A stretch of DNA of 64,000 nucleotides from Candidatus Aenigmatarchaeota archaeon (GTDB lineage Archaea; Aenigmatarchaeota; Aenigmatarchaeia; GW2011-AR5; JACRAC01): assembly GCA_016187395.1 (NCBI GenBank), contig JACPJV010000039.1, positions 5,663 through 69,662 of the forward strand, read 5' to 3'. The notes under the pieces are model-generated. The model saw only the letters and a program-made list of their open reading frames with translations. It had not been told where the DNA came from and did no database searches. The position numbers and the translations under genes are program-made. Of this stretch, positions 1-64,000 are shown one piece after another. How positions within the stretch are numbered: position 1 is the first letter of the stretch; each line of letters opens with the position of its first letter.

Positions 1-81
1 AGTCCTCTTTGTTTTGATGTTTATCGAAGCCAGAAAATCCAGAGGATCCTTTCTCTTATCAGCCTTATTTGCGTCTTTCAT
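1..81 (-). CDS. partial CDS (N-terminus only, runs off left edge), hypothetical
   Basis: ATG at 81-79 on the minus strand opens a frame with no stop down to position 1 (MKDANKADKRKDPLDFLASINIKTKRT). Only 27 codons are visible and no family was recognised. Confidence 0.2.
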   Translation of the reverse strand, partial: MKDANKADKRKDPLDFLASINIKTKRT

Positions 82-131
82 GTTAAAGTATTCTAATCAA
101 ACAATTAAAAGTCTTTTGCCAATAGTCTGAC

Positions 132-593
132 ATGCCAACGCAGACCGCCACCTTTGCCGCAGGCTGTTTCTGGGGCGTGGAAGCGGCGTTCAGAAAGGCA
201 AAGGGCGTAATAGAGGTAACATCAGGGTATGCGGGCGGTTTTGTGCAAAAGCCTGCTTATGAGCAGGTATGCACAGGCAGGACAGGACACGCGGAGGCAG
301 TGCAGATAGAATTCGACCCGCAAAAAGTTTCTTATGAAGAACTGCTGCTGGTGTTCTGGGATATGCACGAGCCGACGCAGCTCAACAGGCAGGGCCCTGA
401 CATCGGCACGCAGTACAGGTCTGCGGTTTTTTATCACAGCGAGGCGCAGAGGAAGGCGGCGGAAAAATCAAAGGAGGAAGTGCAGAAGAAACACAGGGGG
501 AAAATAGTCACGGAGATAGTTCCTGCGAAAGAATTCTGGAGGGCTGAAGAATATCATCAGAGATATCTGGAGAAACACAATGCCGTATGCTGA
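132..593 (+). CDS. msrA: peptide methionine (S)-S-oxide reductase MsrA
   Basis: N-terminal GCFWG active-site motif, and full-length colinearity with the MsrA pattern (GYAGG, HAEAVQIEFDP, QYRSAVFY, YHQRYL). Confidence 0.95.
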   Translation: MPTQTATFAAGCFWGVEAAFRKAKGVIEVTSGYAGGFVQKPAYEQVCTGRTGHAEAVQIEFDPQKVSYEELLLVFWDMHEPTQLNRQGPDIGTQYRSAVFYHSEAQRKAAEKSKEEVQKKHRGKIVTEIVPAKEFWRAEEYHQRYLEKHNAVC

Positions 594-616
594 ATAGGTG
601 GTTTGGTTTTGCAATC

Positions 617-937
617 TCAGTAAAGCGAGAAGTCTGGCTGGGTCATCCTGCGCATCTGTTCCCTTTTTGAGGCATCTTCCATATGTTTCTCATGCTCGGC
701 ATCTGAAACAACCATCTTCTGGCCATTGCGGTACTTCAGGAAATCGTCAAGAATTCTCGCCTTTTGGTCAGGAGTCAGATAGTCATCGTAGCTGTCTATT
801 ATCTCCAGCACGCTTTCTGATACCCTTGGATCGCTTTTCTTTTCAAGAATTTTCAATATCCCAACCATCATGTTAAATTTGTCTTCCTGCATAACACCAC
901 ACCCTGAAGGTATGATTTGTTTCGTGGTTTCGCTCAT
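617..937 (-). CDS. hypothetical protein
   Basis: 106-aa ORF with plausible composition. The overlapping plus-strand ORF 598-876 looks like noise. No motif recognised. Confidence 0.4.
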   Translation of the reverse strand: MSETTKQIIPSGCGVMQEDKFNMMVGILKILEKKSDPRVSESVLEIIDSYDDYLTPDQKARILDDFLKYRNGQKMVVSDAEHEKHMEDASKREQMRRMTQPDFSLY

Positions 938-1177
938 ACCCCATCATATAGGAACATACCAAATGTCTAATTTAAAGTTAATATGGGATTAATGTGGGAG
1001 TATCATTATTCTTATCTGTAACCTCCAAGTGATTATACTAATAGGTTAAACATAGGTTAACCAAATAGTCAAATATATGACATCCGAATTTATCCTCCAT
1101 GGCAAGGAAATGCTAAATATTTTATTCAGATTGCACAAAGCCATGCGTTTTAAGTCAAGGTCTAGACAGATAAAAAT

Positions 1178-1570
1178 ATGCCTGTATCAGCAGACAGAAG
1201 CATGCAGAAGAAATATAGCATTGTCTTTATGATCATTATTGCAATTTTAGCGGCAGCCCTTTATTTCTCAGGATTTCTGGTTGATGAAGCGAAAATAGAT
1301 ATAGCGGGATGCGAAGCGAGCTATAACACGATACAGAAGGCAGTAAGATCGGACCTATGTCCGGATCCCCAGACGGAATGCATAGCAGAGCCTTTTGTTT
1401 CTGAACATAACGCCTTTGTTGAAGCCGCTTTATGTGCATGCGAGAAAACCAAGACAGACCCAAACGCAGCCAGAGCCCTTGAGGAGAAGTATAAGAACCG
1501 CTTTGATGCCGTCCGCACAGCAGAAGATATATGCAGCGGAAACGACCTTGTGAAGTGGACGTATGGGTGA
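1178..1570 (+). CDS. hypothetical membrane-anchored protein with conserved Cys
   Basis: One N-terminal hydrophobic helix (IVFMIIIAILAAALYFSGFL) followed by a soluble Cys-containing domain. Confidence 0.5.
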   Translation: MPVSADRSMQKKYSIVFMIIIAILAAALYFSGFLVDEAKIDIAGCEASYNTIQKAVRSDLCPDPQTECIAEPFVSEHNAFVEAALCACEKTKTDPNAARALEEKYKNRFDAVRTAEDICSGNDLVKWTYG

Positions 1571-1602
1571 AGTATTTATATATATGTATGTATATATACA
1601 CT

Positions 1603-1830
1603 ATGACAAAGATTGTTTCGCTTTCAGAAAGCGCTTACGAGGAGTTGTCCAGACTTAAAAGGGAAGGAGAATCGTTTTCTTCTGTTGTGAGGAGAATAGC
1701 AGAGAAAGAGAAAAGAAGATCAATCATGGAATTCTACGGAGCGTGGGCTGACAAGAAAGGGATGGATAAAATATTTCTGGAAATCTCTAAAGAGCGCGAG
1801 AAATCGAAGTTCAGGGAAGTCAGGATCTAG
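1603..1830 (+). CDS. vapB: VapB-type antitoxin (archaeal putative-antitoxin family pattern)
   Basis: Start moved to the ATG at 1603 (MTKIVSLSESAYEELSRLKREGESFSSVVRRI), a typical short archaeal antitoxin N-terminus. A PIN gene lies downstream. Confidence 0.7.
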   Translation: MTKIVSLSESAYEELSRLKREGESFSSVVRRIAEKEKRRSIMEFYGAWADKKGMDKIFLEISKEREKSKFREVRI

Positions 1831-1837
1831 CAGGGTG

Positions 1838-2060
1838 TATAGTGCTGCAAGGAATACAATGAGGAACTCCGTTCCTCATGTACAGCAGAAGCTTTGCTTC
1901 TGCTTGTAAATCAGGATTAGTCAGATATGATAATTCCTTGCGCACTACAAGGCGAATCAGAGATTCGCCTGTACAGCAGAAGCTTTGCTTCTGCTTGTAT
2001 ATGTGAAACAAGGATTATAAATATCCGACGTAGTCGGGATTAATTCCTTGTTTCACTATA
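1838..2060. repeat. composite hairpin repeat cluster (family F1, TATAGTG...CACTATA)
   Basis: TATAGTGCTGCAAGGAAT...ATTCCTTGCGCACTA encloses the perfect hairpins ATGAGGAAC/GTTCCTCAT and CAGCAGAAGC/GCTTCTGCTTG. A second unit ends GTTTCACTATA. Confidence 0.85.
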
Positions 2061-2104
2061 AATGCGTATTCGCGTTGCCTTTCGGCAACGCGAGGTGTGT
2101 GACG

Positions 2105-2497
2105 ATGGCGGTGATGGACACGGATATCCTGGTTGCATTCTTGAGAAAGGATGTGAATGCCAAGAAAAAAATAGAAAGCATGGTACAGCTCGGAATAAAG
2201 CTGTCAACTACATCTATAACAGCGGCAGAGCTTTTCAAAGGGGCATATAAATCAAGGGATGAAGACGCTGTTAAAACCGTTTATGAGCTGCTGGTTTCTA
2301 TGGAGGTTCTCGATTTCGGCATGGAAGCTGCTAATGTTGCAGGGAAAATCTCCTCGGAACTGGAGAAAGGCGGGAGGAAAATTGGCTCAATGGATACTAT
2401 GATAGCAGCGATTGTTATTTCGCATGGAGAATCCATTATAACCAGAAATGAAAGGCATTTCGGAAGAATTCCGTACCTTCATCCGGAGAAATGGTGA
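2105..2497 (+). CDS. vapC: PIN-domain ribonuclease toxin VapC
   Basis: Start moved to the ATG at 2105 (MAVMDTDILVAFL). PIN acidic residues are present (D at N-terminus, E, D, and the C-terminal SIITRNERHF pattern). Confidence 0.85.
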   Translation: MAVMDTDILVAFLRKDVNAKKKIESMVQLGIKLSTTSITAAELFKGAYKSRDEDAVKTVYELLVSMEVLDFGMEAANVAGKISSELEKGGRKIGSMDTMIAAIVISHGESIITRNERHFGRIPYLHPEKW

Positions 2498-2506
2498 AAT
2501 ATTAAA

Positions 2507-2773
2507 TCATTTTTCCCTCCAGTTTACTTCAGCTTCTTTCAGGAACCCTGTTTCAACCATATGGTCGATCTCTGCGTCTTGCAACCCGTATTCGCGAAGG
2601 TCCTCTCGCCTAAACCTTGTTTCCCTTTCCATGAGCGATAGCATCGCTAGTTTCTCTTCAGGCGGATTTGGCATCTGTTCAATCATCCTTCGCATTTTGG
2701 AAATTCTTCTCACTTGATAAACTAAATGCATGTCTATAAAGAAAGGGAGAAAAGTTATATGCGTGCTTTTCAA
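2507..2773 (-). CDS. hypothetical small protein (start uncertain; ATGs at 2731, 2695, 2686)
   Basis: ORF only. The track start is TTG. The charged helical C-terminal part looks protein-like. Confidence 0.3.
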   Translation of the reverse strand: MKSTHITFLPFFIDMHLVYQVRRISKMRRMIEQMPNPPEEKLAMLSLMERETRFRREDLREYGLQDAEIDHMVETGFLKEAEVNWREK

Positions 2774-2775
2774 TT

Positions 2776-5367
2776 CTACTTCATCTTCTTCCCTAATACT
2801 CGTGTGAATGCGAAAAGAACGGCTGCAGATACGATAATCATGCCCCAGTCGATCAAGGACAACGGCACCGTGCTGAAGGCGATCTGCAGCGGTTCTGTGT
2901 ATAAAACAAGCATTTGCAGAAAGAGCGAAGCAAAAACCGCTGCAAGCAGCTTTTTGTTTGACGAAAATGAGAGGTCGCTCTTGAGCCTTACAGAATAAAC
3001 ACGGACCATTTCAAAAACTACCAGCGAGGTAAATGCCACGGTCTGGGCCTTTGCAATGTCGCCTACATTAGCATAGAAAAGGACGAACGTGGCAGCAGCT
3101 ATCAGCGTTCCTATAATAAAAACATTTCTCAGCATGCTTCTGGACAGAGGCCTCTCCTGCGGATTTTTCGGCTTTCTTTTCATTATTTCCGGCGGTGCCG
3201 GGTCCAGTCCTAGCGCAGTGGCAGGGAGGCCGTCTGTCACAAGGTTTATCCATAGCAATTGCACTGCGGTTATTGGCAGAAATTCGGGCCCTAGTATGAG
3301 TATGGTAGCTGCTACAAGTATAACCTCGCCTATGTTGCTTGACAGGAGGTATTCAATAAAATTCTGAATATTACTGTATATAGTCCTTCCTTCCTTTACT
3401 GCGGACACGATCGTGGAAAAATTATCATCAGTAAGCACCATGTCGCTGGCTTCTTTTGCGACATCTGTTCCCTTAATTCCCATTGCAATGCCTACGTCTG
3501 CACGCTTGAGGGCAGGCGCGTCGTTTACGCCGTCGCCAGTCATTGCGATCACATGGCCCTTTTTCTTTAGTGCGTCAACAATACGCACCTTCTGTATCGG
3601 ATCAACGCGCGCATAGACGCGGGTCCTTTCCACAACAGACTCTAATTTTGCGTCGCTCATTCCTTCCAGTTCATTCCCGGTGACCACACTTTCGGAAGGG
3701 ATGCCTATCTGCCTTGCAATTGCACCGGCAGTGTTGGCATGGTCTCCTGTTATCATTATCACGCCGATCCCCGCTTCTTCGCAGAGTTTTACATCTTCAG
3801 AAACGCCTTCACGCGGGGGATCTATCATTCCTATCAGGCCAGCAAAGACGAGGTTTTTTTCCAACGTTTCATCCGCTTTCGGCGATTCTTTGCCTTCCAC
3901 ATCCCTGTAAGCCATGCACAGGACACGCAATGCATCTGATGCCATTCTTTCATTCTCTTTCATTACCTGTTTTTTATCAGCCGTAGAAATCGCAACAACT
4001 TTCCCGTTTTTCAATATTTTCGCGCATTTTTTCAGGACAATCTCCACGGCACCTTTTACGTAAAGGCGCCTTCTGATGCCGTATTCATTCAAAGTGCTCA
4101 TCATTTTTCTTTCAGAACTGAACGGCACTTCACCCAAGCGTTTTTCATGATATTGGTCAAGGGAAGATGCCTTTGATGCTGCAACAAGCAGGGCAAGCTC
4201 TGTGCTGTCTCCAATCATGCTGCTGTTTTCTATGTATGCGTTGTTGCAAAGCGCCGCTATCTTAAGGGAAAGCATGAGCTGGCTATAGGCCTTTGGTTCT
4301 ATCTCTTTGCCGCTGAGCAGAAAGGAGCCCTCTTTTGAGAAGCCGTGACCTGTAGTTTCAAAAAGATCTCCTGCGTAGATGCGTGTTACCGTCATCTCGT
4401 TTTTGGTCATTGTCCCTGTCTTGTCTGCACAGATAAAAGTCGTGCTGCCCAGCGCCTCCACCGCGGTAAGCCTTCTGACAATCGCATTTTTCTGCGACAT
4501 TCTCTGCATGCCAAATGCCATTGTGATTGTTACAATAGCCGGGAGCCCTTCAGGCACAGCGGCTACGGCGAGGGCAATCCCAAATTTTATCATCCCTAAA
4601 AACTCCCCTCCCCTCAGAAGGCCTGCTGCTATAATTGCAATGCTTATAGCTGCGACAAGAATTCCAATCCTTTTTCCAAAGGAGCCGAGGTTTTTCTGCA
4701 GAGGCGTTTGCTCATCGTGCTCTTCCTGAAGCATGCCGGCTATCTTGCCGAATTCCGTGGACATGCCTGTTGCGTAAACAACGCCTGTAGCACGGCCGTA
4801 CGTGACTACAGTTCCTGAAAAGGAGCTGTCTTCCGCCTTCTTTTCCACATCTTCAGATTCTCCTGTCAGCGACGCTTCGTTTACCTTAAGATTAACAACA
4901 GAAAGAAGCCTCATGTCAGCCGGAACACGGCTTCCTTCTTCTAAAAGCACGACATCTCCCGGAACCAGCTCGCTTGTATCTACCTGCCTATGCTTTCCGT
5001 CCCTTACTACAAGCGCATGCGGAGCTGCAAGTTTTTTCAAGGCAGCTAGTGCATTTTCAGCCTTGTATTCCTGGCGAAAACCGACCACGGCGTTTAAGAA
5101 AACTATGGCAAGGATAACGGCGCTGTCTATGAAATTCTCTATGAATGCCGAGAACAAAGCTGCAAAAATCAGAAGGACAATCAGGATGCTCTTGAACTGA
5201 CTGATTAAGATAAGAAGCGCGTTCACCCTTTTCTTCTCTGTTATTTCGTTCTTCCCGTATATTTTCAGCCTTTTCTGCGCGTCTGAACCAGTCAGGCCGC
5301 GCTCTGATGTACTCAGCTCTTTCATGAGTTCTTGAATAGATTTTTCATCTTCCTTCTGCTGAGCCAT
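2776..5367 (-). CDS. P-type cation-transporting ATPase (type IIA/Ca2+-ATPase-like)
   Basis: Motifs TGES (SLTGESEDV), PEGLPA, the phosphorylation site CADKTGTMT, and TGDGVNDAPAL. Start placed at ATG 5367 (MAQQKEDEK). Confidence 0.95.
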   Translation of the reverse strand: MAQQKEDEKSIQELMKELSTSERGLTGSDAQKRLKIYGKNEITEKKRVNALLILISQFKSILIVLLIFAALFSAFIENFIDSAVILAIVFLNAVVGFRQEYKAENALAALKKLAAPHALVVRDGKHRQVDTSELVPGDVVLLEEGSRVPADMRLLSVVNLKVNEASLTGESEDVEKKAEDSSFSGTVVTYGRATGVVYATGMSTEFGKIAGMLQEEHDEQTPLQKNLGSFGKRIGILVAAISIAIIAAGLLRGGEFLGMIKFGIALAVAAVPEGLPAIVTITMAFGMQRMSQKNAIVRRLTAVEALGSTTFICADKTGTMTKNEMTVTRIYAGDLFETTGHGFSKEGSFLLSGKEIEPKAYSQLMLSLKIAALCNNAYIENSSMIGDSTELALLVAASKASSLDQYHEKRLGEVPFSSERKMMSTLNEYGIRRRLYVKGAVEIVLKKCAKILKNGKVVAISTADKKQVMKENERMASDALRVLCMAYRDVEGKESPKADETLEKNLVFAGLIGMIDPPREGVSEDVKLCEEAGIGVIMITGDHANTAGAIARQIGIPSESVVTGNELEGMSDAKLESVVERTRVYARVDPIQKVRIVDALKKKGHVIAMTGDGVNDAPALKRADVGIAMGIKGTDVAKEASDMVLTDDNFSTIVSAVKEGRTIYSNIQNFIEYLLSSNIGEVILVAATILILGPEFLPITAVQLLWINLVTDGLPATALGLDPAPPEIMKRKPKNPQERPLSRSMLRNVFIIGTLIAAATFVLFYANVGDIAKAQTVAFTSLVVFEMVRVYSVRLKSDLSFSSNKKLLAAVFASLFLQMLVLYTEPLQIAFSTVPLSLIDWGMIIVSAAVLFAFTRVLGKKMK

Positions 5368-5452
5368 GATAATTATCTTCGGAAGCCTCCTCTTAAAACC
5401 CACGCCTTTAAAAATAGGTTTGGAGAAGGCATGGCTTAATTCAAGACTAATG

Positions 5453-6859
5453 TCAAGAATTCAGCTTCATGAATTTTGTGTTTTTCAACAAAGTTTCGTA
5501 ACTATTTCCGGTCATAGAGCATATTTTCTGCAGGAAATCCCTGGCTATGCCTTCGAATTGCACAAATGCTTTTGAGCCTATAAGTTCTATGCCGTGCGCA
5601 ATTATCGAATTATCGCGAATACGCACGGATCCCAAAAATCGCTTCAGGTCGTCAAAGGATTTTCCTTTCCACAATTCGTCTTGAAGCAGGGATAAGATTA
5701 TGTGACCGTCTTTGATGCCTATCTCTGCAGGCACGATTCTCTCTGTTCCGTATAGTTTTTTCGTCAACTCACCATATTTTATCTCTATTTCTGCAATCTT
5801 GCTGTACATAGGCTGGGAGGTGGTGATTCCATGCGTGCTCAGCCTGTACTGGGAAATCAGTTCCAGAAGCCGGTATAACCTGGTAATGGAATCTTCCTGC
5901 CGGTTCACTTCCTTTCTCCGCAACGCATTAAGGTACATGTCGATGAGCAGGTGAACAACAAAATCTTCATTTTTCAGGTTCTCCTCAAATTTCTGCCCGG
6001 GCTTAAGATTCGCCAGAAATTTCAATACCGCAAGATTATTTGCTATTTGCGCATGCTCAAACCTGATTCCGTATTGCCTTAATTTTCCCATCAATTCCTC
6101 CAGCTTTTTTTCAGCAGCTATGTAATTGAATGCATCCCACTGATCGTAGCCTTCAGCAAGCAGCGCCTTAATTTCGAATATTCTGGGATCTGCCACTTTT
6201 TTGCACAGGTCTCTGAATAAAATCGCTGCGGAATTAAACGAATACGTGTTGAACAGATAGGTTGCATGGTTATTCTCAAGCTCGCCAAAAACTTCATACG
6301 GATTTCTTACCCTTACAAGGGTTTCTGTTCCAGGCAGCCCCCGTTTTATTTCATCGATCCATTCCTCGTCAATGTAGACTATATCAAAACCAAAAAACGA
6401 TGCCATTATTCCTGCGCTCGCGGACATTATGCGCTTGCCTCTTGTCAGGTCTACGGCAACGCGCTTGCCTTCAAACAGCGGAAACCTGTCCTTTATTTTT
6501 CCATAAATTTCCGCCAAATCCATTCCAGAATATTCTATATCATCAATTTCATAATCCTCTCTTTTCAGACTTGCTTTTTGAATGATAAAATCAAGAAAAT
6601 AATTTCTGAACTCCTTTGTGCAGATAAAATAAACTTTCTTAGGTTTTAGGGCATTTATGAGGAGAATATAGTATCTTTTTTCCAACCCAGCCGGGATTAT
6701 CAGCCAATCGTACCGCGACATGCCCATTTCAGAGACTTTTTTTATAAGGGTTTTTTCTGAAATTTCATGCATATTTTCCCAATAAAGGACTTCGGCTTCA
6801 TTAAAATGACCTTTAAGGACAAGTTCTTTCCATTTTTCCCGTAACTGCCCAAGTTCCAT
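5453..6859 (-). CDS. CARF-domain protein with C-terminal HEPN-like motif (Cas02710-like), orphan
   Basis: N-terminal Rossmann-like pattern (WLIIPAG...VYFICT...VAVDLTRGKRIMSASAG). The C-terminal RIRDNSIIAHG fits the R-x4-6-H HEPN signature. ATG start at 6859; the track start is TTG. Confidence 0.6.
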   Translation of the reverse strand: MELGQLREKWKELVLKGHFNEAEVLYWENMHEISEKTLIKKVSEMGMSRYDWLIIPAGLEKRYYILLINALKPKKVYFICTKEFRNYFLDFIIQKASLKREDYEIDDIEYSGMDLAEIYGKIKDRFPLFEGKRVAVDLTRGKRIMSASAGIMASFFGFDIVYIDEEWIDEIKRGLPGTETLVRVRNPYEVFGELENNHATYLFNTYSFNSAAILFRDLCKKVADPRIFEIKALLAEGYDQWDAFNYIAAEKKLEELMGKLRQYGIRFEHAQIANNLAVLKFLANLKPGQKFEENLKNEDFVVHLLIDMYLNALRRKEVNRQEDSITRLYRLLELISQYRLSTHGITTSQPMYSKIAEIEIKYGELTKKLYGTERIVPAEIGIKDGHIILSLLQDELWKGKSFDDLKRFLGSVRIRDNSIIAHGIELIGSKAFVQFEGIARDFLQKICSMTGNSYETLLKNTKFMKLNS

Positions 6860-6927
6860 GGAAAAGATGGTAAACAAATTGTTATAAACCTTGTTTCTCA
6901 ATTAAATGCATGCCTCCGTAGCTCAGT

Positions 6928-7057
6928 TCCAATCCCTTTCAGAAGGCGAATGGACGTTCCTGCAGGAACGTCAGTTTGCAAACGAAAGAAAGGTCTTGGA
7001 GAACCCCAAAGAAAGGGAACGTTGCTTCGCAACGATAATATGGGATTGGAGAGAAAT
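6928..7057 (+). other. tRNA intron 1 (D-loop, non-canonical position, about 130 nt)
   Basis: A 9-bp closing helix (6928-6936 with 7042-7050) is flanked by unpaired triplets and a 3-bp helix, which is a relaxed BHB-like arrangement. Contains a copy of hairpin element E. Confidence 0.6.
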
Positions 7058-7079
7058 CTGGTAGAGCGGCTGCCTTGTA

Positions 7080-7252
7080 TCCAAGTGAAGCCGCCGAGCA
7101 AGGAAATTTCAAGCGGAAAAATGAAAGGAGCGTTCTCAAGGACGTAAGGGAGAACGCTCAGATTGCTTCCGAAGAAATTTCGCAGCGAGGCGAGCTGAAT
7201 GCGGAAGGAGTGCAGCGCTGCTGTTATGAGCAGTGTGCTATGAAAACAAGAC
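7080..7252 (+). other. tRNA intron 2 (canonical 37/38 position, about 173 nt)
   Basis: Anticodon-side CTTGT (7074-7078) pairs with intron ACAAG (7246-7250). A 3-nt bulge ACA (7251-7253) lies next to the anticodon stem, as expected for the 3' splice-site bulge. Confidence 0.7.
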
Positions 7253-7460
7253 AGCAGCAGGTCGTGAGTTCGATTCTCACCGGAGGCTTTGAGCAGGGAG
7301 TGCAAAGCCCCACCGACAGAGGCAAGAGGTTCGGGGTTCAAAGGATGAGCGTGGCGCATGTTTATCGGACAGATGTCAGGTATGCCCAGGCAGTGGCGCT
7401 CCTCAGGCGCGACCCGGCGGTTTCGTCCCGCGACAAGCAGATGATTTGCTCCGTATTATT

Positions 7461-7733
7461 ACCCACGCCTAAAGGTGTGGGTTTCTCAGAGCACAAGCAA
7501 GAGCGAAGCTCTTGCGGTGCAGCATGAATCTCCGATTCATGCTTGCAAAGCATGTCGGAAGCCTTCTGTATCATACAAGCAGGAGCATATCTCCTGCTGT
7601 ACAGGAGGAACGTTGTTCCTCCTTGTATCCTCCGCTTACAAGCAAGAGCGAAGCTCTTGCTGTACAGGTGAACCTTTGGTTCACCATGTAAAAGCGGAGG
7701 ATTTATGTGGAGGCTTCCGCCTATAATCCACAG
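7461..7733. repeat. composite hairpin repeat cluster (family F1)
   Basis: At least seven consecutive perfect hairpins, for example CAAGCAGGAGC/CTCCTGCTG, AGGAGGAAC/GTTCCTCCT, GGTGAACC/GGTTCACC. An outer stem ATCCTCCGCTT/AAGCGGAGGAT encloses two of them. Confidence 0.8.
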
Positions 7734-7908
7734 CCTTTCCTCCCACCAACTATTTAGGCATTTTGGTAGCAGAGTGTTGCCTGATTCTAGACAGGCAGGC
7801 ATGGAAATGCTCTTATACCAAAGGGCATTTTGTAGAAATTCGCCATAAATCCTGAAAATACTACCCTTTTATACTTATCGCCGGGTTAGTTTGGAAAGGT
7901 GACAATGT

Positions 7909-8289
7909 ATGAAAACTGAAAAGTGGGGCGAATACGCCGCATTGCTTGGTGTCATCGTAGCGGTCTTGGTAGGACTTGCTGCAGCAAGCGATGGGCTAGT
8001 CGCCGGAGCAACTTCTGCCTGGATCGCAGTGTTGCTAGTTGTGCTCGGAATAATTGTCGGGCTTACAACCATAGCAGAAAAGGAGGTTACATCCTTCCTT
8101 ATAGCTGCTATCGCGTTGGTTGTCAGCTCAGTCAGCGTACCTGCTTTTGGAGCATTCTCAGGCGTTCCTGAGCTTGCTGTCCTGGGCAGTATATTGACTG
8201 CGATTTTCCAGAACATAGCAACTCTGATCGCACCGGCAGCTGTTATCGTGGCGTTCAAGGCCGTTTGGTCATTGGCGTCTCGAAGATAG
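7909..8289 (+). CDS. hypothetical integral membrane protein (about 4 TM)
   Basis: 126 aa, almost entirely hydrophobic helices rich in A/V/L/G. The antisense ORF 7875-8309 is rejected. Confidence 0.6.
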   Translation: MKTEKWGEYAALLGVIVAVLVGLAAASDGLVAGATSAWIAVLLVVLGIIVGLTTIAEKEVTSFLIAAIALVVSSVSVPAFGAFSGVPELAVLGSILTAIFQNIATLIAPAAVIVAFKAVWSLASRR

Positions 8290-8292
8290 TCC

Positions 8293-8332
8293 AGGTCTTT
8301 GATGATCAAAGACCTTTTGTTTTTATTTTTTT
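8293..8332 (+). terminator. hairpin plus oligo-T terminator candidate
   Basis: An 11-bp perfect stem AGGTCTTTGAT/ATCAAAGACCT, followed by TTTTGTTTTTATTTTTTT directly after the stop at 8289. Confidence 0.45.
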
Positions 8333-8549
8333 CATAATTTATTACTTCAGAAATTCTACATCAGGAATGTCTCTGAAAGGATTGTGTTTACTTAGGGTGT
8401 GATTTGCTTCCTGTCAAATCAACTGATGAGCAATAGCGATATTGTCATAAATTCACTCATCAGTCATTCTGCACCGTGAGGCGGCATTTACAAAATGCCT
8501 CCCTGCTTTTTGATTCAATGAAATCATACGCCAAGTTAACAGAACCCTG

Positions 8550-9341
8550 CTACCACACCTTGAGATCTCCGTTATTCCCTACGATATGTATATCCTTTAC
8601 GTATACGTTCGCAAACTCGAACCCTATGGCTCCTATATTTGGGCTGTTAAAATCGAAGAAGTCTGATTCCTTGGTAAACCCGGTTATAGAGTGGTTAAAC
8701 TGGAGCCAGACGCCGCACTTCTTCTCCTCCTTAGACAGGGTGTATCCAGCGGCAATGAACCCCTCGCTATTGAAGCCCTCGGAATTCTGGCTGCTTACAA
8801 AGACTAGCTGGTCGTACAGTTTAGGTGCAGCCTCGTCAAAGCATTCAGAACCATCCTCGTAGAAAGGTATATTATACTTGAATTCGAGGCGCGCACTGTA
8901 TACGGGGTCAATATTGTTGTAATTTACCTCGTTTATGTATGCGTCTGCATAAGAACCTCTGGTAAATTTTCCATCAAAGTCCGTGAAAACAGGAACTTCG
9001 AAGAATATCGCATCCGCATAAAGGCAGAATCCAAGCTTTTTGTTGTCGTTGTAGCTCTCCTTCCAGGGGCCCGGAGGCACGCCGGGATCATTGGCGCAGC
9101 CAGGCCTCCAGGGAAGATTTTCATTATATAGCTCAAGAACAGGTGCAGGAACAGGCAGGGCAGGCTGCTCCGGAATCTCTGCGACAGGCTGTTCCAGAAC
9201 ATCAGGCGTCTGCTCAGCCTCTTGTGGAACAGCAGGTTCTTCCAGGGTTTCTGCTATAAAACCGGTTATATTCGGGTATACAATTATCAGAACCGCCATG
9301 GCAAGGACGACTGCATAAAACCTGTACATACCCGAAACCAT
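8550..9341 (-). CDS. secreted protein of unknown family (paralog of 9400-10074)
   Basis: N-terminal hydrophobic signal or anchor. Shares with its neighbour ENLPWRP-C-ND, ADAYIN, RLEF-Y--P-YEDG--CF, PKL-DQLVF and CG-W-QFN. Start at ATG 9341. Confidence 0.7.
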   Translation of the reverse strand: MVSGMYRFYAVVLAMAVLIIVYPNITGFIAETLEEPAVPQEAEQTPDVLEQPVAEIPEQPALPVPAPVLELYNENLPWRPGCANDPGVPPGPWKESYNDNKKLGFCLYADAIFFEVPVFTDFDGKFTRGSYADAYINEVNYNNIDPVYSARLEFKYNIPFYEDGSECFDEAAPKLYDQLVFVSSQNSEGFNSEGFIAAGYTLSKEEKKCGVWLQFNHSITGFTKESDFFDFNSPNIGAIGFEFANVYVKDIHIVGNNGDLKVW

Positions 9342-9399
9342 GCTATTAGAATCCAATGGAAATATTTATAACACGATATTACCAATAAAAATTAGCAAA

Positions 9400-10074
9400 T
9401 TACCATACTTGCGTCACAATTCCGTCGTAAGTTACAAAGCGTGCATTCCTGACGTACATGTTGCCTATCTCGAAGCTCAGAGCACCTACTGTTTTCTTGT
9501 TCGCATCAAATGATTTGCCGAACTCGTTCTTGAATGCACTTGCACTCTTGTTGAACTGCATCCACTCGCCACAGTTGCGTTCAGCAGAGGTCATTGTATA
9601 CCTGCCTGCGTTGAAGTCATCAGTGCCGAACGTGTCGGCTTCTTCATTGGCTATAAACACAAGCTGGTCCATCAGCTTCGGCCCTGTTTCATTAAAGCAC
9701 GTCACTCCGTCTTCATAAAGCGGGAAATAGTACTCGAATTCTAACCTAAGAAAGTTATTTGGATGGCCTATAGCAAAGGGACTGTTATCAGCTAGTTTAT
9801 GATTTATATAGGCATCAGCCCACGTTCTCTTGAACCAGTTTCCATCAAAATTTCTAGCAACACCTATCGGGAAGAACATAACCGTGTCATTATACTGGCA
9901 GAATTTCAGCCTCTTGGCTGAATTGAAGCTTTCGTTCCAGGGCGCTGGCGGCGGGCCATTAACATCGTTCTGGCATGTGGGTCTCCAAGGCAGATTCTCG
10001 ATATGCACTGCGCTTACGGCTGTGACAAATAAAATTGCTACCACAGCCATTGCAGCCAGAAGATGAATTTTCAT
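9400..10074 (-). CDS. secreted protein of unknown family (paralog of 8550-9341)
   Basis: Signal peptide MKIHLLAAMAVVAILFVTAVSA, and the same conserved blocks as the neighbouring gene. Confidence 0.7.
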   Translation of the reverse strand: MKIHLLAAMAVVAILFVTAVSAVHIENLPWRPTCQNDVNGPPPAPWNESFNSAKRLKFCQYNDTVMFFPIGVARNFDGNWFKRTWADAYINHKLADNSPFAIGHPNNFLRLEFEYYFPLYEDGVTCFNETGPKLMDQLVFIANEEADTFGTDDFNAGRYTMTSAERNCGEWMQFNKSASAFKNEFGKSFDANKKTVGALSFEIGNMYVRNARFVTYDGIVTQVW

Positions 10075-10211
10075 TTACTCACTACTTATTTTTAGGATTT
10101 GAAAATATTTATAGACGAAATGGAGCTAAAAAGCCCTTGTTTCTGCCTTGAGTTGTTTTAGTCTGTTTCATGCTTTCAGATATTTATTTGGCATGAAACC
10201 AATATCATCTG

Positions 10212-13200
10212 ATGGGTCATAGACTTTTGCTTGCATTAGTAGTCTTAGTTATATTCAGCTCTGCTGTTTACGGATATTCAAGAGAGGAAATCAATGTGAC
10301 ATCCTGCAGAGGCGTCACCTGTACTGTTGCGAACTTTAACATCAACACAAGCGCAACAATAGGAGCTTCGCCAGGAAAAGGTGATACAGTTTATACAGGG
10401 TGGTCTAACACCACTTTTCCTTCAGAAGCAACTATCCAGAAGGTCAGATTCAGGTTCAGATATACAGGGCAAAATGGTCTGGACAATTTATGGGAATTTG
10501 ATTTTAGAACAGAGAAATATGTAACTTCTTACTGTACAAACACACTAGTGCAGTGCGACGCAGCCTGCGATGTGTACTACGAAGCTAATCTAACAGAGCC
10601 CGGTTCTGTGTGCGACTGGACAAAATCAAAACTTGATGATCTGAACATATCTGTATTAAATAATGATGCAGGAGGAGGCAAGACAGGCGATGTAACCTTC
10701 ATGGACATGGAGGTGCAGTACGTCGTGGCGCCGAACGTCTCTGATCCTGTGACTGCGGACCTGGACGGAGTTGTCAAGAAAGAATTTCGCAACAGCGAGG
10801 AGGTGAATATCACCGTGAACGTGAGCGACTTCGAGGGTTCCGGCGATATAAGCACGGTTCGAATCACAATCATAGATTCGGCAAATACCGCAAGGGTGAA
10901 TAACGCTTCAATGACTGCAGGCCCTTCCATTGAAAAGGGCTTCATATACAATTTTACATACAACCTGAGCTTTCAGGGGCCTTCAGGCGAATGGAGGGCG
11001 AACATCTATGCCAACGACACAAACGGTTTCAACGGCACGAATTCAACCAGGTTCAACGTCACGGTGGTGCCTTATGTTAATGTGACGTTCATAAGCCCGA
11101 CGCCGGTAAACAACAGCAACATGACAGAGCTGGATATTTTGTTCATAAACACAAGCGCTTTCGGGGAAGTGAACAACATAGACGTATGCCTGCTGGAGTT
11201 TGACAGCGTTAATGAATCTATGACTAAAAACGCCTCAGGCAGAAGCGCCTACTGCGATAAGGCAAAAAGATCGCTTTCATTGGGGCAGCATTCGTACAAG
11301 GTCTACGCAAACGACACGAACAACAACTGGAACGTGACGGAGACAAGGAACATATCTGTAAATCCGCTCCAGTTCATAGCGATGCTGAATATCTCGCAGC
11401 TTCCCAGCCAGATAGGATGGACGTGCCAGTCATGTGTTGCAGGCGGAAAATTCTACGAGAGGCTTGTCAGGGGATTTGATGCGACAAATATCATGAGAGG
11501 TGTGCTTTCTGTGAGCCACAACTTCACGCAGATAAGCATCAACACGAGCGCACTCGCAGCACTTGCCCGTGGAGGAGGAGTAACATCTGCAACAAGCGCT
11601 TCGCACAGCCATTTGCCCGGAAGCGCAAGCACTACACAAACTCAAAGCATTATGCCTATATCAAAGAGCGTTATAGTTGCTAACAGGACGTATGCCAATG
11701 ACCTGATCATCCCTTCAGGCACGCTGCTTTTATTCAATTCGACGTCAGCTGTGCCTTCAGAGAACTGGACGATTGTCAACGGCTGGAATGATTTTCATCT
11801 TATAGGCAATGCAACATTCGGGCAGGAGATAGGAAGCAGGGCGCATAACCACACCCTGGTTGCAAACGGCACTAATACTTCAATAGACGATGCAGGAAGC
11901 GTTATAGTCGTAATCACTTCAGGGTTAGTTGCACTGGATGGCCACGTCCACCCGTTCCCAGAGGATGTTACAAGCACTCCATCTGCCCAAAGCTCGGCAA
12001 ACTTCGTGACTGCGATATTGGCGCAGGCTACATCAAATACGAATATTCCGGAACGCGCATATGCACTGTTTGACGGAACGCCGCCGCAGGGCTGGAAGGT
12101 GCAGAGCAACCCAGACAGCTGGTTCTACAACCGCACTATAATTCCGAACGGAACGTTTGGCGTGACAGGCGGCGATGAGAGCGGGCACAATCACACATCA
12201 CAGATATTGATAACAGGAACGACCACAACGGTCGTGGGAGACATCTCAGCACTATCTGAACCAGCTTCAGATGCAACGCATAAGCATGAGATGAACGTTT
12301 CTTACACAGAGGAAAAAGCCACACCTGCCTCGACAACGGTTATAGTCGCGCAGCGCAACGCAAAGCCGCGGGTCACGCAGCCGCAGTTCAACATCACAAA
12401 CGCAAACTGGTATCTGACTGCGAACACAACGGCCACAGACGCAGACCTTGAACCCCTTGAAGTCTATATCAACTGGACGATAAACGGAATATTCAGGGTG
12501 CAGAACAACTATACAGGCATCCTGAACGGCACGGTTGTGAACGATACGCTAAATCGTCTCAACGCAAGCTACGGCGGCGTGACGTACAAACCCGGCGATA
12601 ATATCACGGTCATGGTCTGGACAGGCGACACGTACGAAAACAGCACAAGCGCGCCAAATAACAGCATCATAGTGGATAATATCCCTCCCGCTATAACATA
12701 TCAATCACCAACGCCTGCGGAAGGCACGAACACAACGGAAAACTGGACAGCAGTCAACGCGACAATAAGCGACAATCTCTACAACACATCTGCTTTTATT
12801 GATTTCAACAGCTCTTTGATTGGCTACTGGTCGTTTGAAAATTTCGATAATTTGAATATATTCGACAATTCTTCATACGGTCTTAACGCATTCTACGCAA
12901 CGCAGGCAAACGCAAGAAACATAACCACAGGCTATTACGGAAACGGATTCCTGATGAACAGGAGCGGTGCATGCACAAGCTGCGGTCTGAATGCGACCAA
13001 TGCCACGCCTTTCTACTTCCAGAATGGATTGACACTCGAAGCATGGGTTATTGTGCATGAGAACACAACGCTTATAAAATATATAGTTGGAAAAAGAACG
13101 GCTTGGGACTTGACATCAGACAGGACTAATGAAATACAATTTTCTATAACAAACCAGACAGCGACAAGAGATCTTTCTTCAAACGCTGGGATAGACGGCG

Positions 13201-16200
13201 ACGGGAAATGGCATCATATAGCTGGAACGTGGAACGGAACGACCATGCGAGTGTATCTTGACGGAAACATAAAAAACAGCGCAGCCTTTGGCGGTTTAAT
13301 CAACTTATCTGAATGGCGTGTTTTTCTGGGCGGAAGAGATGGCTCGAACACTGGGTCAAACCAGACTTCAGACGAGGTAAAAATCTGGAGCCGTGCATTA
13401 AGTGCAGAGGAAATCAACGCAAGCATGAATACAGCAAAAACAAGCGGCAGCGTTTACAGCAACTTCACAGAACTCAGCGACGGAGTGCGCGCTTACCGCG
13501 TCTATGCCATTGACCAGGTCGGCAACCTGAATATCAGCAGCCAGCGCAGAGTCACAACAGACACAACGCCGCCGCAGGGCACGTACGTAAGCCCGACGCC
13601 CACAGACGGGGAAAATTCTACAAATACCACGTACACGTTCAATGCCACGGTTGACGATGCGCTGCTGCCTATAAGCGCAGTTCTGTTTGAGCTTGACGGG
13701 ACCAATTATACAGCCGGCACAAACGGCACAGGGATAAGCATTTATGCCAATTTCACGGCGTCAAGCCTTTCTGTGGACGTGCATTATTACAAGTTCTGGC
13801 TTAATGACACATTAAACAACAAAAACCAGACTCCGAGAAGAAACGTGACCGTGCAGGCTGCCGGGGCTGTGACAGGCCTGCTCATCGCTTCTCTGCTCAA
13901 TACAACGTACAACCTCACGGTACCGCAGAACGAGACGTTCTACATCAATGTGACGGTAGGGTGCCAGGGCGCAGGAAATATAACGTGCGGCACTGTCAAC
14001 GCAACAGCGCGCTACAATTTCACGTCAGCCACGGTCCCGGACACAGCGATTGATGATAAATTCTGGAACCAGACGCTGTACATCGTGAACGTGACGATGC
14101 GGAAGATGAGGAATTTGACTAGGGTGGGGAATTTGACACTTGAGCCGACTGAAAGTCTCTCTGTAGTTCTTATGGATTCTTATGGCAGTTTCTTATACGT
14201 GGCCACTGCTTCATCACCAAGCCATCTGATAAAAATAAATCTTATTGATTTCAAAAGAGCTGGAAATATTACTATTGAAAAACCCGGATTAGGAGAATAT
14301 AGTTTTCGTTCAGGAGTAATAGATACCAACAATGGCTTTCTATATCTAGGATCGCGTAATTCACAATCTCCTTCTGGAGAAATAATCAAGGTAAGACTTT
14401 CTGATCTAAAAGTAGTAGGAAACATTACTTTGAACCCCGGAGAACAAAATTTATCGTCGGCTGTTATAGATACAGAAAATGGTTTTGCGTACTTTGCGGC
14501 AACTGCACCACCAGGTATTATTGTAAAAATAAATCTTTTGAACTTTTCTAGAGTAGGTAATCTTACGCTCAATACCGGAGAGGATCAGATTATGACAGGC
14601 GTTATAGACATACAAAATCAATTTGCATATTTTGGAACTATAAGTTATGACGAGAGCAATACTGGAATCGTAAAGGTTAATCTATCTGATTTTACAAGAA
14701 TTGGAAATACGTCAGCGGCTCCTGGAGCTCCAGGATCATCTGTTATAGATGTCGATGCCGGATTTGCTTATTTTGGAACTGTACGAGGCGGTATTTTAAC
14801 TAACGATGTAATAAGAATAAATCTTTCTGACTTTAAGAGAGTCGGAAATGTTAGTATCGGTATAGGAGAATTGCAGTCAGCCGCTATAGATACAGTGAAT
14901 AAGATAGCATACTTTGCATGGGATGCGAATCCTTTAAATTTGACCAAGATAAACCTTTCAGATTTCACTTTGATTGGAAATGTTGAATTAAATGCAACGA
15001 AAATAGCATCATTAGGGATAAGCGATCCAAAAGCAGCTATTGATGTTTCCACTGGTTTTGCATATTTTGGCGCAGCAAACGATGATGTTACATTGGTAGT
15101 CAAAGTCAAAGTAGATCAAGTCCCGAAGCCGCGCAACGTGCTGGAGAGGGCTGGGAATTTGACGCTGGGCACAGGCGAGGACAACTTTACATATCAAGCA
15201 TCCGTAATTGATTCTGAGAAAGGAGTCGCATATTTCGGTACTGCTACCTCGCCTGCGAAAATAATAAAGGTTAATCTTTCTGACTTTAGGAAGATAGCAA
15301 CTATAACTTTGAATGCAGGCGAAAATAGTCTGCGCTCAGCTGCTATAGACGCCAAAAACGGTTTTGCATATTTTGGCACAGCCACAAATCCAGGTATTGT
15401 CGTCAAAATTAATCTTTCTGATTTTTCTAGGGTTGGAAATGTAACTTTGAATACGAATGAAGCCGATCTCAGATCCGCAGTTATAGATTCCGAGAAGAGA
15501 TTTGCTTATTTTGGCACCTTCACTCCACCGGCAATTATTGTGAAGATTAACCTCTCTGATTTCTCAAGATTAGGGAACTTAACCCTAAATACGGGCGAGG
15601 ATAACCTGACATCAGCTGTCATTGATACTGCAAGTGGTTTTGCTTACTTCGCTACACGGACAAATCCTGGCAAAATAATTAAGATTAACCTAACTGATTT
15701 CACTAGAGTAGGTTCAATTACACTGAATACAGGAGAGCGTACAATGGAATCGGGTGTAATTGATGTAACAAACGGCTTTGCTTATTTCGGTGGACTGTTC
15801 GGGAATGTTGTTAAGATAAATCTCTCAGATTTTACCAGAACAGATGGTATTGTGCTTCCAACAAGTATAGTATCCGGGGCGATTGATACACAAAACAATT
15901 TCATATATTTTGGGTCAGAAGACACTCCGGCTAATATAACAAGACTTAACTTATCAGATTTTGCCGGAAATATCACAATTAATTTAAATTCGAATGAAAA
16001 CTTTTCATATTCCGGATTTATAGATATAGAAAGAGGCTTTGCATATTTCGGTACGGATACTGCACCCGGAAGAATAATCAAAATCAACCTCCGCCAGCGG
16101 AACCCGGTGGATTGCGGCACGCTGTCGCAGGACGAGGGGGCGACGTGCCTGGTGAACTGGCTCGTAAGGGCACCTGGCCCGGTAGGCACGCAGCATTTTG

Positions 16201-16715
16201 TTGATGGGATGGCTAACTCATCGCTGGCAGGAGACAACCAGAGCGCAGATTTCCAGGTGAATATAACGGGAATTACGAAGTCAATCGCACTTGCTTTGTC
16301 GAATGCTCTCTCACGGCAGATACACTGGACAATTGATGTCTTACCTATATTCCAGCAGTTTGCTGATGGAAATAATGGAACAAATTCAACTGATTACAGG
16401 ATAAACGTATCAGCTACAGGCACTACTGTAGATGTCTATATACGCGCAAGCGGACCTCTCGCAACACCCGGAGGAACTGCCCTTATAGGACTTCCGAACG
16501 AAACGTTCAGCTACAACACGACCAATGTAAATGTTCCAAGCGCAAACAACCGTTCTCTAACCACAAGCTTTTCTGACAACAAGATAGGTGACAACCTGAT
16601 CAGTGGCTCTGGAATTTTCCTGAAATTCTTCTTGAACGTCAGCAGCGGTCAGGACGCAGGAACTTATAACAACACCGTCGAAATCAAGGCCGTGGAGGCT
16701 GGGCAGGCGCCTTAG
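10212..16715 (+). CDS. giant surface glycoprotein/adhesin (2167 aa): Ig-like domains, LamG-like lectin domain, 14 propeller-type repeats, C-terminal pilin-like domain
   Basis: Signal peptide and very many N-x-S/T sequons. The LamG/ConA-like block is GYYGNGF...LTLEAWV...GKWHHIAGTWNGTTMRVYLDGN...VFLGGR...DEVKIWSRALS. Long uninterrupted ORF. Confidence 0.9.
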   Translation: MGHRLLLALVVLVIFSSAVYGYSREEINVTSCRGVTCTVANFNINTSATIGASPGKGDTVYTGWSNTTFPSEATIQKVRFRFRYTGQNGLDNLWEFDFRTEKYVTSYCTNTLVQCDAACDVYYEANLTEPGSVCDWTKSKLDDLNISVLNNDAGGGKTGDVTFMDMEVQYVVAPNVSDPVTADLDGVVKKEFRNSEEVNITVNVSDFEGSGDISTVRITIIDSANTARVNNASMTAGPSIEKGFIYNFTYNLSFQGPSGEWRANIYANDTNGFNGTNSTRFNVTVVPYVNVTFISPTPVNNSNMTELDILFINTSAFGEVNNIDVCLLEFDSVNESMTKNASGRSAYCDKAKRSLSLGQHSYKVYANDTNNNWNVTETRNISVNPLQFIAMLNISQLPSQIGWTCQSCVAGGKFYERLVRGFDATNIMRGVLSVSHNFTQISINTSALAALARGGGVTSATSASHSHLPGSASTTQTQSIMPISKSVIVANRTYANDLIIPSGTLLLFNSTSAVPSENWTIVNGWNDFHLIGNATFGQEIGSRAHNHTLVANGTNTSIDDAGSVIVVITSGLVALDGHVHPFPEDVTSTPSAQSSANFVTAILAQATSNTNIPERAYALFDGTPPQGWKVQSNPDSWFYNRTIIPNGTFGVTGGDESGHNHTSQILITGTTTTVVGDISALSEPASDATHKHEMNVSYTEEKATPASTTVIVAQRNAKPRVTQPQFNITNANWYLTANTTATDADLEPLEVYINWTINGIFRVQNNYTGILNGTVVNDTLNRLNASYGGVTYKPGDNITVMVWTGDTYENSTSAPNNSIIVDNIPPAITYQSPTPAEGTNTTENWTAVNATISDNLYNTSAFIDFNSSLIGYWSFENFDNLNIFDNSSYGLNAFYATQANARNITTGYYGNGFLMNRSGACTSCGLNATNATPFYFQNGLTLEAWVIVHENTTLIKYIVGKRTAWDLTSDRTNEIQFSITNQTATRDLSSNAGIDGDGKWHHIAGTWNGTTMRVYLDGNIKNSAAFGGLINLSEWRVFLGGRDGSNTGSNQTSDEVKIWSRALSAEEINASMNTAKTSGSVYSNFTELSDGVRAYRVYAIDQVGNLNISSQRRVTTDTTPPQGTYVSPTPTDGENSTNTTYTFNATVDDALLPISAVLFELDGTNYTAGTNGTGISIYANFTASSLSVDVHYYKFWLNDTLNNKNQTPRRNVTVQAAGAVTGLLIASLLNTTYNLTVPQNETFYINVTVGCQGAGNITCGTVNATARYNFTSATVPDTAIDDKFWNQTLYIVNVTMRKMRNLTRVGNLTLEPTESLSVVLMDSYGSFLYVATASSPSHLIKINLIDFKRAGNITIEKPGLGEYSFRSGVIDTNNGFLYLGSRNSQSPSGEIIKVRLSDLKVVGNITLNPGEQNLSSAVIDTENGFAYFAATAPPGIIVKINLLNFSRVGNLTLNTGEDQIMTGVIDIQNQFAYFGTISYDESNTGIVKVNLSDFTRIGNTSAAPGAPGSSVIDVDAGFAYFGTVRGGILTNDVIRINLSDFKRVGNVSIGIGELQSAAIDTVNKIAYFAWDANPLNLTKINLSDFTLIGNVELNATKIASLGISDPKAAIDVSTGFAYFGAANDDVTLVVKVKVDQVPKPRNVLERAGNLTLGTGEDNFTYQASVIDSEKGVAYFGTATSPAKIIKVNLSDFRKIATITLNAGENSLRSAAIDAKNGFAYFGTATNPGIVVKINLSDFSRVGNVTLNTNEADLRSAVIDSEKRFAYFGTFTPPAIIVKINLSDFSRLGNLTLNTGEDNLTSAVIDTASGFAYFATRTNPGKIIKINLTDFTRVGSITLNTGERTMESGVIDVTNGFAYFGGLFGNVVKINLSDFTRTDGIVLPTSIVSGAIDTQNNFIYFGSEDTPANITRLNLSDFAGNITINLNSNENFSYSGFIDIERGFAYFGTDTAPGRIIKINLRQRNPVDCGTLSQDEGATCLVNWLVRAPGPVGTQHFVDGMANSSLAGDNQSADFQVNITGITKSIALALSNALSRQIHWTIDVLPIFQQFADGNNGTNSTDYRINVSATGTTVDVYIRASGPLATPGGTALIGLPNETFSYNTTNVNVPSANNRSLTTSFSDNKIGDNLISGSGIFLKFFLNVSSGQDAGTYNNTVEIKAVEAGQAP
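14106..16092 (+). repeat. 14 tandem about-42-47-aa coding repeats arranged 7+7
   Basis: The recurrent unit is (I/V)NLSDF-R(V/I/L)GN-TLN-GE--L-SAVID---GFAYFGT---PG-I(V/I)KI. A non-repeat linker (VKVDQVPKPRNVLE) lies near 15110-15160. Confidence 0.8.
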
Positions 16716-16720
16716 GAAAC
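16700..16720. repeat. 21-bp direct repeat, left copy (TGGGCAGGCGCCTTAGGAAAC)
   Basis: Exact match to 20455-20475. Covers the last codons and stop of the giant gene, and the stop of the convergent protease gene. Confidence 0.9.
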
Positions 16721-18082
16721 TTGCTGAAGGATATTCGGATCTATAAAGAGTCCAATCGGTCCAATTTTGTCACAGAGATAACAAGGGGGCGGCAGAAATG
16801 CCACATATATTGTTACTGAATCTTCATCATGCCTCAATTGAGTAATGCTGATTCTGTTTATACGGTCGTAGAAAAGTGAACCGTCTGAGAGCGCCTCGTC
16901 GTAGGCGTATTTCTTTGTTTTCGGCGTGGCATCGATGAGCTTCGTCTTGCTTGCAGAAATGCCGTCCCAGACATGAATAAGAGTGCCTTCTGTGATTGCG
17001 TCACTCAAAAGGTCATCAAAGCCGATAGGCCGCCTATACTCTAGAAAATAATGCTCATTAGTATCGGGCTTTGCTATCTTTAACACCTGCGTTCCGAAAG
17101 CTTGCGCTTCCAAAGGAAAATAAATTGTATAAATGCCACTTTTTGCTATTTCCTGCACGCTTTCTGGGCTTATCCACCCGGCTGCAATCTTGTGCGGGGC
17201 ATTCAGGTGATGGTAGCGGTTTCCCATCACGTCGTAAGAATCACCTTGCTCTGAAAAAATGCAATTAGCATAGTCGTCTATAGCACGAAAGCCGCAATCC
17301 AGGCTTCCTGAATGGTGCAGGCTGAATGTGTGGCCGATTTCATGCGCATACAGCTGTTCCCAATTTTCGCCGTTAATCCAGATTTTTCTTGGCGGGTCCC
17401 CGCCAAGCTGCCCCCTTCCTGCCCAATTGCAAACCTCTGACGAAGGGAAGAAATATATCACTCTGTCATAATTATTGACATCATAATTATCCTTTGCCGC
17501 CAGTTCTTCGGCAGCCTGTGACCACAAGCCATAATCACAAGTGACATCATTGGTGTTGTCTATAGTGTACCATCCTATAACATCACCAGAAAGCGAAACT
17601 TTGCCGAAGGAATTTTCCTGAAAGAAATTGTTCGGCGAAAATGTACCCTCAAACAATGTATAATTTATCTGTTCTGCGAGGTAGGGCTTACGCTGGTCGT
17701 TGATGAAGTTAAACATGATTACAAGAACACGAAGATTGTTATCTGCTGGATCTGGCTCTGGCAAGCGAATTACAACAAGATTCTCACCATCCACTGAAAT
17801 CTGCTGCCCGCTAATTTTTCCTCTTATTCTGATAATAGAATCAGGAATTAGCAAAGGATCTCCCCTGAATACTAATCTGTAAAAATCACCTTCTCCAGAC
17901 TCTAAATAGTATGCGTTTTCGCTATGCTGGCTAATGAAGTCATCGCTGTGTATTATGATAACTCTGCCCTCGACTTCTGCTGTGTCATATTCTTGCAGCG
18001 CAAAGACCGTTTGATTTGGCACAGCAATCAGAGCTGCTATCAGCAAAAGCATGAATGCCACGCTTGCATATTTCCATTTCAT
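16712..18082 (-). CDS. secreted zinc metallopeptidase (HExxH...H)
   Basis: N-terminal signal or anchor (MKWKYASVAFMLLLIAALIAVP). Active-site motif YAHEIGHTFSLHHSG. ATG start at 18082. Confidence 0.75.
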   Translation of the reverse strand: MKWKYASVAFMLLLIAALIAVPNQTVFALQEYDTAEVEGRVIIIHSDDFISQHSENAYYLESGEGDFYRLVFRGDPLLIPDSIIRIRGKISGQQISVDGENLVVIRLPEPDPADNNLRVLVIMFNFINDQRKPYLAEQINYTLFEGTFSPNNFFQENSFGKVSLSGDVIGWYTIDNTNDVTCDYGLWSQAAEELAAKDNYDVNNYDRVIYFFPSSEVCNWAGRGQLGGDPPRKIWINGENWEQLYAHEIGHTFSLHHSGSLDCGFRAIDDYANCIFSEQGDSYDVMGNRYHHLNAPHKIAAGWISPESVQEIAKSGIYTIYFPLEAQAFGTQVLKIAKPDTNEHYFLEYRRPIGFDDLLSDAITEGTLIHVWDGISASKTKLIDATPKTKKYAYDEALSDGSLFYDRINRISITQLRHDEDSVTIYVAFLPPPCYLCDKIGPIGLFIDPNILQQVS

Positions 18083-18140
18083 GTTTATCAAAAAGGTATA
18101 ATAGGCAATACCTTAAATAACTTCCGCAAATCCATTATAT

Positions 18141-18914
18141 ATGAATTCAGAAGAGATGTCCAAGCTTCAGATGAGCCGAAGCCAGGGAGCGGCAATGATT
18201 CTTTCGCGACAACTAGCAAGCCAGATTGCTCGCGATATTTCGCGGATTGCCGATGACTACAGGCGTGGCGCAACCGGAGAAGAGATAGTAAAAAAACACC
18301 GCATAGATATAAGATATTGCAAGGGATCGGAAAGCATCGCGCTGTCTTCTGTCTATTTCGCGCTTGCAGAGCTTATGCCGGAAGGCGAGAGGCACAGGCT
18401 TGCATACGAACATACGGTTGATGCAGCCATGCCTGTTATCAGAAAACAGCAAGACGACGGCACAGGCATATACGGATTTACAAGCAAGCAGCATTCTGAG
18501 GCAGGAAGAAAAGGCGGCTCAAAATCAGGAAGAATAGTATACGAGCAAAAGCTCGGCATACACGGTCTTTCTCATGAGGAGAGATCTAAGATAGGAAAAA
18601 AAGCTGGGAAAATCGGAGGGAGTTCTGCGCGAAGAATGAGAAAGGGCATTCATTCTCTGACGCCTGAACAAAGAAGAGAAATTTCCAGGAAAGCTGTCGC
18701 TGCCCGCGGTTATGCGCCATTTTCCGATGAGGAAAAGACTTATTTTCTGGAGTTATGTGCGGATCCGGAATTTCAGTACGGGTCAGGACCAAACAAGGGA
18801 AGGCCTGAACATCCCCGGATAGCAAAAGGACTTGAGCAAAGGTTCGGTATAGACCGGTCAGGCTCTGACCTGGCTTCTATGAAGTGCAGACTTGAAAGGA
18901 GGAAAGGTGCTTAG
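18141..18914 (+). CDS. hypothetical DNA-binding-like protein with three NUMOD3-like repeats
   Basis: Repeats GIYGFTSKQHSEAGRKGGSKSG, GIHGLSHEERSKIGKKAGKIGG and GIHSLTPEQRREISRKAVAARG resemble the NUMOD3 motif of homing-endonuclease DNA-binding modules. No nuclease motif was seen. Confidence 0.45.
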   Translation: MNSEEMSKLQMSRSQGAAMILSRQLASQIARDISRIADDYRRGATGEEIVKKHRIDIRYCKGSESIALSSVYFALAELMPEGERHRLAYEHTVDAAMPVIRKQQDDGTGIYGFTSKQHSEAGRKGGSKSGRIVYEQKLGIHGLSHEERSKIGKKAGKIGGSSARRMRKGIHSLTPEQRREISRKAVAARGYAPFSDEEKTYFLELCADPEFQYGSGPNKGRPEHPRIAKGLEQRFGIDRSGSDLASMKCRLERRKGA

Positions 18915-18916
18915 AA

Positions 18917-18983
18917 ATGTACAACAAACAGCCTGCACTTTACTCCATCCGCGGCATCAACTGCAGCGGGGAGGGGCTGTGAA
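18917..18983 (+). repeat. junction repeat J (diverged copy)
   Basis: Reads in frame as ...QPALYSIRGINCSGEGL*, compared with ...ELVLYSIRGRNRNGEGR* in other copies. Ends directly against the stop of the ATPase gene at 18984. Confidence 0.7.
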
Positions 18984-20402
18984 TTATCGCTTCATGGCTT
19001 TCTCGATGTCTTTCAGGTCAAAGCAATATGCTTTCTTCCCTTCGACTTTTGTTATTCTCTTTCTGAATGACTTTGCAAAAACAGCATAGATTTCTTTTCT
19101 CCTGTCGTTGTGCCATTTCACGAGCTTGGCTTTCTCAATGAGGTTTGCGGCAATTTTTCCCGCATCTACGTTATCCTTCCACTTGCATTCGCAGAACAAG
19201 ATTTTCATCTTGTTTTCATCAAGCGCTACTATGTCTATTTCCCTGTCCTTGTGCCACCATCTGCCGATTTTTTCAAAGCCGAAGCCTGCCAGAACAGCCT
19301 TTTCCCTTATCAGATGCTCGACCAGCCTTTCGAACATAAACCCGGAATAATTCTGGAAATCCTTTTTGATTGCAGACAGGATTTCCCCCTCCCTGTACGC
19401 CTCCAGTTCTATCTTGTTCGGATAAACGTACCTGAACCAGAAATTGAAATAAGGATCGACAAGAAAATACAACCTCCTTCGGAATTTCGGCGAAGCAGTG
19501 ACAGGAATTTCCTCTCTTATTATTCCAATGTTTTTGAGCGTTTCGAGATACTTTGACACCATGCCTTTGTCCAATCCGGTATAATTGCATATTTCTGCTG
19601 ACGTTGTTTTTCCAAGCGCAATAGCCTTGAAAATGAGAACATAATTTTTGGGTTCTCTAAATTCATCTTTCAGCAGGAATTCCGCTTCCCTGTAAAGATA
19701 GCAGCCTTTTCTTATGAAATTTTTCCTTATATTCTGCCAGAATCCCAGCTTTGGATCGAATTTCAGGATGTATTCCGGTATCCCGCCGATAACGAACCAT
19801 ATTCTTGCCAGTTCTTCCATGCTGCAATGCGGGAAAAATTTTCTCATGCGAGCAAATAACAGCGGCTGAAGCTCCCATTGACCTGTTCTTCTGCCGTACA
19901 GGGGACTCCCATAACCGAGAACCTTTTCTTCCATCACGCTGACCGACGAGCCTGAAAGTATCAGCATAACGTTTTTGTTCTTCAGTATAAGCTCCCATAT
20001 TCTCTGAAATATCGAAGGGATTGATGGGTTGCTGTGTATCAGAAAAGGAAATTCGTCAATGGCAACAATTACTTTTGTTTTCCTTGCCAGTTCTGCAAAT
20101 GCTATATTTTTTGCCAAAGAGTCGAATAGAAAAAACCAGTCTCCGAATTCAGCTCTTGAAAAATTCTCATCATCGATAAGCTCGGACGCTTTTCTCTTGA
20201 AATTAGCTAAGTTTTCCTTATCGCCTTCTGAAGAGGCAAGAAAGTAAAGCCCTTTCCTTCCCCTGAGGAACTCCAGAATAAGCTCCGTTTTTCCCACGCG
20301 CCTTCGGCCATAAATCACAACAAGTTCTGACTTGCCGGATGAATGCATTCGTTTTAGAAATGCAAGCTCCTTCTCTCTGTTCACAAATTTTGGTTGAGTC
20401 AT
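18984..20402 (-). CDS. archaeal AAA+ ATPase with C-terminal DUF234/PD-(D/E)xK-like domain
   Basis: Walker A GRRRVGKT and Walker B IVAIDEF. The C-terminal IGRWWHKDREIDIVALD...ILFCECKW forms a D...ExK nuclease-like motif. Confidence 0.85.
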   Translation of the reverse strand: MTQPKFVNREKELAFLKRMHSSGKSELVVIYGRRRVGKTELILEFLRGRKGLYFLASSEGDKENLANFKRKASELIDDENFSRAEFGDWFFLFDSLAKNIAFAELARKTKVIVAIDEFPFLIHSNPSIPSIFQRIWELILKNKNVMLILSGSSVSVMEEKVLGYGSPLYGRRTGQWELQPLLFARMRKFFPHCSMEELARIWFVIGGIPEYILKFDPKLGFWQNIRKNFIRKGCYLYREAEFLLKDEFREPKNYVLIFKAIALGKTTSAEICNYTGLDKGMVSKYLETLKNIGIIREEIPVTASPKFRRRLYFLVDPYFNFWFRYVYPNKIELEAYREGEILSAIKKDFQNYSGFMFERLVEHLIREKAVLAGFGFEKIGRWWHKDREIDIVALDENKMKILFCECKWKDNVDAGKIAANLIEKAKLVKWHNDRRKEIYAVFAKSFRKRITKVEGKKAYCFDLKDIEKAMKR

Positions 20403-20425
20403 AAGTAGTATACTTTACTATCAAC

Positions 20426-20433
20426 TATTTAAA
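20426..20433 (-). promoter_or_regulatory. TATA box (TTTAAATA on minus strand)
   Basis: Lies 24 nt upstream of the ATG at 20402. The same CTTTAAATA box with the same spacing is found upstream of the 27351 and 25691 genes. Confidence 0.5.
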
Positions 20434-20437
20434 GCTT

Positions 20438-20452
20438 GGGAGGGGCGGTGAG
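20438..20452 (+). repeat. junction repeat J (terminal 15 nt only, GGGAGGGGCGGTGAG)
   Basis: Identical to the ends of the J copies at 25021-25035 and 28966-28980. Confidence 0.6.
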
Positions 20453-20454
20453 AT

Positions 20455-20475
20455 TGGGCAGGCGCCTTAGGAAAC
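20455..20475. repeat. 21-bp direct repeat, right copy
   Basis: Exact match to 16700-16720. Confidence 0.9.
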
Positions 20476-20516
20476 CTTTAAAACTTATCGGCTTCTAACT
20501 AATTAGGTTCGATTTC

Positions 20517-22139
20517 ATGACTCGCAAATTCCGCCACCTGGTGGGAACTGCTGCCTTGGGACTTGGCGCTCTTTTGTTCAGCACGGGCGCTGCTTCTGCA
20601 GAGGAACTGAAACAGGAAACAGGCGTACCACAAAAAACTGATGGCAGAGAATTCGAGACAAAGGACAACCACTATGATTTTGGCTGCTTCAACGGGAATT
20701 ACAGGGCAGATCCTGGCGAGCTGCGAAGAGGCTGCAATCATGTTATAAATCCCGGAAAGCTGGTGCGTGTAGAGCCTTCTCTGCCTCCTTTCAGCGAGAT
20801 TTTTCAGCACGAATGGACTTGCACGGCGACTCCAAACGACGGCAGGGTTTCCGGGCCCTCTGCTTCAGATACGCTATCGCCGGATGGATTCATTGACGCC
20901 CGTGTTGACGGCGAAAACGTTTTATTTAAAATAGTTGATCCTGACGGCATATGGAGGTATGGCGCGGATTATGGCGGCGATGGATCCATGGATAAGATGG
21001 AATGGGCAGCTGGCGCGAATGTCGTAGAAGATTCATTTATTTTAACCCCGACCTTTTCCGGAAAACATCCAGTGAAGATAGTTTATTGGGACATGGGATA
21101 CAGATCTAAAGAAAAAAATCTTGTTGTTCAGGCAGGAAACGGCGAAGATGCTGATTTGGCATCATTCTTTTCCTGGATGGAAAGCCACGGATACTCTCCA
21201 GAGATTACCCATGTTTACAGAAAGCATCTGGACCATCCTTTAGTCAGAAAACAACTGTACAGAGATTTTGACATCCGCGAAGGAGGAGGAAATGAAACCG
21301 TGCAATCCTACAGACAGGGCGGGACATTCACGATGGTGCTTCACGACGTATTTCCTACTGATGATGGAGCTACGTCAACTTCCATGGAGGGCGATATTCC
21401 GGCATTGGAGAAAATAGCAGAGAGGATTTTTGGAAGAGATTTCTCCTTTGAATACAAGCCTGAGGACATATCATATTCAGATCTTATTGGGCAAGTCCTT
21501 GAAGACTGCGTTGTACTGGATGGAAATAGGGTAAGGGAAACCTTGAATGCGATGGTAGATGATAGAACTAAAGGCCATGTATTTCATCTTGCAGCTGAAA
21601 CCCTTGAATGGGGCATTCCGGTATGCAGCTTTACAGGCTCTTCACCAGCTTTTAGCACAGAGGAACTGGATGACGGAGAGGATTATGTTGGGGGACTTTA
21701 TTTGCATGAATGGGGGCACGACATTGAACTGCACCATCATCTGGTGAACCAAGCATATCCCTTTACAAACAGCTTCTACGGCACGGATGATATAATGGTT
21801 CATGATTATATCGGCTATGGAAACAGGGAAACAGGCAGGCTGGGAGATCCTTTGACGTTATACGCGCTCGAAACAGCAGACGGGTATTCTCCGGAAACGA
21901 CAGCCAGATACAATGAAGCCATGGAAAACAGCTGGATGCTGGAAGATGCTTACTATGGTATAACGAATCGCCCTCCAACAATGCCAAAGGTTTCTATAAA
22001 CGCTGATAATAGCAGCCAATGCATAACCTGCAATGCTTTCGGCAGCTTTGACAGAAATGGAGATCCAATAACTTACACATATACGTGGTCTATTGACGGT
22101 CAGCAGATGCCTTATACAGATAATCGAATTTGCTGGTGA
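20517..22139 (+). CDS. secreted HExxH metallopeptidase-like protein with C-terminal PKD-like segment
   Basis: Signal peptide (GTAALGLGALLFSTGAASA), the motif LYLHEWGHDIELHHH, and a C-terminal FDRNGDPITYTYTWSIDG pattern. Confidence 0.65.
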   Translation: MTRKFRHLVGTAALGLGALLFSTGAASAEELKQETGVPQKTDGREFETKDNHYDFGCFNGNYRADPGELRRGCNHVINPGKLVRVEPSLPPFSEIFQHEWTCTATPNDGRVSGPSASDTLSPDGFIDARVDGENVLFKIVDPDGIWRYGADYGGDGSMDKMEWAAGANVVEDSFILTPTFSGKHPVKIVYWDMGYRSKEKNLVVQAGNGEDADLASFFSWMESHGYSPEITHVYRKHLDHPLVRKQLYRDFDIREGGGNETVQSYRQGGTFTMVLHDVFPTDDGATSTSMEGDIPALEKIAERIFGRDFSFEYKPEDISYSDLIGQVLEDCVVLDGNRVRETLNAMVDDRTKGHVFHLAAETLEWGIPVCSFTGSSPAFSTEELDDGEDYVGGLYLHEWGHDIELHHHLVNQAYPFTNSFYGTDDIMVHDYIGYGNRETGRLGDPLTLYALETADGYSPETTARYNEAMENSWMLEDAYYGITNRPPTMPKVSINADNSSQCITCNAFGSFDRNGDPITYTYTWSIDGQQMPYTDNRICW

Positions 22140-22195
22140 TGTCCTCCATATCCTTCGCTGGATAAAGCCAGCGGCTTCCCTGGGAGGACAGCATC

Positions 22196-22250
22196 GCAAA
22201 AGAAAGCCATATTATTCATCCTCTATCTAAAGATGGAGGCTTTCTTTTGC
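22196..22250. repeat. 13-bp-stem hairpin related to family F1 (possible bidirectional terminator)
   Basis: GCAAAAGAAAGCC...GGCTTTCTTTTGC followed by TTGTAATCAGG. The same TACAAGCAAAAGAAAGCC string occurs at 61725-61742. Lies between convergent genes. Confidence 0.5.
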
Positions 22251-22256
22251 TTGTAA

Positions 22257-23207
22257 TCAGGCAACTGAAAGTTCCCTGTAAATTTCCATATAGGGCTTTG
22301 AAATTCCTGGATCGTCAAATATTGCTTTCAATGAATCTACCAGCGTTTTTTCCAGTTTCATCCCGCTTTTTCTATTTTCAACTGCAAAATGAACCGCCTC
22401 CAAATCTTTTGCCAGCAACCCTGATACTTCTTCTTCGCTTAAACCCATGTCCATGCCGTCATAAATCTGGCTTGCGTCCCGGCGAGTTAAAATTATAATA
22501 CCTGAGCTTTGCGGCCTCAGCTGCACCACAGGCTTTCTTTTTCTGGCCCTTCCTGTTTCCCGGTTAAGTTTTGCAAAGAAATACCCGATTTTCTTTTCCG
22601 GCAGCCCTGTGAAATGAGAGACATCAGCAGGGCTAAGATCAGTCTGGTAAGCCCGCCTCAACATCCTTCGGGCATCATCAGGCAGGCTTTCCCATCTCCA
22701 GCTCAGAATATCCTCTCCACCCTCTTTTAGGATAATATCCCTGACCGTGGCGTGGTATCCAATCCCTGATTTTCTGGAAAGGTCACGGAGGGTGGTTTTT
22801 GCCCCCCTTTCTCTGGTTATTCGAACTTCTCTAAATAATTTTATCAAATTCTCTACTGGAATGTAACCATTATGATCAGACGCCTTTTCAGGCCTCCCCT
22901 GATCATACTCAATCGCCTTTCCATATTCCCATCCTTCCCTTTCTGCCAGTTCATAAAGTCTGTTTCTAAGAAGATTCAGGATGCATCTTTGTTCTTCTTG
23001 CAATTCTTCACCAGCTTTTCTTCTATTTGAGAGGTAAGCGTTTCTTGCTTTTGAATATCTTTCCTGCTGGCCGGTTCGCCTTATATATTTCCATACCCCC
23101 TGTCTTGTTTTTGGCCCTTCACCTATCCTTTCACATTCTCTTGCAATACCTAGTGGGGAAAGGCTGCCTTGTCTTAGCAAAGAGTCTACGTGCCTGTAAT
23201 GTTCCAT
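22257..23207 (-). CDS. hypothetical protein with several HTH-like segments
   Basis: Start moved to ATG 23207, because the first 44 codons of the track ORF are the antisense reading of a J repeat. A TATA-like TATTTAT lies about 25 nt upstream. Confidence 0.5.
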   Translation of the reverse strand: MEHYRHVDSLLRQGSLSPLGIARECERIGEGPKTRQGVWKYIRRTGQQERYSKARNAYLSNRRKAGEELQEEQRCILNLLRNRLYELAEREGWEYGKAIEYDQGRPEKASDHNGYIPVENLIKLFREVRITRERGAKTTLRDLSRKSGIGYHATVRDIILKEGGEDILSWRWESLPDDARRMLRRAYQTDLSPADVSHFTGLPEKKIGYFFAKLNRETGRARKRKPVVQLRPQSSGIIILTRRDASQIYDGMDMGLSEEEVSGLLAKDLEAVHFAVENRKSGMKLEKTLVDSLKAIFDDPGISKPYMEIYRELSVA

Positions 23208-23243
23208 AAATGTATGTAACAATAAATGATAAATAGTTTTAAT

Positions 23244-23307
23244 GCCGCCGACGGCAACGAACTTGTGCTTTATTCTGTGAGAGGCAGAAACTGCAACGGG
23301 GAGGGGC
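23244..23307 (+). repeat. junction repeat J (3' 64 nt)
   Basis: Reads AADGNELVLYSVRGRNCNGEGP*. Differs from other copies mainly by synonymous changes. Confidence 0.8.
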
Positions 23308-23317
23308 CTTAGGCAAA

Positions 23318-24616
23318 TCATTTTGCTGCCAGCAGCCACTTCCAGAGGGGGATGAATGTGATATTGTAACTTCTGCCTTTATGCTTCACTTTTCTGCCGC
23401 CTTCTTTCTCTTCTGTTATGACAAGCCCTTCCCTCAATTTGCATTTTTTCATGGCTTCTAACAGACCTTTGACCTCGCGCTCTTCATTCTCCTTTATCTG
23501 GTAGGAAACCTGTATAGCCGTAACCTTTCGCCCCTCCTTTACCAGAAAGTCGCATTCCTGCCTGCCTTTGAAATAATAGATTTCTTTCCCTCTGTTGAGC
23601 AATGAAAGAAAAACTAGGTTTTCATACAGTTTCCCTATGTTGTCCAAAAATCTGAAGCTTACTGTATTTATGAGGCCGGAATCAATCCCATAGACCTTTC
23701 TCGGATTCACTTCCTGCTCTTTCAGGGAATATGAAAATTTCGGGACGAAAAACACCAGGCAGGCATCTGTCATATACAGCGAGAACCTTTCTACACTGTC
23801 CAGACTCAAGCCCGCAAACCTGGCAATTCTTCTGTACGAGATGGGAGATGAAAAATTTGTCAGGTAGTATTTGGCCAACGCCTTGAGTTTTCCCGTGTTT
23901 CTTATTCTGCGGCGCTCTGCGATATCTCTTCCCACTATATCGTCAAAATACCTTTCAAGTATTTCCTTTTTTTCGCCCTTTAATGCAACGAGAGGAAAAC
24001 CGCCGTATTCCATGTATTCTCTCAGAAGCTGCTTAATCTGAATTTTTCTGGAAAGCAAATCAAGCTTGCCTCCCAGCCGCAGTCCCTTAAAACGAAGGAA
24101 TTCCCTGAAATCCAGCGGGTATATTCTCATATCTACCCACCTTCCTGTGAGCAGGGTTCCGAATTCTTTGCTGAGCAATTTGGAAGTGGAACCAGAAATT
24201 AAAATACGCGCTTCCTTCTTTTCATGCAAAGCCCTCACAAACTTTTCCCATTTCGGGATACTTTGTATCTCATCCAGCAAGATGTAGGGAATGCCTTTCG
24301 GCTTCACTATTTCCATATAAGACTCATAAATCTGCTGCAGAAATTCCAAAGAGAGCATATCTGCAAATTTTGGTTCTTCGAAGTTTACATACAAAAAAGA
24401 TGTTCTGCCTTCACCTCTGCCAATATGCCGTTTTATGAACTGTTTCATTAAAGTGGATTTCCCGCTCCTTCGCACACCTGTTATTGCAATAACCTGGTCT
24501 GTGCGCACGAGTCTGTCCAGCTTGCTCAGGTATTCTTCTCTGGATATTCCAGTTTCATGGTCATCTTCCCAGAAATTCCAGCCGCTTAATACCTCTACAA
24601 TTTTTTCATTTTCCAT
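23318..24616 (-). CDS. AAA+ ATPase, AAA_14/DUF4143 type (COG1373-like)
   Basis: Walker A GVRRSGKST and Walker B ILLDEIQ. C-terminal QECDFLV...AIQVSY block. A TATA (TTATATA) lies 22 nt upstream of the ATG. Confidence 0.85.
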   Translation of the reverse strand: MENEKIVEVLSGWNFWEDDHETGISREEYLSKLDRLVRTDQVIAITGVRRSGKSTLMKQFIKRHIGRGEGRTSFLYVNFEEPKFADMLSLEFLQQIYESYMEIVKPKGIPYILLDEIQSIPKWEKFVRALHEKKEARILISGSTSKLLSKEFGTLLTGRWVDMRIYPLDFREFLRFKGLRLGGKLDLLSRKIQIKQLLREYMEYGGFPLVALKGEKKEILERYFDDIVGRDIAERRRIRNTGKLKALAKYYLTNFSSPISYRRIARFAGLSLDSVERFSLYMTDACLVFFVPKFSYSLKEQEVNPRKVYGIDSGLINTVSFRFLDNIGKLYENLVFLSLLNRGKEIYYFKGRQECDFLVKEGRKVTAIQVSYQIKENEEREVKGLLEAMKKCKLREGLVITEEKEGGRKVKHKGRSYNITFIPLWKWLLAAK

Positions 24617-24673
24617 AGGAAAATAAGTTTATCAAAGTATATAAGCTTATCGGTCATTTTCATGCCTTTTTGA

Positions 24674-25034
24674 CCGACATATTTAATAGGATGCCCAGTC
24701 CAATGCCTCGAAGTCTGCCCGTGCGATGTTCTGCCCGGAGAGATGCAGAATCTTCGCGCCAGAAGAAACGGCCGCAATGTCGAATTGTACTGGCCTACCG
24801 AGCCGCTTTCACAGGAATATGGCATAGACAGGGAGGTGAACGCCACACGCGCATCTGCTGACCAGAGCTTCAACCCGGCACGCGTAAACACGACAAGCGG
24901 CTTACAGTATACGGATGCCGGCGTTGCCGGCGACGGCAACGAGCTTGTGCTTTATTCTGTTAGGGGCAGAAAGGCGAATGGACGTTTGCCGCAGCAAACG
25001 TCAGTCTGCACTTCGCAACGGGGAGGGGCGGTGA
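24674..25034 (+). pseudogene. 3' fragment of an Fn3-like surface-protein gene (longest J copy), disrupted by hairpin element E
   Basis: Open from the stop at 24671. Encodes ...LPGEMQNLRARRNGRNVELYWPTEPLSQEYGIDREVNATRASADQSFNPARVNTTSGLQYTDAGVAGDGNELVLYSVRG (Fn3-like pattern). A 45-nt insert then shifts the frame before the conserved NGEGR* end. Confidence 0.6.
24970..25014. repeat. hairpin element E (GGCGAATGGAC...GTCAGTCTGC)
   Basis: 45 nt replace the GAACT found at the same place in intact J copies. It forms a long imperfect hairpin around GTTTGCCGCAGCAAAC. Confidence 0.75.
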
Positions 25035-25442
25035 CTACTTCGGTTCTGAGAGTTCTTTGGTTGCATAAACTTTGATAATATTTTGCTCTTTCAGCTTCTT
25101 GTCATTTGACCATATTGCGCAGCGGAGTTTCAATGCGAGCGCGAAGTAATGGACATCATCGGGATCAGGACATACAGATTCAGCTTGTTCAAAATATTCT
25201 ATGAATTCGCTGGAAGGGACTGATGTTATACTCGCTCTTATCATGAGCTCGGTAAAAAGATCCCTAACCTTTTCTTCTGAAAGACCCGTTTTTTCAGTGA
25301 TGACGTCCAGATTGTTCATAAGTTCCTCAAAAAGAAATTCAGGGATGTAGAAAGTCCAGCTGCTGCTCAAAATGAGATGGCGCGTATGGCTGTCTCTTAT
25401 CAATGCTGCGAAAAGTACGTTCGCATCGAGAACAAGATCCAT
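25035..25442 (-). CDS. vapC: PIN-domain toxin
   Basis: The MDLVLDANVLFAAL N-terminus and conserved acidic residues. Paralog of 60709-61152. Confidence 0.85.
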   Translation of the reverse strand: MDLVLDANVLFAALIRDSHTRHLILSSSWTFYIPEFLFEELMNNLDVITEKTGLSEEKVRDLFTELMIRASITSVPSSEFIEYFEQAESVCPDPDDVHYFALALKLRCAIWSNDKKLKEQNIIKVYATKELSEPK

Positions 25443-25691
25443 TTATCTCATCTCTTTGTATCTTTTTGCCAGCGCCTTATTAACCTTTCTGCCGAGTTCA
25501 ATTGCGTCTTCTTCGGTCAGTTTGCTCTCTGCGAGAAGCCTATCCATCTTCTTTAAGAGAATGACCCTCTCCCGGATTGCCTGCCTAGCTACTTCTGACC
25601 AGTTTAGCTCAGGATGTCTGTCCATTTCTTCTTTCAGCTCTTCCGGTACAGACAGAGTTATGCTTACCACAAAATCACCTATCACGTTCAT
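25443..25691 (-). CDS. vapB: antitoxin partner of PIN toxin
   Basis: 82 aa, abuts the PIN gene. Shares SKLTEEDA-ELGRKVN---A-(R/K)Y with 60436-60699. TATA TTTAAATA lies 29 nt upstream. Confidence 0.75.
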   Translation of the reverse strand: MNVIGDFVVSITLSVPEELKEEMDRHPELNWSEVARQAIRERVILLKKMDRLLAESKLTEEDAIELGRKVNKALAKRYKEMR

Positions 25692-25742
25692 TGTGTTTAA
25701 TATGTTTAATACGTGAACATATTTAAAGGTTGCGTTTCAACT

Positions 25743-25859
25743 CAGTTAGAGGCAGGGAGGCGAATGGACTGCGAGTGAGTAGACACTTTCTGCAGAAAGT
25801 GTCATTTGCCTCCGCTGCAGGAATGTCAGTCTGCATTCTGCAGCGGAGAGGGGCGGTAG
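25743..25859 (+). repeat. junction repeat J (short) carrying nested hairpin element E
   Basis: CAGTTAGAGGCAG, then an 89-nt E insert (25756-25844), then GGAGAGGGGCGGTAG. Confidence 0.7.
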
Positions 25860-25865
25860 GCTGAT

Positions 25866-25964
25866 TATATAGCAAACCAACTTGCTATATGGCGTTTATT
25901 AAGTTGGTTTGCTATATGGGAAAGCACAAATGACATGTTCCGTTTCATTTGTGGTTTCACTATA
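25866..25964. repeat. family F1 hairpin modules (two)
   Basis: TATATAGCAAACCAAC...GTTGGTTTGCTATAT and GCACAAATGA...TCATTTGTGGTTTCACTATA. The last heptamer contains the stop codon of the ATPase gene. Confidence 0.8.
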
Positions 25965-27351
25965 GCTTCATCGCCTTCTCCAGATCTTTCAGGTCAAAGC
26001 AATATGCTTTCTTCCCTTCGACTTTTGTTATTCTCTTTCTGAATGACTTTGCAAAAACAGCATAGATTTCTTTTCTCCTGTCGTTGTGCCATTTTACATA
26101 TTTGGCTTTCTCGCTCAGCATGGAAGCAATTTTTTCAGCGTTTACACCGTCCTTCCACTTGCATTCGCAGAACAAGATTTTCATTTTGTTTTCATCAAGC
26201 GCTACTATGTCTATTTCCCTGTCCTTGTGCCACCATCTGCCAATTTTTGTGGTTTCCATGATATTGAGCCTGGGTACCAATGACGCGACGAATGATTCGA
26301 ATTTTCTGCCTACATATTCCCCGCTCCTTTTCTTTATTTCATCCAGAACGGCATCAACATCCCCTCTTTCCAGCTGTTGTTTATTGAGGTATACAAATCT
26401 GAGCCAGAAATCAAAAAAATTATCCTTTAAAGCATATGAACCTCTCGCCTTTAGCTTGCTTTTATAGCTCTCGGTGATTATTTTTCTTTTTTCCAGAATC
26501 CCGAGTTTTTCCAGAATGAAAAGATATTTTGAAAGAAGGCTTTTGTCCAATTGCGTTTTTGAATGAATTTCGCCGGATGTCGCAGCCCCACCGGCGATGG
26601 CGGAAATTATTGACATATAATTCGACGGGTCTCTCAGCTCTTCTCTCAGAAGAATTTCCACCTCCTCGTATAAAAATTCGCCTTTGCTTAGAATCCTTTC
26701 CCTTACATTTTTCCACAGGCCGATTTTCGGAGAAAACTTTACCAGGTAACCTGGAATCATATCAAGAAAGGAATATACGAAAACCAGTTCTTCCATGGCG
26801 TATCCGGGGAAAAATTCCTTCAGATAGGTCACGTCCAGCTTATCGACCTGCCACTGGCCGGTTCTCCTGCCGTACAGAGGGCTTCTGTAGCTCAGGGCAT
26901 ATTTTTCCATCATACTGACTGACGAGCCTGACAGTATCATCATGAGTTTCGTGCCTTTGAAAGCCGAATCCCATTTGTCCTGCAGAACTGATATTATTTC
27001 CGGTGATCTCTCAATCAGGAAAGGAAACTCGTCAAAAATCAGCACAAGCCTCGATGCCGCCTTTTCAGCGAGGTAATCGAATATGCCATCCCAGCTCAGC
27101 AAAGGGGAGGTAAGAAGCCTCGCGTCCCCGAAAAATTCTACCAGCAGGTTATTAAACCTTCGCAGCGTGTCAGATTTTGATTCTAAACGTCCCAGAAAAT
27201 ACAGCATATTCTTGCCTTCAGAAAAATGCATAAGCAACTCTGTCTTCCCTATCCTCCGCCGCCCGTAAAGTATGACAAGTTCCGCCTTTCCGGAGCGGTA
27301 TTTCCTATTCAGGAAATTTAGTTCGTCGTCTCTATCAAAAAAATGCATCAT
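25960..27351 (-). CDS. archaeal AAA+ ATPase with C-terminal DUF234/PD-(D/E)xK-like domain
   Basis: Walker A GRRRIGKT. Start moved to ATG 27351 (MMHFFDRDDE) by alignment with the paralog at 18984-20402 and by TATA spacing. The C-terminal about 95 aa are nearly identical to that paralog. Confidence 0.85.
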   Translation of the reverse strand: MMHFFDRDDELNFLNRKYRSGKAELVILYGRRRIGKTELLMHFSEGKNMLYFLGRLESKSDTLRRFNNLLVEFFGDARLLTSPLLSWDGIFDYLAEKAASRLVLIFDEFPFLIERSPEIISVLQDKWDSAFKGTKLMMILSGSSVSMMEKYALSYRSPLYGRRTGQWQVDKLDVTYLKEFFPGYAMEELVFVYSFLDMIPGYLVKFSPKIGLWKNVRERILSKGEFLYEEVEILLREELRDPSNYMSIISAIAGGAATSGEIHSKTQLDKSLLSKYLFILEKLGILEKRKIITESYKSKLKARGSYALKDNFFDFWLRFVYLNKQQLERGDVDAVLDEIKKRSGEYVGRKFESFVASLVPRLNIMETTKIGRWWHKDREIDIVALDENKMKILFCECKWKDGVNAEKIASMLSEKAKYVKWHNDRRKEIYAVFAKSFRKRITKVEGKKAYCFDLKDLEKAMKL

Positions 27352-27373
27352 GAGTATATACTTATACTTCAAC

Positions 27374-27381
27374 TATTTAAA
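27374..27381 (-). promoter_or_regulatory. TATA box (TTTAAATA on minus strand)
   Basis: Lies 23 nt upstream of ATG 27351. The surrounding sequence TCAACTATTTAAAG is shared with 20421-20434. Confidence 0.5.
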
Positions 27382-27395
27382 GTTTTGCTTGGAGG

Positions 27396-27540
27396 CGCAT
27401 CCGCAGACAGAAGATTCAACCCGGCGCGCGCAAACACGACAAGCGGGCTGAGCTATACTGACGCCGGCGTCGCCGCCGACGGCAACGAGCTTGTGCTTTA
27501 TTCTGTTAGGGGCAGGAACTGCAACGGGGAAGGGAATTAG
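27396..27540 (+). repeat. junction repeat J (145 nt)
   Basis: Reads ASADRRFNPARANTTSGLSYTDAGVAADGNELVLYSVRGRNCNGEGN*. Its stop overlaps the stop of the convergent ATPase gene. Confidence 0.85.
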
Positions 27541-28784
27541 GCAGCAAGCAACCATTTCCACAGAGGCATGAACTTCACCTTGGCTTTTATTCCGAACCAC
27601 TTTACCTGTTTTTGCGCTTCATAGTCCTCTGTTATGATAACCAGATTTCTGCATTTGAGTTCTTTCCCCGCTTTTACAAGCGCCCTGACTTCCCTGTTCC
27701 TCGTCTTTATATCGCTGACGTCGCAGCAGACCTGAATCAGCTGCTTTACCTTGATACCTTTCTTTACAACAAAGTCGACTTCCTCCTGCTGCGGATTTTT
27801 CCAGTAATAAATCCTTGCAATGCCGTTCATTTCACGCTTTTTGAGCTCGATTGCAACGGCATTTTCATACAGCCTTCCCGTATCAGGGCTCAGCCTGAAA
27901 GCTTTTGCATAGACAAATCCGTTGTCGATGCAGTATATTTTCTTGCTGAAAGCTATCTGCTCTTTTACCTTTGGTGAAAATCTTTCTATCCTGAAGAAAA
28001 TAAAGGCTTCTTCCAGATAGTTCAGGTACCTCTCCACTGTATGAACGCTTTTGCATTTCGCGATTTTGCTCAGCGTGTTGTAGGAAAACTCCCTTGCTAT
28101 ATTGGAAACAAGATAAGCGGCAAGGTCCTCAATAGCGCGTACAGACCTTATCCTGTATCTTTTCACTATGTCTTTAAAGATTATGGAGCTGAACAGGGTT
28201 GAGAGATAATCCATGTGATCCAGTTTTTTAACCAGAGGTTCCGGATAGCCGCCGTGAGTAATGTAAAAAACCAACCTTTCCTTTATTTCGCTTTTCGTCA
28301 ATTCCCTGTTCTCAAGCATGAGAAATTCCTGAAAAGAAAACGGGAAGATGTTTATAAGGGTGTGCCTGCCAGTCAGATGCGTCGCCATCTCCCTGCTGAG
28401 CAGCTTTGAATTGCTCCCGGTAATAACAAGATTGTACCCCTGCCTCTGCAGCCTGTTTGCAAACAGTTCCCACTTGTCTATATTCTGAATCTCATCGAGC
28501 AGAAGGCATTTCGGAGCCTTATATATAGAGTTTAGCGCATCGATTATTTCATCATAATTTTTCACTTCCACAAGTTTTTCGTCATCAAAATTGGCGTACC
28601 CAAAAACTCCAAATCTGTTCAGTGCATGGGTGGCAAAAAATGATTTACCTGACCTTCTCGGTCCTATAATCACCTTTATCATAGTGCTGTCCAAGTTTTT
28701 GATATTCACGTTTCTTTCTACATAGCTTTCTTGCAGCTTTTTTTCAAGCTCCCTTTTCTGAATAAGCAGTATATCCCTCAGCAT
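27537..28784 (-). CDS. AAA+ ATPase, AAA_14/DUF4143 type (COG1373-like)
   Basis: Walker A GPRRSGKS and Walker B LLLDEIQ. C-terminal EEVDFVV...LIQVCC. Shares the C-terminal PLWKWLLAA with 23318-24616. Confidence 0.85.
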   Translation of the reverse strand: MLRDILLIQKRELEKKLQESYVERNVNIKNLDSTMIKVIIGPRRSGKSFFATHALNRFGVFGYANFDDEKLVEVKNYDEIIDALNSIYKAPKCLLLDEIQNIDKWELFANRLQRQGYNLVITGSNSKLLSREMATHLTGRHTLINIFPFSFQEFLMLENRELTKSEIKERLVFYITHGGYPEPLVKKLDHMDYLSTLFSSIIFKDIVKRYRIRSVRAIEDLAAYLVSNIAREFSYNTLSKIAKCKSVHTVERYLNYLEEAFIFFRIERFSPKVKEQIAFSKKIYCIDNGFVYAKAFRLSPDTGRLYENAVAIELKKREMNGIARIYYWKNPQQEEVDFVVKKGIKVKQLIQVCCDVSDIKTRNREVRALVKAGKELKCRNLVIITEDYEAQKQVKWFGIKAKVKFMPLWKWLLAA

Positions 28785-28845
28785 GGTTTATCATAGTGCA
28801 CAAAAGTATATAAATTTATGCATTATGAATCTTATGCATCAGCAG

Positions 28846-28979
28846 ACAGGAGCTTCAACCCGGCACGTGTAAATACGACAAGCGGACTTACTTATACTGA
28901 TGCTGTTGTCGTAGCCGACGGCAACGAGCTTGTGCTTTATTCTATCCGCGGCAGGAACCGCAACGGGGAGGGGCGGTGA
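28846..28979 (+). repeat. junction repeat J (134 nt)
   Basis: Reads ASADRSFNPARVNTTSGLTYTDAVVVADGNELVLYSIRGRNRNGEGR*. Confidence 0.85.
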
Positions 28980-28983
28980 GGAT

Positions 28984-29080
28984 TATAGTCATGCAAGAAA
29001 GAAATTAGTATTATATTTTCTTGCTGACTATATGTGAACCAAATAGTATAATATCCTGATTATTTATTTGGTTCACTATA
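28984..29080. repeat. family F1 hairpin modules (two)
   Basis: TATAGTCATGCAAGAAA...TTTCTTGCTGACTATA, followed by TGTGAACCAAATA...TATTTGGTTCACTATA. Confidence 0.8.
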
Positions 29081-29112
29081 AGACAGATGTCTTGAAATTA
29101 GCGAAGCAAAGG

Positions 29113-29142
29113 TATATAAACTTGAGTTGATATATATCAACT
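29113..29142 (+). promoter_or_regulatory. TATA box plus 18-bp perfect palindrome (candidate operator)
   Basis: TATATAAA at 29113-29120. AGTTGATATATATCAACT at 29125-29142, between the TATA box and the ATG at 29152. Confidence 0.5.
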
Positions 29143-29151
29143 GTGGTTTAG

Positions 29152-29691
29152 ATGTATAAACTGAAGTTGACAATATTGCAGCAGGAAATACTGCGTTTTC
29201 TCTTCATGAATGCCGGGAAATCGTTTAATGCGCGGGCCGTAGCAATCGGCCTTGAGGTTAGCCAAACAGCCGTCGCAAAAGCACTGCCAACACTGGAAAA
29301 ACAGGGGTTTTTGCATGTTACGAAGGACAAGAAATCAAAAAGAACGTCGATTGAATTAAACAGGGAAAACCACGCTGTCATAGGCATGAAAAGAGCTGAC
29401 AACCTCAGGCAGATATACGAATCAGGGCTTGATGAGTTTCTACGGGAAAGATTTCCGGGCTGCACTATTATCCTATTTGGCAGCTTCGCCAAAGGAGAGG
29501 ATACGTACTTATCTGACATTGACATCGCTATAATCGGTGCCAAAGGCAAATCTCTTGACATGAGCAGTTTCGAAAAATCGCTTGCTAAAGAGATAAGGAT
29601 TAGTTTCTATGAGTCTTTCAGAAAAATAGGCGATGAGCTCAGGAATAATATTATTGGAGGGATTCTCTTATCAGGGTGGATTGAATTATGA
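29152..29691 (+). CDS. wHTH-fused minimal nucleotidyltransferase (MNT)
   Basis: N-terminal wHTH-like segment, then the NTase motif GSFAKGEDTYLSDIDIAI (G-S...D-x-D). Overlaps the downstream HEPN gene by 4 nt. Confidence 0.8.
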   Translation: MYKLKLTILQQEILRFLFMNAGKSFNARAVAIGLEVSQTAVAKALPTLEKQGFLHVTKDKKSKRTSIELNRENHAVIGMKRADNLRQIYESGLDEFLRERFPGCTIILFGSFAKGEDTYLSDIDIAIIGAKGKSLDMSSFEKSLAKEIRISFYESFRKIGDELRNNIIGGILLSGWIEL

Positions 29692-30137
29692 TGCCTCTCA
29701 AAACATTCCGCGAATATCTGGCTGAAGGCACTGCAAGGAGACAGTCCCCTGACAAACTCAGGGCCAGATCGCTTATTGCCGGATCTGAGGACTCCTATAA
29801 AGTCCTTCTTTCATTTGCCGAAAAGATGGGTCTGGACGACAGCAATGCGAACCACATCATCAAGAATGCTTACGACATAATCATGGAGCTTATACGGGCA
29901 AAGATGTTTTCAGACGGATTTGCCACGACAGGAAAGGGCGCGCATGAAGCTGAAGTTTCGTACATGGCTGAAATAGGCTTTAGCGGCAGGGATGTGGAAT
30001 TTGCAAACGACGTGCGCTATTTCAGAAATGGAATCATGTACTATGGGAAAAGGTTTGACAAAGAATATGCGGAAAAGGTTCTGGGATTTTTAAAAATGAT
30101 TTATCCTGCGCTGAAGAAAATGTGCGAGCAAAAATGA
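29688..30137 (+). CDS. HEPN-domain protein (partner of MNT)
   Basis: All-helical 149 aa. ATGA overlap with the MNT gene. The motif region reads DVRYFRNGIMYYG. Confidence 0.7.
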   Translation: MMPLKTFREYLAEGTARRQSPDKLRARSLIAGSEDSYKVLLSFAEKMGLDDSNANHIIKNAYDIIMELIRAKMFSDGFATTGKGAHEAEVSYMAEIGFSGRDVEFANDVRYFRNGIMYYGKRFDKEYAEKVLGFLKMIYPALKKMCEQK

Positions 30138-30230
30138 AAGAGGCAGGGAGGTGAATGGACTGACGAGTAATTAATATCAATATTTTCTCTCGTCAGTCAA
30201 TCTGCATCCTGCAGCTGGAAGGGGCGTTAG
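30138..30230 (+). repeat. junction repeat J (short) carrying hairpin element E
   Basis: AAAGAGGCAG, then the E insert (30147-30215, GGAGGTGAATGGACTGACGAG...CTCGTCAGTCAATCTGC), then GGAAGGGGCGTTAG. Its stop overlaps the HxlR gene stop. Confidence 0.7.
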
Positions 30231-30571
30231 AAGAGAGGGCACGCGGTGCATCTGCGGGTTTTGCAACCAAGATTCTCGTAATATGAAGTCCATTCTTTTA
30301 GTGCGTCAAGGATTTTTAGGAATTCCGTTCCTCTTTCCGTCAGATAATACTCTGAATTTTTGCTGCCGGGCTTTCTTGTCCTTTTCAGGATCCCTTCGTT
30401 TTCCATGTCCCTTAGTTTTTTTGAAAGTACTTTCGGACTTATCCTGCATGTGCGCTTTAGCGTGTTGAATCTAGAACCTTTGCTTAAATGAATCTCCTGT
30501 ATGATTCCAAGGCTTCGTTTGCTGCCTGCGATTCTGGCGGCACGAAAGACCGGGCACGTGAGATTTTTCAT
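30227..30571 (-). CDS. HxlR-family winged-helix transcriptional regulator
   Basis: CPV...I-GSKRSL-II-----G--RFN-L------IS-KVLS-KLRDME-EGIL-R pattern over 114 aa. Confidence 0.85.
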   Translation of the reverse strand: MKNLTCPVFRAARIAGSKRSLGIIQEIHLSKGSRFNTLKRTCRISPKVLSKKLRDMENEGILKRTRKPGSKNSEYYLTERGTEFLKILDALKEWTSYYENLGCKTRRCTACPLF

Positions 30572-30715
30572 TGCCTTAATTTTGATTGCAAAGCTTTAAT
30601 GTGAAACAAGGAATATGGCTAATTTCTACTGGGCCAACATTATCGAGTTTCGGTATCTTTTTGGTAACTACATTCGAACCGAAATCTTTATTTGCCGCTA
30701 TTTCTTAGTCTAAGC

Positions 30716-31390
30716 ATGATTCCGCTATTAGCTATGGGTAGGCATATTAACACAAAGCCTCACATAAGTTCTTACATTCTGGGAGCAGCTGTTCTGGTTA
30801 TCTTTATATCAGCGCTTGGCATATTTGATTACGCTATAACTGGTTTTGCCACGGCGACGCAGAGCACGGGTTCTAACGTAACTATTTCAGGGTATATCGC
30901 CATAGCGCTTTCCACAAACTTGAGCAGGGGAATAGAATTCGGCACGATAACCCTGCTGCCGGCGAACCAGACGAATGCAACGGCAAGCTACCAGAACTAT
31001 ACAGGCGGGGGAGGGCCTGGCGGAGGGCTGAATTATACCCTGTACAACGCTTCTGTCTCAACAGACTCAAACCAGAACGTGGACTTCTGCGTAAAAGGCA
31101 GCGGGCCTTTTGCGACCTCAGGAGGCGCCAATTCGTTCGCGCTGGCAAACCTGACGTGGTACGACAACAAAACAATAAACAACGACACGCACCCGCCAGG
31201 CGGGCCTTTCAGGGGCTTTTTCGGAATATCTGCGACTACGAGCTATGTGAAGGGAGAAGTTGCTGTCAGCGCAGGCAATGAGAACAACTACAGGTTCTGG
31301 CTCAACGTAAGCGGAGGGCAGGCAGCAGGCGATTACAATACAACAATATCGTTCCGCGGCACTACTGCCGGAGACGCGTGCGGGTCGTAA
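30716..31390 (+). CDS. secreted pilin-like glycoprotein A1
   Basis: N-terminal hydrophobic segment. Blocks ITGFATATQST, IALSTNLSRGIEFGTITLLPANQTNATA and YRFWLNVSGGQAAGDYNTTISFR. Conserved C-terminal GDACGS. Paralog of 32133-32798. Confidence 0.75.
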   Translation: MIPLLAMGRHINTKPHISSYILGAAVLVIFISALGIFDYAITGFATATQSTGSNVTISGYIAIALSTNLSRGIEFGTITLLPANQTNATASYQNYTGGGGPGGGLNYTLYNASVSTDSNQNVDFCVKGSGPFATSGGANSFALANLTWYDNKTINNDTHPPGGPFRGFFGISATTSYVKGEVAVSAGNENNYRFWLNVSGGQAAGDYNTTISFRGTTAGDACGS

Positions 31391-31403
31391 AACAAATAGA
31401 AAT

Positions 31404-32090
31404 ATGAGGCGTCTTAGAGGTGGATGGATGAAAGCAAATAGGGGAAAATGTGCGGATTCAAGTCACTCTTTATTGCTACTGCTTCTGATGTTTTTAATTA
31501 TTACAGTGTTTAATTCTTTTCCAGCATACGCTGAAAGAGGCGTGGGCATAAAATGGTACACTGAAGCGGAGATTATGAAGGAAGAAACAACAAGGTGCCT
31601 GAACTACGGAATATACAGTCCGTGGAGCGAGTACGTGAACGCCATTTTAAGGGCTTCTGATGAATTCTCTCCTGTTGTCGCAGAACAGACAAGCGAGCCG
31701 GTTTTTGTGGCGGCAGGCACTTCCAGCTCAGACGCGCTTCATTCTGACCTGTGTTTTAAAATGGGGGATGTTTACGATGAGAACTGCCTTCTCGGGCCTT
31801 TGCTGTGCGAAAGGACGTGCCCTCAAGAGAGATTTGAATACGCAGGCCAGGTCATAGTCGAGGAGGCGCCGAGGGACGCAGAGCTGAGAGGGACCGGCTC
31901 GGGCACGACATTCGGCGTTGCAGCTCCGCTGAGGCTTATAGTAGACTGCCAGAATCTGCAAAGAGATTATACGCCGCTTTTGTTCGTAGGAGGGATCGTA
32001 GGAGGTGTGGCGACCGCTGTTGCAGTCAAAAGGCACCGCTCGCACGGGAAGAAAGGCAGGAAGAAATATCACTTTGTGATTAAGATATAA
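31404..32090 (+). CDS. signal-peptide protein B1 with C-terminal TM and basic tail
   Basis: Blocks GVGIKWYTE, YGIYSPW, YAGQVIVEEAP and VAAPLRLIVDC. C-terminus is TPLLFVGGIVGGVATAVAV plus KRHRSHGKKGRKK. Paralog of 32826-33521. Confidence 0.75.
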   Translation: MRRLRGGWMKANRGKCADSSHSLLLLLLMFLIITVFNSFPAYAERGVGIKWYTEAEIMKEETTRCLNYGIYSPWSEYVNAILRASDEFSPVVAEQTSEPVFVAAGTSSSDALHSDLCFKMGDVYDENCLLGPLLCERTCPQERFEYAGQVIVEEAPRDAELRGTGSGTTFGVAAPLRLIVDCQNLQRDYTPLLFVGGIVGGVATAVAVKRHRSHGKKGRKKYHFVIKI

Positions 32091-32132
32091 CTCTCGCAAT
32101 CTTTATTTACAGAATAAAACCAGTATTCACAC

Positions 32133-32798
32133 ATGACCTCACCGGCTATGGACAGAAACGCATCCGCAAAACCACATGTAAGAATTTACGCGATGGGTGT
32201 ATCGGTCATGCTGATCATGGTATCCGCAATTGGCGTATTGAACTACACAATAACAGGGTTTGCGAGCGCAACGCAAAGCACGAATACGAATGTCACGATA
32301 GCAGCTGCCATATCCATAGCGCTGTCCACAAACTTGAGCAAGGGAATAGAATTCGGCACGATAACCCTGCTGCCGGCAAACCAGACGAATGCAACGGCAA
32401 ACTACGCAAACACAACCGGAGGCGGGGGGCCGGGCGACCTGAACATCACGCTGTATAACGTTACGCTGTCCAGCGATTCGACTGAGAATGCGGACTTCTG
32501 CGTAAGGGCAAACGGCGATATGTGCACGTCAGCCTGCTCAAGCCGCATAGGAATCGCAAATATAACATGGGCAGCTAACACGACAAACAATCTCACTCAT
32601 CCGCCAACAGGCGTTTTCCGCGCGCTTTTTGGAAGAAGCATGGCAACGGGCTTTGACAAGGGAGATATCAACCTGGCCCCTGGAGGGGTGACTCACTACA
32701 GATTCTGGCTCAACGTCAGCGGCGCACAGGCGGCAGGAGATTACAACAACACCGTAGACTTCCGGGCTGTGTCTACAGGCGACGCGTGCGGCTCATAG
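32133..32798 (+). CDS. secreted pilin-like glycoprotein A2
   Basis: Colinear with A1 and has the same C-terminal GDACGS. Confidence 0.75.
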   Translation: MTSPAMDRNASAKPHVRIYAMGVSVMLIMVSAIGVLNYTITGFASATQSTNTNVTIAAAISIALSTNLSKGIEFGTITLLPANQTNATANYANTTGGGGPGDLNITLYNVTLSSDSTENADFCVRANGDMCTSACSSRIGIANITWAANTTNNLTHPPTGVFRALFGRSMATGFDKGDINLAPGGVTHYRFWLNVSGAQAAGDYNNTVDFRAVSTGDACGS

Positions 32799-32825
32799 AG
32801 AGGTGAATGCAAGAAAAGAAGATCG

Positions 32826-33521
32826 GTGATTAATGTGAAAATGATTGAAGAAAAGGAAATGAGAGGAATGAATAGAAAAGGGAATGCAGCCGTGCATGCC
32901 CTGTCAAAATCAGGCAGCCTGCTTGTTATTGCAGTTCTTGCATTCGCGTTCCTCATGCCTCCTGCCCATGCAGAAAAAGGTGTTGGCCTGAAATGGTTTA
33001 CAGAGAACGAGAATGTTGCAGAGGAGAGCATGCACTGCATAGACTATGGCATCTACAACCCATGGAATACCGACGTAAATGCTGTTCTGAAGGTTTCTGG
33101 TGAATTTTTGCAGGTTGCAGAGATGAAGAAAAGCGAACCTGTTTTCGTTAAGGCAGCCACTGCAAGCTCTGCTGCGCTGCCGTCCAGAATCTGCTTCAGA
33201 ATAGGCGACACCTATGAAGAAGAATGCCTGATAGGCAACTGGTTTTGCGACAGGACATGTCCAAAGGAGCAGCGTGAATATGCAGGGCAGGTCGTAGTCG
33301 AGGAAGCTCCGGAAGAAAGCACTGTGGGTGGCACAGGCGCCATGGTCACGTTCAGCGTTGCCGCGCCGCTGCGGCTTGTCGTGGAATGCAGGGATGAAAA
33401 ACGCGACTTAACGCCGCTTTATTATATTGGCGGCATCGCAACAGGTACGGTGATGTTCACGGTTGCGAAGAAATACGATCCTGAAAAAAAGCGGAGAAAG
33501 TCTCGTACCGTGATACAGTGA
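32826..33521 (+). CDS. signal-peptide protein B2 with C-terminal TM and basic tail (true start probably ATG 32841-32868)
   Basis: Colinear with B1. The track start is GTG. Confidence 0.7.
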   Translation: MINVKMIEEKEMRGMNRKGNAAVHALSKSGSLLVIAVLAFAFLMPPAHAEKGVGLKWFTENENVAEESMHCIDYGIYNPWNTDVNAVLKVSGEFLQVAEMKKSEPVFVKAATASSAALPSRICFRIGDTYEEECLIGNWFCDRTCPKEQREYAGQVVVEEAPEESTVGGTGAMVTFSVAAPLRLVVECRDEKRDLTPLYYIGGIATGTVMFTVAKKYDPEKKRRKSRTVIQ

Positions 33522-33540
33522 GCAGGGAAGTATCATACCC

Positions 33541-33915
33541 TGGTTTACAAGCAGGAACGAAGTTCCTGCTGTACATGGAAAACTGAAAGTTTTCCAGTAC
33601 TGATGAACCTTTGGTTCATCATGTACAGAATGAGCTTTGCTCATTCTTGTATTCCTTGCATCACTATGACATGCTTCTGATATGAACCACCGCATAAATG
33701 CGGTGGTTTCTTGAAGCATGGCATGCCAAAGAAGTTCGATATCTTATCCTCTGCTTATCTGTGAAGAACCGAAGGTTCTTCAAGACCTCAAAGAAGCTTT
33801 GCTTCTTTGCAGGAAAGCAGAGGTTTTAGAACTTCTTTGAGCATAAAGATATGATGCACAAAGAACTTCGTTCATTATAGTGAATCAATGAAATGACCCC
33901 GACAAGATTTCATTG
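33541..33915. repeat. composite hairpin repeat cluster (family F1, largest)
   Basis: Four tandem perfect hairpins, then ATTCCTTGCATCACTATG, further hairpins including the GCAGGAAAGCAGAGGTTTTAGA module, and a final TATAGTGAATCAATGAAAT...ATTTCATTG. Confidence 0.85.
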
Positions 33916-33954
33916 CCCTTCAAATTTATACCACCCTTTTCCTTAATATATTTC

Positions 33955-36069
33955 ATGGCTGACGAGGATCGCTACATTACGCATATCCTGGTTTTATCCA
34001 TACTTTTCATGTCTGTGACAGCGGTATACTTTCAGGTTTATTCAGGACTCTCGTCTACAGAGTCTACGCGGGCTACTGTTTCCGTAGTAGGAATAGCCGA
34101 GAATGTGAGCGAGAATATAACGCCTTCTGCTCCTGCAAAACCCTCTGCTGAACCGGTTCCGGGCGGTGCCAGACCAAGAAAAATTCCGCAGCCAGAATTC
34201 CAGAAACCTCCGCTTGAGGCAGACCTAAGGCTCTACCCATCCTGCACAGAAATACCTATTAGCGTTGCAAAGCACAGCGATTTTGTAAAGCTGCTTAGCG
34301 CTGTACGTGAGCCGAACTCAACTGTAAACAGCAGCATATATTTCCAGGATTTTCTGAACGCGAGCTTTGCATACGAACAGTCCGGGAATGTTGTTGGAAA
34401 AGATGAAATAACGCTGATTGTTTTTGACCTTAAAGGCGCGAGGGACATAGGCTCTATCGTCCTGGAATTAGAAATTCCCCGTTCTCGAATCAGGGAATAC
34501 GGAATAGATCCTGATACGCTAACGCTTTTGCACAGATATCCAGACGGCAGCTGGAGAGCCAGCGCAGGTGTGCTGCAAAAAATCGGGGAAAATTCTACCG
34601 CTCTCAGATACCTGGTTAGGATGGAAAAGCAGGAGTTTCGTTCATCCTTGTTTGCCGTGAGCGGAGGCCCGAGACCCCTGCTGTGTCAGCTGTGCGAAAG
34701 CGAACCGTGGAGCCAGTGCGTGAAAGGACAGGAAACAAGATTATACAACGAATGCGGCGAACATACAAGCTTCGCATGCAGGCCCATGGCGCAGACAAGG
34801 CTGTGCGGAGTGGCGGTTGCCCAGCCAGTCGCACCCCCTCTAGAGCCAATAATTTTTGCAGCTGTGGCCATACTTGTCAGCCTGGCCTTTGTAATAAGAG
34901 CTGCAACAAGAAACAGAGAGCGCCAAAGACCTCTGTACCTGATTATGGCGGCAATTTTTATAACATTATCCGCCGTGTTTACCATAACAGCATACAGCAG
35001 CGTAGAGCCGACAGCGGACACAATATTCCTGCAACCTGAAAATATCATCGTGTCTGCCTTTGCTGTCACAGAGCAGGTGCAAAATCCGTCTGCAGCCATG
35101 ACCCCGTTGCTGCTGGAGGCAGTGACGCTGAAGCCGGACTTCCAATACATTCCTGAAGAGGATGCGTACAGCGTTATTGCAAGCTCCAACATAACCAGCC
35201 TATGCGGATATGGAAACGCAGAGGCTTATTATGTATATTCAAAAGACGGGGGGCAGCTGACTGAAAAGAGTGAAACCGTGTCAGCTGAAATACCTTCGAC
35301 ATTCTCGATGAATATAACCACCGTGAAGGCATGCGACAAAATATCCTATTCTGTTATTGTTATAGACAAAAATAAACTGCCGGTATACGGAGGCCGCATT
35401 GATGCAGCAGCTCCATGCGAAGCCGAGACTCTGGAGATCGAGGCGGAATTGTTCATACCGGTTGACGGCCCTTCAGGGGAATTTTACGAAGCAGCTAATA
35501 TTTCAGAAAGGGCGCCGTTCAGAATCAAGGCAGGGAATTTCCTGGGATCTGACATGACCGTTATAAACAGAGGCGCTGCAAAGCCCGTGCAGCTTGAGCT
35601 GGAGTATGGGATAGCGGACCTGCAGAATAATTCTATCGTGTTTGTGCGCGAAAATATCACGCTAGACGAAAGGCTGGAGCTGCGCAGAAAAATACGCGTT
35701 CCGCCAGAAACGAAAGAAGGATTCTACTCCTTCTACGCCATGCTATTTGACCTGACAGGAAGGCGGAGAGCGGATACGTCAGAGATAATCTACGTATATG
35801 TCGTGGCAGTTCCAGGACCTGCATTCCCGCAGGACATCATCCTGATATTCATGCTATACGTGATACTTTTGCTCATACTGTTTTTTGCCTACTACAATAG
35901 AGACAGGTGCTATATATGCAAAAAAACGGGCGTTCAGAGGTGCAGTGTGTGCAGGAAATACGTCTGCAAGAGGCATCTGGTCAAGAAAAAGGAATTTTAT
36001 TGCATCAGGCATTCAGAGCCGGCATCAGACAAAGGGAGAAAGCCAGGCATTTGGAATTGGAAAATTTAG
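33955..36069 (+). CDS. multi-pass membrane protein with extracellular domains, TSP1-like Cys motif and C-terminal zinc ribbon
   Basis: ATG at 33955. TM segments lie near aa 20-40, 310-330, 345-365 and 625-650. Contains CQLCESEPWSQC...CG...AC...C. C-terminal CYICKKTGVQRCSVCRKYVCKRH...YCIRH. Confidence 0.7.
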   Translation: MADEDRYITHILVLSILFMSVTAVYFQVYSGLSSTESTRATVSVVGIAENVSENITPSAPAKPSAEPVPGGARPRKIPQPEFQKPPLEADLRLYPSCTEIPISVAKHSDFVKLLSAVREPNSTVNSSIYFQDFLNASFAYEQSGNVVGKDEITLIVFDLKGARDIGSIVLELEIPRSRIREYGIDPDTLTLLHRYPDGSWRASAGVLQKIGENSTALRYLVRMEKQEFRSSLFAVSGGPRPLLCQLCESEPWSQCVKGQETRLYNECGEHTSFACRPMAQTRLCGVAVAQPVAPPLEPIIFAAVAILVSLAFVIRAATRNRERQRPLYLIMAAIFITLSAVFTITAYSSVEPTADTIFLQPENIIVSAFAVTEQVQNPSAAMTPLLLEAVTLKPDFQYIPEEDAYSVIASSNITSLCGYGNAEAYYVYSKDGGQLTEKSETVSAEIPSTFSMNITTVKACDKISYSVIVIDKNKLPVYGGRIDAAAPCEAETLEIEAELFIPVDGPSGEFYEAANISERAPFRIKAGNFLGSDMTVINRGAAKPVQLELEYGIADLQNNSIVFVRENITLDERLELRRKIRVPPETKEGFYSFYAMLFDLTGRRRADTSEIIYVYVVAVPGPAFPQDIILIFMLYVILLLILFFAYYNRDRCYICKKTGVQRCSVCRKYVCKRHLVKKKEFYCIRHSEPASDKGRKPGIWNWKI

Positions 36070-36099
36070 GTTTTTAAGTTTACTTAACAAAATCAGGCA

Positions 36100-36516
36100 A
36101 TGGATGAATGCATATTTTGCCAAATAGCTTCAGGAAAAATGGAGTCGTTTAAGGTGTACGAAGACGACGACTCATTTGCATTTTTAGACATACACCCGGC
36201 AGCCCCTGGGCACACTCTTGTTGTGCCTAAAAAACACACAGCCGATATATTTGACATAGATGAAATATCGCTGCGCAGGCTGGCAGGATCTCTCAGGCAC
36301 ATAGCTTCTAAGATAAAGAATGCAATAGGCAGCGATATCATGATAATGCAGAACAACGGCCGTGCAGCAGGACAGATCGTTGATCACATACATTTTCACG
36401 TCATCCCCCGAACAGAGGGTGACGGCATAGGCCTTATGCGCGGCATGGCGGAACTGACAAAAGAGCAGATGGAGGAGATCCAAAACAAGATAAAAGAAGC
36501 TTCTTCAGATGATTGA
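36100..36516 (+). CDS. HIT-family nucleotide hydrolase/transferase
   Basis: CIFC N-terminus, HTLVVPKKH, and the histidine triad DHIHFHVIPR. Confidence 0.9.
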   Translation: MDECIFCQIASGKMESFKVYEDDDSFAFLDIHPAAPGHTLVVPKKHTADIFDIDEISLRRLAGSLRHIASKIKNAIGSDIMIMQNNGRAAGQIVDHIHFHVIPRTEGDGIGLMRGMAELTKEQMEEIQNKIKEASSDD

Positions 36517-36625
36517 GCAGTATGCCAAAAGTCCCTGGAGAAACCGTTATAGTTTTAACATCCTTTAAGCAGAATTTGAGGATTTCTGTACTTCGAAAGA
36601 TACATTCAGTAGCAGACTGTATGAT

Positions 36626-36795
36626 GTGCACCTATACTCCCCTGCCTAAAGGCAGGGGTTTCCCTGTGTGCACAGCATCTCGAAAGCCCCGGTATCTTAC
36701 AAGAAGGAGCAAAGCTCCTTCTGTACAGGAGAACTCTTCGAGTTCTCCTTGTATCCTCTGCTTAAAAGCAGAGGTTTTAGAGGGGCTTTCGAAGA
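36626..36795. repeat. composite hairpin repeat cluster (family F1)
   Basis: CCCCTGCC-TAAA-GGCAGGGG, then the outer stem TCTCGAAAGCCCC/GGGGCTTTCGAAGA enclosing three perfect hairpins in a cloverleaf-like layout. Confidence 0.8.
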
Positions 36796-37003
36796 TAAAA
36801 AAGCCTTCTATTCCTATTTAGAAACGATGTCAAATGCGTTTGTTAGCCACATCAAGATTTAACAAACAAGCAGAAGGCTTCGGTTTTCCGCCTTAATGAA
36901 TTGCTTTCTGCGCATCGGCTATTTTGTAAAAGATAGAAAGGTCAGTTTTGGCACATGGCCAGATGATTGAGATGCTTTTATAATTTTATGATCAATCCTA
37001 ATC

Positions 37004-37315
37004 ATGGACCAGAAGTACCAGAGATTTCCAGCTGTTCAAAGATCTATAAACAATATCAACGTAGAAACTGACATACGCGTCAGGATTATAGGAAGGATTG
37101 CAGATAAGCTTCCTGACGGCATAGTCCTGCAGGATCTGGAAGGAGCGCAAGCAGAAGTTCGCTTTGACAGGCCAATATATCATGATGCAGGCGCATTCGT
37201 GAGGATATTTGCGCGTGTTTTGCCTCTGGAAAACGGCTTTGAGCTGAGCGGGGAACTTATACAGCCCGTGAATAACCTGGATATGGAGCTGCATAGAAAG
37301 GTTTTTTCTTACTAG
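37004..37315 (+). CDS. hypothetical small protein (possibly OB-fold)
   Basis: 103-aa ORF with beta-rich composition. No diagnostic motif. Confidence 0.4.
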   Translation: MDQKYQRFPAVQRSINNINVETDIRVRIIGRIADKLPDGIVLQDLEGAQAEVRFDRPIYHDAGAFVRIFARVLPLENGFELSGELIQPVNNLDMELHRKVFSY

Positions 37316-37614
37316 CCAAAGAAAATGTAGCCCATTATTACAGAGATTATCATGGATATTACGGAAAGCACAGATATTATTATCCTCAACGCGCGATTAT
37401 GCAAAGAGGTGCGGATGTATATAGCGAAAAGAATTGCCGGGAGTATCATTACTAACAGAAGAAGCTGCGATTCAAAGAATGCATAAGCCTGATAGCTCAA
37501 TGACAGGGACCAGACGAGAATGATTATGTACAGTATGAACATGTAGAAGAAATGCGCAGGGTATTTTTCAGGGTCAAGTTCAATGGGCATATGATAGTTG
37601 ATATAATTAAGCAA
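37312..37614 (-). CDS. hypothetical membrane protein (3 TM)
   Basis: 100 aa, three hydrophobic helices. Confidence 0.45.
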   Translation of the reverse strand: MLNYINYHMPIELDPEKYPAHFFYMFILYIIILVWSLSLSYQAYAFFESQLLLLVMILPAILFAIYIRTSLHNRALRIIISVLSVISMIISVIMGYIFFG

Positions 37615-37673
37615 ATAAAGATAATTAGTCTAAAACCGAAACCTTTAATTATACTTCCAGCCATGAATAGAAC

Positions 37674-39620
37674 ATGAAATACCATTATCTGGCGTTACTT
37701 GCGTTTCTAATTGCAGCTGGGATTTCTTATGCTTCGCATATAGAGGTTCCTGCAGGATTTGCATCGCCTGACGCTATTTCGTACCCTGCTAACGTACAAG
37801 TACCTGCAAGCGGGTCTGCTTCTCTCACCATAAACATAGATCACGATATCGTATGGGGGAATGTTTATTATCTTGATGACGGAAGATGGATTCCGTATCA
37901 GCTAAGCGGCACGTTTATAGGAAGCACAGACTGGATTGAAGGCCCTGCTACAACAACTATAAGCATACCTTCAAGCGCGTTAAGCGATCAAAATAATCTT
38001 ATTATTATAACTTACGGCTGTGACGGATCATTTACGGCAGGATGGTCGTGCAGCAGCGCAGACGGCGACCCTGCATGGGAAGTACTGATTATTCCGATAT
38101 CGACGCAGCCTGCTGTGCCACCGCTGCCATCAGGAGCTATATGCGGAGATGATGTCTGCGAATTAGGCGAGGATGAAAACAGCTGCCCTGCTGATTGTGC
38201 ATCAGGATCAATCACAGAACCTATACCAGAAGGCTGGCCCACTTTCCTGCACGACGACCAGAGGACAGGCGTGGCTGACGGCGACGGGCCGCAGCAAGGA
38301 ACGGTAGCGTGGACAAAAGCAGGCGAAGTGCTGGCACGGGATAGCACCGGTGCGCCTACAAAAACCAAATATTTCGGGGATGAAGGGGTTTTGGCTGCAG
38401 ATGCTGGCAGGGTCTACGTGCATACAACGGTGTGGCAAAGGGGCGATCACTGGGATTATATTACAGCTTTGAATCCGGCAACAGGCGCGATGAAATGGGA
38501 ATACCGGATGCCTTTGTGCACAGACGGTTTCGCGGACAGACGCAGCGACAAAACTACAAATGTGCGCGATATAATCCTGGAAGGCGGAACGCTCTATGTG
38601 CCGCAGGACGGGGCTAAGTGCGGTTTTGATTACGGAACATTTACATCAGACGCGATGACCGGCTCAGGCGGAGGATTTATTGTGCTGGGCGCGGAAACAG
38701 GTTCCCTTGAAAGGACTCTCCACAAAACAGAATACAAGTTCTATGATGTGCCTTCGTCTGCAGAGAATATTATAGTATCAGGCAACAGAATCTATTATTA
38801 TTCGCAAAAGGACTATCTGGTTGCTTTAGATTCTTTCACAGGCGCAATCATATTCAAGACCCCGATTGCTAATCTTGGAGAGGGCGGCTCAATATCTTCC
38901 CTTTCTTTGTCCCCTGACGGCATACTGTATGCCAACGGCGTAAAAGAAGAAGTTGTGGGTGAGGATGAGGTACGCAAGAGCTATATTATAGGCTTTGACA
39001 CAACAACAGGGGCAAAGGTATTTGAGAAGACCTTCGAGTTGACTGAAGCGGGAAGGATATCGGCACCGCTTGTGATAGATGGCGACTATCTCTACGCCAA
39101 AGCCGGAGAAAGATCAACATTTGCGGCTGGAAGCGGTCCTGGAAGCGAGCTGGTGAGGATTAACAGGAAAGACGGGACTTCTTCAATAGTCTATTCTGAC
39201 CAGAAATACACGCTTTTCTTTGTGGGGCCTGACGGCACAAGCTATGGCATGGGAAGCAATGCGAGGATTGGGCCAAAGAAGACTGCCGGCAACAGGGCAA
39301 TCTACCGCTATCAGAGCGGAGACACAGACGCATATATCGGAGTGGGGGACGCGGGCAAGATAGTGTGGGTTGCTGGCGCTCCATCCGGCGATGAGGTTGG
39401 TGTGGTTGCCGCAGCAGACGCGATATTCGACACAAGAGACGCCAGCGGTGGCACGGGCATAGATAAAACTGAATTTTATAGTTATAGCCCGATGGACAGC
39501 ACTTTTGGGTGGAAACTAATGCAAGACGGAGAATTTGATATTGCCTTTGCATCGAACGGCGCGCTTTACGTGACTAATAACGAGGAAGGCGAAGGCAGGA
39601 CGCTGACAGCCATAAAGTAG
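37674..39620 (+). CDS. secreted PQQ-like beta-propeller repeat protein
   Basis: Signal peptide, a Cys knot CGDDVCELGEDENSCPADC, and a WPTFLHDDQRTG entry motif typical of PQQ-like propellers, followed by repeated strands. Confidence 0.7.
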   Translation: MKYHYLALLAFLIAAGISYASHIEVPAGFASPDAISYPANVQVPASGSASLTINIDHDIVWGNVYYLDDGRWIPYQLSGTFIGSTDWIEGPATTTISIPSSALSDQNNLIIITYGCDGSFTAGWSCSSADGDPAWEVLIIPISTQPAVPPLPSGAICGDDVCELGEDENSCPADCASGSITEPIPEGWPTFLHDDQRTGVADGDGPQQGTVAWTKAGEVLARDSTGAPTKTKYFGDEGVLAADAGRVYVHTTVWQRGDHWDYITALNPATGAMKWEYRMPLCTDGFADRRSDKTTNVRDIILEGGTLYVPQDGAKCGFDYGTFTSDAMTGSGGGFIVLGAETGSLERTLHKTEYKFYDVPSSAENIIVSGNRIYYYSQKDYLVALDSFTGAIIFKTPIANLGEGGSISSLSLSPDGILYANGVKEEVVGEDEVRKSYIIGFDTTTGAKVFEKTFELTEAGRISAPLVIDGDYLYAKAGERSTFAAGSGPGSELVRINRKDGTSSIVYSDQKYTLFFVGPDGTSYGMGSNARIGPKKTAGNRAIYRYQSGDTDAYIGVGDAGKIVWVAGAPSGDEVGVVAAADAIFDTRDASGGTGIDKTEFYSYSPMDSTFGWKLMQDGEFDIAFASNGALYVTNNEEGEGRTLTAIK

Positions 39621-39748
39621 ATGTTCTGTTTCTATGTTGCGGTATATGTGCAATGCCAGAAACAAACAGAACCTTTCTGCTAACAAGATTTCTACAATCT
39701 GCCAGCCCTCTATTTCCTTCTTTAATCCTTCTCCTGAAAAATATTGTC

Positions 39749-40774
39749 ATGCCACGAATAATCATGCACATAGACATGGACGCCTTCTATGCAGCTGTTG
39801 AGGAGCGCGATTCCCCTGAGCTGAAAGGCAGGCCTGTCGTTGTCGGTGCGAGCCCGAAAGGCGGGAAAGGTCGCGGCGTGGTGAGCACGGCGAATTATCT
39901 GGCGCGAAAATATGGCATCCACAGCGGCATGCCGATTTCTATTGCGTACAGAAAATGTCCTTCTGCTGTATTTCTTCCTGTAAACATGCGCAAGTACCAC
40001 GCAGTGTCACAGGAGATTATGGGGATAGTAAGAAAACACGGAGAAAAGTTTGAACAGGTTAGCGTAGACGAGGCTTTTCTAGAATTGCATAAAAGTTACG
40101 ATGAGGCAGCTGAAATAGCAAAGAAGGTGAAGGAAGAGATAAAGGAAAGGGAAAGATTGACGTGCTCGATAGGCATAGGACCTAACAAACTTGTTGCCAA
40201 AATAGCTTCAGATTACCGGAAACCAGACGGGCTTACTGTGGTTAAGCCGGAGGATGTGCTCAGTTTCTTGTCGCCCCTTAATGTGCGCAAGATTCCGGGC
40301 ATAGGCCCGAAGACAGAGGCTGCTCTGAAGGCAAGAGGAATAGAAACGGTAAGGCAGCTTCGCGCCACGCCTTTGTTTGCGCTAAAGGAGTGGTTCGGAG
40401 ATAAGTTCGGCGGATATTTTCATGAAATGGCGCGGGGCATTGATGAAAGCCCGCTGGAAGAGGAAAGGGAGGCAAAATCAGCGGGCGCTGAGCATACATT
40501 TGACGAAGACACAAACGACAGGACAAAAATATACGGCGTGCTGGCGCAGATGGCCCGTGCGGTGGTCAAGCCACTGAAAAATCAGAAATTCAAAACAATC
40601 GCAATAAAAATCAGGTATGAAAACTTTGAGACGCATACGGCGCAGCGCACGCTAAAACATTATTCGGGCAGCTATGAAGAATCCCTGGAAGTTGCAAAAA
40701 AGCTTCTGGAACCTTTTCTGCAGAAAAACAGGAAGATAAGATTGATCGGTCTCAGTGTCAGGAAGTTCGGGTGA
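39749..40774 (+). CDS. dinB: Y-family DNA polymerase IV (DinB/Dpo4-like)
   Basis: Start at ATG 39749 (MPRIIMHIDMDAFYAAVEE). Also SVDEAFLE and SIGIGPNKLVAKIASD. Confidence 0.9.
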   Translation: MPRIIMHIDMDAFYAAVEERDSPELKGRPVVVGASPKGGKGRGVVSTANYLARKYGIHSGMPISIAYRKCPSAVFLPVNMRKYHAVSQEIMGIVRKHGEKFEQVSVDEAFLELHKSYDEAAEIAKKVKEEIKERERLTCSIGIGPNKLVAKIASDYRKPDGLTVVKPEDVLSFLSPLNVRKIPGIGPKTEAALKARGIETVRQLRATPLFALKEWFGDKFGGYFHEMARGIDESPLEEEREAKSAGAEHTFDEDTNDRTKIYGVLAQMARAVVKPLKNQKFKTIAIKIRYENFETHTAQRTLKHYSGSYEESLEVAKKLLEPFLQKNRKIRLIGLSVRKFG

Positions 40775-40892
40775 TGCAAAAATAATTTTGATGTGATTTG
40801 TGTGCCAAAAGTCACGCGATGGGCAAGAGCAAAAAAAACGGGCTGAAGGTCTTTACAACATTGATAGAGGGTTACAAAGTTGGACTCTCTTT

Positions 40893-41043
40893 TATAGTGA
40901 TGCAAGGAATACAAGAATGAGCGAAGCTCATTCTGTACAGCAGGAACTTCGTTCCTGCTTGTAAATCAGGATATAATACTTCCTTGCTCACTATATGTGA
41001 AACCACAAGTATGATATCCTGTTTATTTTGTGGTTTCACTATA
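40893..41043. repeat. family F1 full unit (about 150 nt)
   Basis: TATAGTGATGCAAGGAAT, two hairpins, AAATCAGGAT...CTTCCTTGCTCACTATA, then TGTGAAACCACAA...TTGTGGTTTCACTATA. This is the inverted counterpart of 61942-62100. Confidence 0.85.
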
Positions 41044-41063
41044 ACGAAAAGTATATATATCGA

Positions 41064-42191
41064 ATGAAGCGATTTCAATGCATGAAAAAGGAGCCGTCGC
41101 CGAAGAATTTCATTCTGCTGATGGTAGCGCTGATGGCCATGGCTACGTCATACACCCTGATAACAGACAACAGCAGCTTTACAGGATTCGTGACAGAAGA
41201 CGATTACGGGGTCACCAGCCCGTACGCGGAGGACATAACGCCAAACGAACAGGAATTGCAGCAAGGCGCTCCTGTATTCACATCATTGAGCGTAAGCCCG
41301 GGAGCGACGACGAGGTGCGGCACTGGCCTAACCGGGGAACATGCTGCGGAGAACTGTGGAACGCACAATCCGAAGAGTCCAGTGCAGACAACGTTTTCAG
41401 CTGAAGGTTATTCTCCTGACGGCCTTTCGGTGAAACTGGAATGCAAATACAAGGCACTTGCAGGCGCCAGGATAGACATATGCGAGAGCGACTTTGTTGA
41501 AGAGAATCCTTCATGTTCAACGAGCAGAATTGGCGGGTACGCTCCGTATCTATACTCCCTAGGCACAGCAGACGGATGGAAGAGATTTAATGTTCACTGT
41601 TTCCTCACGGACTCGGAAGGAAAGGTTTCCGACTGGACGAGCGCCGAATACAGAAGCGTTGACTTCAAGCTGGCAGATACGGATTACTATAAAAAGGCAG
41701 GGTATGCCATGTGCACTGAAATATCTGACGATGCCAATGACCCGGCTGTGAAGGGAGTGGCAACGACTTTGAATCCAGCGCGCACGTATACAGACAGCTG
41801 TTCAGGGACAAAGCTTGCAGGCGGCACGACCAGGGTTACGCAATATTACTGCCCAGGTCCGATGACTCCCAGCCCGTATGTGAAATCCCAGGAGTGTCCG
41901 ATAGGACAGGCGTGCATTGACGGAGCATGCCAGACCGTCACGCTCAGTTCAAGCGATATTCCCAAGTGTACAGACACAGACCCTGCAAATGACCTTGCTG
42001 TGAAAGGCGAATTAAAAGTTGTAAGGAACGGGCGCACGTCTGTGCTCAAGGACTCCTGCTATCCAAAGACGGTAGCTAACCCGCGGGTATTGCAGTATTC
42101 CTGCGCTTCTACGTATCAGGGCTATTCAAGCGCCATCAAGCCGTGCCCGAGTGGAAAGATGTGCTCGGATGGTGCCTGTGTTGCCAGATAA
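41064..42191 (+). CDS. secreted Cys-rich repeat protein
   Basis: Signal or anchor sequence. Two copies of the module C-(T/E)-D-D...G...D-C...QY-C...C-G--C-DGAC. Start at ATG 41064 or 41082. Confidence 0.7.
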   Translation: MKRFQCMKKEPSPKNFILLMVALMAMATSYTLITDNSSFTGFVTEDDYGVTSPYAEDITPNEQELQQGAPVFTSLSVSPGATTRCGTGLTGEHAAENCGTHNPKSPVQTTFSAEGYSPDGLSVKLECKYKALAGARIDICESDFVEENPSCSTSRIGGYAPYLYSLGTADGWKRFNVHCFLTDSEGKVSDWTSAEYRSVDFKLADTDYYKKAGYAMCTEISDDANDPAVKGVATTLNPARTYTDSCSGTKLAGGTTRVTQYYCPGPMTPSPYVKSQECPIGQACIDGACQTVTLSSSDIPKCTDTDPANDLAVKGELKVVRNGRTSVLKDSCYPKTVANPRVLQYSCASTYQGYSSAIKPCPSGKMCSDGACVAR

Positions 42192-42318
42192 ATTCTCCAG
42201 GTGCAATGCACAAACCATATTTCTGAAATTTGGATTTTTCACAGAAGGCGTTTTCTTCTCGAACAGAACGTGAAATGATTTGCTTCTATATATGTCACGC
42301 AGGCGAAGGCCTGCCGGG

Positions 42319-42661
42319 TCTTGAAGCAAAGCCTTGGAAGAGCGAAGCTCTTCAAGGTCCCGAAGAAGCTTTGCTTCTTTGCAGGAAAGCAGAGGTTTTA
42401 GAGGGCTTCCGAAGATATAGTGAAGCAAATTAATAATCCCGACTAGAAATTTGCTTCACATATAGTGCGCAAGGAATTATCATATAGCGATTTATTCCTT
42501 GCAGCACTATAAATATGCAGCGAGGGCAAACTGGTTTTGTCCCAAAGCCAACACTACCAAAAGAGATAAATTAGCAGATACAGCAGGAGCTTCGCTCCTG
42601 CTTGTAGTGCGCAAGGAATTATTATATCAGACTAATCCTATTTATTCCTTGCAGCACTATA
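42319..42661. repeat. composite hairpin repeat clusters (family F1, two adjacent)
   Basis: Contains a 40-nt block identical to 33791-33830. Modules include TATAGTGAAGCAAAT...ATTTGCTTCAC and TATAGTGCGCAAGGAAT...ATTCCTTGCAGCACTATA (the latter twice). Confidence 0.85.
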
Positions 42662-42716
42662 TCCAAATTGTTCCGACGGTGATAGCTTGCCCGTGTACCA
42701 TGACAAGAGTCCGGCG

Positions 42717-45680
42717 ATGAGGGCGTACCTGCTGATTCTGCTGGTTGCGGTTGTTGGAATCATCGGCATGAGCATGCCTGACTGGGCATTCAGCTTTACA
42801 GGCTTTGCGGCAGAAAACATCTCGCAGCAGCAAGGCCCTGAAAACTGCAAAGACGGCAATGCAGATGGAATGCCGGACGGCTACAGAATAGGCGCGGACG
42901 GCTACAAGTACTGCATGGAAATGATAACGTCTGGGGTGTTTGCCGGAAAGCCGGGCAGACTTTATTTCTATGCGTGGCACGAAGACGGAATCGACAGCAT
43001 AAGTTTGTATTCTGATGATAACATCATTACAGGCATAAAATACAAGGCATGCAAGCTTTCAAAAGAGTGCAGCGTTCTTAACACTATCTCTGCAAATTAC
43101 CCGGACAGGTACATTATCAGGGGGACTCTTTACACACGAGTAAAAAGACCTGTTCCCACGGTAAAAATCATAAACGCAGGGTGCGAATCAGAGTACTGCG
43201 AACCAAACCCCGCATATACAGACTTTTTCAGCTGGCTCAGGTCAGCGGGGTATAGGGAATGCGTCGCGGGATTTTACCTTGATAAACTGAAGAATCACAA
43301 TCAAAGCGCTGCTGTTAGAAGCATGCTGTCGAAAAAAGTTAATGTTGCACAGCCGCTTGCCGTGAATTTCTATGACATCATACCGGATGACATCAATGCA
43401 ACTTACAGCCCGATGGCTGAAGGCGAGGGCGTGAGTTGCAATGCCAGTGAGCAGAATCCTGGATTCTGCCTTGCACCGGTCACTGCTGACTACAAATTTG
43501 CTGAAAGCCATTTTGAAGGCACGTTCGGGATAGATTTTGAATTTGCCTACAATCAGGTGCGTATAAATTACAGCCAGTCCATTGGAAGGCCGCAGCTTGT
43601 CAGGATTAACTCAACAAACTTCTACAAATATCCTTCCAGGAGCAGTTTTGCCGCCGGATTCACAGAGCCCTATTCTATTCTGCATTATGCGATAGAGACA
43701 TTGAACGGAATTCCGGTGCATGATATGACAGGCTTTCTTTCAAACAAGAGAATGGAAATAAGCTTGGAGCCTTTGGATGCGGATTCTGCAAGGATATACG
43801 CAAGGGAGTTCGGCCGCGCACTCGGGCTGCAGGAACTTCCCAGAAACGCGGGAAGCCAGCTGGAACTTCCCGGCATCATGGACAGCCTGCGGCGCAACTC
43901 TTCGCTTGACGTGACAAGCCCAATCGAGAGGTATGTCACCGCGCCTGAAGATGGATTCCTGGATGAAGCCACGTATGCGGACAGATATAACAGCATTCTG
44001 CAGCCTGCGTGCGGAAACGCAGACCCTGCTATATTATACGGAAAGACTGCTGAACAGAACAGTACAGAAACTACATACGAACTGACGCTGACTAACCATG
44101 GCGAGACGCCAACAGGATTCTTCAAGGTCGCTGTTTTTGACAGCCCTGCTAGTGCCAACCCTGCTGAGGAAAGGCTCGTGGAACTCATAGAGCCGGGCAA
44201 AACCATGAAATTCAATTTCACTATTTTGAATTCAAGATTCGCAGGCAGTCCAGTCTTTGTCCTGGACAGTGAAAACCAGATCGCAGGAGAAAACGCGCAG
44301 AACAACCGCTGGCCTCTCAGGAAGCAGAAGAGAAAATTCTTTGTTCCCAGTCTGCCAGATATCCGGGCATATGTTTCTGATGAGATGCCCGGCAATGATG
44401 TGGAGTATGAAAATGACGAAAACGTAATATTGATGGATGAGATCGGAAGGAGGTATGCGGAGCTGGTTGGGATGTTCTCAAAAGGCAATGTTGACATCCA
44501 ACGCCTCAGGATAAGCGTGGATATAGGCAGAATTGCCATAGACACAAATGGCACGTCAGGCGTTTCACCGATGCATACGTTGTTTGTTGAGAATGACAAC
44601 AGTGGCGCAGGCGTTTACGTATGCCCGCTGGCTAAGGACGCGGCTGATGTCTACGTTGGCTGCGAAAATGAAACGGTTTTCACAGGCCAGTTTCCCCAGA
44701 CGATAGGCGGTGTGACTGTGAGCATCGACGGCAATGAATATAAAATCGAAGGCCTTACAGGAAGCGGCGCAGGGTCGCTGCCGCTGCCAGACTCTACAGG
44801 GCCACTGGTCGAATTAACGGCTCCGACTCCTGATGATTATGCCTTTGCTGGAAGCAATGAAGTTATAACAATAAGAGCCTCTGCAAATTCGGCTTTCCAG
44901 AGAACCGTGGCGCGATGCGTGCTGGAGTGGAACGAGCAAAATGAAAGCATGACTATGCAGGGAGGCGGAAGCAACGCCGTGTGCGAAAAGGCAAAGAGCG
45001 GCCTTGAACAGGGGCTTCACCAGTACAGGGTTTTTGCGGTGGACTCGGCAGGATATGCCGGCGAGAGCGAAATAAGATTCCTCGAGATTGTGCAATCCCA
45101 GGAATGCCCGCCTGAGCCTGAACTGCCTCTTTGCGACGGCATCCTTGTTCCGCTCTACGATGAGTCATTCTGCATCGCAGAATACAGCTGCGAATCAGAA
45201 TCTTTTGATATTGCCGCAGAGACTGCCGAAAGCGAAGAACTGACGAACACAGACGAAGAAACTATCACAGATATGCCCGGCGAAACAGCAGAAGAAGAAA
45301 TGCCTGCAGGAGATGCAGAAACAGAAGTTTCTCAGGAAGTCAGCACAGAAACGACATGCCATTCATGCCTTCAACCCGGCTCATGGTCTGGCTGTTCTGA
45401 AGGCACGCAGCAGCGCGCAAATTACAGGTGCGGCGCAGACACAGGGTACGCCTGCGAGGCGTTCACAGAAAGCCGGGAATGCCATGTTGCAGAAAAAACG
45501 CCGCAAGAAGCATCTCAAATCAATATTGAGAATATGGGAAAACTTGCAGCAGCCGTGTGCGCAGGCGGACTGGGATGCAGGACGGTTTCTGCGGTAACGC
45601 TGGTTGCAGACGTAATCGGGGTTCTGGATTTTTCCATTCGTGCCGTTGTTTTTCTCCAGGCAGGCATGGCATACGTATAA
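42717..45680 (+). CDS. large secreted protein with degenerate metzincin-like motif, Ig-like domain shared with the giant proteins, TSP1-like Cys motif and C-terminal hydrophobic tail
   Basis: ATG at 42717 (MRAYLLILLVAVVG). Contains REFGRALGL, plus CVLEWNEQNESM...CEKAKSGLEQGLHQYRVFAVD, which resembles CLLEFDSVNESM...CDKAKRSLSLGQHSYKVYAND in the 2167-aa protein. Confidence 0.8.
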   Translation: MRAYLLILLVAVVGIIGMSMPDWAFSFTGFAAENISQQQGPENCKDGNADGMPDGYRIGADGYKYCMEMITSGVFAGKPGRLYFYAWHEDGIDSISLYSDDNIITGIKYKACKLSKECSVLNTISANYPDRYIIRGTLYTRVKRPVPTVKIINAGCESEYCEPNPAYTDFFSWLRSAGYRECVAGFYLDKLKNHNQSAAVRSMLSKKVNVAQPLAVNFYDIIPDDINATYSPMAEGEGVSCNASEQNPGFCLAPVTADYKFAESHFEGTFGIDFEFAYNQVRINYSQSIGRPQLVRINSTNFYKYPSRSSFAAGFTEPYSILHYAIETLNGIPVHDMTGFLSNKRMEISLEPLDADSARIYAREFGRALGLQELPRNAGSQLELPGIMDSLRRNSSLDVTSPIERYVTAPEDGFLDEATYADRYNSILQPACGNADPAILYGKTAEQNSTETTYELTLTNHGETPTGFFKVAVFDSPASANPAEERLVELIEPGKTMKFNFTILNSRFAGSPVFVLDSENQIAGENAQNNRWPLRKQKRKFFVPSLPDIRAYVSDEMPGNDVEYENDENVILMDEIGRRYAELVGMFSKGNVDIQRLRISVDIGRIAIDTNGTSGVSPMHTLFVENDNSGAGVYVCPLAKDAADVYVGCENETVFTGQFPQTIGGVTVSIDGNEYKIEGLTGSGAGSLPLPDSTGPLVELTAPTPDDYAFAGSNEVITIRASANSAFQRTVARCVLEWNEQNESMTMQGGGSNAVCEKAKSGLEQGLHQYRVFAVDSAGYAGESEIRFLEIVQSQECPPEPELPLCDGILVPLYDESFCIAEYSCESESFDIAAETAESEELTNTDEETITDMPGETAEEEMPAGDAETEVSQEVSTETTCHSCLQPGSWSGCSEGTQQRANYRCGADTGYACEAFTESRECHVAEKTPQEASQINIENMGKLAAAVCAGGLGCRTVSAVTLVADVIGVLDFSIRAVVFLQAGMAYV

Positions 45681-45714
45681 AAGATTTAGCTGCCATTTTA
45701 TACTCCTGAGAATT

Positions 45715-46464
45715 ATGCCTTTTTCAGCAGAGCTAAGGGATATAGACATTCTTCGGGAGAGCCTGTCAGCTATAGCAGAGATCATAGACGAAACAGAGAT
45801 AATAATCCGGGAGGACGGCATATACATGCTGGCAGCTGACCGCGCGGTTGTGGCTGTGGTGGATTTCTTTTTGTCCAGAGGTGTGTTTTCTGAATATTCC
45901 TTTGAAGGCGAGCAACGCATAGGGATGAACCTGATGAATCTGCTGCGGATACTCAGAAGAGCGAGTCCAGGAGATATCCTAAGGTTCACGATTGAAGACG
46001 GCAAGATGAAATTCAGGCTGTCCGGAGAATCTGTACGAACCTTTTCGCTACCTATAATAGATGTATCCAAGCAGGAAATGCCTGACCTTGAAAAGCTTTC
46101 ATTCGCGTCTTCCTTTGACATAAGCAGCGAGGTTCTCGGCAGTGGCATAGAAGATTCTGATCTTATTACGGATAGCCTTGTTTTCTCGGTAAGTTCAGAC
46201 CGTGTTTTGATGGCTGCGGACAGCGATCTTGCCAGCTTTAACATGGAGCTGAAGGCAGGAAGCCCTGCACTCAGGATGCTAAACGGCGAAAGGGCAGCAC
46301 GCGCAAGATACTCCCTGGATTACCTAAAGCGGATAATGAAGGCAAGAAGGCTTTCTGATACAGTTAAGGTTCAGTTAGGCCCGGAATATCCTGCGAAATT
46401 CACGTACGATATACCTGAAAAGGCGCGCCTTTCTTTTGTCGTGGCGCCGAGAAGGGATGAGTAG
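45715..46464 (+). CDS. pcn: DNA polymerase sliding clamp PCNA
   Basis: 249 aa from ATG 45715. Colinear with the archaeal PCNA pattern (FSAELRDIDILRESLSAIAEIIDE..., IGMNLMNLLRILRRA, YSLDYLKRIMKA). Confidence 0.9.
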   Translation: MPFSAELRDIDILRESLSAIAEIIDETEIIIREDGIYMLAADRAVVAVVDFFLSRGVFSEYSFEGEQRIGMNLMNLLRILRRASPGDILRFTIEDGKMKFRLSGESVRTFSLPIIDVSKQEMPDLEKLSFASSFDISSEVLGSGIEDSDLITDSLVFSVSSDRVLMAADSDLASFNMELKAGSPALRMLNGERAARARYSLDYLKRIMKARRLSDTVKVQLGPEYPAKFTYDIPEKARLSFVVAPRRDE

Positions 46465-46477
46465 TTTCCTGCGCCTA

Positions 46478-46666
46478 TCACCTTTCAATTTTTAGCTGCG
46501 GAATTCTCGAGAAGTCCGAGATATTTCTTGTTATTATTTTTTCATCTTTCGCAATGCAGATAGAGGCTATCAGGACATCGAAAACATCTATGATTCTCCC
46601 TGTTTTACGATTTTTCGCGAATATGTCAGCTGCTATAGTGCTCCAAGGAATAAATCGGCATATCAT
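46478..46666 (-). pseudogene. PIN-domain toxin remnant (C-terminal half only)
   Basis: Encodes ...IIDVFDVLIASICIAKDEKIITRNISDFSRIPQLKI, a PIN C-terminal pattern. The N-terminal half with the first catalytic Asp is absent, and the upstream sequence is an F1 repeat. Confidence 0.6.
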
Positions 46667-46785
46667 ACTTCCTTGGGCACTACAAGCAGGAGCGAAGCTC
46701 CTGCTGTACAGCAGAACTCTTCGAGTTCTGCTTGTATATGTGAAACAATGAAATCATATCGGGATTATTTCATTGTTTCACTATA
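46667..46785. repeat. family F1 cluster
   Basis: ACTTCCTTGGGCACTA, two perfect hairpins, then TATATGTGAAACAATGAAAT...ATTTCATTGTTTCACTATA. Confidence 0.8.
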
Positions 46786-46825
46786 TCCTCAATCAGGTTT
46801 TATCCTTTTGTTCCATTTCATTATC

Positions 46826-48061
46826 ATGGCTTTTGAATGGCTGAAAGGCATTTTTAACAAAAAACAAGAAGTGCAGAGAGAAAGGGTGAGATTAAGCATA
46901 GAGGAAGCGGCAAAAATCCTTTCTGATGTTCAGAACGAAGGGAGGAAAAAAGTGCTCTCTGATATAACCAGCATAAGAACGGATGCCCTCAGGATACTGG
47001 AAAAAGTTCAGAAAGAATTTGGGCTTTTGCTCAAAGCATCTCCTGAAGAGCCGCGTGCTCAGGCTTCCAAGCAGATAAAGGACACGTTTGCAGGGAAATC
47101 CCTTGGTATTATTCGATCTTTTGCTAAAAACAACGTGGAATGCACCAGCATGGAGGAATATGAAGCGTTTGCTGGGGAATGCAGCAAGCTCGTATCGTCT
47201 ATAAGCATAAGCCCTACCGAGGCTTCTCACATGAAATTTTTCTTTGATGAGCAGATAAAAAATGCGGCTGGATCAATAAAGGATTTTTCTGTTTCCGTGG
47301 AAATGATTAAAGGCAAGATACGGGAACATAAGAATAAATTTATAAATTCTGATGAACAGCTTCGGCTTATAGAACAAAAACAGCTTGATATGGAAAAAAT
47401 TTCATCGGAAGCCGGCGCCTTGGAAGAAAACGCGGAAAAGTCCTCCAAGGAGGCGGAATCACTCCTGCTGGAAATAAAGAACGTTGAGGGATTGGAAGAG
47501 TCGAAGGAGCTTCTAAGGAGGGCGGAGGACTCTGCTAAAAGAAGGGAGGAAGAAGTTAATTCACAATTCTATACAATATCCAAGGTTCTCAGGAAATACA
47601 TCCATAAAATTGCAACAAAAGAGGAATCACTTCTTATAGCCAGGTATTTATCCTCGCCTAAAACTGCTTTCATAGAGGACGGAAATCTCGCTATAGCTGA
47701 TATCATTGAGAATGCAATGAAGCATTTTGCAGAATTAGAGCTGGACGAGAAGAGTTTTGAAAAAATCAGGCTGTTTCCAGACAAGTTGCGATTAACCGCT
47801 CTTAGAGAGGAGCTGTTAAACGCAGAGAGGGAAAGGCAGGATAAACAGGCAGAAATGTTTCCTCTGGAGAAAATGGAACTCCTGAACACAGAAAGAAAGA
47901 GAAATGCGAAAGAAATGAAGGAAAACTCCCAAAAAATGAAACAGGAAGCGGTTAATTTGAGAAACGCCATAGAAAAGAAACAATCGGAATTAGAAGAGGC
48001 TAAGGCAAAATTATCGGAAGAATTAGGCAAATTAGTCAATAAAGAAATAATCATATATTGA
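46826..48061 (+). CDS. coiled-coil protein, function unknown
   Basis: ATG at 46826, downstream of the repeat. 411 aa, E/K-rich heptad-like sequence. Confidence 0.6.
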   Translation: MAFEWLKGIFNKKQEVQRERVRLSIEEAAKILSDVQNEGRKKVLSDITSIRTDALRILEKVQKEFGLLLKASPEEPRAQASKQIKDTFAGKSLGIIRSFAKNNVECTSMEEYEAFAGECSKLVSSISISPTEASHMKFFFDEQIKNAAGSIKDFSVSVEMIKGKIREHKNKFINSDEQLRLIEQKQLDMEKISSEAGALEENAEKSSKEAESLLLEIKNVEGLEESKELLRRAEDSAKRREEEVNSQFYTISKVLRKYIHKIATKEESLLIARYLSSPKTAFIEDGNLAIADIIENAMKHFAELELDEKSFEKIRLFPDKLRLTALREELLNAERERQDKQAEMFPLEKMELLNTERKRNAKEMKENSQKMKQEAVNLRNAIEKKQSELEEAKAKLSEELGKLVNKEIIIY

Positions 48062-48133
48062 CCTTCGAAAGCGCCGTTTGGATTCTCTTCTAAATCCACA
48101 AACTTAATATATACAGAAAAGGCTAGGTTATAT

Positions 48134-49753
48134 ATGAAAAGGGGCGGCGCATCCCGAAAGAGAAGGAAGAAGACTGTTGAACGCAAAACACTCAGCAGCC
48201 AGCTGAAAAAATACGTTCTTACTTACGTAGCTCCGGCGCCTGCTGCAAAGCCGAGAAAGAAGAAGGCAAAGCCTCTGCGCAAAAGGAAGCCTCGTGCAAC
48301 GGCCAGGAAGATACAGAAAATTCACAAAACGGCAGCTATAAAACGCAGAAAAGCAAGCGGGAGACATAAAAAGGTGAAGACTGAATACAGAAAAGCCGGT
48401 GTGAAACACAAAAAAATGAGGGTGAAAAATAAAAGGGCAGGCATAAAACACAAAAAAGTCAAAACGAAATACAAAAGTGTGGCAATAAGGCGCAAAAAGC
48501 GTAAAACAAGAATAAAAACAAAACAGCGGCGGGCTGGAAAGCCTAGAAAGATGAGAAAGAAGAGAGAGAGAAAATCAGAGATTCTTAGAAAGGCTAAACT
48601 AAAGAGACTGGAATATATTAAAAAGGCCGGGATCAAGCGGATTGAGATGCTTAAAAGGAAAAGGCAAAAAAAACTTGAAAGTATGAAAAGGGCAAGGATT
48701 AAAAAATTCAAAAGGGCGAAGGAAGAAAGAGAAAGACGGGAAAAACTGATAAAACTGGAAAAGATAAGAAAAGCAAAGCACATAAAAGATCTGAGAAAGG
48801 CAAGAAAAATTCAATCCGCAAGAACTGCAAGAAAGGCAAAAAAGATAAATGCCTTAAAAGCCATGAAGAACAGGCATGCGGCAAAGAAAAGGGAAACAGT
48901 TGCTGCAAAGATGGCGGCAGAAATCAAGAATGCCATGACTGCAAAGGCGAAGAAAGCTGCAAAGAAACCGGAGGCGCAGACAAAGGGAAAAGAAGAGGTC
49001 TCTTATTTCAAGACAGACATACCCGGCTTTGATTCACTGCTGAAAAGCGGCATACCTTCTGCCAGTTCTGTGCTGATAGAAGGCGGACCTGGCTCAGGAA
49101 AAACAATATTCTGCCTCCAGACTGCGTACAATGCGTGCAGGCAGGGAAAGAAGGTCCTTTACATGAGCTTTGAGGAGCCTGAACAAAGGCTGCGAAGGCA
49201 CATGAAGAATTTTGGCTGGGACACCACGCCTTATGAAAAGAAAGGCACCTTTATGATAAAGCGCTTTGACGCGCTTGACATCGCAAGAAGCGTTGAGGCG
49301 CTTCTGAGCGAGGCGAAGAAGGAACTGCTTATAGATGTGCAGCCAATACTCATCCCCGCCAAGTTCAAGCCTGATGTTGTTCTTGTCGACTCACTCACTT
49401 CTATAGCATCTGCCTTTTCAGGCGAAGAAAGCCGCTTCCGCATATACATGGAGCAGCTCTTTCGCTATCTCGAGTATTCAAAGATAACCTCGTTTCTCAT
49501 CCGCGAGGTCTCCAATCCCACGCACATAGGCAAGAACTTTGTTGAGAAGTATGAGGCAGTAAGCTTCCTCTCTGACGGAATTATAATATTGTACAGTGTA
49601 GCGTATCCCAACGGAACAAGAGGCTCTGCTGTAGAGGTTCTGAAGATGCGGGGCTCCAGTATAAATAAAAAGATCGTGCGCATGGACATAACAGGCCGCG
49701 GCCTTGTCGTCCATCCTGATGTCCTTATCAAGGGAAATATCGAGTTCACATAG
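48134..49753 (+). CDS. KaiC/RecA-superfamily ATPase with about 290-aa polybasic N-terminal extension
   Basis: The C-terminal domain has IPGFDSLL, Walker A GGPGSGKT, Walker B VVLVDSLT and VLKMRGS. The N-terminus is mostly K/R. Confidence 0.8.
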   Translation: MKRGGASRKRRKKTVERKTLSSQLKKYVLTYVAPAPAAKPRKKKAKPLRKRKPRATARKIQKIHKTAAIKRRKASGRHKKVKTEYRKAGVKHKKMRVKNKRAGIKHKKVKTKYKSVAIRRKKRKTRIKTKQRRAGKPRKMRKKRERKSEILRKAKLKRLEYIKKAGIKRIEMLKRKRQKKLESMKRARIKKFKRAKEERERREKLIKLEKIRKAKHIKDLRKARKIQSARTARKAKKINALKAMKNRHAAKKRETVAAKMAAEIKNAMTAKAKKAAKKPEAQTKGKEEVSYFKTDIPGFDSLLKSGIPSASSVLIEGGPGSGKTIFCLQTAYNACRQGKKVLYMSFEEPEQRLRRHMKNFGWDTTPYEKKGTFMIKRFDALDIARSVEALLSEAKKELLIDVQPILIPAKFKPDVVLVDSLTSIASAFSGEESRFRIYMEQLFRYLEYSKITSFLIREVSNPTHIGKNFVEKYEAVSFLSDGIIILYSVAYPNGTRGSAVEVLKMRGSSINKKIVRMDITGRGLVVHPDVLIKGNIEFT

Positions 49754-49855
49754 AATCAGGGTGAATCAAGCAAAGAATCACCACGTGGTTTACTTGTGCT
49801 CAAGCAAGCAAAGCCTGTTTGGCATTTTTCTTGTTTTGCTGCAAAAGGTGAAAGC

Positions 49856-50851
49856 ATGAACGCCAGGATGGTCTTATTGCTGTCAGTTATTCTTCTTTCT
49901 GCCGGAGCTTATGCGCTTTCCGAAGACGCGAAAAAAGCTTCTATAGCAGTGGAAGATGCCTCGGCAGCTGTTCAGGAGATGATAGACGAAGGAATCAGCA
50001 CGCAGCGCGTTGAGGACATACTTTCAGAAGCCCGGATAATCCTGGAGGTCCAGACGCAGCAGGAAGGGAACGGAAGCTCTCCGGACTTTTCCGGCATCAT
50101 CAAAAAAACGCAGGAAATAATCTCCATCAAGGACCATGCATTCAAAACTGATGACGAATTAAAAGCCCTGCATCTTTCAATAGAAGAAAGCAGGACACGG
50201 ATAGATGTATCGGGAGCCGAAAGGCTTTTTGAAGAGGCTTCCACGGAATTCAGGGATGAGCGCTACGACAGGGCAGACCAGCTTATAGAAGCCTCTTATT
50301 CAAAGCTGTTCGAGCTGGAGGCGAGGAGCACGACAGCCGCTGCTCTCTACGATGCCGCAACTGCGACTGTCGGCAATTTCTTCAGCACTTTCTGGAAAGA
50401 GATACTCGTCCTCATAGCAATCCTGTCCATGCTGTTCCTTGTCTCTTACAAGCAAATTTCTATTTACAGGCTCAGGAGAAAAATGATGAAACTGGAGCTT
50501 GAAAAAGCCTCGTTGGAGAAGCTTATACAAAGAACCCAGAGGGATTATTTTGAGAAGGGAAATCTCCCTGAAAGCACGTATACGATAAGGATAAAAAAAT
50601 TCGGCGACCTTATACGCGACATAAACCGCCAGGTGCCGCTCCTCAAAGAGCAGATTGAGCACAAGAAGGGAAAACGTCCGGGAAAGCTGATATACGAAAA
50701 GCGCCTCAGGTTTGACTATGCGACGTCATCACCGAGGCGCGTGAAAACCAGGACATCAGACAGGCATAGTATTTTGCAGGATGCAAAATCTGCAGTTTCT
50801 TCGCTCGTCTCTCACAGCCGCAGAAGAAACGAACGTCATGGCAGGGAGTGA
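49856..50851 (+). CDS. signal peptide - helical ectodomain - TM - cytoplasmic coiled-coil protein
   Basis: ATG at 49856 (MNARMVLLLSVILLSAGAYA). The architecture matches the C-terminal anchor of the 3181-aa protein. Confidence 0.65.
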   Translation: MNARMVLLLSVILLSAGAYALSEDAKKASIAVEDASAAVQEMIDEGISTQRVEDILSEARIILEVQTQQEGNGSSPDFSGIIKKTQEIISIKDHAFKTDDELKALHLSIEESRTRIDVSGAERLFEEASTEFRDERYDRADQLIEASYSKLFELEARSTTAAALYDAATATVGNFFSTFWKEILVLIAILSMLFLVSYKQISIYRLRRKMMKLELEKASLEKLIQRTQRDYFEKGNLPESTYTIRIKKFGDLIRDINRQVPLLKEQIEHKKGKRPGKLIYEKRLRFDYATSSPRRVKTRTSDRHSILQDAKSAVSSLVSHSRRRNERHGRE

Positions 50852-53800
50852 TTTGTGGAATTGTCTGGTGAATAAGGAAAAAAGAAATACGGAGGCTTGT
50901 CAATATATTCGTCATCTGTTTCATCGGCGCATCCGAGGTCTTTCGGATAATCTGTCTTTCCGTCGCGGTCGTTGTCCACGCCGTCAGAGCATTGAGGAGC
51001 CTTGTGCAGAAAATTGGAGGCTTCATGCAGGACAGACCCGGCGATTCCCGGATTATTCAGCAAAACCATTCCCGCGACTCCTATTATGATGGCGAAAACG
51101 ACGACATAAGTCAGCGCAGGCGGCGGCACTTTCTTCACCCCTGCCTCCTTCGCCATCTCCGGGAGGAACTTAAATTTCTTCTTCAGCGCCCTTTCTGCAT
51201 CCGCCAGCGCTATCTGTTCCTCGATTTCGCTGATTCTTGATGCGAATGAGTGCATGCGGTTCTCATACACGCGGGTCTCTACGATCCTGAGTTCAACGTA
51301 CTTTCGCTGGAGGTCCTGCACCATCCTGAGCAGGTTCTCGCGCTCCTGCAGCAGCGTGATGCGCCTTGACGTGAAATGCAGGACGTTCTTTTTCATGGTC
51401 TCCAGTTCGATAGACCTCTGAACAACCTTGCTCAGGCGGTCTTCGTACTGCTCGAGCGCGGTCTTGTACTCGTCGATGCTCATCTTCTTCTTCCTGAACG
51501 CATCCACCTGGAGCTCCTTTATCATGCCAAGCAGAATCCCCTGCTCTTTTTTCAGTCCTCTCAGCGATTTCCTGATGACAAACAGCCGTATTTGCACGAA
51601 CAGGATTATTCCTGCGACGATTAACGCTACTGCCATGGCGCCGACATAAAGCCAGTTCTCCCCGAGATAGAATCCCAGATTGAACGCCCCTTTTGTCTCC
51701 AGCGCATACGTGAGATGGCCCTCTTTGGCTCTCTCGACGGCAAGCTGGAAATTCTCGCGTTCTGCAGATGCCTTTGCAAGATTGAGCAGGCGGGAGCTCT
51801 GCCTGATATCGAAACTGCGCTCCCTGGCGTATTCGACATTAATCTCCAGCGAGCCTATGGCAGCAGCCAATTCCTGTGACTGACCCTTCAGCTGAAGCAT
51901 CTGCTCTATCGCTTCCCGGGCTGCGTTGTAGTCTCTGTCCTCGATGCTGGCCCGTATCCTGGCTGCAAGGCTTTCTGCTGTGCGCGTTCCCAGTCCCATG
52001 CTTCGCATATACTCTGGAACAGCGAGCGACTCGTTGAGCCTGCCCAGAACCTCCCCAGGAGGCACGTCGAACACGACCAGCGTTACTGTCCTTTTGTCAA
52101 CAAGCTTCGTATATTTTATCACTTCTGCTGTTTCGCTTATCTTCCTGCTCTGGTTGATTATACCCTCGATCGTGAATTCAAGCACGTGCTTTCCTGCCGT
52201 GAAATAGCGGGGGGTTTCGATCGTGATTTTTATAGGTATAGTCTGGCCCCGTTCTATTGTCCTTACGATTTCAGGCTCTATCTTTACATACCTGGAAAGA
52301 ACGCCTTCAACGCTGATGCGCACGTTTTCAAGCCTGCCGTCAAACGGGTTTCCGAAGCTGAGCTGGAACGCGGTGTCCATTCCGCGCACAAGTTCGAACT
52401 TCTCAGCGGTTTTGAGCAGCTTTTCTTTCTCTTCAGGCGTAAGACCTCCTGCTGCGGCAGGCGCAGCGCCTCCGCCGCCACCGCTGCTGACAGTTGTTGT
52501 CGTGGTTGTTGTAACTGTGGTGGTTGTGTTGGCGCTCAGTGCGCTTACAACAACGCTCTTGCTGTCTGTGCCGGTCTTGTTCTCGGCAGAGCCTGCGAAT
52601 GCTGTTATTGTTTTCGTGCCAGTGTCTGCAGTGCTTGCTATGCTGACTACGACGCGGTTGGACGTAATGGCATTGACAGAAAGATTTCCGATGCTCCTGT
52701 TCTGCGAGCCGTTGCTCACTGACCAGCCGCTGGGCAGCCGCCACTCAAGCCACGCGCTTGTTGCTGATTCGTTGCCGCGGTTCTGGACTGTTGCGTTGAG
52801 CACGATGCCGGTGTCATTCTGAGTCACAGAGATGTTGTATTCTGCTATTGCCACGGACATGAACGGCCCGCCTGCGATGCTTGTGATTGTAGCATTGCTC
52901 GTTGCAGACGAGGGCGTAGCGCTGCTGTTCAGCGCGTCTATTGTTATGACGAGCGAGTCGCTGCGCTCGCTTGTCTTTGCCGTGACTGTAATATTAAACG
53001 TGGAGTTCACTCCGGGCGCGAGCGTGAACGAATAGCCATCTGTGCCTTCAGCTGTGCCGTTGTAGAATATTTCGTTCTTGTCCTCCCAGTCCGAAGTGAC
53101 TTTAAAATCCAGGCTCAGGTCGCCTGTGTTGTTCACTGTTACATTTCCCAAGCTGCCGTTCGTATTGAGCACCACCTGCAGCGTGCCAAAGCTCTCTGGC
53201 CCGGAAACCCATGTCGTATCCAGGCTTATGGTAAGGTTTGTGGTTGCAGATGTCGCGTTATTGCCTAAAGTATCATTGGCGAAGACGCGATACTGCCACG
53301 TGCTTTCGTTTGCCGGCGTAAACGAGGCGTTCCAGAGGTTTGTATAGGGAAGGCCTGTGCTGTTGGTCATGGTGACAAGCGTAAATGCACTTGCATTCAC
53401 TTCCTTGTATTCGAGGCGGACCAATGAAATGTTTGTAAATTCAGAAATATTCGCAGTAACTGCAATTGCACGATTGGGATCCAGTTCTGCACTCACATTG
53501 GGCGTGTTGTTGACTGCGTTGAATGACGGCGCTGAAACGTCTGTGACGTTGAATCTTATTGTGGTGCTGTTGCTCAGGCCTGCCACGTCAGTTACTGTGA
53601 TTATGCACGAGCCGCCTCCTGCCTCGAGCGTGGAGGCGTTTATTGTGGCATTCACCCTTGTGGAGTTCTGCCCGATAAGGCTCTGCGTGAGCAGGGCGTT
53701 GTAATTTGTCGCATTCACTGTAATCGTGGCTGTGTCGAGCTCTATGTTGTCAGTCCAGAAGCTGTTGCACGTGACTGCAGCGCTGTCATTAGGCGACGCA

Positions 53801-56800
53801 GGCGAGAAGGAGCTCTCGTTGAATACCGGGTTCAGGTTGTCGTTCGTCTGGTTCACGCCGAAACCTGTCATCAGCGCATTTGAAAGCTGGGTGTATGTTT
53901 CATTAAGGACTGTAAAGTCTCCATGGCCGTTCCAGATTACGCGCGCATTGCGCGACCAGAAGTAATCCGTGATACCTACCGACACCGATGAGGCAGTTTT
54001 TCTGATGTAGTTTTCATTGTCGCTGTTGTCAGATATATCAACAGAAGGTGTGCCGCTTATGCTCTGCGACCTGTTTAAGAATACCTCTCCTACAGCATTC
54101 GCAGTGGAATTGCTGTAGAAGCCGGCGAAAAGAATGCCGTTCTGGCTCAGGTAATCAGTCCCGTCGCCGCTGCCAACTGTATTTGTAAATATGCCGCTTG
54201 AGTTGCGCCATACGACGTTGTTGAAAAAGCCGTCCTGACCGAAGATTTTTGTGTCAAAGTATGATACCCAGCTTGACGACTCGCGCGAGCTTGTATTTAT
54301 CTCAAGCATGAAGTAAGGCGCCTGCACGAAGAATGCATAGGTGATGTTATAATCTATTGAGCACGTTCCCATCGTGCCTTTCACGCGGTAGCGCACCATG
54401 ACAGGGCCGTTGTCTATAGTAACAGTTGGAGCAGTATCCTGCGCTGCGCCGCACGTTCCCGCAGCTTTCTCCACCTGCGGCGTAATCTGCATCGGGTTGT
54501 TGCCGCGCAGGTCGCTGCTGTTGCCGAGCTTGCTGAAGGCTGACTGCATCACGCCGCCCGCAGAGTTGTTCAGCGTGACGTTATAGCCAAGGGCGCTTAT
54601 TGTGTAATACGTACTGACGTTCGTGATGCTCATGTTTGGACTGTAGTAATTTCCTGAGCCGCGGTCGCTGCGGGCGTAATGAATAAAGTATGTTCTGTTT
54701 TCATTTTTGCCAAGGCTGTCCACGAACACGAGGCGCGAATGGTTGACGCGGTCGCCTCCCTGATAGAGGTCGTATATTTGCACAGGTATCTCAAGGTCGT
54801 GAGTGCCATTGAAGATTGTCAGGCGCACGGAGTTGTTGTGCGTGCCGTAGGTGTAATTTACCAAAACATCGACAAAATCCCAGTAGCGTTCTGTTGTATT
54901 AGGTTCGCGCACATTCAGCTCCAGGCGGAAGGGGAATGAGCTGCCGTCAGCGTCAGTAAAGTTGCTCTGCCAGAGGCGGCCGACGTAGAACACCTGGCTG
55001 CGCTCTGTCGTGCCTATGGTCACGTTCCACCAGCCGTATGTGCCATTAATGACGTAGGTGTAGAAGAACTCTGCGGCTGAGTCGTTTGACATCGCTGCTG
55101 CTGATGCTTTCACAGAACCACTGGAATCCTTGATAGTGATTCGCGGCGCGATTTTTCCTGTATAGTCACCGAGCGCCAGTATCTTGACTCTGCTGCTGTT
55201 TGCGAAATAGCTGTTGCTGACGTTGCTGTCGTTGACGTAGGTCTTGATGCTGTAGAGATTCGGGTAAATGCCTGTGACGTTTCTTTTTGCGGACTGCACG
55301 CTGTTGCCTGCCGAATCATTAGCCCAGAAGCTGTAGTTGTGCGTGCCGAATGTGAGGCTCTTGGTCACGTTGCTGTATGCGCTTATGCCTGTTCCATTCT
55401 TTGGCGCGCTCTCGTTAACGCCATTAAATTCCAGCAGCACGGCGTCTATGGGCAGCAGGCTGTCTGAAACCGTCACGTTCAGCACGATTGTTGCGTTGCT
55501 TGTGTTCGTGCCGTCCGCCGGAGTCGGGCTTGTGAAAGAAACAGTTGGCGCGGTTATGTCCACGGTGATGTTCCTCATTGCCGAATCCCTGTTGTTGCCT
55601 GCCGTGTCATTTGCCCAGAGCTTCACGCGATGCGTTCCTTCGCTCAGCGTTGTGGAATTATAACAGCTGCCTGTGTTTCCGCTCTTCGAAGACTGGGCGC
55701 TGCTGTTGCTGCCATCTATTTCAATGCGGCACGAGTCCAGAGGCAGCAGCGCATCCACGTAGCTTGCATTAAACGTCTGCGCCTGCGTCGAGGTATTCAA
55801 ACCTTCAGCAGGCGTTGGCGAAGCCAGCGTAACGTTGGGCGCGGTTGCGTCAACGGTTATATTCCGCAGTTCGCTCTGGTTCAGATTGCCAAGCGTGTCG
55901 TTGAACCAGAATTTGTAGACGTATGTTCCATCGGCAATGGAGGAATTGGTGAAGTTGGAGTAGATGCTAAGACCGCTGGCGTTCTTTGCCGTGCTGATGT
56001 TGGCTCTGTTCCACTCAAATAGCACAGAATCTATGTACAGGAAATTGTCTGTGATTGTCACGTTGAACGTATAGCCTGCCGTGCTTGTATTAATTCCGCT
56101 TGCAGGGGTTGGCGAGACGTAGGTGCCCTGCGGCGCTGTCGTGTCAATAGTGATAGTCGTGCTTGCATTCGCTGCATTGGCAGCGCGGTCCCTGCCTTCA
56201 ACGCGGATCGTATATGTTCCATCGGACTGGCTTGTCAGATTGTATCTTGTGATTGTGCTATTTGTTGTGTTGCCTTCGCCATTGAGCGTGCTATCCACGT
56301 ACACGCGGTACGCGAGGTCTGTGAATATGTTGTCGGTTATGTTGAATGTAACTTCAGGCGTGGTGTCTGTCGTATTCGTGCCTGCGGCAGGGCTTGTTAT
56401 TGTGGATGTCGGGTTTGTGTCGTCCACTGTAATGTTAATCGGAGTAGAGTTGGCGGAATTGCCTGCGCGGTCGCGGCCTTCGACACGGATTGCGAAGGTG
56501 CCATTGGATTGTGCAGTCAGATTGAACTTCGTGACTGTGTTGTTTGTGGTGTTGCCCTGGCCATTCAGGGCGGTATTGACATAAACACGGTACTCAATGC
56601 CGTTCGTGCCGGCGAAGACGTTGTCTGTGATGTTAAACGTGATTTCAGGCGTCGTATCTGATGTATTCGTGCCGTGCGCAGGGCTTGTTATTGTGGACGT
56701 GGGTACGGTATCGTCTACTGTTATGTTGATGGATGTTGTGTTGGCAGCATTCCCTGCGCGGTCTCTTCCCTCAACCCTTATGGCATAAGTGCCGTTGGCC

Positions 56801-59800
56801 TGCGCTGAAACGTTCGCCTTGGTAGCTGTGTTGTTCGTGGTATTGCCTTCTGCGCGGATGGTGCTATCAACATAAACGCGGAATTCTATGCCATTTGTGC
56901 CTGCGAACACATTATCAGTGAAGTTGAATGATACCTCAGGCGTTGTGTCTGATGTGTTCGTGCCTGCGGCAGGGCTTGTTATCTCGCCGGCAGGCGCTGC
57001 AGTGTCTATGGTAATCGTCGTGCTCGCGTTCCTGGAATTCCCGGCGCGGTCCCTTCCCTCCACGCGCACCGTGTATGTGCCATCTGCCTGGCTTGTCAGG
57101 TTGTACCTTGTGATTGTGCTGTTTGTGGTGTTGCCTTCGCCATTGAGCGTGCTGTCAGCATAGACGCGATAAGCGAGGTCTGTGAATATGTTGTCGGTTA
57201 TATTGAATGTTACTTCAGGCGTCGTGTCTGTCGTATTGGTTCCGTTTGCAGGGATTGTCATCGTGATGTTGGGCAATGTTGCGTCAATGGTTATACTCTG
57301 CAATCCGCTCTGGTTGACGTTGTTCAGCGTGTCGTTTGCAAAAAACTTGTAGACGTACGTGCCATCAGCAAGCGAGGATTTGGTGACATTTGAATACACG
57401 CTTATGCCGCTGCTGTTCTTTGGCGCGCTTTCATTCGCTCTGTTCCATTCAAACACAACAGCGTCAATATTTGTCGCTGCGTCTATAACAGTCACGTTGA
57501 ACGTGTACGCAGTCGTGCTGGTGTTCAAGCCTGAGGCAGGCGTGGGCGAGACAAAGGTTATGGCAGGCCCTGAAGTGTCAGGATTCAGAACCGTAAAGTT
57601 CCTTCTCGGCGTGTTGTTCACATTGTTCGCTGTGTCGTTGAACCAGAAGGTATAATTGTGCGTGGCTATTGAAAGGCCTGACGCTGTGAAGTTTGCATAC
57701 ACGCTTCTTCCTGTGCCGTTCGTGGAGGCGGTATAGTTCGTGCTGTCCAGCTCAAAGAGAACCACGTTAATGTTTGTGAGAGTGTCGTCTATCGTAGCGT
57801 TGAACGTCCATGTAGTGTTTGTTGAATTTTCGCCATTTGCAGGCGTGGGAAATACATAACTGCCTGATGGAAGGGCTGTATCAACAGTCATTGTGCGAAG
57901 CGCGGTTATGTTAAGGTTTCCTGCCTGGTCTATGGCGTAAACGGAATAATTATGAATCCCGTTCGACAAGCCTGTGAAATTCCTGTAAACCGTATTCTGC
58001 GTTTCCGCGCTCCTCATCGAGGCGTTGATTTCCTGTTCTGAAAGAGCGCGTGACCAGATTTTCACCTCGTCTAGGGTTGCATTTGCCACGTTAGTTCCGA
58101 CTTGTGCACCTCCAATTCCTACTGAACCTGTCGATACATTCAAGAGTCCGCCGAAAGCAACCGAAGCGTCTACCACACCATTAACATAAATCATCTTATT
58201 GGTGCCGTTCCATACGGCGGCTACATGATACCATTGATTGTTGTTTAGTGAAGATGAGGAAGACAAAGTTTGAAGAGATGTTTCATTTCTTGTTTGAAAT
58301 TGAACGGTTCCTGTGGAGGTCGCCACCACTCTGAAAGGATTGACAGTTGAACCTGTGTCTTTAGAGATGTATACATCATTCCCAACAGCAGAATATCTTA
58401 TAACCCAAAACTCTATTGTGAGCGCAGATAAAATATTGAATGATGAATGATTGCTGACAACTGCCCTACCTGTGTCTGAACTATCGTATTCGACAAATCT
58501 CAATCCTTTTCCATAATAACCGGTTGTCAGATTTCCTTCACTTGAAACTCCTCCAAATGAAGTCAGGTTGTTTCCATATGTTGAATTGTCGAATGTTCCA
58601 TTGCCGTATTCAAAAGACAAATACATGACCAGCAACCTGTTGAAATCAATGAACGCCGATGTGTTGTAGAGATTGTCCGAAACGCTGGCATTGATGAACG
58701 CCCACGTCTGCGTTGTGTTCGTGCCGTGTGCTGGGGTCTGGCCCTGGAAGGTTATTGCTGGCGGGATGTTGTCTACGATTATGCTGTTGTTTAGCGGAGT
58801 CGAATTTGTCAAGCCATCTTCTGCCCATGCTGTCACGGTTATGTTGTCGCCGGGCTTGTAGGATACACCCGGACCGCCAAATGCAGAGCTGTTTATGCGG
58901 TTGAATGTTGAATTGACTACAGTGCCGCTGGCAATGCCGGTGTAGTTCAGCTGGCAACAGAACACGCTGTTCACCGACCAGTTGAAGTAGACGCTCAGGC
59001 TGCTCGCCAAGTTATCGGTTGTCGTTGTGTTCGCAGTTATGTAGTCATTTGCATTCGTGATGTTGAACAACGGCTGGGTAACTGTAGGCGGTGTCGTATC
59101 CACGGTCACAGTCCTCAAAGGCGTTATGTTCAGGTTTCCTGCCTGGTCTATGGCGTACACGGAATAATTATGCCTGGCGTCAGAAAGCCCTGTGAAATTC
59201 GCAAACACGCTTCCCGTGCTGCCGTAGAAGCGGCTGTTCATGCTTGCATTTATTTCCTCTGCGCTCAGTGCCCTGCTCCAGATTCTCACTTCGTCAGAAG
59301 TCTGGTTTGAACCAGTATTAATGTTATCTCGTCCACCAAGAAAAACACGCCATTGGGACAAGTTGAGCAAGCCGCCCAAGGCTCTGCTGTTTTTTATGTT
59401 CCCGTCAAGATATACCAACATGGTCGTTCCGTTCCACGTTCCAGCTATATGATGCCATTTCCCATCGCCGTCTATCCCTGCGTTTGAAGAAAGGGACGTC
59501 GAGCCTGTCTGGTTTATTATGGTAAGTTGTATTTCATTTGTTCTATCCGAAGTCAACTCCCATGCCTGTCTTTTTCCAACTATATATTTTACAAGCGTTG
59601 TGTTCTCATGCATAATGACCCATGCTTCGAGCGTCAACCCTGTCTGGAAATAGAAAGGCGTGGCATTGGTCGCATTCAGGCCGCAGCTTGAGCACGAGCC
59701 GCTTATATTCACTATGAAGCCGTTTCCGTAATAGCCTGCGACGATGTTGTTTGCGCTTGCCTGCGTGGCGTATGTTGCTTTCAGCTTGTATGTGGAATTG

Positions 59801-60381
59801 TCATAAACCGCAATACTATCGTAGCTTTCAAATGACCAGTAGCCAATCAGAGAATTGTTGAAGTCTATGAACATTGAGGTGTTTGAGTCGTCTGTCACGG
59901 ATGCGTTGATTTCAGCGTAGGTTTTGCTCGTGTTTGTGCCGTCTGCTGGCGTCAAGCCCTGGTATGAGATGGACGGAGGCACTGTATTGCGCGTGAAGTT
60001 TACTGTCGCGCCTGTTGCGTTCTCATCAGCGCTGCTTGTATTTGACCTTATGTAAGCGGTAAAATTATGCCTGCCGTCTGACGAGAAGTTTATCTGCATC
60101 CATGCGACAGTGCCGCTGAACGGAATCAACGAGAAGTTCTGCCTGTTGCCGCTCTGGTTTGTCCATTCTACCCTTGTCCCGACTGTATCTGTAAAATTAA
60201 TCGTCTCGTTGCTTGTTATATTGACGGTGAAGTTGTTGCGGTTTGTAAAGGAGTTTTCAAGAGGCGTGGGTGTTGCGTAATCAACGCTCGGCGCAGCGAA
60301 GACAGGCATTGCCAGCACGAGCAGCGCCAGCAGCATCAGTAGTGCTACGCTGCTGCCTGCTGTTTTGCTGTTCCTTTTCAT
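50836..60381 (-). CDS. giant surface glycoprotein/adhesin (3181 aa): two LamG-like domains, many Ig-like domains, Thr/Gly stalk, two TM segments with cytoplasmic coiled coil, C-terminal Cys/Asp-rich motif
   Basis: Signal peptide and an uninterrupted 9.5-kb ORF. The LamG block is about 80 percent identical in protein to the one in the 2167-aa protein. Very many N-x-S/T sequons. C-terminal CSDGVDNDRDGKTDYPKDLGC. Confidence 0.9.
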   Translation of the reverse strand: MKRNSKTAGSSVALLMLLALLVLAMPVFAAPSVDYATPTPLENSFTNRNNFTVNITSNETINFTDTVGTRVEWTNQSGNRQNFSLIPFSGTVAWMQINFSSDGRHNFTAYIRSNTSSADENATGATVNFTRNTVPPSISYQGLTPADGTNTSKTYAEINASVTDDSNTSMFIDFNNSLIGYWSFESYDSIAVYDNSTYKLKATYATQASANNIVAGYYGNGFIVNISGSCSSCGLNATNATPFYFQTGLTLEAWVIMHENTTLVKYIVGKRQAWELTSDRTNEIQLTIINQTGSTSLSSNAGIDGDGKWHHIAGTWNGTTMLVYLDGNIKNSRALGGLLNLSQWRVFLGGRDNINTGSNQTSDEVRIWSRALSAEEINASMNSRFYGSTGSVFANFTGLSDARHNYSVYAIDQAGNLNITPLRTVTVDTTPPTVTQPLFNITNANDYITANTTTTDNLASSLSVYFNWSVNSVFCCQLNYTGIASGTVVNSTFNRINSSAFGGPGVSYKPGDNITVTAWAEDGLTNSTPLNNSIIVDNIPPAITFQGQTPAHGTNTTQTWAFINASVSDNLYNTSAFIDFNRLLVMYLSFEYGNGTFDNSTYGNNLTSFGGVSSEGNLTTGYYGKGLRFVEYDSSDTGRAVVSNHSSFNILSALTIEFWVIRYSAVGNDVYISKDTGSTVNPFRVVATSTGTVQFQTRNETSLQTLSSSSSLNNNQWYHVAAVWNGTNKMIYVNGVVDASVAFGGLLNVSTGSVGIGGAQVGTNVANATLDEVKIWSRALSEQEINASMRSAETQNTVYRNFTGLSNGIHNYSVYAIDQAGNLNITALRTMTVDTALPSGSYVFPTPANGENSTNTTWTFNATIDDTLTNINVVLFELDSTNYTASTNGTGRSVYANFTASGLSIATHNYTFWFNDTANNVNNTPRRNFTVLNPDTSGPAITFVSPTPASGLNTSTTAYTFNVTVIDAATNIDAVVFEWNRANESAPKNSSGISVYSNVTKSSLADGTYVYKFFANDTLNNVNQSGLQSITIDATLPNITMTIPANGTNTTDTTPEVTFNITDNIFTDLAYRVYADSTLNGEGNTTNSTITRYNLTSQADGTYTVRVEGRDRAGNSRNASTTITIDTAAPAGEITSPAAGTNTSDTTPEVSFNFTDNVFAGTNGIEFRVYVDSTIRAEGNTTNNTATKANVSAQANGTYAIRVEGRDRAGNAANTTSINITVDDTVPTSTITSPAHGTNTSDTTPEITFNITDNVFAGTNGIEYRVYVNTALNGQGNTTNNTVTKFNLTAQSNGTFAIRVEGRDRAGNSANSTPINITVDDTNPTSTITSPAAGTNTTDTTPEVTFNITDNIFTDLAYRVYVDSTLNGEGNTTNSTITRYNLTSQSDGTYTIRVEGRDRAANAANASTTITIDTTAPQGTYVSPTPASGINTSTAGYTFNVTITDNFLYIDSVLFEWNRANISTAKNASGLSIYSNFTNSSIADGTYVYKFWFNDTLGNLNQSELRNITVDATAPNVTLASPTPAEGLNTSTQAQTFNASYVDALLPLDSCRIEIDGSNSSAQSSKSGNTGSCYNSTTLSEGTHRVKLWANDTAGNNRDSAMRNITVDITAPTVSFTSPTPADGTNTSNATIVLNVTVSDSLLPIDAVLLEFNGVNESAPKNGTGISAYSNVTKSLTFGTHNYSFWANDSAGNSVQSAKRNVTGIYPNLYSIKTYVNDSNVSNSYFANSSRVKILALGDYTGKIAPRITIKDSSGSVKASAAAMSNDSAAEFFYTYVINGTYGWWNVTIGTTERSQVFYVGRLWQSNFTDADGSSFPFRLELNVREPNTTERYWDFVDVLVNYTYGTHNNSVRLTIFNGTHDLEIPVQIYDLYQGGDRVNHSRLVFVDSLGKNENRTYFIHYARSDRGSGNYYSPNMSITNVSTYYTISALGYNVTLNNSAGGVMQSAFSKLGNSSDLRGNNPMQITPQVEKAAGTCGAAQDTAPTVTIDNGPVMVRYRVKGTMGTCSIDYNITYAFFVQAPYFMLEINTSSRESSSWVSYFDTKIFGQDGFFNNVVWRNSSGIFTNTVGSGDGTDYLSQNGILFAGFYSNSTANAVGEVFLNRSQSISGTPSVDISDNSDNENYIRKTASSVSVGITDYFWSRNARVIWNGHGDFTVLNETYTQLSNALMTGFGVNQTNDNLNPVFNESSFSPASPNDSAAVTCNSFWTDNIELDTATITVNATNYNALLTQSLIGQNSTRVNATINASTLEAGGGSCIITVTDVAGLSNSTTIRFNVTDVSAPSFNAVNNTPNVSAELDPNRAIAVTANISEFTNISLVRLEYKEVNASAFTLVTMTNSTGLPYTNLWNASFTPANESTWQYRVFANDTLGNNATSATTNLTISLDTTWVSGPESFGTLQVVLNTNGSLGNVTVNNTGDLSLDFKVTSDWEDKNEIFYNGTAEGTDGYSFTLAPGVNSTFNITVTAKTSERSDSLVITIDALNSSATPSSATSNATITSIAGGPFMSVAIAEYNISVTQNDTGIVLNATVQNRGNESATSAWLEWRLPSGWSVSNGSQNRSIGNLSVNAITSNRVVVSIASTADTGTKTITAFAGSAENKTGTDSKSVVVSALSANTTTTVTTTTTTTVSSGGGGGAAPAAAGGLTPEEKEKLLKTAEKFELVRGMDTAFQLSFGNPFDGRLENVRISVEGVLSRYVKIEPEIVRTIERGQTIPIKITIETPRYFTAGKHVLEFTIEGIINQSRKISETAEVIKYTKLVDKRTVTLVVFDVPPGEVLGRLNESLAVPEYMRSMGLGTRTAESLAARIRASIEDRDYNAAREAIEQMLQLKGQSQELAAAIGSLEINVEYARERSFDIRQSSRLLNLAKASAERENFQLAVERAKEGHLTYALETKGAFNLGFYLGENWLYVGAMAVALIVAGIILFVQIRLFVIRKSLRGLKKEQGILLGMIKELQVDAFRKKKMSIDEYKTALEQYEDRLSKVVQRSIELETMKKNVLHFTSRRITLLQERENLLRMVQDLQRKYVELRIVETRVYENRMHSFASRISEIEEQIALADAERALKKKFKFLPEMAKEAGVKKVPPPALTYVVVFAIIIGVAGMVLLNNPGIAGSVLHEASNFLHKAPQCSDGVDNDRDGKTDYPKDLGCADETDDEYIDKPPYFFFPYSPDNSTNHSLP
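56125..57270 (-). repeat. four tandem about-96-aa coding repeats (pattern A-B-B-A)
   Basis: Unit is ITSPAAGTNT-DTTPE(V/I)-FN-TDN-F...RVEGRDRAGN. The first and fourth units are nearly identical to each other, as are the second and third. Confidence 0.8.
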
Positions 60382-60435
60382 GCGGTCACCTCTTTGTTTA
60401 AATATTCTTCGGGATTATGATTATTGGTGATTATC

Positions 60436-60699
60436 ATGGCTGAACTGAAAGTGGAGATACCTGAGGAGCTTGAGAAGGAGATCAGGGGACTTCCCGAAGA
60501 CGTTTCCAAATTTGTCAGGGAGGCGGTAGAGGAGAGACTTGCAGAATCAAGGTTGGAGAGGTCAAAGGATTTCAGAAAACTGCTGTTATCGGTGTTCAAC
60601 AGGATGACAGAGAACAGCAAACTCACTGAAGAGGACGCACTGGAGCTTGGACGGAAGGTAAATGAATCCGTGGCCAGAAAATACGGGTTGGTTAAATAA
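60436..60699 (+). CDS. vapB: antitoxin partner of PIN toxin
   Basis: ATG at 60436. Paralog of 25443-25691. Confidence 0.75.
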   Translation: MAELKVEIPEELEKEIRGLPEDVSKFVREAVEERLAESRLERSKDFRKLLLSVFNRMTENSKLTEEDALELGRKVNESVARKYGLVK

Positions 60700-60708
60700 G
60701 GTGTGCAA

Positions 60709-61152
60709 ATGAAGCTCGTTGTGGATGCGAATGTCCTGTTTTCTTTTTTCAAGAAAGACAGCACAACCAGGAGAATAATTCTGGATCCTGATTTCAAATA
60801 CAATCTGGAATTATACGCTCCTGAATTTGTGATGGAAGAAATTGGCAGGCACAAAGATGAAATCTGTTCCATGTTTGGCATTGCTACGAAAGATTTTGAT
60901 ACGATGTTCATGGCAATAAAGTTGTTTGTTAGAATAGTTCCAAAAAACTCTTTTGAGGCATTCCTTCCGAAGGCAACCGAGGCGCTGTCGCCCCATATCA
61001 AAGATGCGCCATATGTAGCCCTTTCATTATGGCTGTATAGTGAAGGACACAAAATTAGACTCTGGTCTAATGAGAAGAGGCTGAGAACATTGGAGGAGCA
61101 TGGAGTAAGTGTAATTTCCACTTCCGGGCTTGTTGAAGAGTTTGGCTTATAG
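60709..61152 (+). CDS. vapC: PIN-domain toxin
   Basis: The MKLVVDANVLFSFF N-terminus. Paralog of 25035-25442. Confidence 0.85.
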   Translation: MKLVVDANVLFSFFKKDSTTRRIILDPDFKYNLELYAPEFVMEEIGRHKDEICSMFGIATKDFDTMFMAIKLFVRIVPKNSFEAFLPKATEALSPHIKDAPYVALSLWLYSEGHKIRLWSNEKRLRTLEEHGVSVISTSGLVEEFGL

Positions 61153-61284
61153 GTCTTTGCACCATGAAAATAGGCGTGGATGTTCTCATGGACTGCCCTT
61201 CGGGCAATAGGTCTGCTTTTCTTCAGATGCCTTTCTTTGCTCATTTCGTAGCTGTACTTCATACTTCCACCTCTTTCTTTTTCA

Positions 61285-61590
61285 TCATGAGCCACCACCT
61301 GCCTGGCTACCCTGCGAGATCCCGGGCGCTTCAGGCAATCCAAAGGATTCTGCCATCCCCTTTACCGCGGATTCCGGATGCTTCAGCTTGTAGATGCGCC
61401 TGCGGCTGTCTCCTGGGTCAAGGCGAATCTCAAGCCAGCCGTGCTTGTTCAGATGCGAAAGAATGAGGCTCACGAGGGCAGAGGGTTTCAGCGCATACTG
61501 CGCCTGCGCATAGGTGAATTCCTTGTCGCTGTAGAGAGAATAGAGTAGAGAATAGCGCTGCATCAGCCATTTTGGCAATGGTTTTGTCAC
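61285..61590 (-). CDS. hypothetical winged-helix-like protein (start GTG 61590 or ATG 61563)
   Basis: The ALVSLILSHLNKHGWLEIRLDPGDSRRRIYKL pattern resembles a wHTH recognition helix plus wing. The C-terminus is low complexity, so a frameshift is possible. Confidence 0.45.
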   Translation of the reverse strand: MTKPLPKWLMQRYSLLYSLYSDKEFTYAQAQYALKPSALVSLILSHLNKHGWLEIRLDPGDSRRRIYKLKHPESAVKGMAESFGLPEAPGISQGSQAGGGS

Positions 61591-61827
61591 TAAAACTACC
61601 GCCTGACCACACTTTTCAGATTGTGTTAGATCATTATTGCATATCAGTTATGCAAGTTGTATAGATATTATACTGGATTTTGCCGGGATATATAAAATTA
61701 TCGGTGCTGTGAAGCTGGGTTTACAAGCAAAAGAAAGCCTCTGGCTTGAGTCAGAGGATGGATGCATAGGATTGCGTTTACTTAGGGTATGATAGATAGG
61801 AAGCCTCGGTCAAATCGATGAGGCTTG

Positions 61828-61906
61828 AAAGGCGAATGGACGTGATTGAATGGACATTCCTGCAGGAATGTCGGTTTGCCTTCGCTGCAGGAACTTCAGT
61901 TTGTAA
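61828..61906. repeat. hairpin element E (with internal duplication)
   Basis: GAAAGGCGAATGGACGTGATTGAATGGACATTCCTGCAGGAATGTCGGTTTGCC...CTGCAGGAACTTCAGTTTGT. Confidence 0.7.
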
Positions 61907-61941
61907 CTCGAGGCTGTCGGGCTAATGAAGCAACCACCCTA

Positions 61942-62189
61942 TATAGTGAAACCACAAAATAAACAGGATATCATATTTGTGGTTTCACCGATAGTAAGCA
62001 AGGAATTATTATATCCTGATTTACAAGCAGTAACGAAGTTCCTGCTGTACAGAATGAGCTTCGCTCATTCTTGTATTCCTTGCATCACTATAACTGAGCA
62101 TTTCTACAGAGCCCTGATTTACAAGCAGAAGCAAAGCTTCTGCGGTACATGAGGAACGGAGTTCCTCATTGTATTCCTTGCATGACTAT
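61942..62189. repeat. family F1 cluster (full unit plus second partial unit)
   Basis: Reverse-oriented counterpart of 40893-41043, followed by a second pair of hairpins ending ATTCCTTGCATGACTATG. Contains the stop codon of the gene at 62186. Confidence 0.85.
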
Positions 62190-62662
62190 GAAAGGCGATT
62201 TTGCCGCTTCATTGATTTGCCCTTCTTCCTGACCTTTGGCGGAAGGCCGAACTTTTTGCGCATGAGCTTTATTGCGCGCTTCTGCGCGTTTTCTATGCTC
62301 ATTCGTGGCTCCTCATGATGCCTTTCTTTGGCAGGATGGTTTGTCTGTGTAGGCTTGATATTCATCGTCTGCAGAAGCTCTCTACTGGTGTTCATCATAT
62401 TCTTTTCTGTTTCTTTACCCGTACCTGTGATGAAAACTTCTGCTGGCAAAGCGCTTGTTGCGTTCGGCATGAACGGCTCCAGGGAATTTCTCGCTGCCTT
62501 CAGCTTAAGGCTGTCGTTTTCCTCGCGGAGCCTCAGAATAATATCTTTCATGCTTGCTGCGGCGTCTTCGAACCCTGCATGCTTTTGCGTGGCATTCGCA
62601 ATGCGGGAAAGGCGCTCGTCTGCGCCTGCCGCCCTGCCAGCGGTGGTTTTGCCGGGCTTCAT
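62186..62662 (-). CDS. hypothetical basic protein
   Basis: 158-aa ORF with an ATG start and a K/R-rich C-terminus. No motif recognised. Confidence 0.4.
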   Translation of the reverse strand: MKPGKTTAGRAAGADERLSRIANATQKHAGFEDAAASMKDIILRLREENDSLKLKAARNSLEPFMPNATSALPAEVFITGTGKETEKNMMNTSRELLQTMNIKPTQTNHPAKERHHEEPRMSIENAQKRAIKLMRKKFGLPPKVRKKGKSMKRQNRLS

Positions 62663-62772
62663 GGACAGGATATGTTATTTTGGCGATATAAAGATGCTGC
62701 GAAATCTTTATGCTGCGTCATTTCCAACTATAGGCAAGAAAGCCTGGTGATTACTTGGCGGATTCGCGGCAA

Positions 62773-64000
62773 GTGCCTGTGAGAAGCTACGCAGTTGTGT
62801 TTCTGGTTCTCGTGGCAGGCGTTGTGATAGTTTCTGTGGCAGAGCTGAATCTGACAGCCGGCGTAACTGCTGGCGGCTGCACTGACCCGGATGGAAACAA
62901 CACCTACGCACCAGGAACAGCGAAGGTTTACAGCTATGGAAGAGAAACCGCCTATGAGGACAGATGCATCAGCAATTTCGCCGTCATCGAATACAGCTGC
63001 AAGGCGTTCTACAGGCATGCAACGCGAAAATACGAGAAAAGACTTTTCTCAAATGCATATGAATGCCCCTTCGGGTGCTATAAGGGCGCGTGCCTGAGGC
63101 AGGACGAAGGCCCAAAATGTCTTGAAACAGACGCAGCGGATTTTGATGCCTACAAAGAAGGTGCCACAAGGGTTGCAGGCGGGAATGAACGATGGGATTA
63201 CTGTGAGGGAAATACGCTTGTTGAATACTCCTGCGATGCCGGCGGCCAGTATCTCGGAGAGAAGCGTTTTGACTGCGACTATGGCTGCGAATTTGGCGCA
63301 TGCCTCAGGCAGCCGAAAATTGTAACCGCACAATTCCGTGCATCCATTGCCGGGGTTTCAGACGACAATAAGCTCCTGAAGAACAGCCTGAAGAGTGGAA
63401 GCATCACAGGATACGTAAGGTACAGCCACAGGGCGCTTGCCGCAGCGCCGCCAACTGCTGTTTATGACTTTGGCGATTCGTTTCATCTTAATCTTCAGAT
63501 AGACGGCTATGGAGATCTGTCAAGAACAGAGGAGAGCGTAGGCCCGTATCCTTCTGAAGGCGGAGAGGCTGAAACTGTCGCAACAAATTATGTGCAATAC
63601 AGGCTTGGAACAGAAGAAGATTCAGGGGGTTTTGAAAGCGGCTCATTGGAAGTAACTGACAACGGGGAAAGCGGCGATGCTATTTCCATAGGCACAAAAG
63701 GCACAAGGCCGCTTTTCTGGTCGCAATCCGGAGACACGAACATCGTTGTAGAATCCATTTTCATTAATCTCAGGGATGAAAGCGGCGGCGCAATTTTGGA
63801 TAGCAGCCTTCCGCTTTCTTTTGATATTGATGCGTGGAAAAGCAGGGATTTAATTATACAATTTGCGTCTGCAAGCGACCCCCTGCAGAAAGGAACTATA
63901 AAGGCTGCTATAGACTGGCAGATGCGTGACTGCATCGATGCAGAGAATGGAAGGGACTATTATCGCGACATGGACGTATACCAGACTAACTTTAAGCAGG
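62773..64000 (+). CDS. partial CDS (not in supplied ORF track): secreted Cys-rich repeat protein, continues past window end
   Basis: I translated frame 1 from GTG 62773 to 64000 (409 codons) and found no stop. The N-terminus is hydrophobic (VPVRSYAVVFLVLVAGVVIVSVA). It has two copies of the same Cys module as the 41064-42191 protein. Confidence 0.7.
   Translation, partial: MPVRSYAVVFLVLVAGVVIVSVAELNLTAGVTAGGCTDPDGNNTYAPGTAKVYSYGRETAYEDRCISNFAVIEYSCKAFYRHATRKYEKRLFSNAYECPFGCYKGACLRQDEGPKCLETDAADFDAYKEGATRVAGGNERWDYCEGNTLVEYSCDAGGQYLGEKRFDCDYGCEFGACLRQPKIVTAQFRASIAGVSDDNKLLKNSLKSGSITGYVRYSHRALAAAPPTAVYDFGDSFHLNLQIDGYGDLSRTEESVGPYPSEGGEAETVATNYVQYRLGTEEDSGGFESGSLEVTDNGESGDAISIGTKGTRPLFWSQSGDTNIVVESIFINLRDESGGAILDSSLPLSFDIDAWKSRDLIIQFASASDPLQKGTIKAAIDWQMRDCIDAENGRDYYRDMDVYQTNFKQ

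Follow-up and report, generated by a model that had tools for sequence, protein, structure and literature searches.

The genomes of DPANN archaea are tiny and the cells rely on contact with a host, and how these archaea gain and shuffle accessory genes is, to our knowledge, poorly known. The window analysed here, the whole 64,000-nucleotide stretch of a Candidatus Aenigmatarchaeota contig, raises this question at one gene end: a 3.75-kb block of accessory genes (16721-20454) lies between two exact copies of the 21-mer TGGGCAGGCGCCTTAGGAAAC, both on the plus strand (16700-16720 and 20455-20475), and the left copy contains the stop codon of a giant adhesin gene that stays intact beside the block. 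How did the block come to lie there? The initial annotation had described it as an insertion bounded by an att site or a target duplication.

Both repeat copies were recovered as described, in the window and in the 981,745-bp, 42-contig assembly (0.98 Mb), where the 21-mer occurs at these two places only; the reservation made at the outset, that it might belong to a generic repeat, is thereby answered. With up to three mismatches allowed, no third copy was found in the window, the chance expectation for a second match was 0 (100 shuffles), and outside the 21-mer the flanks are unrelated, with identities of 10/30 on the left and 6/30 on the right. Logan contigs (k=31) from four groundwater runs, X1 to X4, were searched as independent assemblies. 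The left junction is crossed by such contigs in X1 and X3 and the right junction in X1 and X2, so that the structure is no assembly artefact.

The left copy reads (GC)T GGG CAG GCG CCT TAG GAAAC, and comprises the final four full codons of the adhesin gene and one base of the fifth, the stop at 16713-16715, and five further nucleotides. A convergent minus-strand gene (16712-18091) ends in it as well, with its last two codons and TAA stop, an overlap that the initial annotation did not mention. The identity between the two copies runs these 5 nt beyond the stop and then ends abruptly on both sides. The adhesin gene (10212-16715, plus strand, 2167 aa) encodes YVTN-like 'SAVID..GFAYFGT' repeats followed by a native pilin-like ('A-type') C-terminal domain ending in NTVEIKAVEAGQAP and the stop. 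As this domain aligns to its very last residues with two pilin-like paralogs (30692-31390 and 32133-32798), the left 21-mer represents the native terminus of the gene. On the right, the copy is an orphan adhesin end, stripped of coding context; a 15-nt J terminus precedes it, and the next gene's promoter follows. A direct repeat containing the 3' end of an intact target gene is thus present at both ends of the segment, in positions like those of attL (left) and attR (right).

The first gene of the segment (16712-18091, minus strand) encodes the secreted metalloprotease that had been annotated there, an M11/gametolysin-like HExxH protein (Pfam PF05548, E 1.1e-6) with a hydrophobic N-terminal leader and a complete catalytic domain. 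Its best homologs are 32-38% identical and have extra N- and C-terminal domains that it lacks; a truncation at the junction is unsupported, since the catalytic domain is whole and the homologs' extra domains are variable. The next gene (18141-18914, plus strand) encodes a 257-aa repeat protein for which the original NUMOD3-like label had to be dropped: no relevant family was found in Pfam (to E=10), PHROGs or NCBIfam. It is sporadic, occurring in 6/371 genomes of the phylum. A J fragment encoding (M)YNKQPALYSIRGINCSGEGL and a stop (18917-18982, plus strand) follows; it is the 5'-truncated 3' end of a J-type adhesin and marks an internal unit boundary. Behind it, on the minus strand, lies the expected DUF234-type gene (18984-20402), which by Pfam encodes a DUF234/ATPase_2 AAA+ ATPase with a wHTH. 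This ATPase is 52% identical to a paralog in the same genome, and its closest relatives sit in other archaeal phyla: it shares 60-65% identity with proteins source-labelled Bathyarchaeia, Woesearchaeota, Nanoarchaeota and Methanosarcinales, and its homologs are located in toxin-antitoxin-rich islands. These identities and islands, together with the sporadic 257-aa protein, support horizontal movement of the cargo. The segment closes with a truncated J terminus on the plus strand, GGGAGGGGCGGTGAG (20438-20452, ending in GEGR and the stop), then AT and the right 21-mer, in agreement with the earlier description of both J remnants. With the end of the first J fragment, this terminus forms an imperfect 14-nt direct repeat, GGGAGGGGC(T/G)GTGA, that brackets the ATPase unit. 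A foreign base composition of the segment was not seen, its tetranucleotide signature lying at an ordinary 28th percentile.

No recombinase domain was detected in any ORF of the segment or the window; an integrase of tyrosine, serine or casposase type is thus not encoded by the block. PF00589, PF00239 and PF07282 (tyrosine recombinase, serine recombinase and TnpB) are absent from the assembled genome, which is 80% complete, and PF00589 is present in 17/31 relatives. As the block encodes no recombinase, the recombination step would be carried out in trans or by the host. Terminal inverted repeats of the block score at chance level (9 against 7.7 ± 1.4 in shuffles), and with neither such repeats nor a transposase found, a DNA transposon was rejected.

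Downstream of the right repeat lies what we take as the original neighbour of the adhesin gene (20476-22139, plus strand), comprising a TATA-like promoter, CTTTAAAA, and, from an ATG at 20517, an orphan secreted HExxH protein of 540 aa. No homologs of this protein were found among 5.8 billion protein clusters, and none of the 41 relative genomes searched yielded the gene. An unoccupied site, which the initial annotation had proposed to look for in related metagenomic data, was recovered in X1, where the main strain has a depth of 7.87: a contig of 187 nt at depth 2.9 (record 4) connects a diverged adhesin end directly with this downstream gene. It reads AATACTGTGAATATCAAGGGTGTGGAGACG, immediately followed by GGGCAGGCGCCTTAG-A-GAAA-CTTTAAAACCTATCGG, and continues as far as the beginning of that gene. 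Of the 109 bases upstream, only the last 30 were readable; in frame, they give NTVNIKGVET followed by GQAP and the stop, compared with NTVEIKAVEA and GQAP in the main strain, so that the variant adhesin ends in NTVNIKGVETGQAP. The best match of these 30 nt in the genome is exactly the adhesin end, an identity of 21/30 being reached at only 2 of 1.96 million positions, and at the downstream promoter and start the variant is ~90% identical to the genome over 58-78 nt. At 80% likeness the contig could not be aligned to the left copy, its adhesin part being too diverged for this. Independent evidence of a second strain in X1 comes from positions 30086-30243.

This one short, low-depth contig supports the presence of a relative in which the downstream gene would come right after the giant gene; the contig could also derive from a paralogous locus within the 20% of the genome that is unassembled. 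The only relative seen lacks the 3.75 kb, where the competing expectation had been that relatives always carry it; two metagenome scans and 70 genomes of the order yielded no further relatives. For the main strain, neither an empty site, with 16720 joined to 20476, nor the junction of an excised circle was found among the contigs of the four runs, at depths of 2-8. We infer an insertion in the main strain and not a precise loss in the relative, possibly by way of a circular intermediate.

A 200-nt contig in X4 (record 12) contains the exact 33-nt composite of J end, AT and core (20438-20470) with a longer J sequence on its left and, right after the TAG, different DNA. The core thus travels attached to a J end, and the DNA switches precisely at the right edge of the core. 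This composite in another context favours an att-like core that came with the element, rather than a target duplication made afresh, and of the two possibilities named initially, an insertion at an att site or a target duplication, it is the former that we prefer; insertion as such is supported by the empty site. Elsewhere in the genome, the one identical 15-mer of the G-rich core, on contig C27, was set aside as a chance match, in another frame of an unrelated ORF.

The block heads a ~13-kb stack of similar units (16.7-30.2 kb). In the remainder of this array (23244-30230, plus strand), J copies at 23244-23312, 24689-25034, 25743-25859, 27397-27540, 28836-28979 and 30138-30230 separate units that encode AAA_14/DUF4143 ATPases, a PIN toxin-antitoxin pair, a second DUF234 ATPase, and a nucleotidyltransferase with a putative HEPN partner, and that bear their own promoters and lie in both orientations. 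The J repeats are 3' ends, now displaced, of a second adhesin type that ends in FN3. On ENA contig L008, the same repeats are encoded and then a J-type end, which identifies J as a true adhesin 3' end. A dN/dS of 0.12-0.15 with a dS of 0.55-0.81 indicates that the J copies diverged under purifying selection as working gene ends in different lineages. Neither the 70 genomes searched from the order nor two scans of JGI metagenomes contained a detectable J sequence. A diversity-generating retroelement with template and variable repeats was rejected by eye, the differences between J copies being mostly synonymous and not confined to adenines. That the block shares the array's preference for the 3' end of a surface-protein gene, as proposed initially, holds in part: the adhesin terminus resembles the J termini, being identical to the end of the 23244 copy at 13/15 positions and ranking 4/859 among ORF ends by a J-terminus matrix.

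We consider it probable, with some reserve, that the segment is a non-autonomous composite accessory block, inserted by recombination at a 16-21-bp core that coincides with the extreme 3' end of the adhesin gene. The incoming DNA would have brought its own copy of the core directly behind the relic J terminus, in the order GGGAGGGGCGGTGAG-AT-TGGGCAGGCGCCTTAG, and recombination between the element core and the gene core would leave the adhesin intact and place a core copy on either side of the block, in the manner of attL and attR. The orphan HExxH gene, once next to the adhesin, would thereby have been displaced 3.75 kb downstream. The step could have been performed in trans by a tyrosine integrase, an enzyme common in relatives, or by host homologous recombination on the short homology. 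Events of the same type would have built the entire array at 16.7-30.2 kb, leaving its units parted by displaced J ends.

The rival that survives best, which we nonetheless hold to be unlikely, is a C-terminal displacement by allele replacement in the style of Rhs/CDI systems, in which the 3' part of a related strain's adhesin, together with its downstream genes from protease to ATPase, recombined homologously inside the adhesin, while an illegitimate join attached the far end 16 nt ahead of the stop of the resident gene; as the stump of the older allele, the right 21-mer would then have no function as a site. The empty site fits this course equally well, the J copies, by their dN/dS and by L008, are clearly what is left of functional adhesin ends of different lineages, the longest stump (24689-25034) starts at the boundary between repeats and C-terminal module, and the junction of J to cargo is kept between paralogous units. 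Random illegitimate joins, however, would not leave 9/9 stumps with the exact stop, all confined to the final 350 nt of a gene that measures 6.5 kb. In the X4 contig, the junction GGTGAG-AT-TGGGCAGG recurs identically in front of different downstream DNA, and the identity of the two 21-mers, extending past the stop to an abrupt end on both sides, also speaks against it. An array of orphan Rhs/CDI-type modules in the strict sense was rejected, as the J stumps are conserved FN3-like ends and not variable toxin C-termini, and the genes that follow them encode ATPases, PIN proteins and a nucleotidyltransferase.

Less probable still is that the repeat arose de novo as a target-site duplication, through a transposase-like or staggered-cut insertion for which the PD-(D/E)XK-containing DUF234 ATPase at the right end of the block would be the candidate agent. 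DUF234 has been classed in the PD-(D/E)XK superfamily (PMC3424549). The imperfect 14-nt repeat around the ATPase gene would suit such an agent, and on L010, where the ATPase is NCBI-labelled Woesearchaeota, the gene for a 58%-identical ATPase lies between copies of a 45-nt exact repeat (50 nt at 96%), which duplicates a promoter and the first 10 nt of the next gene. Against this, terminal inverted repeats and a transposase are missing, 21 bp is long for a target duplication, the X4 contig shows the core already joined to a J end elsewhere, which argues that the element carried it, and the other loci of ATPase homologs that were examined showed no clear flanking repeat. A rule that DUF234 ATPase genes carry flanking target duplications was accordingly not adopted: among ~8 loci, one case is clear (L010/L011), and in one (L018) the repeat is G/T-rich and of low complexity. 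A match by chance, an artefact of assembly or a generic repeat of the genome, for which only the abundance of short dispersed hairpin repeats in the genome could be cited, is already refuted by zero expected matches, two copies in the genome and junctions crossed by independent contigs in several runs.

An insertion at an element-borne core, as favoured here, would have close counterparts. Cis-mobilizable integrase-less elements (CIMEs) pile up beside ICEs of Streptococcus by 'accretion-mobilization'; they are non-autonomous, att-bounded, arranged in tandem at a gene 3' end and served by an integrase in trans, all traits that our preferred reading would give to the block. CIMEs are bacterial and have a known partner ICE and integrase; for the present block, neither a partner element nor an enzyme was found. 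Among archaea, integrated elements use the 3'-distal parts of protein genes, with a median att length of 17 bp, and stack in tandem (PMC6563490). The block resembles those of Thaumarchaeota (Krupovic et al. 2019, PMC6563490) in its short direct repeat that includes a gene end, its intact target, the empty site in a relative, and re-use of the site to give tandem arrays; those elements are typed by their integrase or casposase, whereas no integrase was found in the block or the assembled genome, and the block is only 3.75 kb long, composite, and bears the relic ends of another adhesin type. It has the look of a genuine insertion without an integrase, of a type that is broadly familiar; copies of the adhesin's last codons bound it to the base, a contig from the same aquifer shows the site without it, and its attB-like and attP-like sequences are now defined.

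More tentatively, DPANN archaea may possibly run an integrase-free or trans-served form of gene capture, in which the core is the last ~15 nt of a surface-adhesin gene, its G-rich codons and the stop: a cassette with a spare adhesin end would insert at the stop, keep the adhesin intact and push older ends downstream, giving rise to integron-like arrays of defence, toxin-antitoxin, ATPase and secreted-enzyme genes that strains exchange. In a bolder version, the multi-copy DUF234/DUF4143 ATPase-nuclease genes themselves may mobilise the cassettes. Were the mechanism general, a cassette system unlike integrons would use the 3' ends of conserved or surface genes as its landing pads.

Like the orphan C-terminal modules behind rhs, cdiA and T6SS effector genes, the locus consists of a giant surface-protein gene followed by 5'-truncated copies of 3' ends, each with downstream genes. 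Those modules carry variable toxin tips with immunity genes, whereas the stumps here are conserved FN3-like or pilin-like ends, and the cargo is unrelated, consisting of ATPases, a protease and toxin-antitoxin pairs. Integron cassette arrays, including those of archaeal integrons (Ghaly et al. 2022, bioRxiv 10.1101/2022.02.06.479319), are similar in their units, mostly of one gene or one operon and rich in toxin-antitoxin and accessory genes, and in their recurring junction sequence. In contrast to integrons, there is no intI here, the junctions are coding remnants that form no attC-type hairpin (z about 0), and the units have their own promoters and both orientations. An integron or CALIN was rejected, as J is unstructured as single-stranded DNA, no intI lies by the array and Rfam finds nothing. 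As single strands, the J copies of 145 nt show no stronger folding than shuffled sequences (z +1.1 to -0.3), and the hairpins within three J copies belong to an element dispersed ~20 times across the genome. Short dispersed hairpin repeats are abundant in this genome.

The 21-mer TGGGCAGGCGCCTTAGGAAAC, reported in the initial annotation as two exact copies at 16700-16720 and 20455-20475, occurs at just these two places in the assembly (981,745 bp in 42 contigs, 79.6% complete); in the window (C31:5663-69662 of this assembly), no third copy was found even at three mismatches, with a shuffle expectation of zero. The surroundings of the two copies are unrelated, with identities of 10/30 in the left and 6/30 in the right flank. 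The repeat structure is real, as independently built contigs from groundwater metagenome runs cross both junctions unchanged, the left one in X1 and X3 and the right one in X1 and X2. Within the 21-mer, AGGCGCCT is palindromic and CCTTAGG nearly so.

The left copy lies at the end of the adhesin gene (10212-16715, 2167 aa) and contains its TAG, the four codons before the stop (GQAP) and the 5 nt after it; on the opposite strand, it holds the TAA and final two codons of the convergent protease gene at 16712-18091. As the C-terminal domain of the adhesin can be aligned right up to its terminus with two small paralogs of pilin-like type (terminus FLNVSSGQDAGTYNNTVEIKAVEAGQAP in the adhesin, WLNVSGAQAAGDYNNTVDFRAVSTGDACGS in the paralogs), the left copy is the native end of the adhesin gene. 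The right copy, by contrast, stands outside any coding context and directly follows a 15-nt terminus (20438-20452) of J, the recurrent 5'-truncated adhesin 3' end, and the dinucleotide AT, and on its other side adjoins CTTTAAAA, the promoter of the following gene (20517-22139). This gene encodes an orphan secreted protein of 540 aa, a putative metalloprotease with an HEWGHDIELHH (HExxH) motif, for which no homolog was found among 5.8 billion protein clusters or in any library searched.

Between the two copies (16721-20454), the secreted metalloprotease and the DUF234-type ATPase of the initial annotation were both recovered. The former (16712-18091) is M11-like and has a hydrophobic leader; its catalytic domain is complete, and its best homologs are 32-38% identical. 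The 257-aa repeat protein had been labelled NUMOD3-like, which is unsupported, as family searches returned no match; it is sporadic, occurring in 6 of 371 genomes of the phylum. A J fragment (18917-18982) is followed by the DUF234/ATPase_2 ATPase (18984-20402, minus strand), which shares 60-65% identity with proteins source-labelled Bathyarchaeia, Woesearchaeota, Nanoarchaeota and Methanosarcinales, but only 52% with its in-genome paralog 7 kb away. Given these cross-phylum identities and the genes neighbouring its homologs (MazE, PIN, HicAB, AbiEii, nucleotidyltransferase-HEPN), the cargo is of a horizontally moving kind. The segment has an ordinary tetranucleotide signature, without foreign composition, and contains neither terminal inverted repeats nor a recombinase domain. 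Despite the 52% protein identity, the 3' ends of the two DUF234 paralogs (19009-19270 and 25985-26246) are identical over stretches of 110, 35 and 56 nt, a pattern indicative of gene conversion or of recent recombination inside the array.

Within the assembly, J repeats are confined to the contig of the window (C31), and 70 genomes of the order contain none. They are 5'-truncated versions of one coding sequence, 15 to about 345 nt long, and all end exactly at the stop codon. An exhaustive HMMER search led to a 532-bp ENA contig (L008) encoding a 144-aa product, in which adhesin-type 'SAVID..GLAYFGT' repeats are followed by LELYW and a terminal YTDAGAVGDGNGLVSYRIRGRNCNGEGP. J is therefore the FN3-like end that naturally belongs to a second type in the same adhesin family. 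The adhesin's own terminus is identical to the J23244 end at 13 of 15 positions, and comes 4th among 859 ORF ends scored with a J-terminus matrix. Among themselves, the three long J copies show a dS of 0.55-0.81 and a dN/dS of 0.12-0.15; these copies were working gene ends while they diverged, in different lineages, and not duplicates decaying in place. The 145-nt J copies showed no special secondary structure. Hairpins within three J copies (24985-25012, 25762-25836, 30158-30200) are parts of a GCGAATGGAC...GTCAGTTTG element with about 20 dispersed genome copies, about 17 of them at other sites (e.g. C29:7865, C29:20500, window 6946); it has the form G(C/T)GAATGGAC-stem-loop-GTCAGT(T/C)TG, with stem sequences co-varying between copies. 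Convergent stops overlap at two sites, 16709-16716 (adhesin/protease) and 27535-27541 (J27397/AAA_14 ATPase), where the TAG of one strand (plus) and the TAA of the other (minus) share the tetranucleotide TTAG. An insert of about 100 nt (25860-25964), which contains an inverted repeat (TATAGCAAACCAACTT...TTTCACTATA), lies between the J25743 end and the stop codon at which the gene for the second DUF234 ATPase ends. Related copies of the insert occur on contig C35 and at other places on C31; if it is disregarded, the junction of J and ATPase matches the one at the first ATPase.

Comparison of the four groundwater runs with 20200-20800 at 85% likeness yielded two informative contigs. The first (X1 record 4; 187 nt, depth 2.9 against 7.87 for the main strain) aligns to 20456-20533, from which it differs by 7 substitutions and 2 indels, and carries 109 additional bases upstream, terminating in AATACTGTGAATATCAAGGGTGTGGAGACG. 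Its upstream end and core translate to NTVNIKGVETGQAP before the stop, the main genome counterpart being NTVEIKAVEAGQAP. For the final 30 upstream bases, 21/30 identities are reached at only two genome positions, one of which is exactly the adhesin end, so a relative has an adhesin end joined directly to the promoter and start of the downstream gene. The empty site proposed as a check on the insertion was thus found in the metagenomic data, as a probable empty site in a relative seen in this single contig, and it supports reading the segment as an insertion; in the ancestral arrangement, the orphan putative metalloprotease appears to have stood directly behind the adhesin gene. No segment-skipping joint or circle junction was seen for the main strain in the four runs, with contigs at depth 2-8. 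A second strain in X1 is shown independently by a variant contig at 30086-30243 (depth 4.7), in which 30128-30208, most of J30138 with its hairpin, is exchanged for 31 unrelated bases, with SNPs at 30086, 30090, 30092 and 30243; array junctions therefore vary between co-occurring strains.

The second informative contig (X4 record 12; 200 nt, depth 3.6) contains an exact 33-nt match to 20438-20470 (GGGAGGGGCGGTGAG-AT-TGGGCAGGCGCCTTAG), with a longer J on its left (LYSIRSKNCN-GEGR and stop) and unrelated DNA straight after the TAG, where an opposite-strand ORF ends 9 nt away. The composite of J end, AT and core thus occurs in a second context, and the DNA switches exactly at the core's right edge.

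The data agree with an insertion in which the element brought its own core for the recombination: the adhesin end would act as attB and a J end-AT-core-cargo end as attP, and the crossover would leave the adhesin gene intact and the core duplicated. The element is non-autonomous. PF00589, PF00239 and PF07282 had no match in the assembled genome, from which 20% is missing, and tyrosine recombinases (PF00589) occur in 17 of 31 relatives, one to three each; hence the crossover may be due to an integrase acting in trans or to host recombination on 16-21 nt of homology. Rhs-like allele displacement accounts well for the J stumps, but leaves unexplained why nine of nine keep the exact stop and lie no more than 350 nt from the end of a 6.5-kb gene, and why an identical AT-TGGGCAGG junction recurs in the second context. 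Where an att site or a target duplication had been considered, the att-like core is favoured; duplication of the target de novo is less likely, given that the composite was already present in the X4 context and that the segment lacks terminal inverted repeats. An integron reading was rejected, there being no intI and no attC-like folding, and the units owning their promoters.

For archaeal integrated elements, the literature documents insertion into the 3'-distal portion of protein genes, att sites with a median of 17 bp, empty-site verification and tandem site re-use (PMC6563490). In contrast to these, the segment has no integrase, is small and composite, bears relic ends of another adhesin type, and sits within a 13-kb stack behind a giant DPANN adhesin gene.

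A JGI metagenome contig (L009:2574-8301) carries a cassette-like row of a DUF234 ATPase, HEPN and nucleotidyltransferase, HicAB and AbiEii genes, with a 34-nt CTGAAC..GTTTCT repeat (five copies) and a 51-nt repeat (two copies) between the units; no hairpin folding was found at its junctions. On an ENA contig (L010), the gene for a DUF234 ATPase that NCBI labels Woesearchaeota and that is 58% identical to the one in the segment lies between the two copies of a direct repeat, exact over 45 nt and 96% identical over 50 nt (3819-3868 and 5528-5577). The repeat duplicates a divergent promoter and the next gene's first 10 nt, so that a single gene may have inserted here and left a long duplication; in the NCBI copy of this contig (L011), the second repeat copy is partly deleted.

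Follow-up and report, generated by a model that had tools for sequence, protein, structure and literature searches.

Organisation of the Array

In the window, i.e., the whole analysed 64-kb stretch of DNA of a tiny uncultured archaeon, eight copies of a junction sequence, termed J, lie on the plus strand between positions 18917 and 30230, with a common 3′ end (…GGGGAGGGGCGGTGA) and varying 5′ starts. They part seven small units that stand in a row, most of which are defence-type or toxin-antitoxin cargo. All eight same-orientation copies of the original prediction are present and most of their coordinates hold, but J3 extends to the TAG at 23310-23312, the reading frame of J4 starts only at about 24692, and J2 is reduced to a 15-nt core. 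The copies are the following:

J1, 18917..18983, plus strand: 67-nt fragment (…LYSIRGINCSGEGL, then stop)
J2, 20438..20452, plus strand: 15-nt core GGGAGGGGCGGTGAG only
J3, 23244..23312, plus strand: …AADGNELVLYSVRGRNCNGEGP, then stop (TAG at 23310-23312)
J4, 24692..25034, plus strand: whole Fn3-like domain without the gene body; reading-frame start at ~24692; 40-nt hairpin insertion at ~24973-25012
J5, 25743..25859, plus strand: only …SVRGR, a 79-nt hairpin insertion (~25759-25837) and CSGEGR, then stop
J6, 27397..27540, plus strand: 48 codons with stop, …GRNCNGEGN
J7, 28836..28979, plus strand: 48 codons with stop, …GRNRNGEGR
J8, 30138..30230, plus strand: …RGR, a 59-nt hairpin insertion (~30150-30208) and CSWKGR, then stop

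The core that makes up the shortest copy, J2, is identical to the corresponding 15 nt of J7, and J4 agrees with it at 14 of the 15 positions. The J core pattern (allowing at most three mismatches) has five matches against 0.84 by chance, a count equalled in none of 100 shuffles. The hairpin insertions in J4, J5 and J8 (40, 79 and 59 nt) all occur at one codon; they had been overlooked before, as had the spacers after J5 and after J7. At four sites (18980-86, 25032-37, 27537-40 and 30227-30), the J stop codon exactly abuts or overlaps the stop of the convergent cargo gene, just as had been claimed.

Independent Logan assemblies, made from other sequencing runs, match 24608-25557, 27486-29034 and 27890-29080 at 100% identity. 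An assembly artefact as the source of the junctions was rejected, since these assemblies reproduce them. The Logan contigs match the window exactly, and no circular form, empty site or polymorphism in cassette order was seen among them.

The cargo units are located as follows:

18984..20437, minus strand: ATPase_2 + DUF234 ATPase #1 (PDC-S27) with its own TATA-like promoter stretch
20476..23243: 540-aa HEWGH protein (20517-22139, plus strand) and ~330-aa ORF (22257-23243, minus strand), both without a family match
23318..24691, minus strand: AAA_14 + DUF4143 ATPase #1 (PDC-S01; Pfam, PADLOC) and promoter
25035..25742: PIN_2 toxin (25035-25442, minus strand; Pfam) and its 82-aa upstream partner (25443-25691, minus strand)
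25860..27396, minus strand: 100-nt hairpin spacer and ATPase_2 + DUF234 ATPase #2 (PDC-S27)
27537..28835, minus strand: AAA_14 + DUF4143 ATPase #2 (PDC-S01), stop codon overlapping the J6 stop
28980..30137: hairpin spacer, wHTH-MNT nucleotidyltransferase (29152-29691, plus strand; Pfam) and 149-aa MNT partner (29688-30137, plus strand; HEPN identity unconfirmed)
30227..30571, minus strand: HxlR-type regulator, the last (eighth) unit, stop overlapping the J8 stop; overlooked in the original prediction

Pfam backs the two DUF234, two DUF4143, PIN and MNT proteins, while the proteins called antitoxin, “HEPN” and “HTH” have no Pfam match, and the MNT partner called “HEPN” lacks an Rx4-6H motif. 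The HExxH protein does carry its motif (HEWGH), although it has no Pfam match itself. That the units hold defence-type cargo agrees with full-length PADLOC matches of DUF4143 #1 and #2 to PDC-S01 (E = 1e-118 and 2e-107) and of DUF234 #1 and #2 to PDC-S27 (E = 3e-58 and 1e-39), both of which are PADLOC defence candidates with a predicted defence role only. The two DUF234 genes share 90% identity over their 3′ 288 nt, and the stop codon is the precise point from which the homology starts; between the DUF4143 proteins, identity is just 36%. Homologues of DUF4143 #2 number in the thousands, at ~70-75% identity, in Altiarchaeales, Methanoperedens and others, many of them on contigs of 1.4-4 kb. This spread marks the cargo as mobile.

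To the left of the array lie a large surface-protein gene, called gene A, and the first copy of another repeat, the A-core, which is a second duplicated gene end that had escaped notice:

10212..16715, plus strand: gene A, encoding a 2167-aa glycosylation-rich surface protein with a Laminin_G_3 domain and ~11 “SAVIDxxxGFAYFGT…KINLSDF” repeats
16700..16720, plus strand: A-core copy 1, the final 21 nt of gene A with the stop (TGGGCAGGCGCCTTAGGAAAC)
16712-18091, minus strand: M11/reprolysin-like peptidase (within the region 16712..18914)
18141-18914, plus strand: 257-aa ORF without a family match
20455..20475, plus strand: A-core copy 2, directly after J2

The two exact copies of the 21-nt A-core, against 0.01 expected, enclose a 3.7-kb block in which the peptidase gene and the 257-aa ORF sit. 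Rightward of the HxlR unit, there are no more copies of either J or the A-core.

J Is the 3′ End of a Surface-Protein Gene

Most differences between J copies are silent in character: each pair differs at 20-26 sites, of which 13-16 are third codon positions. Over 41 codons of the long copies J4, J6 and J7, dN/dS is 0.12-0.17 (rather than about 1) and dS is 0.5-0.8, from which it follows that the J copies diverged within working genes of different lineages and were assembled later. In phmmer searches of 1.84 billion representatives, J4 matches Fn3-like domains; one protein with a match to J (P0003) has 18 tandem matching domains (E = 4.5e-30) and another (P0007) has canonical fn3-like repeats (E = 2.3e-13). 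A Pfam scan of J gave no Fn3 match; the Fn3 type is indicated by sequence match together with a C-terminal strand pattern, …YTD…G…Y.V.A.N..G. The longest copy, J4, is indeed a whole domain of which the gene body is missing, as had been proposed.

Public data contain a single close relative of J, the true C-terminus of a protein (P0004, at locus L004) that ends in RGRNCNGEGP and stop. It is a surface protein rich in “SAVID…AYFGT” repeats, of the same family as gene A. By these comparisons, J is a genuine 3′ end, encoding an Fn3-like domain, of a surface-protein gene; the low dN/dS, the Fn3-like matches and the P0004 tail bear out the original prediction of a real gene end under purifying selection. 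An intact parent gene ending in J is absent from the window, including the region left of J1, so that direct repeats of a gene 3′ end flank the elements here while the intact target gene is missing. The nearest parent candidate is gene A; its ending differs (…EAGQAP and stop, not J) and two unrelated genes lie between it and J1.

Mobility Enzymes and Hallmarks of Known Elements

As had been stated, the window lacks a recombinase: neither Phage_integrase nor any other recombinase family was found by Pfam in the scanned ORFs of the 64 kb (most of those with 100 aa or more), and these scans also gave no Cas1 casposase or other transposase. Tyrosine and serine recombinases are likewise absent from the units of the window and from the homologous cassettes of four other loci (L024, L025, L078 and L081). 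The ends of the seven units do not form terminal inverted repeats, with inverted end alignment scores of 5-8 against shuffled means of 6.5-8.1. The flanking repeats are diverged and 15-343 nt long, as opposed to the fixed-length target-site duplications of transposons.

Homologous Cassettes in Other Archaea

In three unrelated archaeal genomes (L025, L024 and L081), DUF4143 cassettes are flanked by diverged copies of local sequence, and these repeats differ wholly from locus to locus. In the Methanoperedens-like L025, the cassette sits behind a radical SAM gene, the end of which recurs after the cassette as a 79-nt copy (81% identity). Comparison with close orthologues and with DNA of a relative (L085) shows the two gene-end copies to be reciprocal chimeras that switch within CCGGAGTGCGG; the J copies in the window have no close reference gene for such a comparison. 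The intact L025 copy is native-like up to CCGGAGTGCGG and foreign after it. The displaced copy is foreign before the switch, while its next 20 nt match the relative’s DNA at 19 of 20 positions against 12 of 20 for the intact copy, the native or foreign assignment being ambiguous beyond ~20 nt to the right. A displaced copy that is foreign on the left and native-like for ~20 nt on the right indicates a reciprocal crossover, and such chimeras are what one crossover leaves behind when it joins the chromosome to a circle with a diverged copy of the gene end. This independent case lends support to the earlier proposal of serial integration with a replacement 3′ end.

In L024, the end of a surface gene recurs as a 413-nt copy (73% identity, dN/dS 0.10) between two DUF4143 genes. 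In L081, a 64-nt direct repeat (87.5% identity), non-coding and present on both sides of the insert, brackets a DUF4143 + ATPase_2 pair beside HepT/MNT genes. The motif GGGGARGGG is rare, with 15 occurrences in 890 kb of loci, and marks five J cores and the L025 crossover; it is missing from the direct repeats of L024 and L081. Two further DUF4143 insertions (L025 8001-9260 and that in L078) have no detectable flanking repeat.

A Model of Serial Single-Crossover Integration

The analysis shows the anatomy of the array, the signature of purifying selection in J, the lack of integron and transposon features and, in another archaeon, the reciprocal-chimera insertion of a homologous DUF4143 cassette (L025). 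The array probably arose, in our opinion, by serial single-crossover (Campbell-type) integration of small circles at the 3′ end of a surface-protein gene, with no integrase taking part. We infer the circular intermediate, the serial order of the events and, for the window, the position of the crossover. Each circle would carry a single gene or a pair of genes under its own promoter, along with a portable, diverged copy (F) of the last 15-340 nt of the target gene. A crossover close to where the reading frame ends in G-rich sequence (GGGGAGGGG, immediately ahead of the stop) would join the resident gene to a few 3′-terminal bases from the circle. Beyond the cargo would lie the remainder of F, now fused to the tail of the resident gene. 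Repetition would stack cargo units between 5′-truncated gene tails with a common 3′ end. F would be exchanged repeatedly with real host genes, which we propose as the reason why the J copies differ mainly at synonymous sites. Candidates for the enzyme are host homologous recombination, a recombinase encoded elsewhere and the cargo ATPase-nucleases themselves.

Under the single-crossover model, J variants should co-vary with the cargo on both sides. Such co-variation is seen in two pairs only: J3 and J6 have a common …TTAGGCA tail and each come before a DUF4143 gene in array order, and J4 and J7, with their last 21 nt in common, each follow a DUF4143 gene. Several observations besides this small number count against the model. 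In its present form, the 15-nt J2 offers too little sequence for homologous recombination, and the J parts of J5 and J8 scarcely exceed it in length; no J-ending parent gene lies left of J1; the scanned ORFs include no recombinase; the Logan contigs show neither circle nor empty site nor order polymorphism; L024 and L081 lack the G-rich motif, and the two DUF4143 insertions mentioned above lack a repeat.

Campbell-type integration, in which a circle enters by one homologous crossover, is familiar from suicide plasmids. It leaves a direct duplication around the insert, the copies of which are reciprocal chimeras, exactly as in L025. To our knowledge, it is a laboratory tool or an occasional event and not the routine vehicle of a natural cassette family across archaeal phyla.

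Amongst natural systems, the closest is accretion of the tycheposon or CIME kind, and not the integron. Tycheposons form islands by serial integration at the 3′ ends of tRNA and tmRNA genes (Hackl et al., bioRxiv 10.1101/2020.12.28.424599). As in our array, each further integration at the site displaces the older elements outward, the elements are set apart by partial copies of the target 3′ end, degenerate remnants consist of cargo only, and the cargo comprises defence and niche genes. In contrast to tycheposons, the array targets the tail of a protein-coding gene (in other genomes, other genes or non-coding DNA), its units have one or two genes in 0.7-2.8 kb, there is no tyrosine recombinase in the units or within 64 kb, and the partial copies (15-343 nt, 67-90% identical) have no fixed att core.

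CIMEs, like ICESt1 and ICESt3, accrete at the fda 3′ end in Streptococcus thermophilus; they have arisen in bacteria by decay of conjugative elements and owe their mobility to a known ICE integrase. They resemble the array in their target, the 3′ end of a protein gene, the reading frame of which is restored, and in the tandem piling up of non-autonomous, att-flanked elements, whereas the array has no known parent element or integrase and its units consist of a defence-type gene with its own promoter. Casposons are archaeal and insert at the 3′ end of the aEF-2 gene or at tRNA genes with a target duplication of ~14-15 nt. Host domain, gene-end target and a short duplication like J2 are shared with the array, but Cas1, terminal inverted repeats and a family B polymerase are absent, and the array repeats are long and diverged instead of target-site duplications of fixed length.

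Alternative Explanations

It is possible, albeit unlikely, that the units accreted site-specifically by means of a recombinase that is supplied in trans from another part of the genome, a virus or a plasmid and recognises the GGGGAGGGG…TGA core; it would be an Xer-like enzyme or an integrase of the tyrosine or serine type. The units would then be non-autonomous, like CIMEs or cargo-only tycheposon remnants, and the explanation amounts to a sub-case of the circle model with the enzyme specified. It is consistent with the core being kept in all eight J copies (the minimal copy being the core alone), with the same rare motif at the L025 crossover and with the exact 21-nt A-core repeat, which resembles an att core. 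Against it, no integrase is encoded in the 64 kb or inside the homologous cassettes, flanking repeats differ completely between loci, and inverted binding arms around the core are not evident.

We consider it quite unlikely that linear DNA from relatives entered by homologous recombination in the gene on one side and illegitimate joining inside the resident tail on the other. Each such event leaves a 5′-truncated resident tail and needs neither circle nor dedicated enzyme, which would account for 3′ ends that stay intact while the 5′ truncation varies, for J and cargo stops that abut so closely, for the low dN/dS and for the missing recombinase. The prediction would be a long foreign 3′ part in the intact gene and a wholly native displaced fragment, whereas the displaced L025 copy begins as foreign sequence and turns native-like for ~20 nt to the right of the switch. 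The lone 15-nt core of J2 and a crossover at a shared rare motif are left unexplained, and the non-coding L081 repeat, bracketing its insert on both sides, does not fit.

An integron-type array (CALIN), with J as attC and IntI encoded elsewhere, is very improbable. Integrons and CALINs have been described from Archaea (Ghaly et al. 2022, PMC9668308). Like our array, they consist of units in a row with one gene each, in many cases a toxin-antitoxin or defence gene, and they may lack a nearby integrase. We scanned for the attC hallmarks, i.e., R′′/L′′…L′/R′ boxes (RYYYAAC…GTTRRRY), a hairpin fold and conservation at both ends: a regex and pairing scan of the 64 kb found four R′′…R′ box pairs, none with adjacent pairing, and the folds of plain J copies do not surpass those of shuffles (z = +0.1 to −1.0). 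J is a coding fragment under purifying selection with one variable end, unlike attC, which is conserved at both, and the cassettes have their own promoters. IntI is not encoded in the scanned ORFs of the window either, and the CALIN explanation is thus contradicted on its defining features. With attC architecture and IntI absent, the term “integron-like” used in the original prediction is apt as a description only and fails as a class.

In situ tandem duplication of a gene tail with its neighbour, followed by divergence and gene replacement, could explain the two DUF234 and two DUF4143 units and the 90% identity of the DUF234 genes over 288 nt, but is hardly credible and largely refuted, as non-functional copies diverging in place should have a dN/dS of ~0.5-1 and not 0.12-0.17, the cargo families are mutually unrelated (the DUF4143 pair being only 36% identical), and the pattern recurs in further phyla, where different genes are involved.

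Implications for Gene Flux in Archaea

Recognised mobile elements are scarce in DPANN archaea and Methanoperedens, and yet gene flux is strong. If the single-crossover model is true, tiny cassettes that bring a copy of a host gene tail and enter with no integrase in sight would explain how ~70% identical defence-type genes come to be in different archaeal phyla, how defence islands build up beside surface-protein genes, and why such genes often fall on short, broken contigs. A diverged gene-tail copy, conserved at the protein level and located just beyond an inserted gene, might serve as a genome-wide marker of insertion.

The array also raises the question of the actual role of the very abundant DUF4143/DUF234 ATPase-nucleases. 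Conceivably, though we deem it decidedly unlikely, these AAA+ ATPases, which possess a PD-(D/E)XK-type nuclease domain, act, in place of or in addition to defence, as the mobility enzymes of unrecognised single-gene archaeal elements, which would circularise, insert at GGRGARGGG-containing ends of conserved genes, repair the gene via the portable tail and mobilise toxin-antitoxin and regulator cassettes in trans. If so, they would constitute a capture system that resembles integrons, dispenses with a recombinase and spreads from one archaeal phylum to another. So far, the DUF4143 and DUF234 ATPases have been listed only as the phage-defence candidates PDC-S01 and PDC-S27.

An array of cargo units separated by copies of a gene tail

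Eight junction copies (J1 to J8), all on one strand, separate the cargo units of the array at 18917-30230, and they were recovered alike by repeat finding, six-frame translation, nhmmer/blastn and tblastn in the window. The source is a 71-kb contig in a metagenome-assembled genome of Candidatus Aenigmarchaeota (DPANN), where the chromosomal surroundings encode a P-type ATPase, a Csm6-like CARF-HEPN protein, a DinB-type polymerase, PCNA, a KaiC-like ATPase and several giant surface proteins. All copies have the same 3′ end, …GGGGAGGGGCGGTGA with close variants, and widely different 5′ starts, such that the retained length varies as follows.

J4: 343 nt, the whole domain
J6 and J7: 144 nt each
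J3: 69 nt
J1: 67 nt
J5 and J8: a few codons only
J2: the 15-nt core only

With up to three mismatches allowed, the core pattern gave five matches against 0.84 expected. The array exists as the original prediction described it, and the stop codon of J touches or overlaps that of the convergent right-hand gene exactly where such contacts had been noted. Three stretches spanning J junctions are reproduced at 100% identity in independent Logan assemblies from other runs; the array is, therefore, no assembly artefact. We saw no polymorphism, circle or empty site, the Logan contigs being identical to the window.

The origin of J

The codon-aware comparison envisaged in the original prediction, made on J4, J6 and J7 over 41 codons, yielded dN/dS values of 0.12-0.17 at a dS of 0.5-0.8, third positions accounting for 13-16 of the 20-26 differences in each pair. 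By exhaustive phmmer comparison with 1.84 billion representative proteins, J4 was identified as an Fn3-like domain; among its matches are canonical fn3 repeats and a protein that has 18 copies in tandem. An exhaustive HMMER search returned one close relative of J only, P0004 (55% identity), encoded on a contig of 532 bp. Its reading frame, open to the contig edge, specifies …SAVIDSADGLAYFGT…, then the domain, and then the end RGRNCNGEGP-stop. The P0004 repeat is the same repeat that fills gene A, the window's own surface-protein gene (2167 aa; 10212-16715, plus strand), the terminus of which (…EAGQAP-stop) is unlike J. P0004 combines the gene A repeat with a J-type end; J is, therefore, the true tail of a gene for a surface protein, and this gene and gene A belong to one family.

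An intact parent gene ending in J is missing from the window, where tblastn with the J peptide matched the J copies only, and from the genome and metagenome collections searched. A word-indexed search of public data for such a parent matched only small ORFs of the same contig; the genome contigs collection contained no match to J, and the single match in the metagenome collection was an unrelated Fn3 domain (33% identity). A query with the β-propeller-like repeat, directed at orthologous surface genes, returned distant bacterial and archaeal proteins only, none of them with J.

Homologous cassettes at other gene ends

The second DUF4143 protein of the array has thousands of homologues at ~70-75% identity in distant archaea, including Altiarchaeales and Methanoperedens, and many of these occur on contigs of 1.4-4 kb, which points to horizontal spread and to repeat-bounded or variable surroundings. 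On viral contigs, no close relatives of DUF4143 were found in an informative context, and mobility of DUF4143/COG1373 genes is not described in the literature searched that mentions either name. We have read four outside genomic contexts (L025, L024, L081 and L078), in which the following repeats occur.

L025, Methanoperedens-like: AmmeMemoRadiSam radical SAM gene, then a 65-aa ORF and a DUF4143 gene, then a copy of the radical SAM tail; L025 repeat copies 13918-13996 and 15752-15830
L024: end of an FG-GAP surface gene copied between two DUF4143 genes (413 nt, 73% identity); L024 repeat copies 6329-6736 and 11891-12292
L081, Altiarchaeales-like: 64-nt direct repeat (87.5% identity) around a DUF4143 and ATPase_2 pair beside HepT/MNT genes; L081 repeat copies 7596-7658 and 10984-11047

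No flanking repeat was detected at the L078 DUF4143 gene or at the second DUF4143 insertion in L025 (8001-9260). The L025 tail copy comprises 79 nt of the radical SAM gene end at 81% identity and still reads VVDRTGFGVGAIKVKDGKYPECGEGVPIL before its stop codon. The copy in L024 has a dN/dS of 0.10 over 136 codons, and the same ~40-nt ending is common to four consecutive genes or fragments at that locus.

Reciprocal chimeras at L025

The two radical SAM tails in L025 were compared with 120 orthologues and with DNA from a relative, L085, that is 94% identical. The closest orthologues end in …LIDRAGFRVSAIKIKDGKCPECGEGVPIV. The intact L025 gene is orthologue-like up to CGEG and then continues with the odd tail IAVVR-stop, while the displaced copy has a left part unlike the orthologues and the orthologue-like tail GVPIL-stop. 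At the DNA level, the switch point lies inside CCGGAGTGCGG: to its left, L085 corresponds to the intact copy, and in the next 20 nt to its right, L085 matches the displaced copy at 19/20 positions and the intact copy at 12/20. Beyond ~20 nt the match is less clear, because L085 is a relative rather than the direct ancestor and because its contig breaks 80 nt past the same radical SAM gene. Where L025 has the order TruD-DUF4143-purA, a STAND NTPase is found upstream of purA in L085.

Reciprocal chimeras of this kind are the signature left when the chromosome recombines, by a single crossover, with a circle bearing a diverged gene tail beside its cargo. Thus, a homologous cassette lends support to the first model of the original prediction, i.e., serial integration at the 3′ end of a protein gene. 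An event like the one at L025, repeated where a J-ending gene terminates, would result in exactly the stack observed, with cargo units between 5′-truncated tails that all keep their 3′ end; the left part of each tail would stem from the left-hand element and its last bases from the right-hand element. If functional host genes served time and again as template for the portable tail, low dN/dS would follow. The informative J variants, present in very few copies, appear to agree with a two-sided origin of each tail: J3 and J6, each preceding a DUF4143 gene, have the tail …TTAGGCA in common; J4 and J7, each located after a DUF4143 gene, share the last 21 nt; and TGCAGC is common to J1 and J5, each of which precedes a DUF234 gene.

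Among known processes, that of the tycheposons comes closest: serial integration occurs there at tRNA gene ends, and partial target copies lie between elements. In a related case, non-autonomous att-flanked elements accrete at the 3′ end of Streptococcus fda. The array differs in its target, in its units, which are very small, hold one gene each and have their own promoters, in its long, diverged, protein-conserving repeats and in the lack of an integrase.

Site-specific or homology-driven recombination

No recombinase family was found in any of the window ORFs scanned, as the original prediction had noted. A site-specific activity is suggested by the core, which is kept in every J copy and is all that constitutes J2, and by the rare motif GGGGARGGG, which marks five J cores and the L025 crossover. 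This motif occurs 15 times on both strands of 890 kb (the window and all fetched loci), five of these being J cores and one the L025 crossover point; moreover, the J and L025 targets both encode …C-x-GEG… shortly before the stop. The flanking repeats themselves, long, variable in length and locus-specific, speak for homology-driven recombination, as do L024 and L081, where the motif is absent. The cargo ATPase-nucleases could themselves act as mobility enzymes, an attractive possibility of low probability; half of the array units are devoid of them.

A universal att core was rejected: the L024 and L081 repeats are unrelated to J, and GGGGARGGG is common only to J and L025. The low dN/dS and the unrelated cargo exclude in-situ duplication with subsequent neutral decay; identity between the two DUF4143 proteins of the array is only 36%. 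A transposon or casposon was rejected as terminal inverted repeats are absent from all seven units. Integrons exist in archaea (PMC9668308). For the array, an integron was rejected: in the tests that define archaeal integrons, no attC-type architecture was found, with four R′′…R′ pairs in the whole window, none showing adjacent pairing, and plain J copies folding no better than shuffled sequence.

Cargo units and a second duplicated gene end

The contents of the units, assigned with Pfam and PADLOC (PDC numbers are PADLOC defence candidates), are listed below.

Two ATPase_2 + DUF234 proteins, PDC-S27
Two AAA_14 + DUF4143 proteins, PDC-S01; DUF4143 is a PD-(D/E)XK family (PMC3424549)
PIN_2 toxin with a small partner
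wHTH-MNT nucleotidyltransferase, PDC-M05A/S09, the partner being without HEPN motif
HxlR regulator
HEWGH protein and second ORF, no family match for either

Every minus-strand cargo gene keeps a TATA-like stretch ending at the start of the next J, and homology between the two DUF234 units begins exactly at the stop codon and extends to the promoter.

Gene A ends in a 21-nt sequence (16700-16720, stop included) that recurs exactly at 20455-20475, directly 3′ of J2. This pair brackets a 3.7-kb block with a peptidase, an ORF without family match, J1, the first DUF234 gene and J2. The arrangement has the appearance of another insertion, more recent and at a different gene tail, and suggests that a composite circle already holding two J copies entered later at the tail of gene A.

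Right after the array, four successive ORFs of ~220-232 aa without Pfam match may form a tandem paralogue family.

30692-31390, plus strand, ORF
31404-32090, plus strand, ORF
32133-32798, plus strand, ORF
32826-33521, plus strand, ORF

Hairpin elements, palindromic spacers and an intron-bearing tRNA gene

A hairpin element with conserved ends (GGYGAATGGAC … GTCARTYTGCA) and a variable central hairpin occurs five times.

6945-6980, hairpin element
24973-25010, hairpin element
25759-25835, hairpin element
30150-30206, hairpin element
61831-61905, hairpin element

One copy lies in the D-loop intron of a tRNA-Thr gene, one is intergenic, and three lie in J4, J5 and J8 at the same codon. Deletion of 40, 79 or 59 nt from J4, J5 and J8, respectively, restores …RGRx(C/R)x, followed by GEGR-stop (J4 and J5) or WKGR-stop (J8). 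For these three, a 4-bp GCAG/CUGC helix can be drawn with both borders in 3-nt unpaired stretches, like a relaxed archaeal intron motif; the bulge-helix-bulge fit is incomplete, with no adjoining inner helix, and the copies outside J misfit. The element could act as an mRNA intron, belong to the recombination site or be a mobile palindrome.

The tRNA-Thr(UGU) gene (6912-7289, plus strand) contains two long introns.

6927-7056, plus strand, intron 1, 130 nt, D-loop
7080-7252, plus strand, intron 2, 173 nt, canonical 37/38 position with a CUUG/CAAG bulge-helix-bulge

It adjoins the gene for a Csm6/Csx1-type CARF-HEPN protein (5453-6901, minus strand); neither cas genes nor a CRISPR array are evident in the window. 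ARAGORN and Rfam both missed the genomic tRNA sequence, and ARAGORN reported tRNA-Thr(tgt) once both introns were removed in silico.

Hairpin-rich spacers consist of TATAG…CTATA-bounded palindromes, e.g., ATATAGCAAACCAACTT/AAGTTGGTTTGCTATAT and GTGAAACCACAAA/TTTGTGGTTTCAC.

1839-1915, hairpin-rich spacer
25860-25959, hairpin-rich spacer after J5
28980-29150, hairpin-rich spacer after J7
61940-62190, hairpin-rich spacer

These may constitute a separate family of small palindromic repeats; a 77-nt stretch at ~62113-62189 and the inverted sequence of 1839-1915 are 97% identical.

Follow-up and report, generated by a model that had tools for sequence, protein, structure and literature searches.

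Genes of the locus

The DNA analysed here (the window, 64,000 nt in total) comes from a Candidatus Aenigmarchaeota MAG, from a tiny symbiotic archaeon of the DPANN group. The six genes considered lie on its plus strand, and the positions given for their ORFs in the preliminary description were correct. A giant adhesin-like protein of 2167 aa (10212..16715), recognised from its translation, Pfam matches and a match to the A-family profile, is predicted to be secreted. The other five genes are A1 (30716..31390), B1 (31404..32090), A2 (32133..32798), B2 (32826..33521) and C (33913..36069; 718 aa, with an alternative ATG start at 33955). The ORF of A1 is open further upstream, to a TTG at 30692. 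The GenBank starts of A2 and B1 are too late, and the annotated proteins lack their signal or TM segments.

A1-B1-A2-B2 had been described as two tandem copies of an A-B pair, and protein and DNA comparisons agree on this point. The A1 and A2 proteins are 59% identical, and B1 and B2 are 47-48% identical. At the DNA level, A1 and A2 share 74% identity over 270 nt and over 103 nt, at spacings of 1414 and 1408 nt. Identity at this constant spacing implies tandem duplication of an A-B unit of ~1.41 kb. The duplication in the window is old.

The small stand-alone form of A is called A-s below. In A1, a hydrophobic segment at the N-terminus is followed by an ITG motif and a heavily sequon-rich beta-sandwich that runs to a GDACGS end; both the richness in sequons and the GDACGS terminus, reported previously, were confirmed. 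We counted 12-14 N-glycosylation sequons in A and 0 in B. The number in A is about twice that expected from composition, and that in B is about as expected, roughly one. The excess in A and its absence from B would fit if A is exposed and B lies near the membrane in contact with other proteins. B1 has a signal peptide and one Ig-like ectodomain with 6 conserved Cys residues, then a TM helix with a basic tail on the cytoplasmic side.

The giant has an N-terminal signal peptide and no TM anchor. It contains a Laminin_G_3 domain (residues 932-1069; Pfam, E 1.9e-20) and ~18 propeller-like '...GFAYFGT...' repeats, and its extreme C-terminus is formed by a giant-borne paralogue of A (A-g; 16212..16712). 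The proposal that this C-terminus is a homologue of A holds far beyond chance, both by BLASTP (36% identity to A2 over 165 aa, E 3e-18) and by the A-family profile, which matched residues 2001-2166 (HMM, E 1e-37). This A-g domain has Tyr/Trp where A-s has Cys104, and the C-terminal Cys is absent.

The membrane protein C had been put forward as a possible multi-pass assembly component. This view is not upheld by its family, whose typical member has just two TM segments, one at each end, flanking Ig-like ectodomains. Window C corresponds to two adjacent ORFs of its nearest relative, fused into one protein, and it looks multi-pass because these ORFs are joined here. Besides its C-terminal TM helix, it has two internal ones, and its C-family Ig-like ectodomain spans residues 539-663. 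A PGF-pre-PGF-like segment and a cytoplasmic Cys-rich zinc ribbon, the latter specific to the lineage, are also present. Ig domains in 4 of 14 family members matched families of the HYDIN/Cep192/ASH group, namely Pfam HYDIN_VesB_CFA65-like_Ig (1.2e-5) and Cep192_D3 (3.7e-5). We also considered C as an usher and rejected this assignment, given its two terminal TM segments, its Ig-like ectodomains and the lack of any usher match; a scan of window ORFs of 150 aa or more also revealed no usher.

The cassette in DPANN archaea

A, B and the membrane protein also occur together outside this genome. All ~20 independent DPANN loci with enough flanking sequence have the same gene order: a large secreted protein ending in A-g, A-s (1-2 copies), B and C. 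These loci belong to the Pacearchaeota, Woesearchaeota, Nanoarchaeota and Aenigmarchaeota, and the order is invariant over the four lineages despite protein identity of 30-40%. Called-gene tables were inspected for loci L001-L009 and L026-L027, and L010-L024 were scanned with the A, B and C profiles only. By homology and gene order, a conserved, DPANN-wide four-gene cassette is present here in one copy; in the window, a block of ~14 kb is inserted between the giant and the remaining genes, and the A-B unit is duplicated. Cassette genes often abut or overlap, A/B overlap being frequent, and several cassettes have two A-s paralogues. Variation includes a natural A-C fusion (P0111) and cytoplasmic coiled coils, seen as extensions on A, B and C in L026 and as a stretch of 95 aa before the A-s TM segment of one cassette variant.

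The A domain was found in 476 cluster representatives. Among the 154 that were inspected, it stands alone in 106 and lies no more than 12 residues from the C-terminus in 44. Of these 44, ~30 are large or fragmentary carriers (255 to 2495 aa) whose architectures are unrelated apart from this domain, and ~14 are proteins of ~290 aa in which the A domain is preceded by a TM segment and, before this, by a cytoplasmic extension at the N-terminus. Large proteins nearly always have the domain at their extreme C-terminus. Two Cys residues are conserved in stand-alone A, the C-terminal one in 91% and a second one (in DFC) in 98%, and both are missing from giant-borne domains. Cys104 and Cys194 are confined to A-s, and Tyr104, Glu124 and Lys165 are typical of A-g. 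On these residue signatures, A-g and A-s form two distinct conserved subfamilies, and the separate signatures point to heterotypic, non-interchangeable roles.

A, B, C and the giant could instead be independent, co-transcribed envelope or glycocalyx proteins that have a common Ig-like domain and are not physically coupled. Ig-like folds are generic and the Foldseek E-values reported below are modest, which leaves room for this explanation. However, we consider it unlikely, given that gene order stays constant at such low protein identity, that A-g is terminal on giants that lack an anchor, and that the mature N-terminus of B, (E)RGVGIKW, contains an invariant GVGIKW.

Predicted folds and known surface systems

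AlphaFold2 gave confident monomer models of A2 and B2 (mean pLDDT 85.5 and 86.8, respectively), and structural matches were sought in the PDB by Foldseek. The earlier suggestion that A is a small, pilin-like beta-sandwich was borne out weakly, at a best E of 1.9e-3. About 38 of the top 50 PDB matches of A2 are donor-strand pilins, among them CsuA/B, CfaB, FimA, Caf1, PapE/A, SafA and the pilin domain of PapG, and the target-normalised TM-score of its matches reaches 0.54. No match had E <=1e-3, and the best E from a viral control library was similar (3.8e-3). Sequence comparison did not tie the cassette proteins to any pilin or chaperone family. A and B had no match in Pfam, NCBIfam or PDB sequences, and this includes the fimbrial pilin families of Pfam and NCBIfam for A1 and A2. 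The sole recurrent Pfam match among 86 A members, DUF4402, was below threshold (4/86, best E 3e-3), and hhalign gave a probability of 1.7% for A against an alignment of E. coli FimA/I/F/G/H-pilin.

The model and the family features predict for B a single Ig domain of the PapD/MSP-like kind, followed by a TM anchor and a cytoplasmic tail that is both long and conserved. In the B2 model, the Ig domain spans residues 54-187 and the TM helix residues 196-216. Foldseek returned 17 PDB matches at E <=1e-3 (best 7e-5), mostly PapD-like, MSP or ASH domains; they were led by HYDIN-like, VAP/MSP, Caf1M and CEP192 structures and also included complement MG domains. The likeness to Caf1M (E 2.9e-4) and to FimC (E 1.3e-3) is one of fold only: hhalign gave a probability of 0.7% for B against FimC, and the B ectodomains had no Pfam PapD, MSP or ASH match. 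PapD-like Ig folds are common and functionally diverse.

The C-terminus of B had been read as a tripartite sorting signal with a (D)xTPL motif. The motif is present here, but it is restricted to this lineage: the family-wide juxtamembrane motif is R-[DN]-[YF]-[TS]-[LP]-x-Y, with T in 64% and P in just 13%. The cytoplasmic tail that follows is conserved too, at a median of 28 aa, and the scan of window ORFs (150 aa or longer) turned up neither a sortase nor an archaeosortase. The partial motif, long tail and lack of an enzyme in the window scan led us to abandon the sorting-signal reading and to reject B as a substrate of a sortase, archaeosortase or exosortase.

The cassette resembles chaperone-usher pili (type 1/Fim, P/Pap, archaic Csu and Caf1) in several respects. 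In those systems, too, the C-terminal domain of the adhesin copies a small subunit (FimH, PapG, CsuE), the subunits are small beta-sandwiches, which are the best structural matches of A, a protein with a PapD-like Ig fold is encoded adjacently, and each operon has one to two subunit paralogues. By contrast, the cassette proteins have no detectable sequence homology to these systems; B carries a single Ig domain where their chaperone has two, and it is held by a TM anchor and has a cytoplasmic tail; and the cassette has no usher and its host no outer membrane. The cassette adhesin also differs in size, with 700 to >8000 aa where the gene is complete, and its gene comes first in the cassette. 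Heavy N-glycosylation is predicted for the subunits, and the host is an archaeon (DPANN). We rejected the cassette as a chaperone-usher system, because we found no fimbrial family match, no two-domain chaperone and no usher.

A could also belong to the TasA superfamily and form a donor-strand filament without a chaperone, with B and C as merely co-regulated surface proteins. The TasA, AbpA/AbpX, CanA and Saci_0406 systems are Sec-dependent, glycosylated archaeal beta-sandwich filaments, and a wide distribution of TasA-like proteins among archaea has been reported (bioRxiv 10.1101/2024.12.30.630787). The same study places homologues of AbpA, of CanX and of the thread subunit mainly in Thermoproteota, and those of AbpX and TasA in several archaeal phyla. 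With Saci_0406 threads, Pyrobaculum AbpA pili and Pyrodictium CanA/CanX cannulae, which assemble by donor-strand complementation and have been described without a neighbouring chaperone or usher, the cassette would share Sec-exported, glycosylated beta-sandwich subunits in a single-membrane archaeon. Archaeal cannulae (9h8b) are also among the structural matches of A2, at rank 42 (E about 0.1). However, TasA, AbpA and the thread subunit are absent from the top 50, the Pfam TasA family PF12389 (Peptidase_M73) was matched by 0 of 86 A proteins at E up to 1, and the A-family profile found nothing among PDB sequences, the entries of those filaments included. Neither the scan of window ORFs (150 aa or longer) nor the gene tables of L001-L009 and L026-L027 yielded a signal peptidase of the S26 or SipW type. 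In addition, these filaments have no giant adhesin that bears a subunit domain, the DPANN cassette does not appear in their published descriptions, and the strictness with which B and C accompany A speaks for a functional tie. We thus assign a low probability to a TasA-type filament.

A reading of A as an archaeal type IV pilin, in which the helix is retained after prepilin-peptidase cleavage and the machinery is encoded elsewhere, is very improbable. A does resemble archaeal pilins in layout, with a hydrophobic helix of ~19-23 aa at the N-terminus and a beta-sandwich behind it, and a faint, below-threshold Pfam match to DUF7287 (E 0.23) was seen. Yet in columns 1-8 of an alignment of 78 stand-alone A proteins, no conserved [KR]-[GA] site precedes the helix; helix and domain are kept apart by 15-20 non-helical residues that include the conserved ITG; and the giants carry the domain C-terminally and without a helix. 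Moreover, the cassettes contain no ATPase, PilC-like protein or prepilin peptidase.

Gram-positive WxL/WxL-interacting-protein loci likewise cluster small secreted proteins with a C-terminally TM-anchored Ig-fold protein, and the WxL-interacting protein of Enterococcus faecium (9i1y) is among the best structural matches of B (E 2e-4). A few A and C members gave faint Pfam WxLIP_PGBD matches, all below threshold. Unlike those loci, the cassette has no WxL domain and its host has no peptidoglycan.

Proposed attachment of the giants to the membrane

We tentatively propose, at somewhat less than even confidence, that the cassette is a new system for adhesin display in DPANN archaea, with the A domain linking giants that lack an anchor to a base in the membrane. 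The giant, which has no membrane anchor, would be exported by Sec, and two partner proteins that are anchored in the membrane probably tie it to the cell. Its terminal A-g, a paralogue of the small, predicted glycoprotein A-s, would join A-s via the pilin-like beta-sandwich of each, with pairing of edge or donor strands as the likeliest mode, and A-s, in one to many copies, would act as adaptor or short stalk. B and C, with predicted cleaved signal peptides, PapD/ASH-type Ig ectodomains, C-terminal TM segments and conserved tails, would root the assembly in the membrane. B may also hold A-s before assembly, as the membrane-tethered equivalent of a pilus chaperone. The analysis established the homologies, domain layouts, conserved gene order and predicted folds; all protein contacts, any polymerisation and the processing of A-s at ITG are inferred.

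Alternatively, the cassette could be a docking module without a fibre, in which A-g acts as a C-terminal tag like a dockerin, an SLH domain or a T9SS C-terminal domain and plugs into a fixed membrane complex of uncleaved, N-terminally anchored A-s with B and C, at a ratio of ~1:1. The hydrophobic segment of A-s is long (median 19 aa, compared to 15 in B), and this length, together with the coiled-coil variant, suggests that A-s may stay membrane-anchored and never polymerise. The extensions on A, B and C in L026 imply a transmembrane complex, and the A-C fusion and the placement of A-g at the extreme C-terminus of otherwise unrelated giants are in keeping with docking. The A/B gene overlap suggests translational coupling and roughly equal amounts of the two proteins, not a major pilin in excess. 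By contrast, many A-s proteins have a signal-peptidase-type AxA or [IVL]-T-G site after the hydrophobic segment, their sequon enrichment is like that of an exposed shaft or coat protein, the best structural matches of A are polymerising pilins, and the two A-s paralogues of several cassettes recall pilus operons. Weighing these points, we regard docking without polymerisation as possible, though doubtful.

In favour of the display model, the conserved S-x-V-x-I of A-s just past ITG was assigned no strand in the A2 monomer model. Against it, the giants keep the NVTI segment in part, so this segment cannot be a donor strand found in A-s alone.

A-g also resembles the T9SS C-terminal domain, dockerin-cohesin and SLH systems in that a beta-sandwich of ~150 aa ends many otherwise unrelated large surface proteins and is encoded beside candidate membrane receptors. 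A has no sequence or reported fold match to the T9SS C-terminal domain, dockerin or SLH, and we know of no free-standing paralogue of the tag in those systems, such as the A-s of every cassette. A second giant in the window (3181 aa) has no A domain and has its own TM segment near the C-terminus, consistent with A-g replacing a membrane anchor.

The A-B gene pairs, the giant protein, and the conserved cassette

Translation of the window, whose genes carry HYW25_ locus tags (Candidatus Aenigmarchaeota MAG), gave two consecutive pairs in which A is a small, sequon-rich secreted protein and B is an Ig-like protein with a TM anchor: A1 (30716-31390, in an ORF open from a TTG at 30692), B1 (31404-32090), A2 (32133-32798), and B2 (32826-33521). 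These genes are followed by C, encoding a 718-aa membrane protein (33913-36069), and preceded by the gene for a 2167-aa giant (10212-16715); the ORF calls matched the coordinates in the preliminary description. In GenBank, A2 is annotated with 196 aa and B1 with 171 aa, because both models begin 3' of the signal/TM segments; these starts are probably mis-called, and the omitted segments are conserved in the family alignments. The tandem duplication of the A-B pair described earlier was also borne out, with protein identities of 59% between A1 and A2 (74% at the DNA level in two blocks, at a spacing of 1414/1408 nt) and 47-48% between B1 and B2. The single B protein of the nearest relative is 57-59% identical to each B copy of the window, which exceeds the identity of the two copies to each other and implies that the duplication is old.

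The last ~165 residues of the giant are homologous to A, as had been noticed from the sequence (BLASTP against A2, E 3e-18; A-family profile, E 1e-37), and its translation contains no hydrophobic segment beyond the signal peptide. By contrast, no A domain is present in a second giant of 3181 aa (50836-60381, minus strand), which contains two Laminin_G_3 stretches, Big_13, and NPCBM_assoc; a TM segment of its own lies close to its C-terminus and precedes a Cys/Asp-rich tail. This contrast between the two giants supports the interpretation that the giant-borne C-terminal A domain (A-g) is an attachment module.

ORFs on contigs containing A and B homologues were scanned with A, B, and C profiles. 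In every independent locus with enough flank (~20), the same order was found: a large protein ending in an A domain, one or two copies of a stand-alone A protein (A-s), B, and C, with the genes often abutting or overlapping. The co-occurrence of A and B thus extends beyond this genome. Lengths of the giant, A, B, and C proteins were 1922, 194, 220, and 337 aa in locus L015, 2234, 202, 221, and 458 aa in L016, and 8193, 192, 207, and 462 aa in L008. Of the four protein types in the cassette, A and B fall outside all described families, and the undescribed protein families that build it are widespread in DPANN archaea. In a Woesearchaeota locus (L019, 9950-10648), B is present as two short ORFs, reflecting either a frameshift or a pseudogene, and the rest of the cassette is intact, with a giant of 2959 aa. 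A variant cassette (L026, 2-9766; also L027) encodes an A protein with a 95-aa cytoplasmic coiled coil ahead of the TM segment, long cytoplasmic coiled-coil tails on B and on one C paralogue, a coiled-coil protein of 145 aa, and additional small TM proteins; ~2 kb downstream lies a gene for a tyrosine integrase.

Sequence features and predicted folds of A, B, and C

Searches of Pfam, NCBIfam, and the PDB with A, B, and C (phmmer and profile searches) returned nothing over threshold, and A and B had no sequence match there with deep family profiles included. A proteins begin with a short polar N-terminus and a ~19-aa hydrophobic segment; the short linker behind it contains a conserved [IVL]-T-G motif (ITG), directly ahead of which some homologues have an AxA site, and then come 'T..TT.S-N-V-T-I' and a ~150-aa domain. 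The window copies contain 12-14 sequons, and the family median is 9, compared to 4 expected from composition. A type IV pilin reading of A is poorly supported, and the signal-peptide anatomy speaks against it. The N-terminus (TGFA followed by TATQSTGSNVTISG) appears TasA-like by eye but matched no TasA or SipW-signal model; sequence, profile, and structure comparisons lend little support to membership of the TasA superfamily.

The A-domain profile recovered 476 cluster representatives among 1.84 billion, 330 of them with E <= 1e-10. Among 154 representatives inspected, 106 are stand-alone proteins of ~200 aa, and 44 carry the A domain within 12 residues of the C-terminus. These 44 consist of ~30 large or fragmentary carriers (255-2495 aa) and ~14 proteins of ~290 aa in which a cytoplasmic N-terminal extension and a TM segment precede the A domain. 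An N-terminal A domain was present in only two of the 154. Column-by-column comparison showed that A-g and A-s are distinct classes, each conserved within itself. A-s has a Cys at position 104 (98%) and a C-terminal Cys at position 194 (91%; profile numbering), which are Cys123 and Cys219 in A2, whereas A-g has Tyr or Trp at position 104, terminates just ahead of the C-terminal Cys position, and has signature residues that include Glu124 (96%) and Lys165 (92%). Similarity between the classes begins around the NVTI segment, and the 'T..TT.S' stretch and the ITG motif are confined to A-s. Two unusual architectures were also found: a 698-aa protein (P0111) is a natural fusion in which A is joined directly to C, without B, and a 1201-aa protein (P0168) has the reverse architecture, with an N-terminal A-s-type domain containing both Cys residues followed by ~1000 aa of repeat-rich sequence.

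B proteins have a classical signal peptide, a nearly invariant mature N-terminus (A|GVGIKW..E, both Gly 100%), a single ectodomain, six conserved Cys, a TM helix, and a basic, conserved cytoplasmic tail (median length, 28 aa); sequons are essentially absent. The tripartite sorting signal attributed to B in the preliminary description was not borne out, because the 'TPL' motif is lineage-specific, with its Pro in only 13% of the family, and the tail is long and conserved. The B profile matched 77 proteins of 134-234 aa, mostly 200-230 aa, and every named match came from Pacearchaeota, Nanoarchaeia, Aenigmarchaeota, or an unclassified archaeon. In the B family alignment, Lys occupies a position in the first strand in 93% of sequences (B2 residue 56), and Lys or Arg a position in the last strand in 91% (residue 185). 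We take these residues, as a lead only, to recall the Arg8/Lys112 pair that binds the pilin carboxylate in PapD-type chaperones.

In a typical C protein (337-544 aa), the N-terminal TM/signal segment is followed by an N-terminal ectodomain, from which a Gly-rich linker leads to two Ig-like domains and then to a C-terminal TM helix that ends in a basic tail. The Ig-like domains match the HYDIN, Cep192, and ASH families of Pfam (~E 1e-5). A weak resemblance to the Nup98 autopeptidase fold was seen for the N-terminal ectodomain of 7 of 14 members (best E 2.4e-4, below the Pfam threshold; E 0.09 to 0.9 against Nup116/Nup98 in the PDB), and this ectodomain also occurs inside two giants (residues 279-412 in L011 and 1157-1281 in L017). 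The ectodomain ending '...F.V..FS.Y' recalls the HFS cleavage site of Nup98/Nup116 (e.g., L008, 8635-10023; L009, 3613-5070). In the window, C unites in a single protein what the nearest relative has as two adjacent ORFs; the canonical N-terminal domain is missing from it, and its C-terminal zinc ribbon is lineage-specific. Together with the typical layout, this joined origin implies that C is not intrinsically multi-pass. Hence, the membrane protein suggested earlier as a multi-pass assembly component does co-occur with A and B, but it is not usher-like.

AlphaFold2 monomer models computed with the family alignments predicted a helix (residues 14-36) followed by a beta-sandwich for A2 (pLDDT 85.5), and one Ig-like domain (54-187) and a TM helix (196-216) for B2 (pLDDT 86.8). 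No Foldseek match of A in the PDB reached E 1e-3. Nevertheless, ~38 of the top 50 matches were donor-strand pilins of chaperone-usher systems, including CsuA/B (E 1.9e-3), CfaB, CS17, FimA, Caf1, PapE/PapA, SafA, and the PapG pilin domain, with target-normalised TM-scores against the PDB of up to 0.54; Pyrodictium cannulae appeared at rank 42. A viral structure library used as a control gave an incoherent list whose best E value (3.8e-3) was close to the best in the PDB. Thus, the pilin-like character initially ascribed to A recurs in the match list, but a pilin-like fold is suggested by the model rather than established. For B, 17 PDB matches had E values of 1e-3 or better. These include PapD-like/MSP/ASH domains (a HYDIN-like protein, 7e-5; VAP/MSP; the Caf1M chaperone, 2.9e-4), complement MG domains, and an Enterococcus WxL-interacting protein; FimC (1.3e-3) and CEP192 (1.6e-3) narrowly missed the cut-off. 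Profile-profile comparisons detected no sequence relationship between A and B, A and E. coli Fim pilins, or B and FimC. Mean-field direct-coupling analysis of ~146-201 A domains, aimed at finding a partner strand for the N-terminal segment of A, gave gap or alignment artefacts as top couplings and no strand ladders.

Candidate mechanisms for the display of giant adhesins

DPANN archaea are ultrasmall episymbionts whose means of host attachment is poorly understood, and the cassette offers a concrete, testable candidate for this function. Apparently, a conserved module mounts very large and highly variable adhesins (~700 to >8000 aa, with LamG, beta-propeller, or beta-helix domains) on the cell surface. 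The homologies and the ordered cassette are observed, the topologies and folds are predicted, and the exposure pattern sets a sequon-rich A against a sequon-poor B. From this basis, we consider it quite possible, if tentative, that the cassette displays giants that lack an anchor of their own. A-g would couple through its pilin-like sandwich to A-s, an adaptor or stalk in this scheme, and the assembly would be rooted in the membrane by B and C, with B possibly having a second role as a tethered chaperone.

As the main alternative, A-s would be kept membrane-anchored within a fixed docking complex. The length of the hydrophobic segment of A-s, the overlap of the A and B genes, and the L026 variant with cytoplasmic coiled-coil extensions on A, B, and C all favor such a complex; we nonetheless regard it as somewhat less likely. 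Even on this more modest docking-tag reading, the A domain is a C-terminal anchoring domain of a new kind, represented by 476 clusters, and it gives a rule for spotting DPANN surface adhesins in metagenomes.

The closest functional analogue of the display cassette is the chaperone-usher pilus. Each combines an adhesin that ends in a subunit-like domain with a small beta-sandwich subunit and an adjoining protein of PapD-like fold, both folds being predicted ones in the cassette; however, the correspondence fails by every sequence-defined criterion, in chaperone architecture, and for the usher. We consider it improbable that the cassette is a single-membrane archaeal counterpart of these systems. 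It would then encode a host-attachment organelle specific to DPANN archaea and made of protein families without detectable sequence relatives: B, tethered to the membrane, would act as a PapD-like chaperone or anchor and cap A-s, and A-s would polymerise by donor-strand exchange under a giant tip adhesin, whose A-g would take the first strand. If A domains do join by strand complementation beside a PapD-like partner, the cassette would be the first known case of a dedicated chaperone-like component in an archaeal filament or anchor system, and it would either converge strikingly with bacterial chaperone-usher pili or be deeply related to them. Donor-strand filaments of archaea (threads, bundling pili, and cannulae) have been described without chaperone-like partners or subunit-domain adhesins, and homologs of AbpA, CanX, and thread subunits are reported to be mainly restricted to Thermoproteota (bioRxiv 10.1101/2024.12.30.630787). 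Full-text literature searches for donor-strand or chaperone-usher systems, adhesins, and pilins of DPANN archaea and for DUF4402 found no description of the cassette.

The block between the giant and A1 and other neighbouring genes

In the window, the giant and A1 are separated by about 14 kb (16712-30571). This block encodes an M11-like metallopeptidase (16712-18091, minus strand), four AAA ATPases (18984-28784; ATPase_2+DUF234+HTH and AAA_14+DUF4143), a nucleotidyltransferase with a 149-aa partner (29152-30137), and an HxlR regulator. Other genomes have the cassette uninterrupted, and the block appears to have been inserted into it here. Elsewhere, a minus-strand region (2776-6901) encodes an 875-aa P-type cation ATPase and a 482-aa Csm6-like CARF/HEPN protein. 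Downstream of the cassette, in a stretch with many envelope genes, two further predicted surface proteins are encoded (37674-39620 and 42687-45680), namely a 648-aa PQQ/BamB-like beta-propeller protein and a 997-aa CARDB-domain protein.
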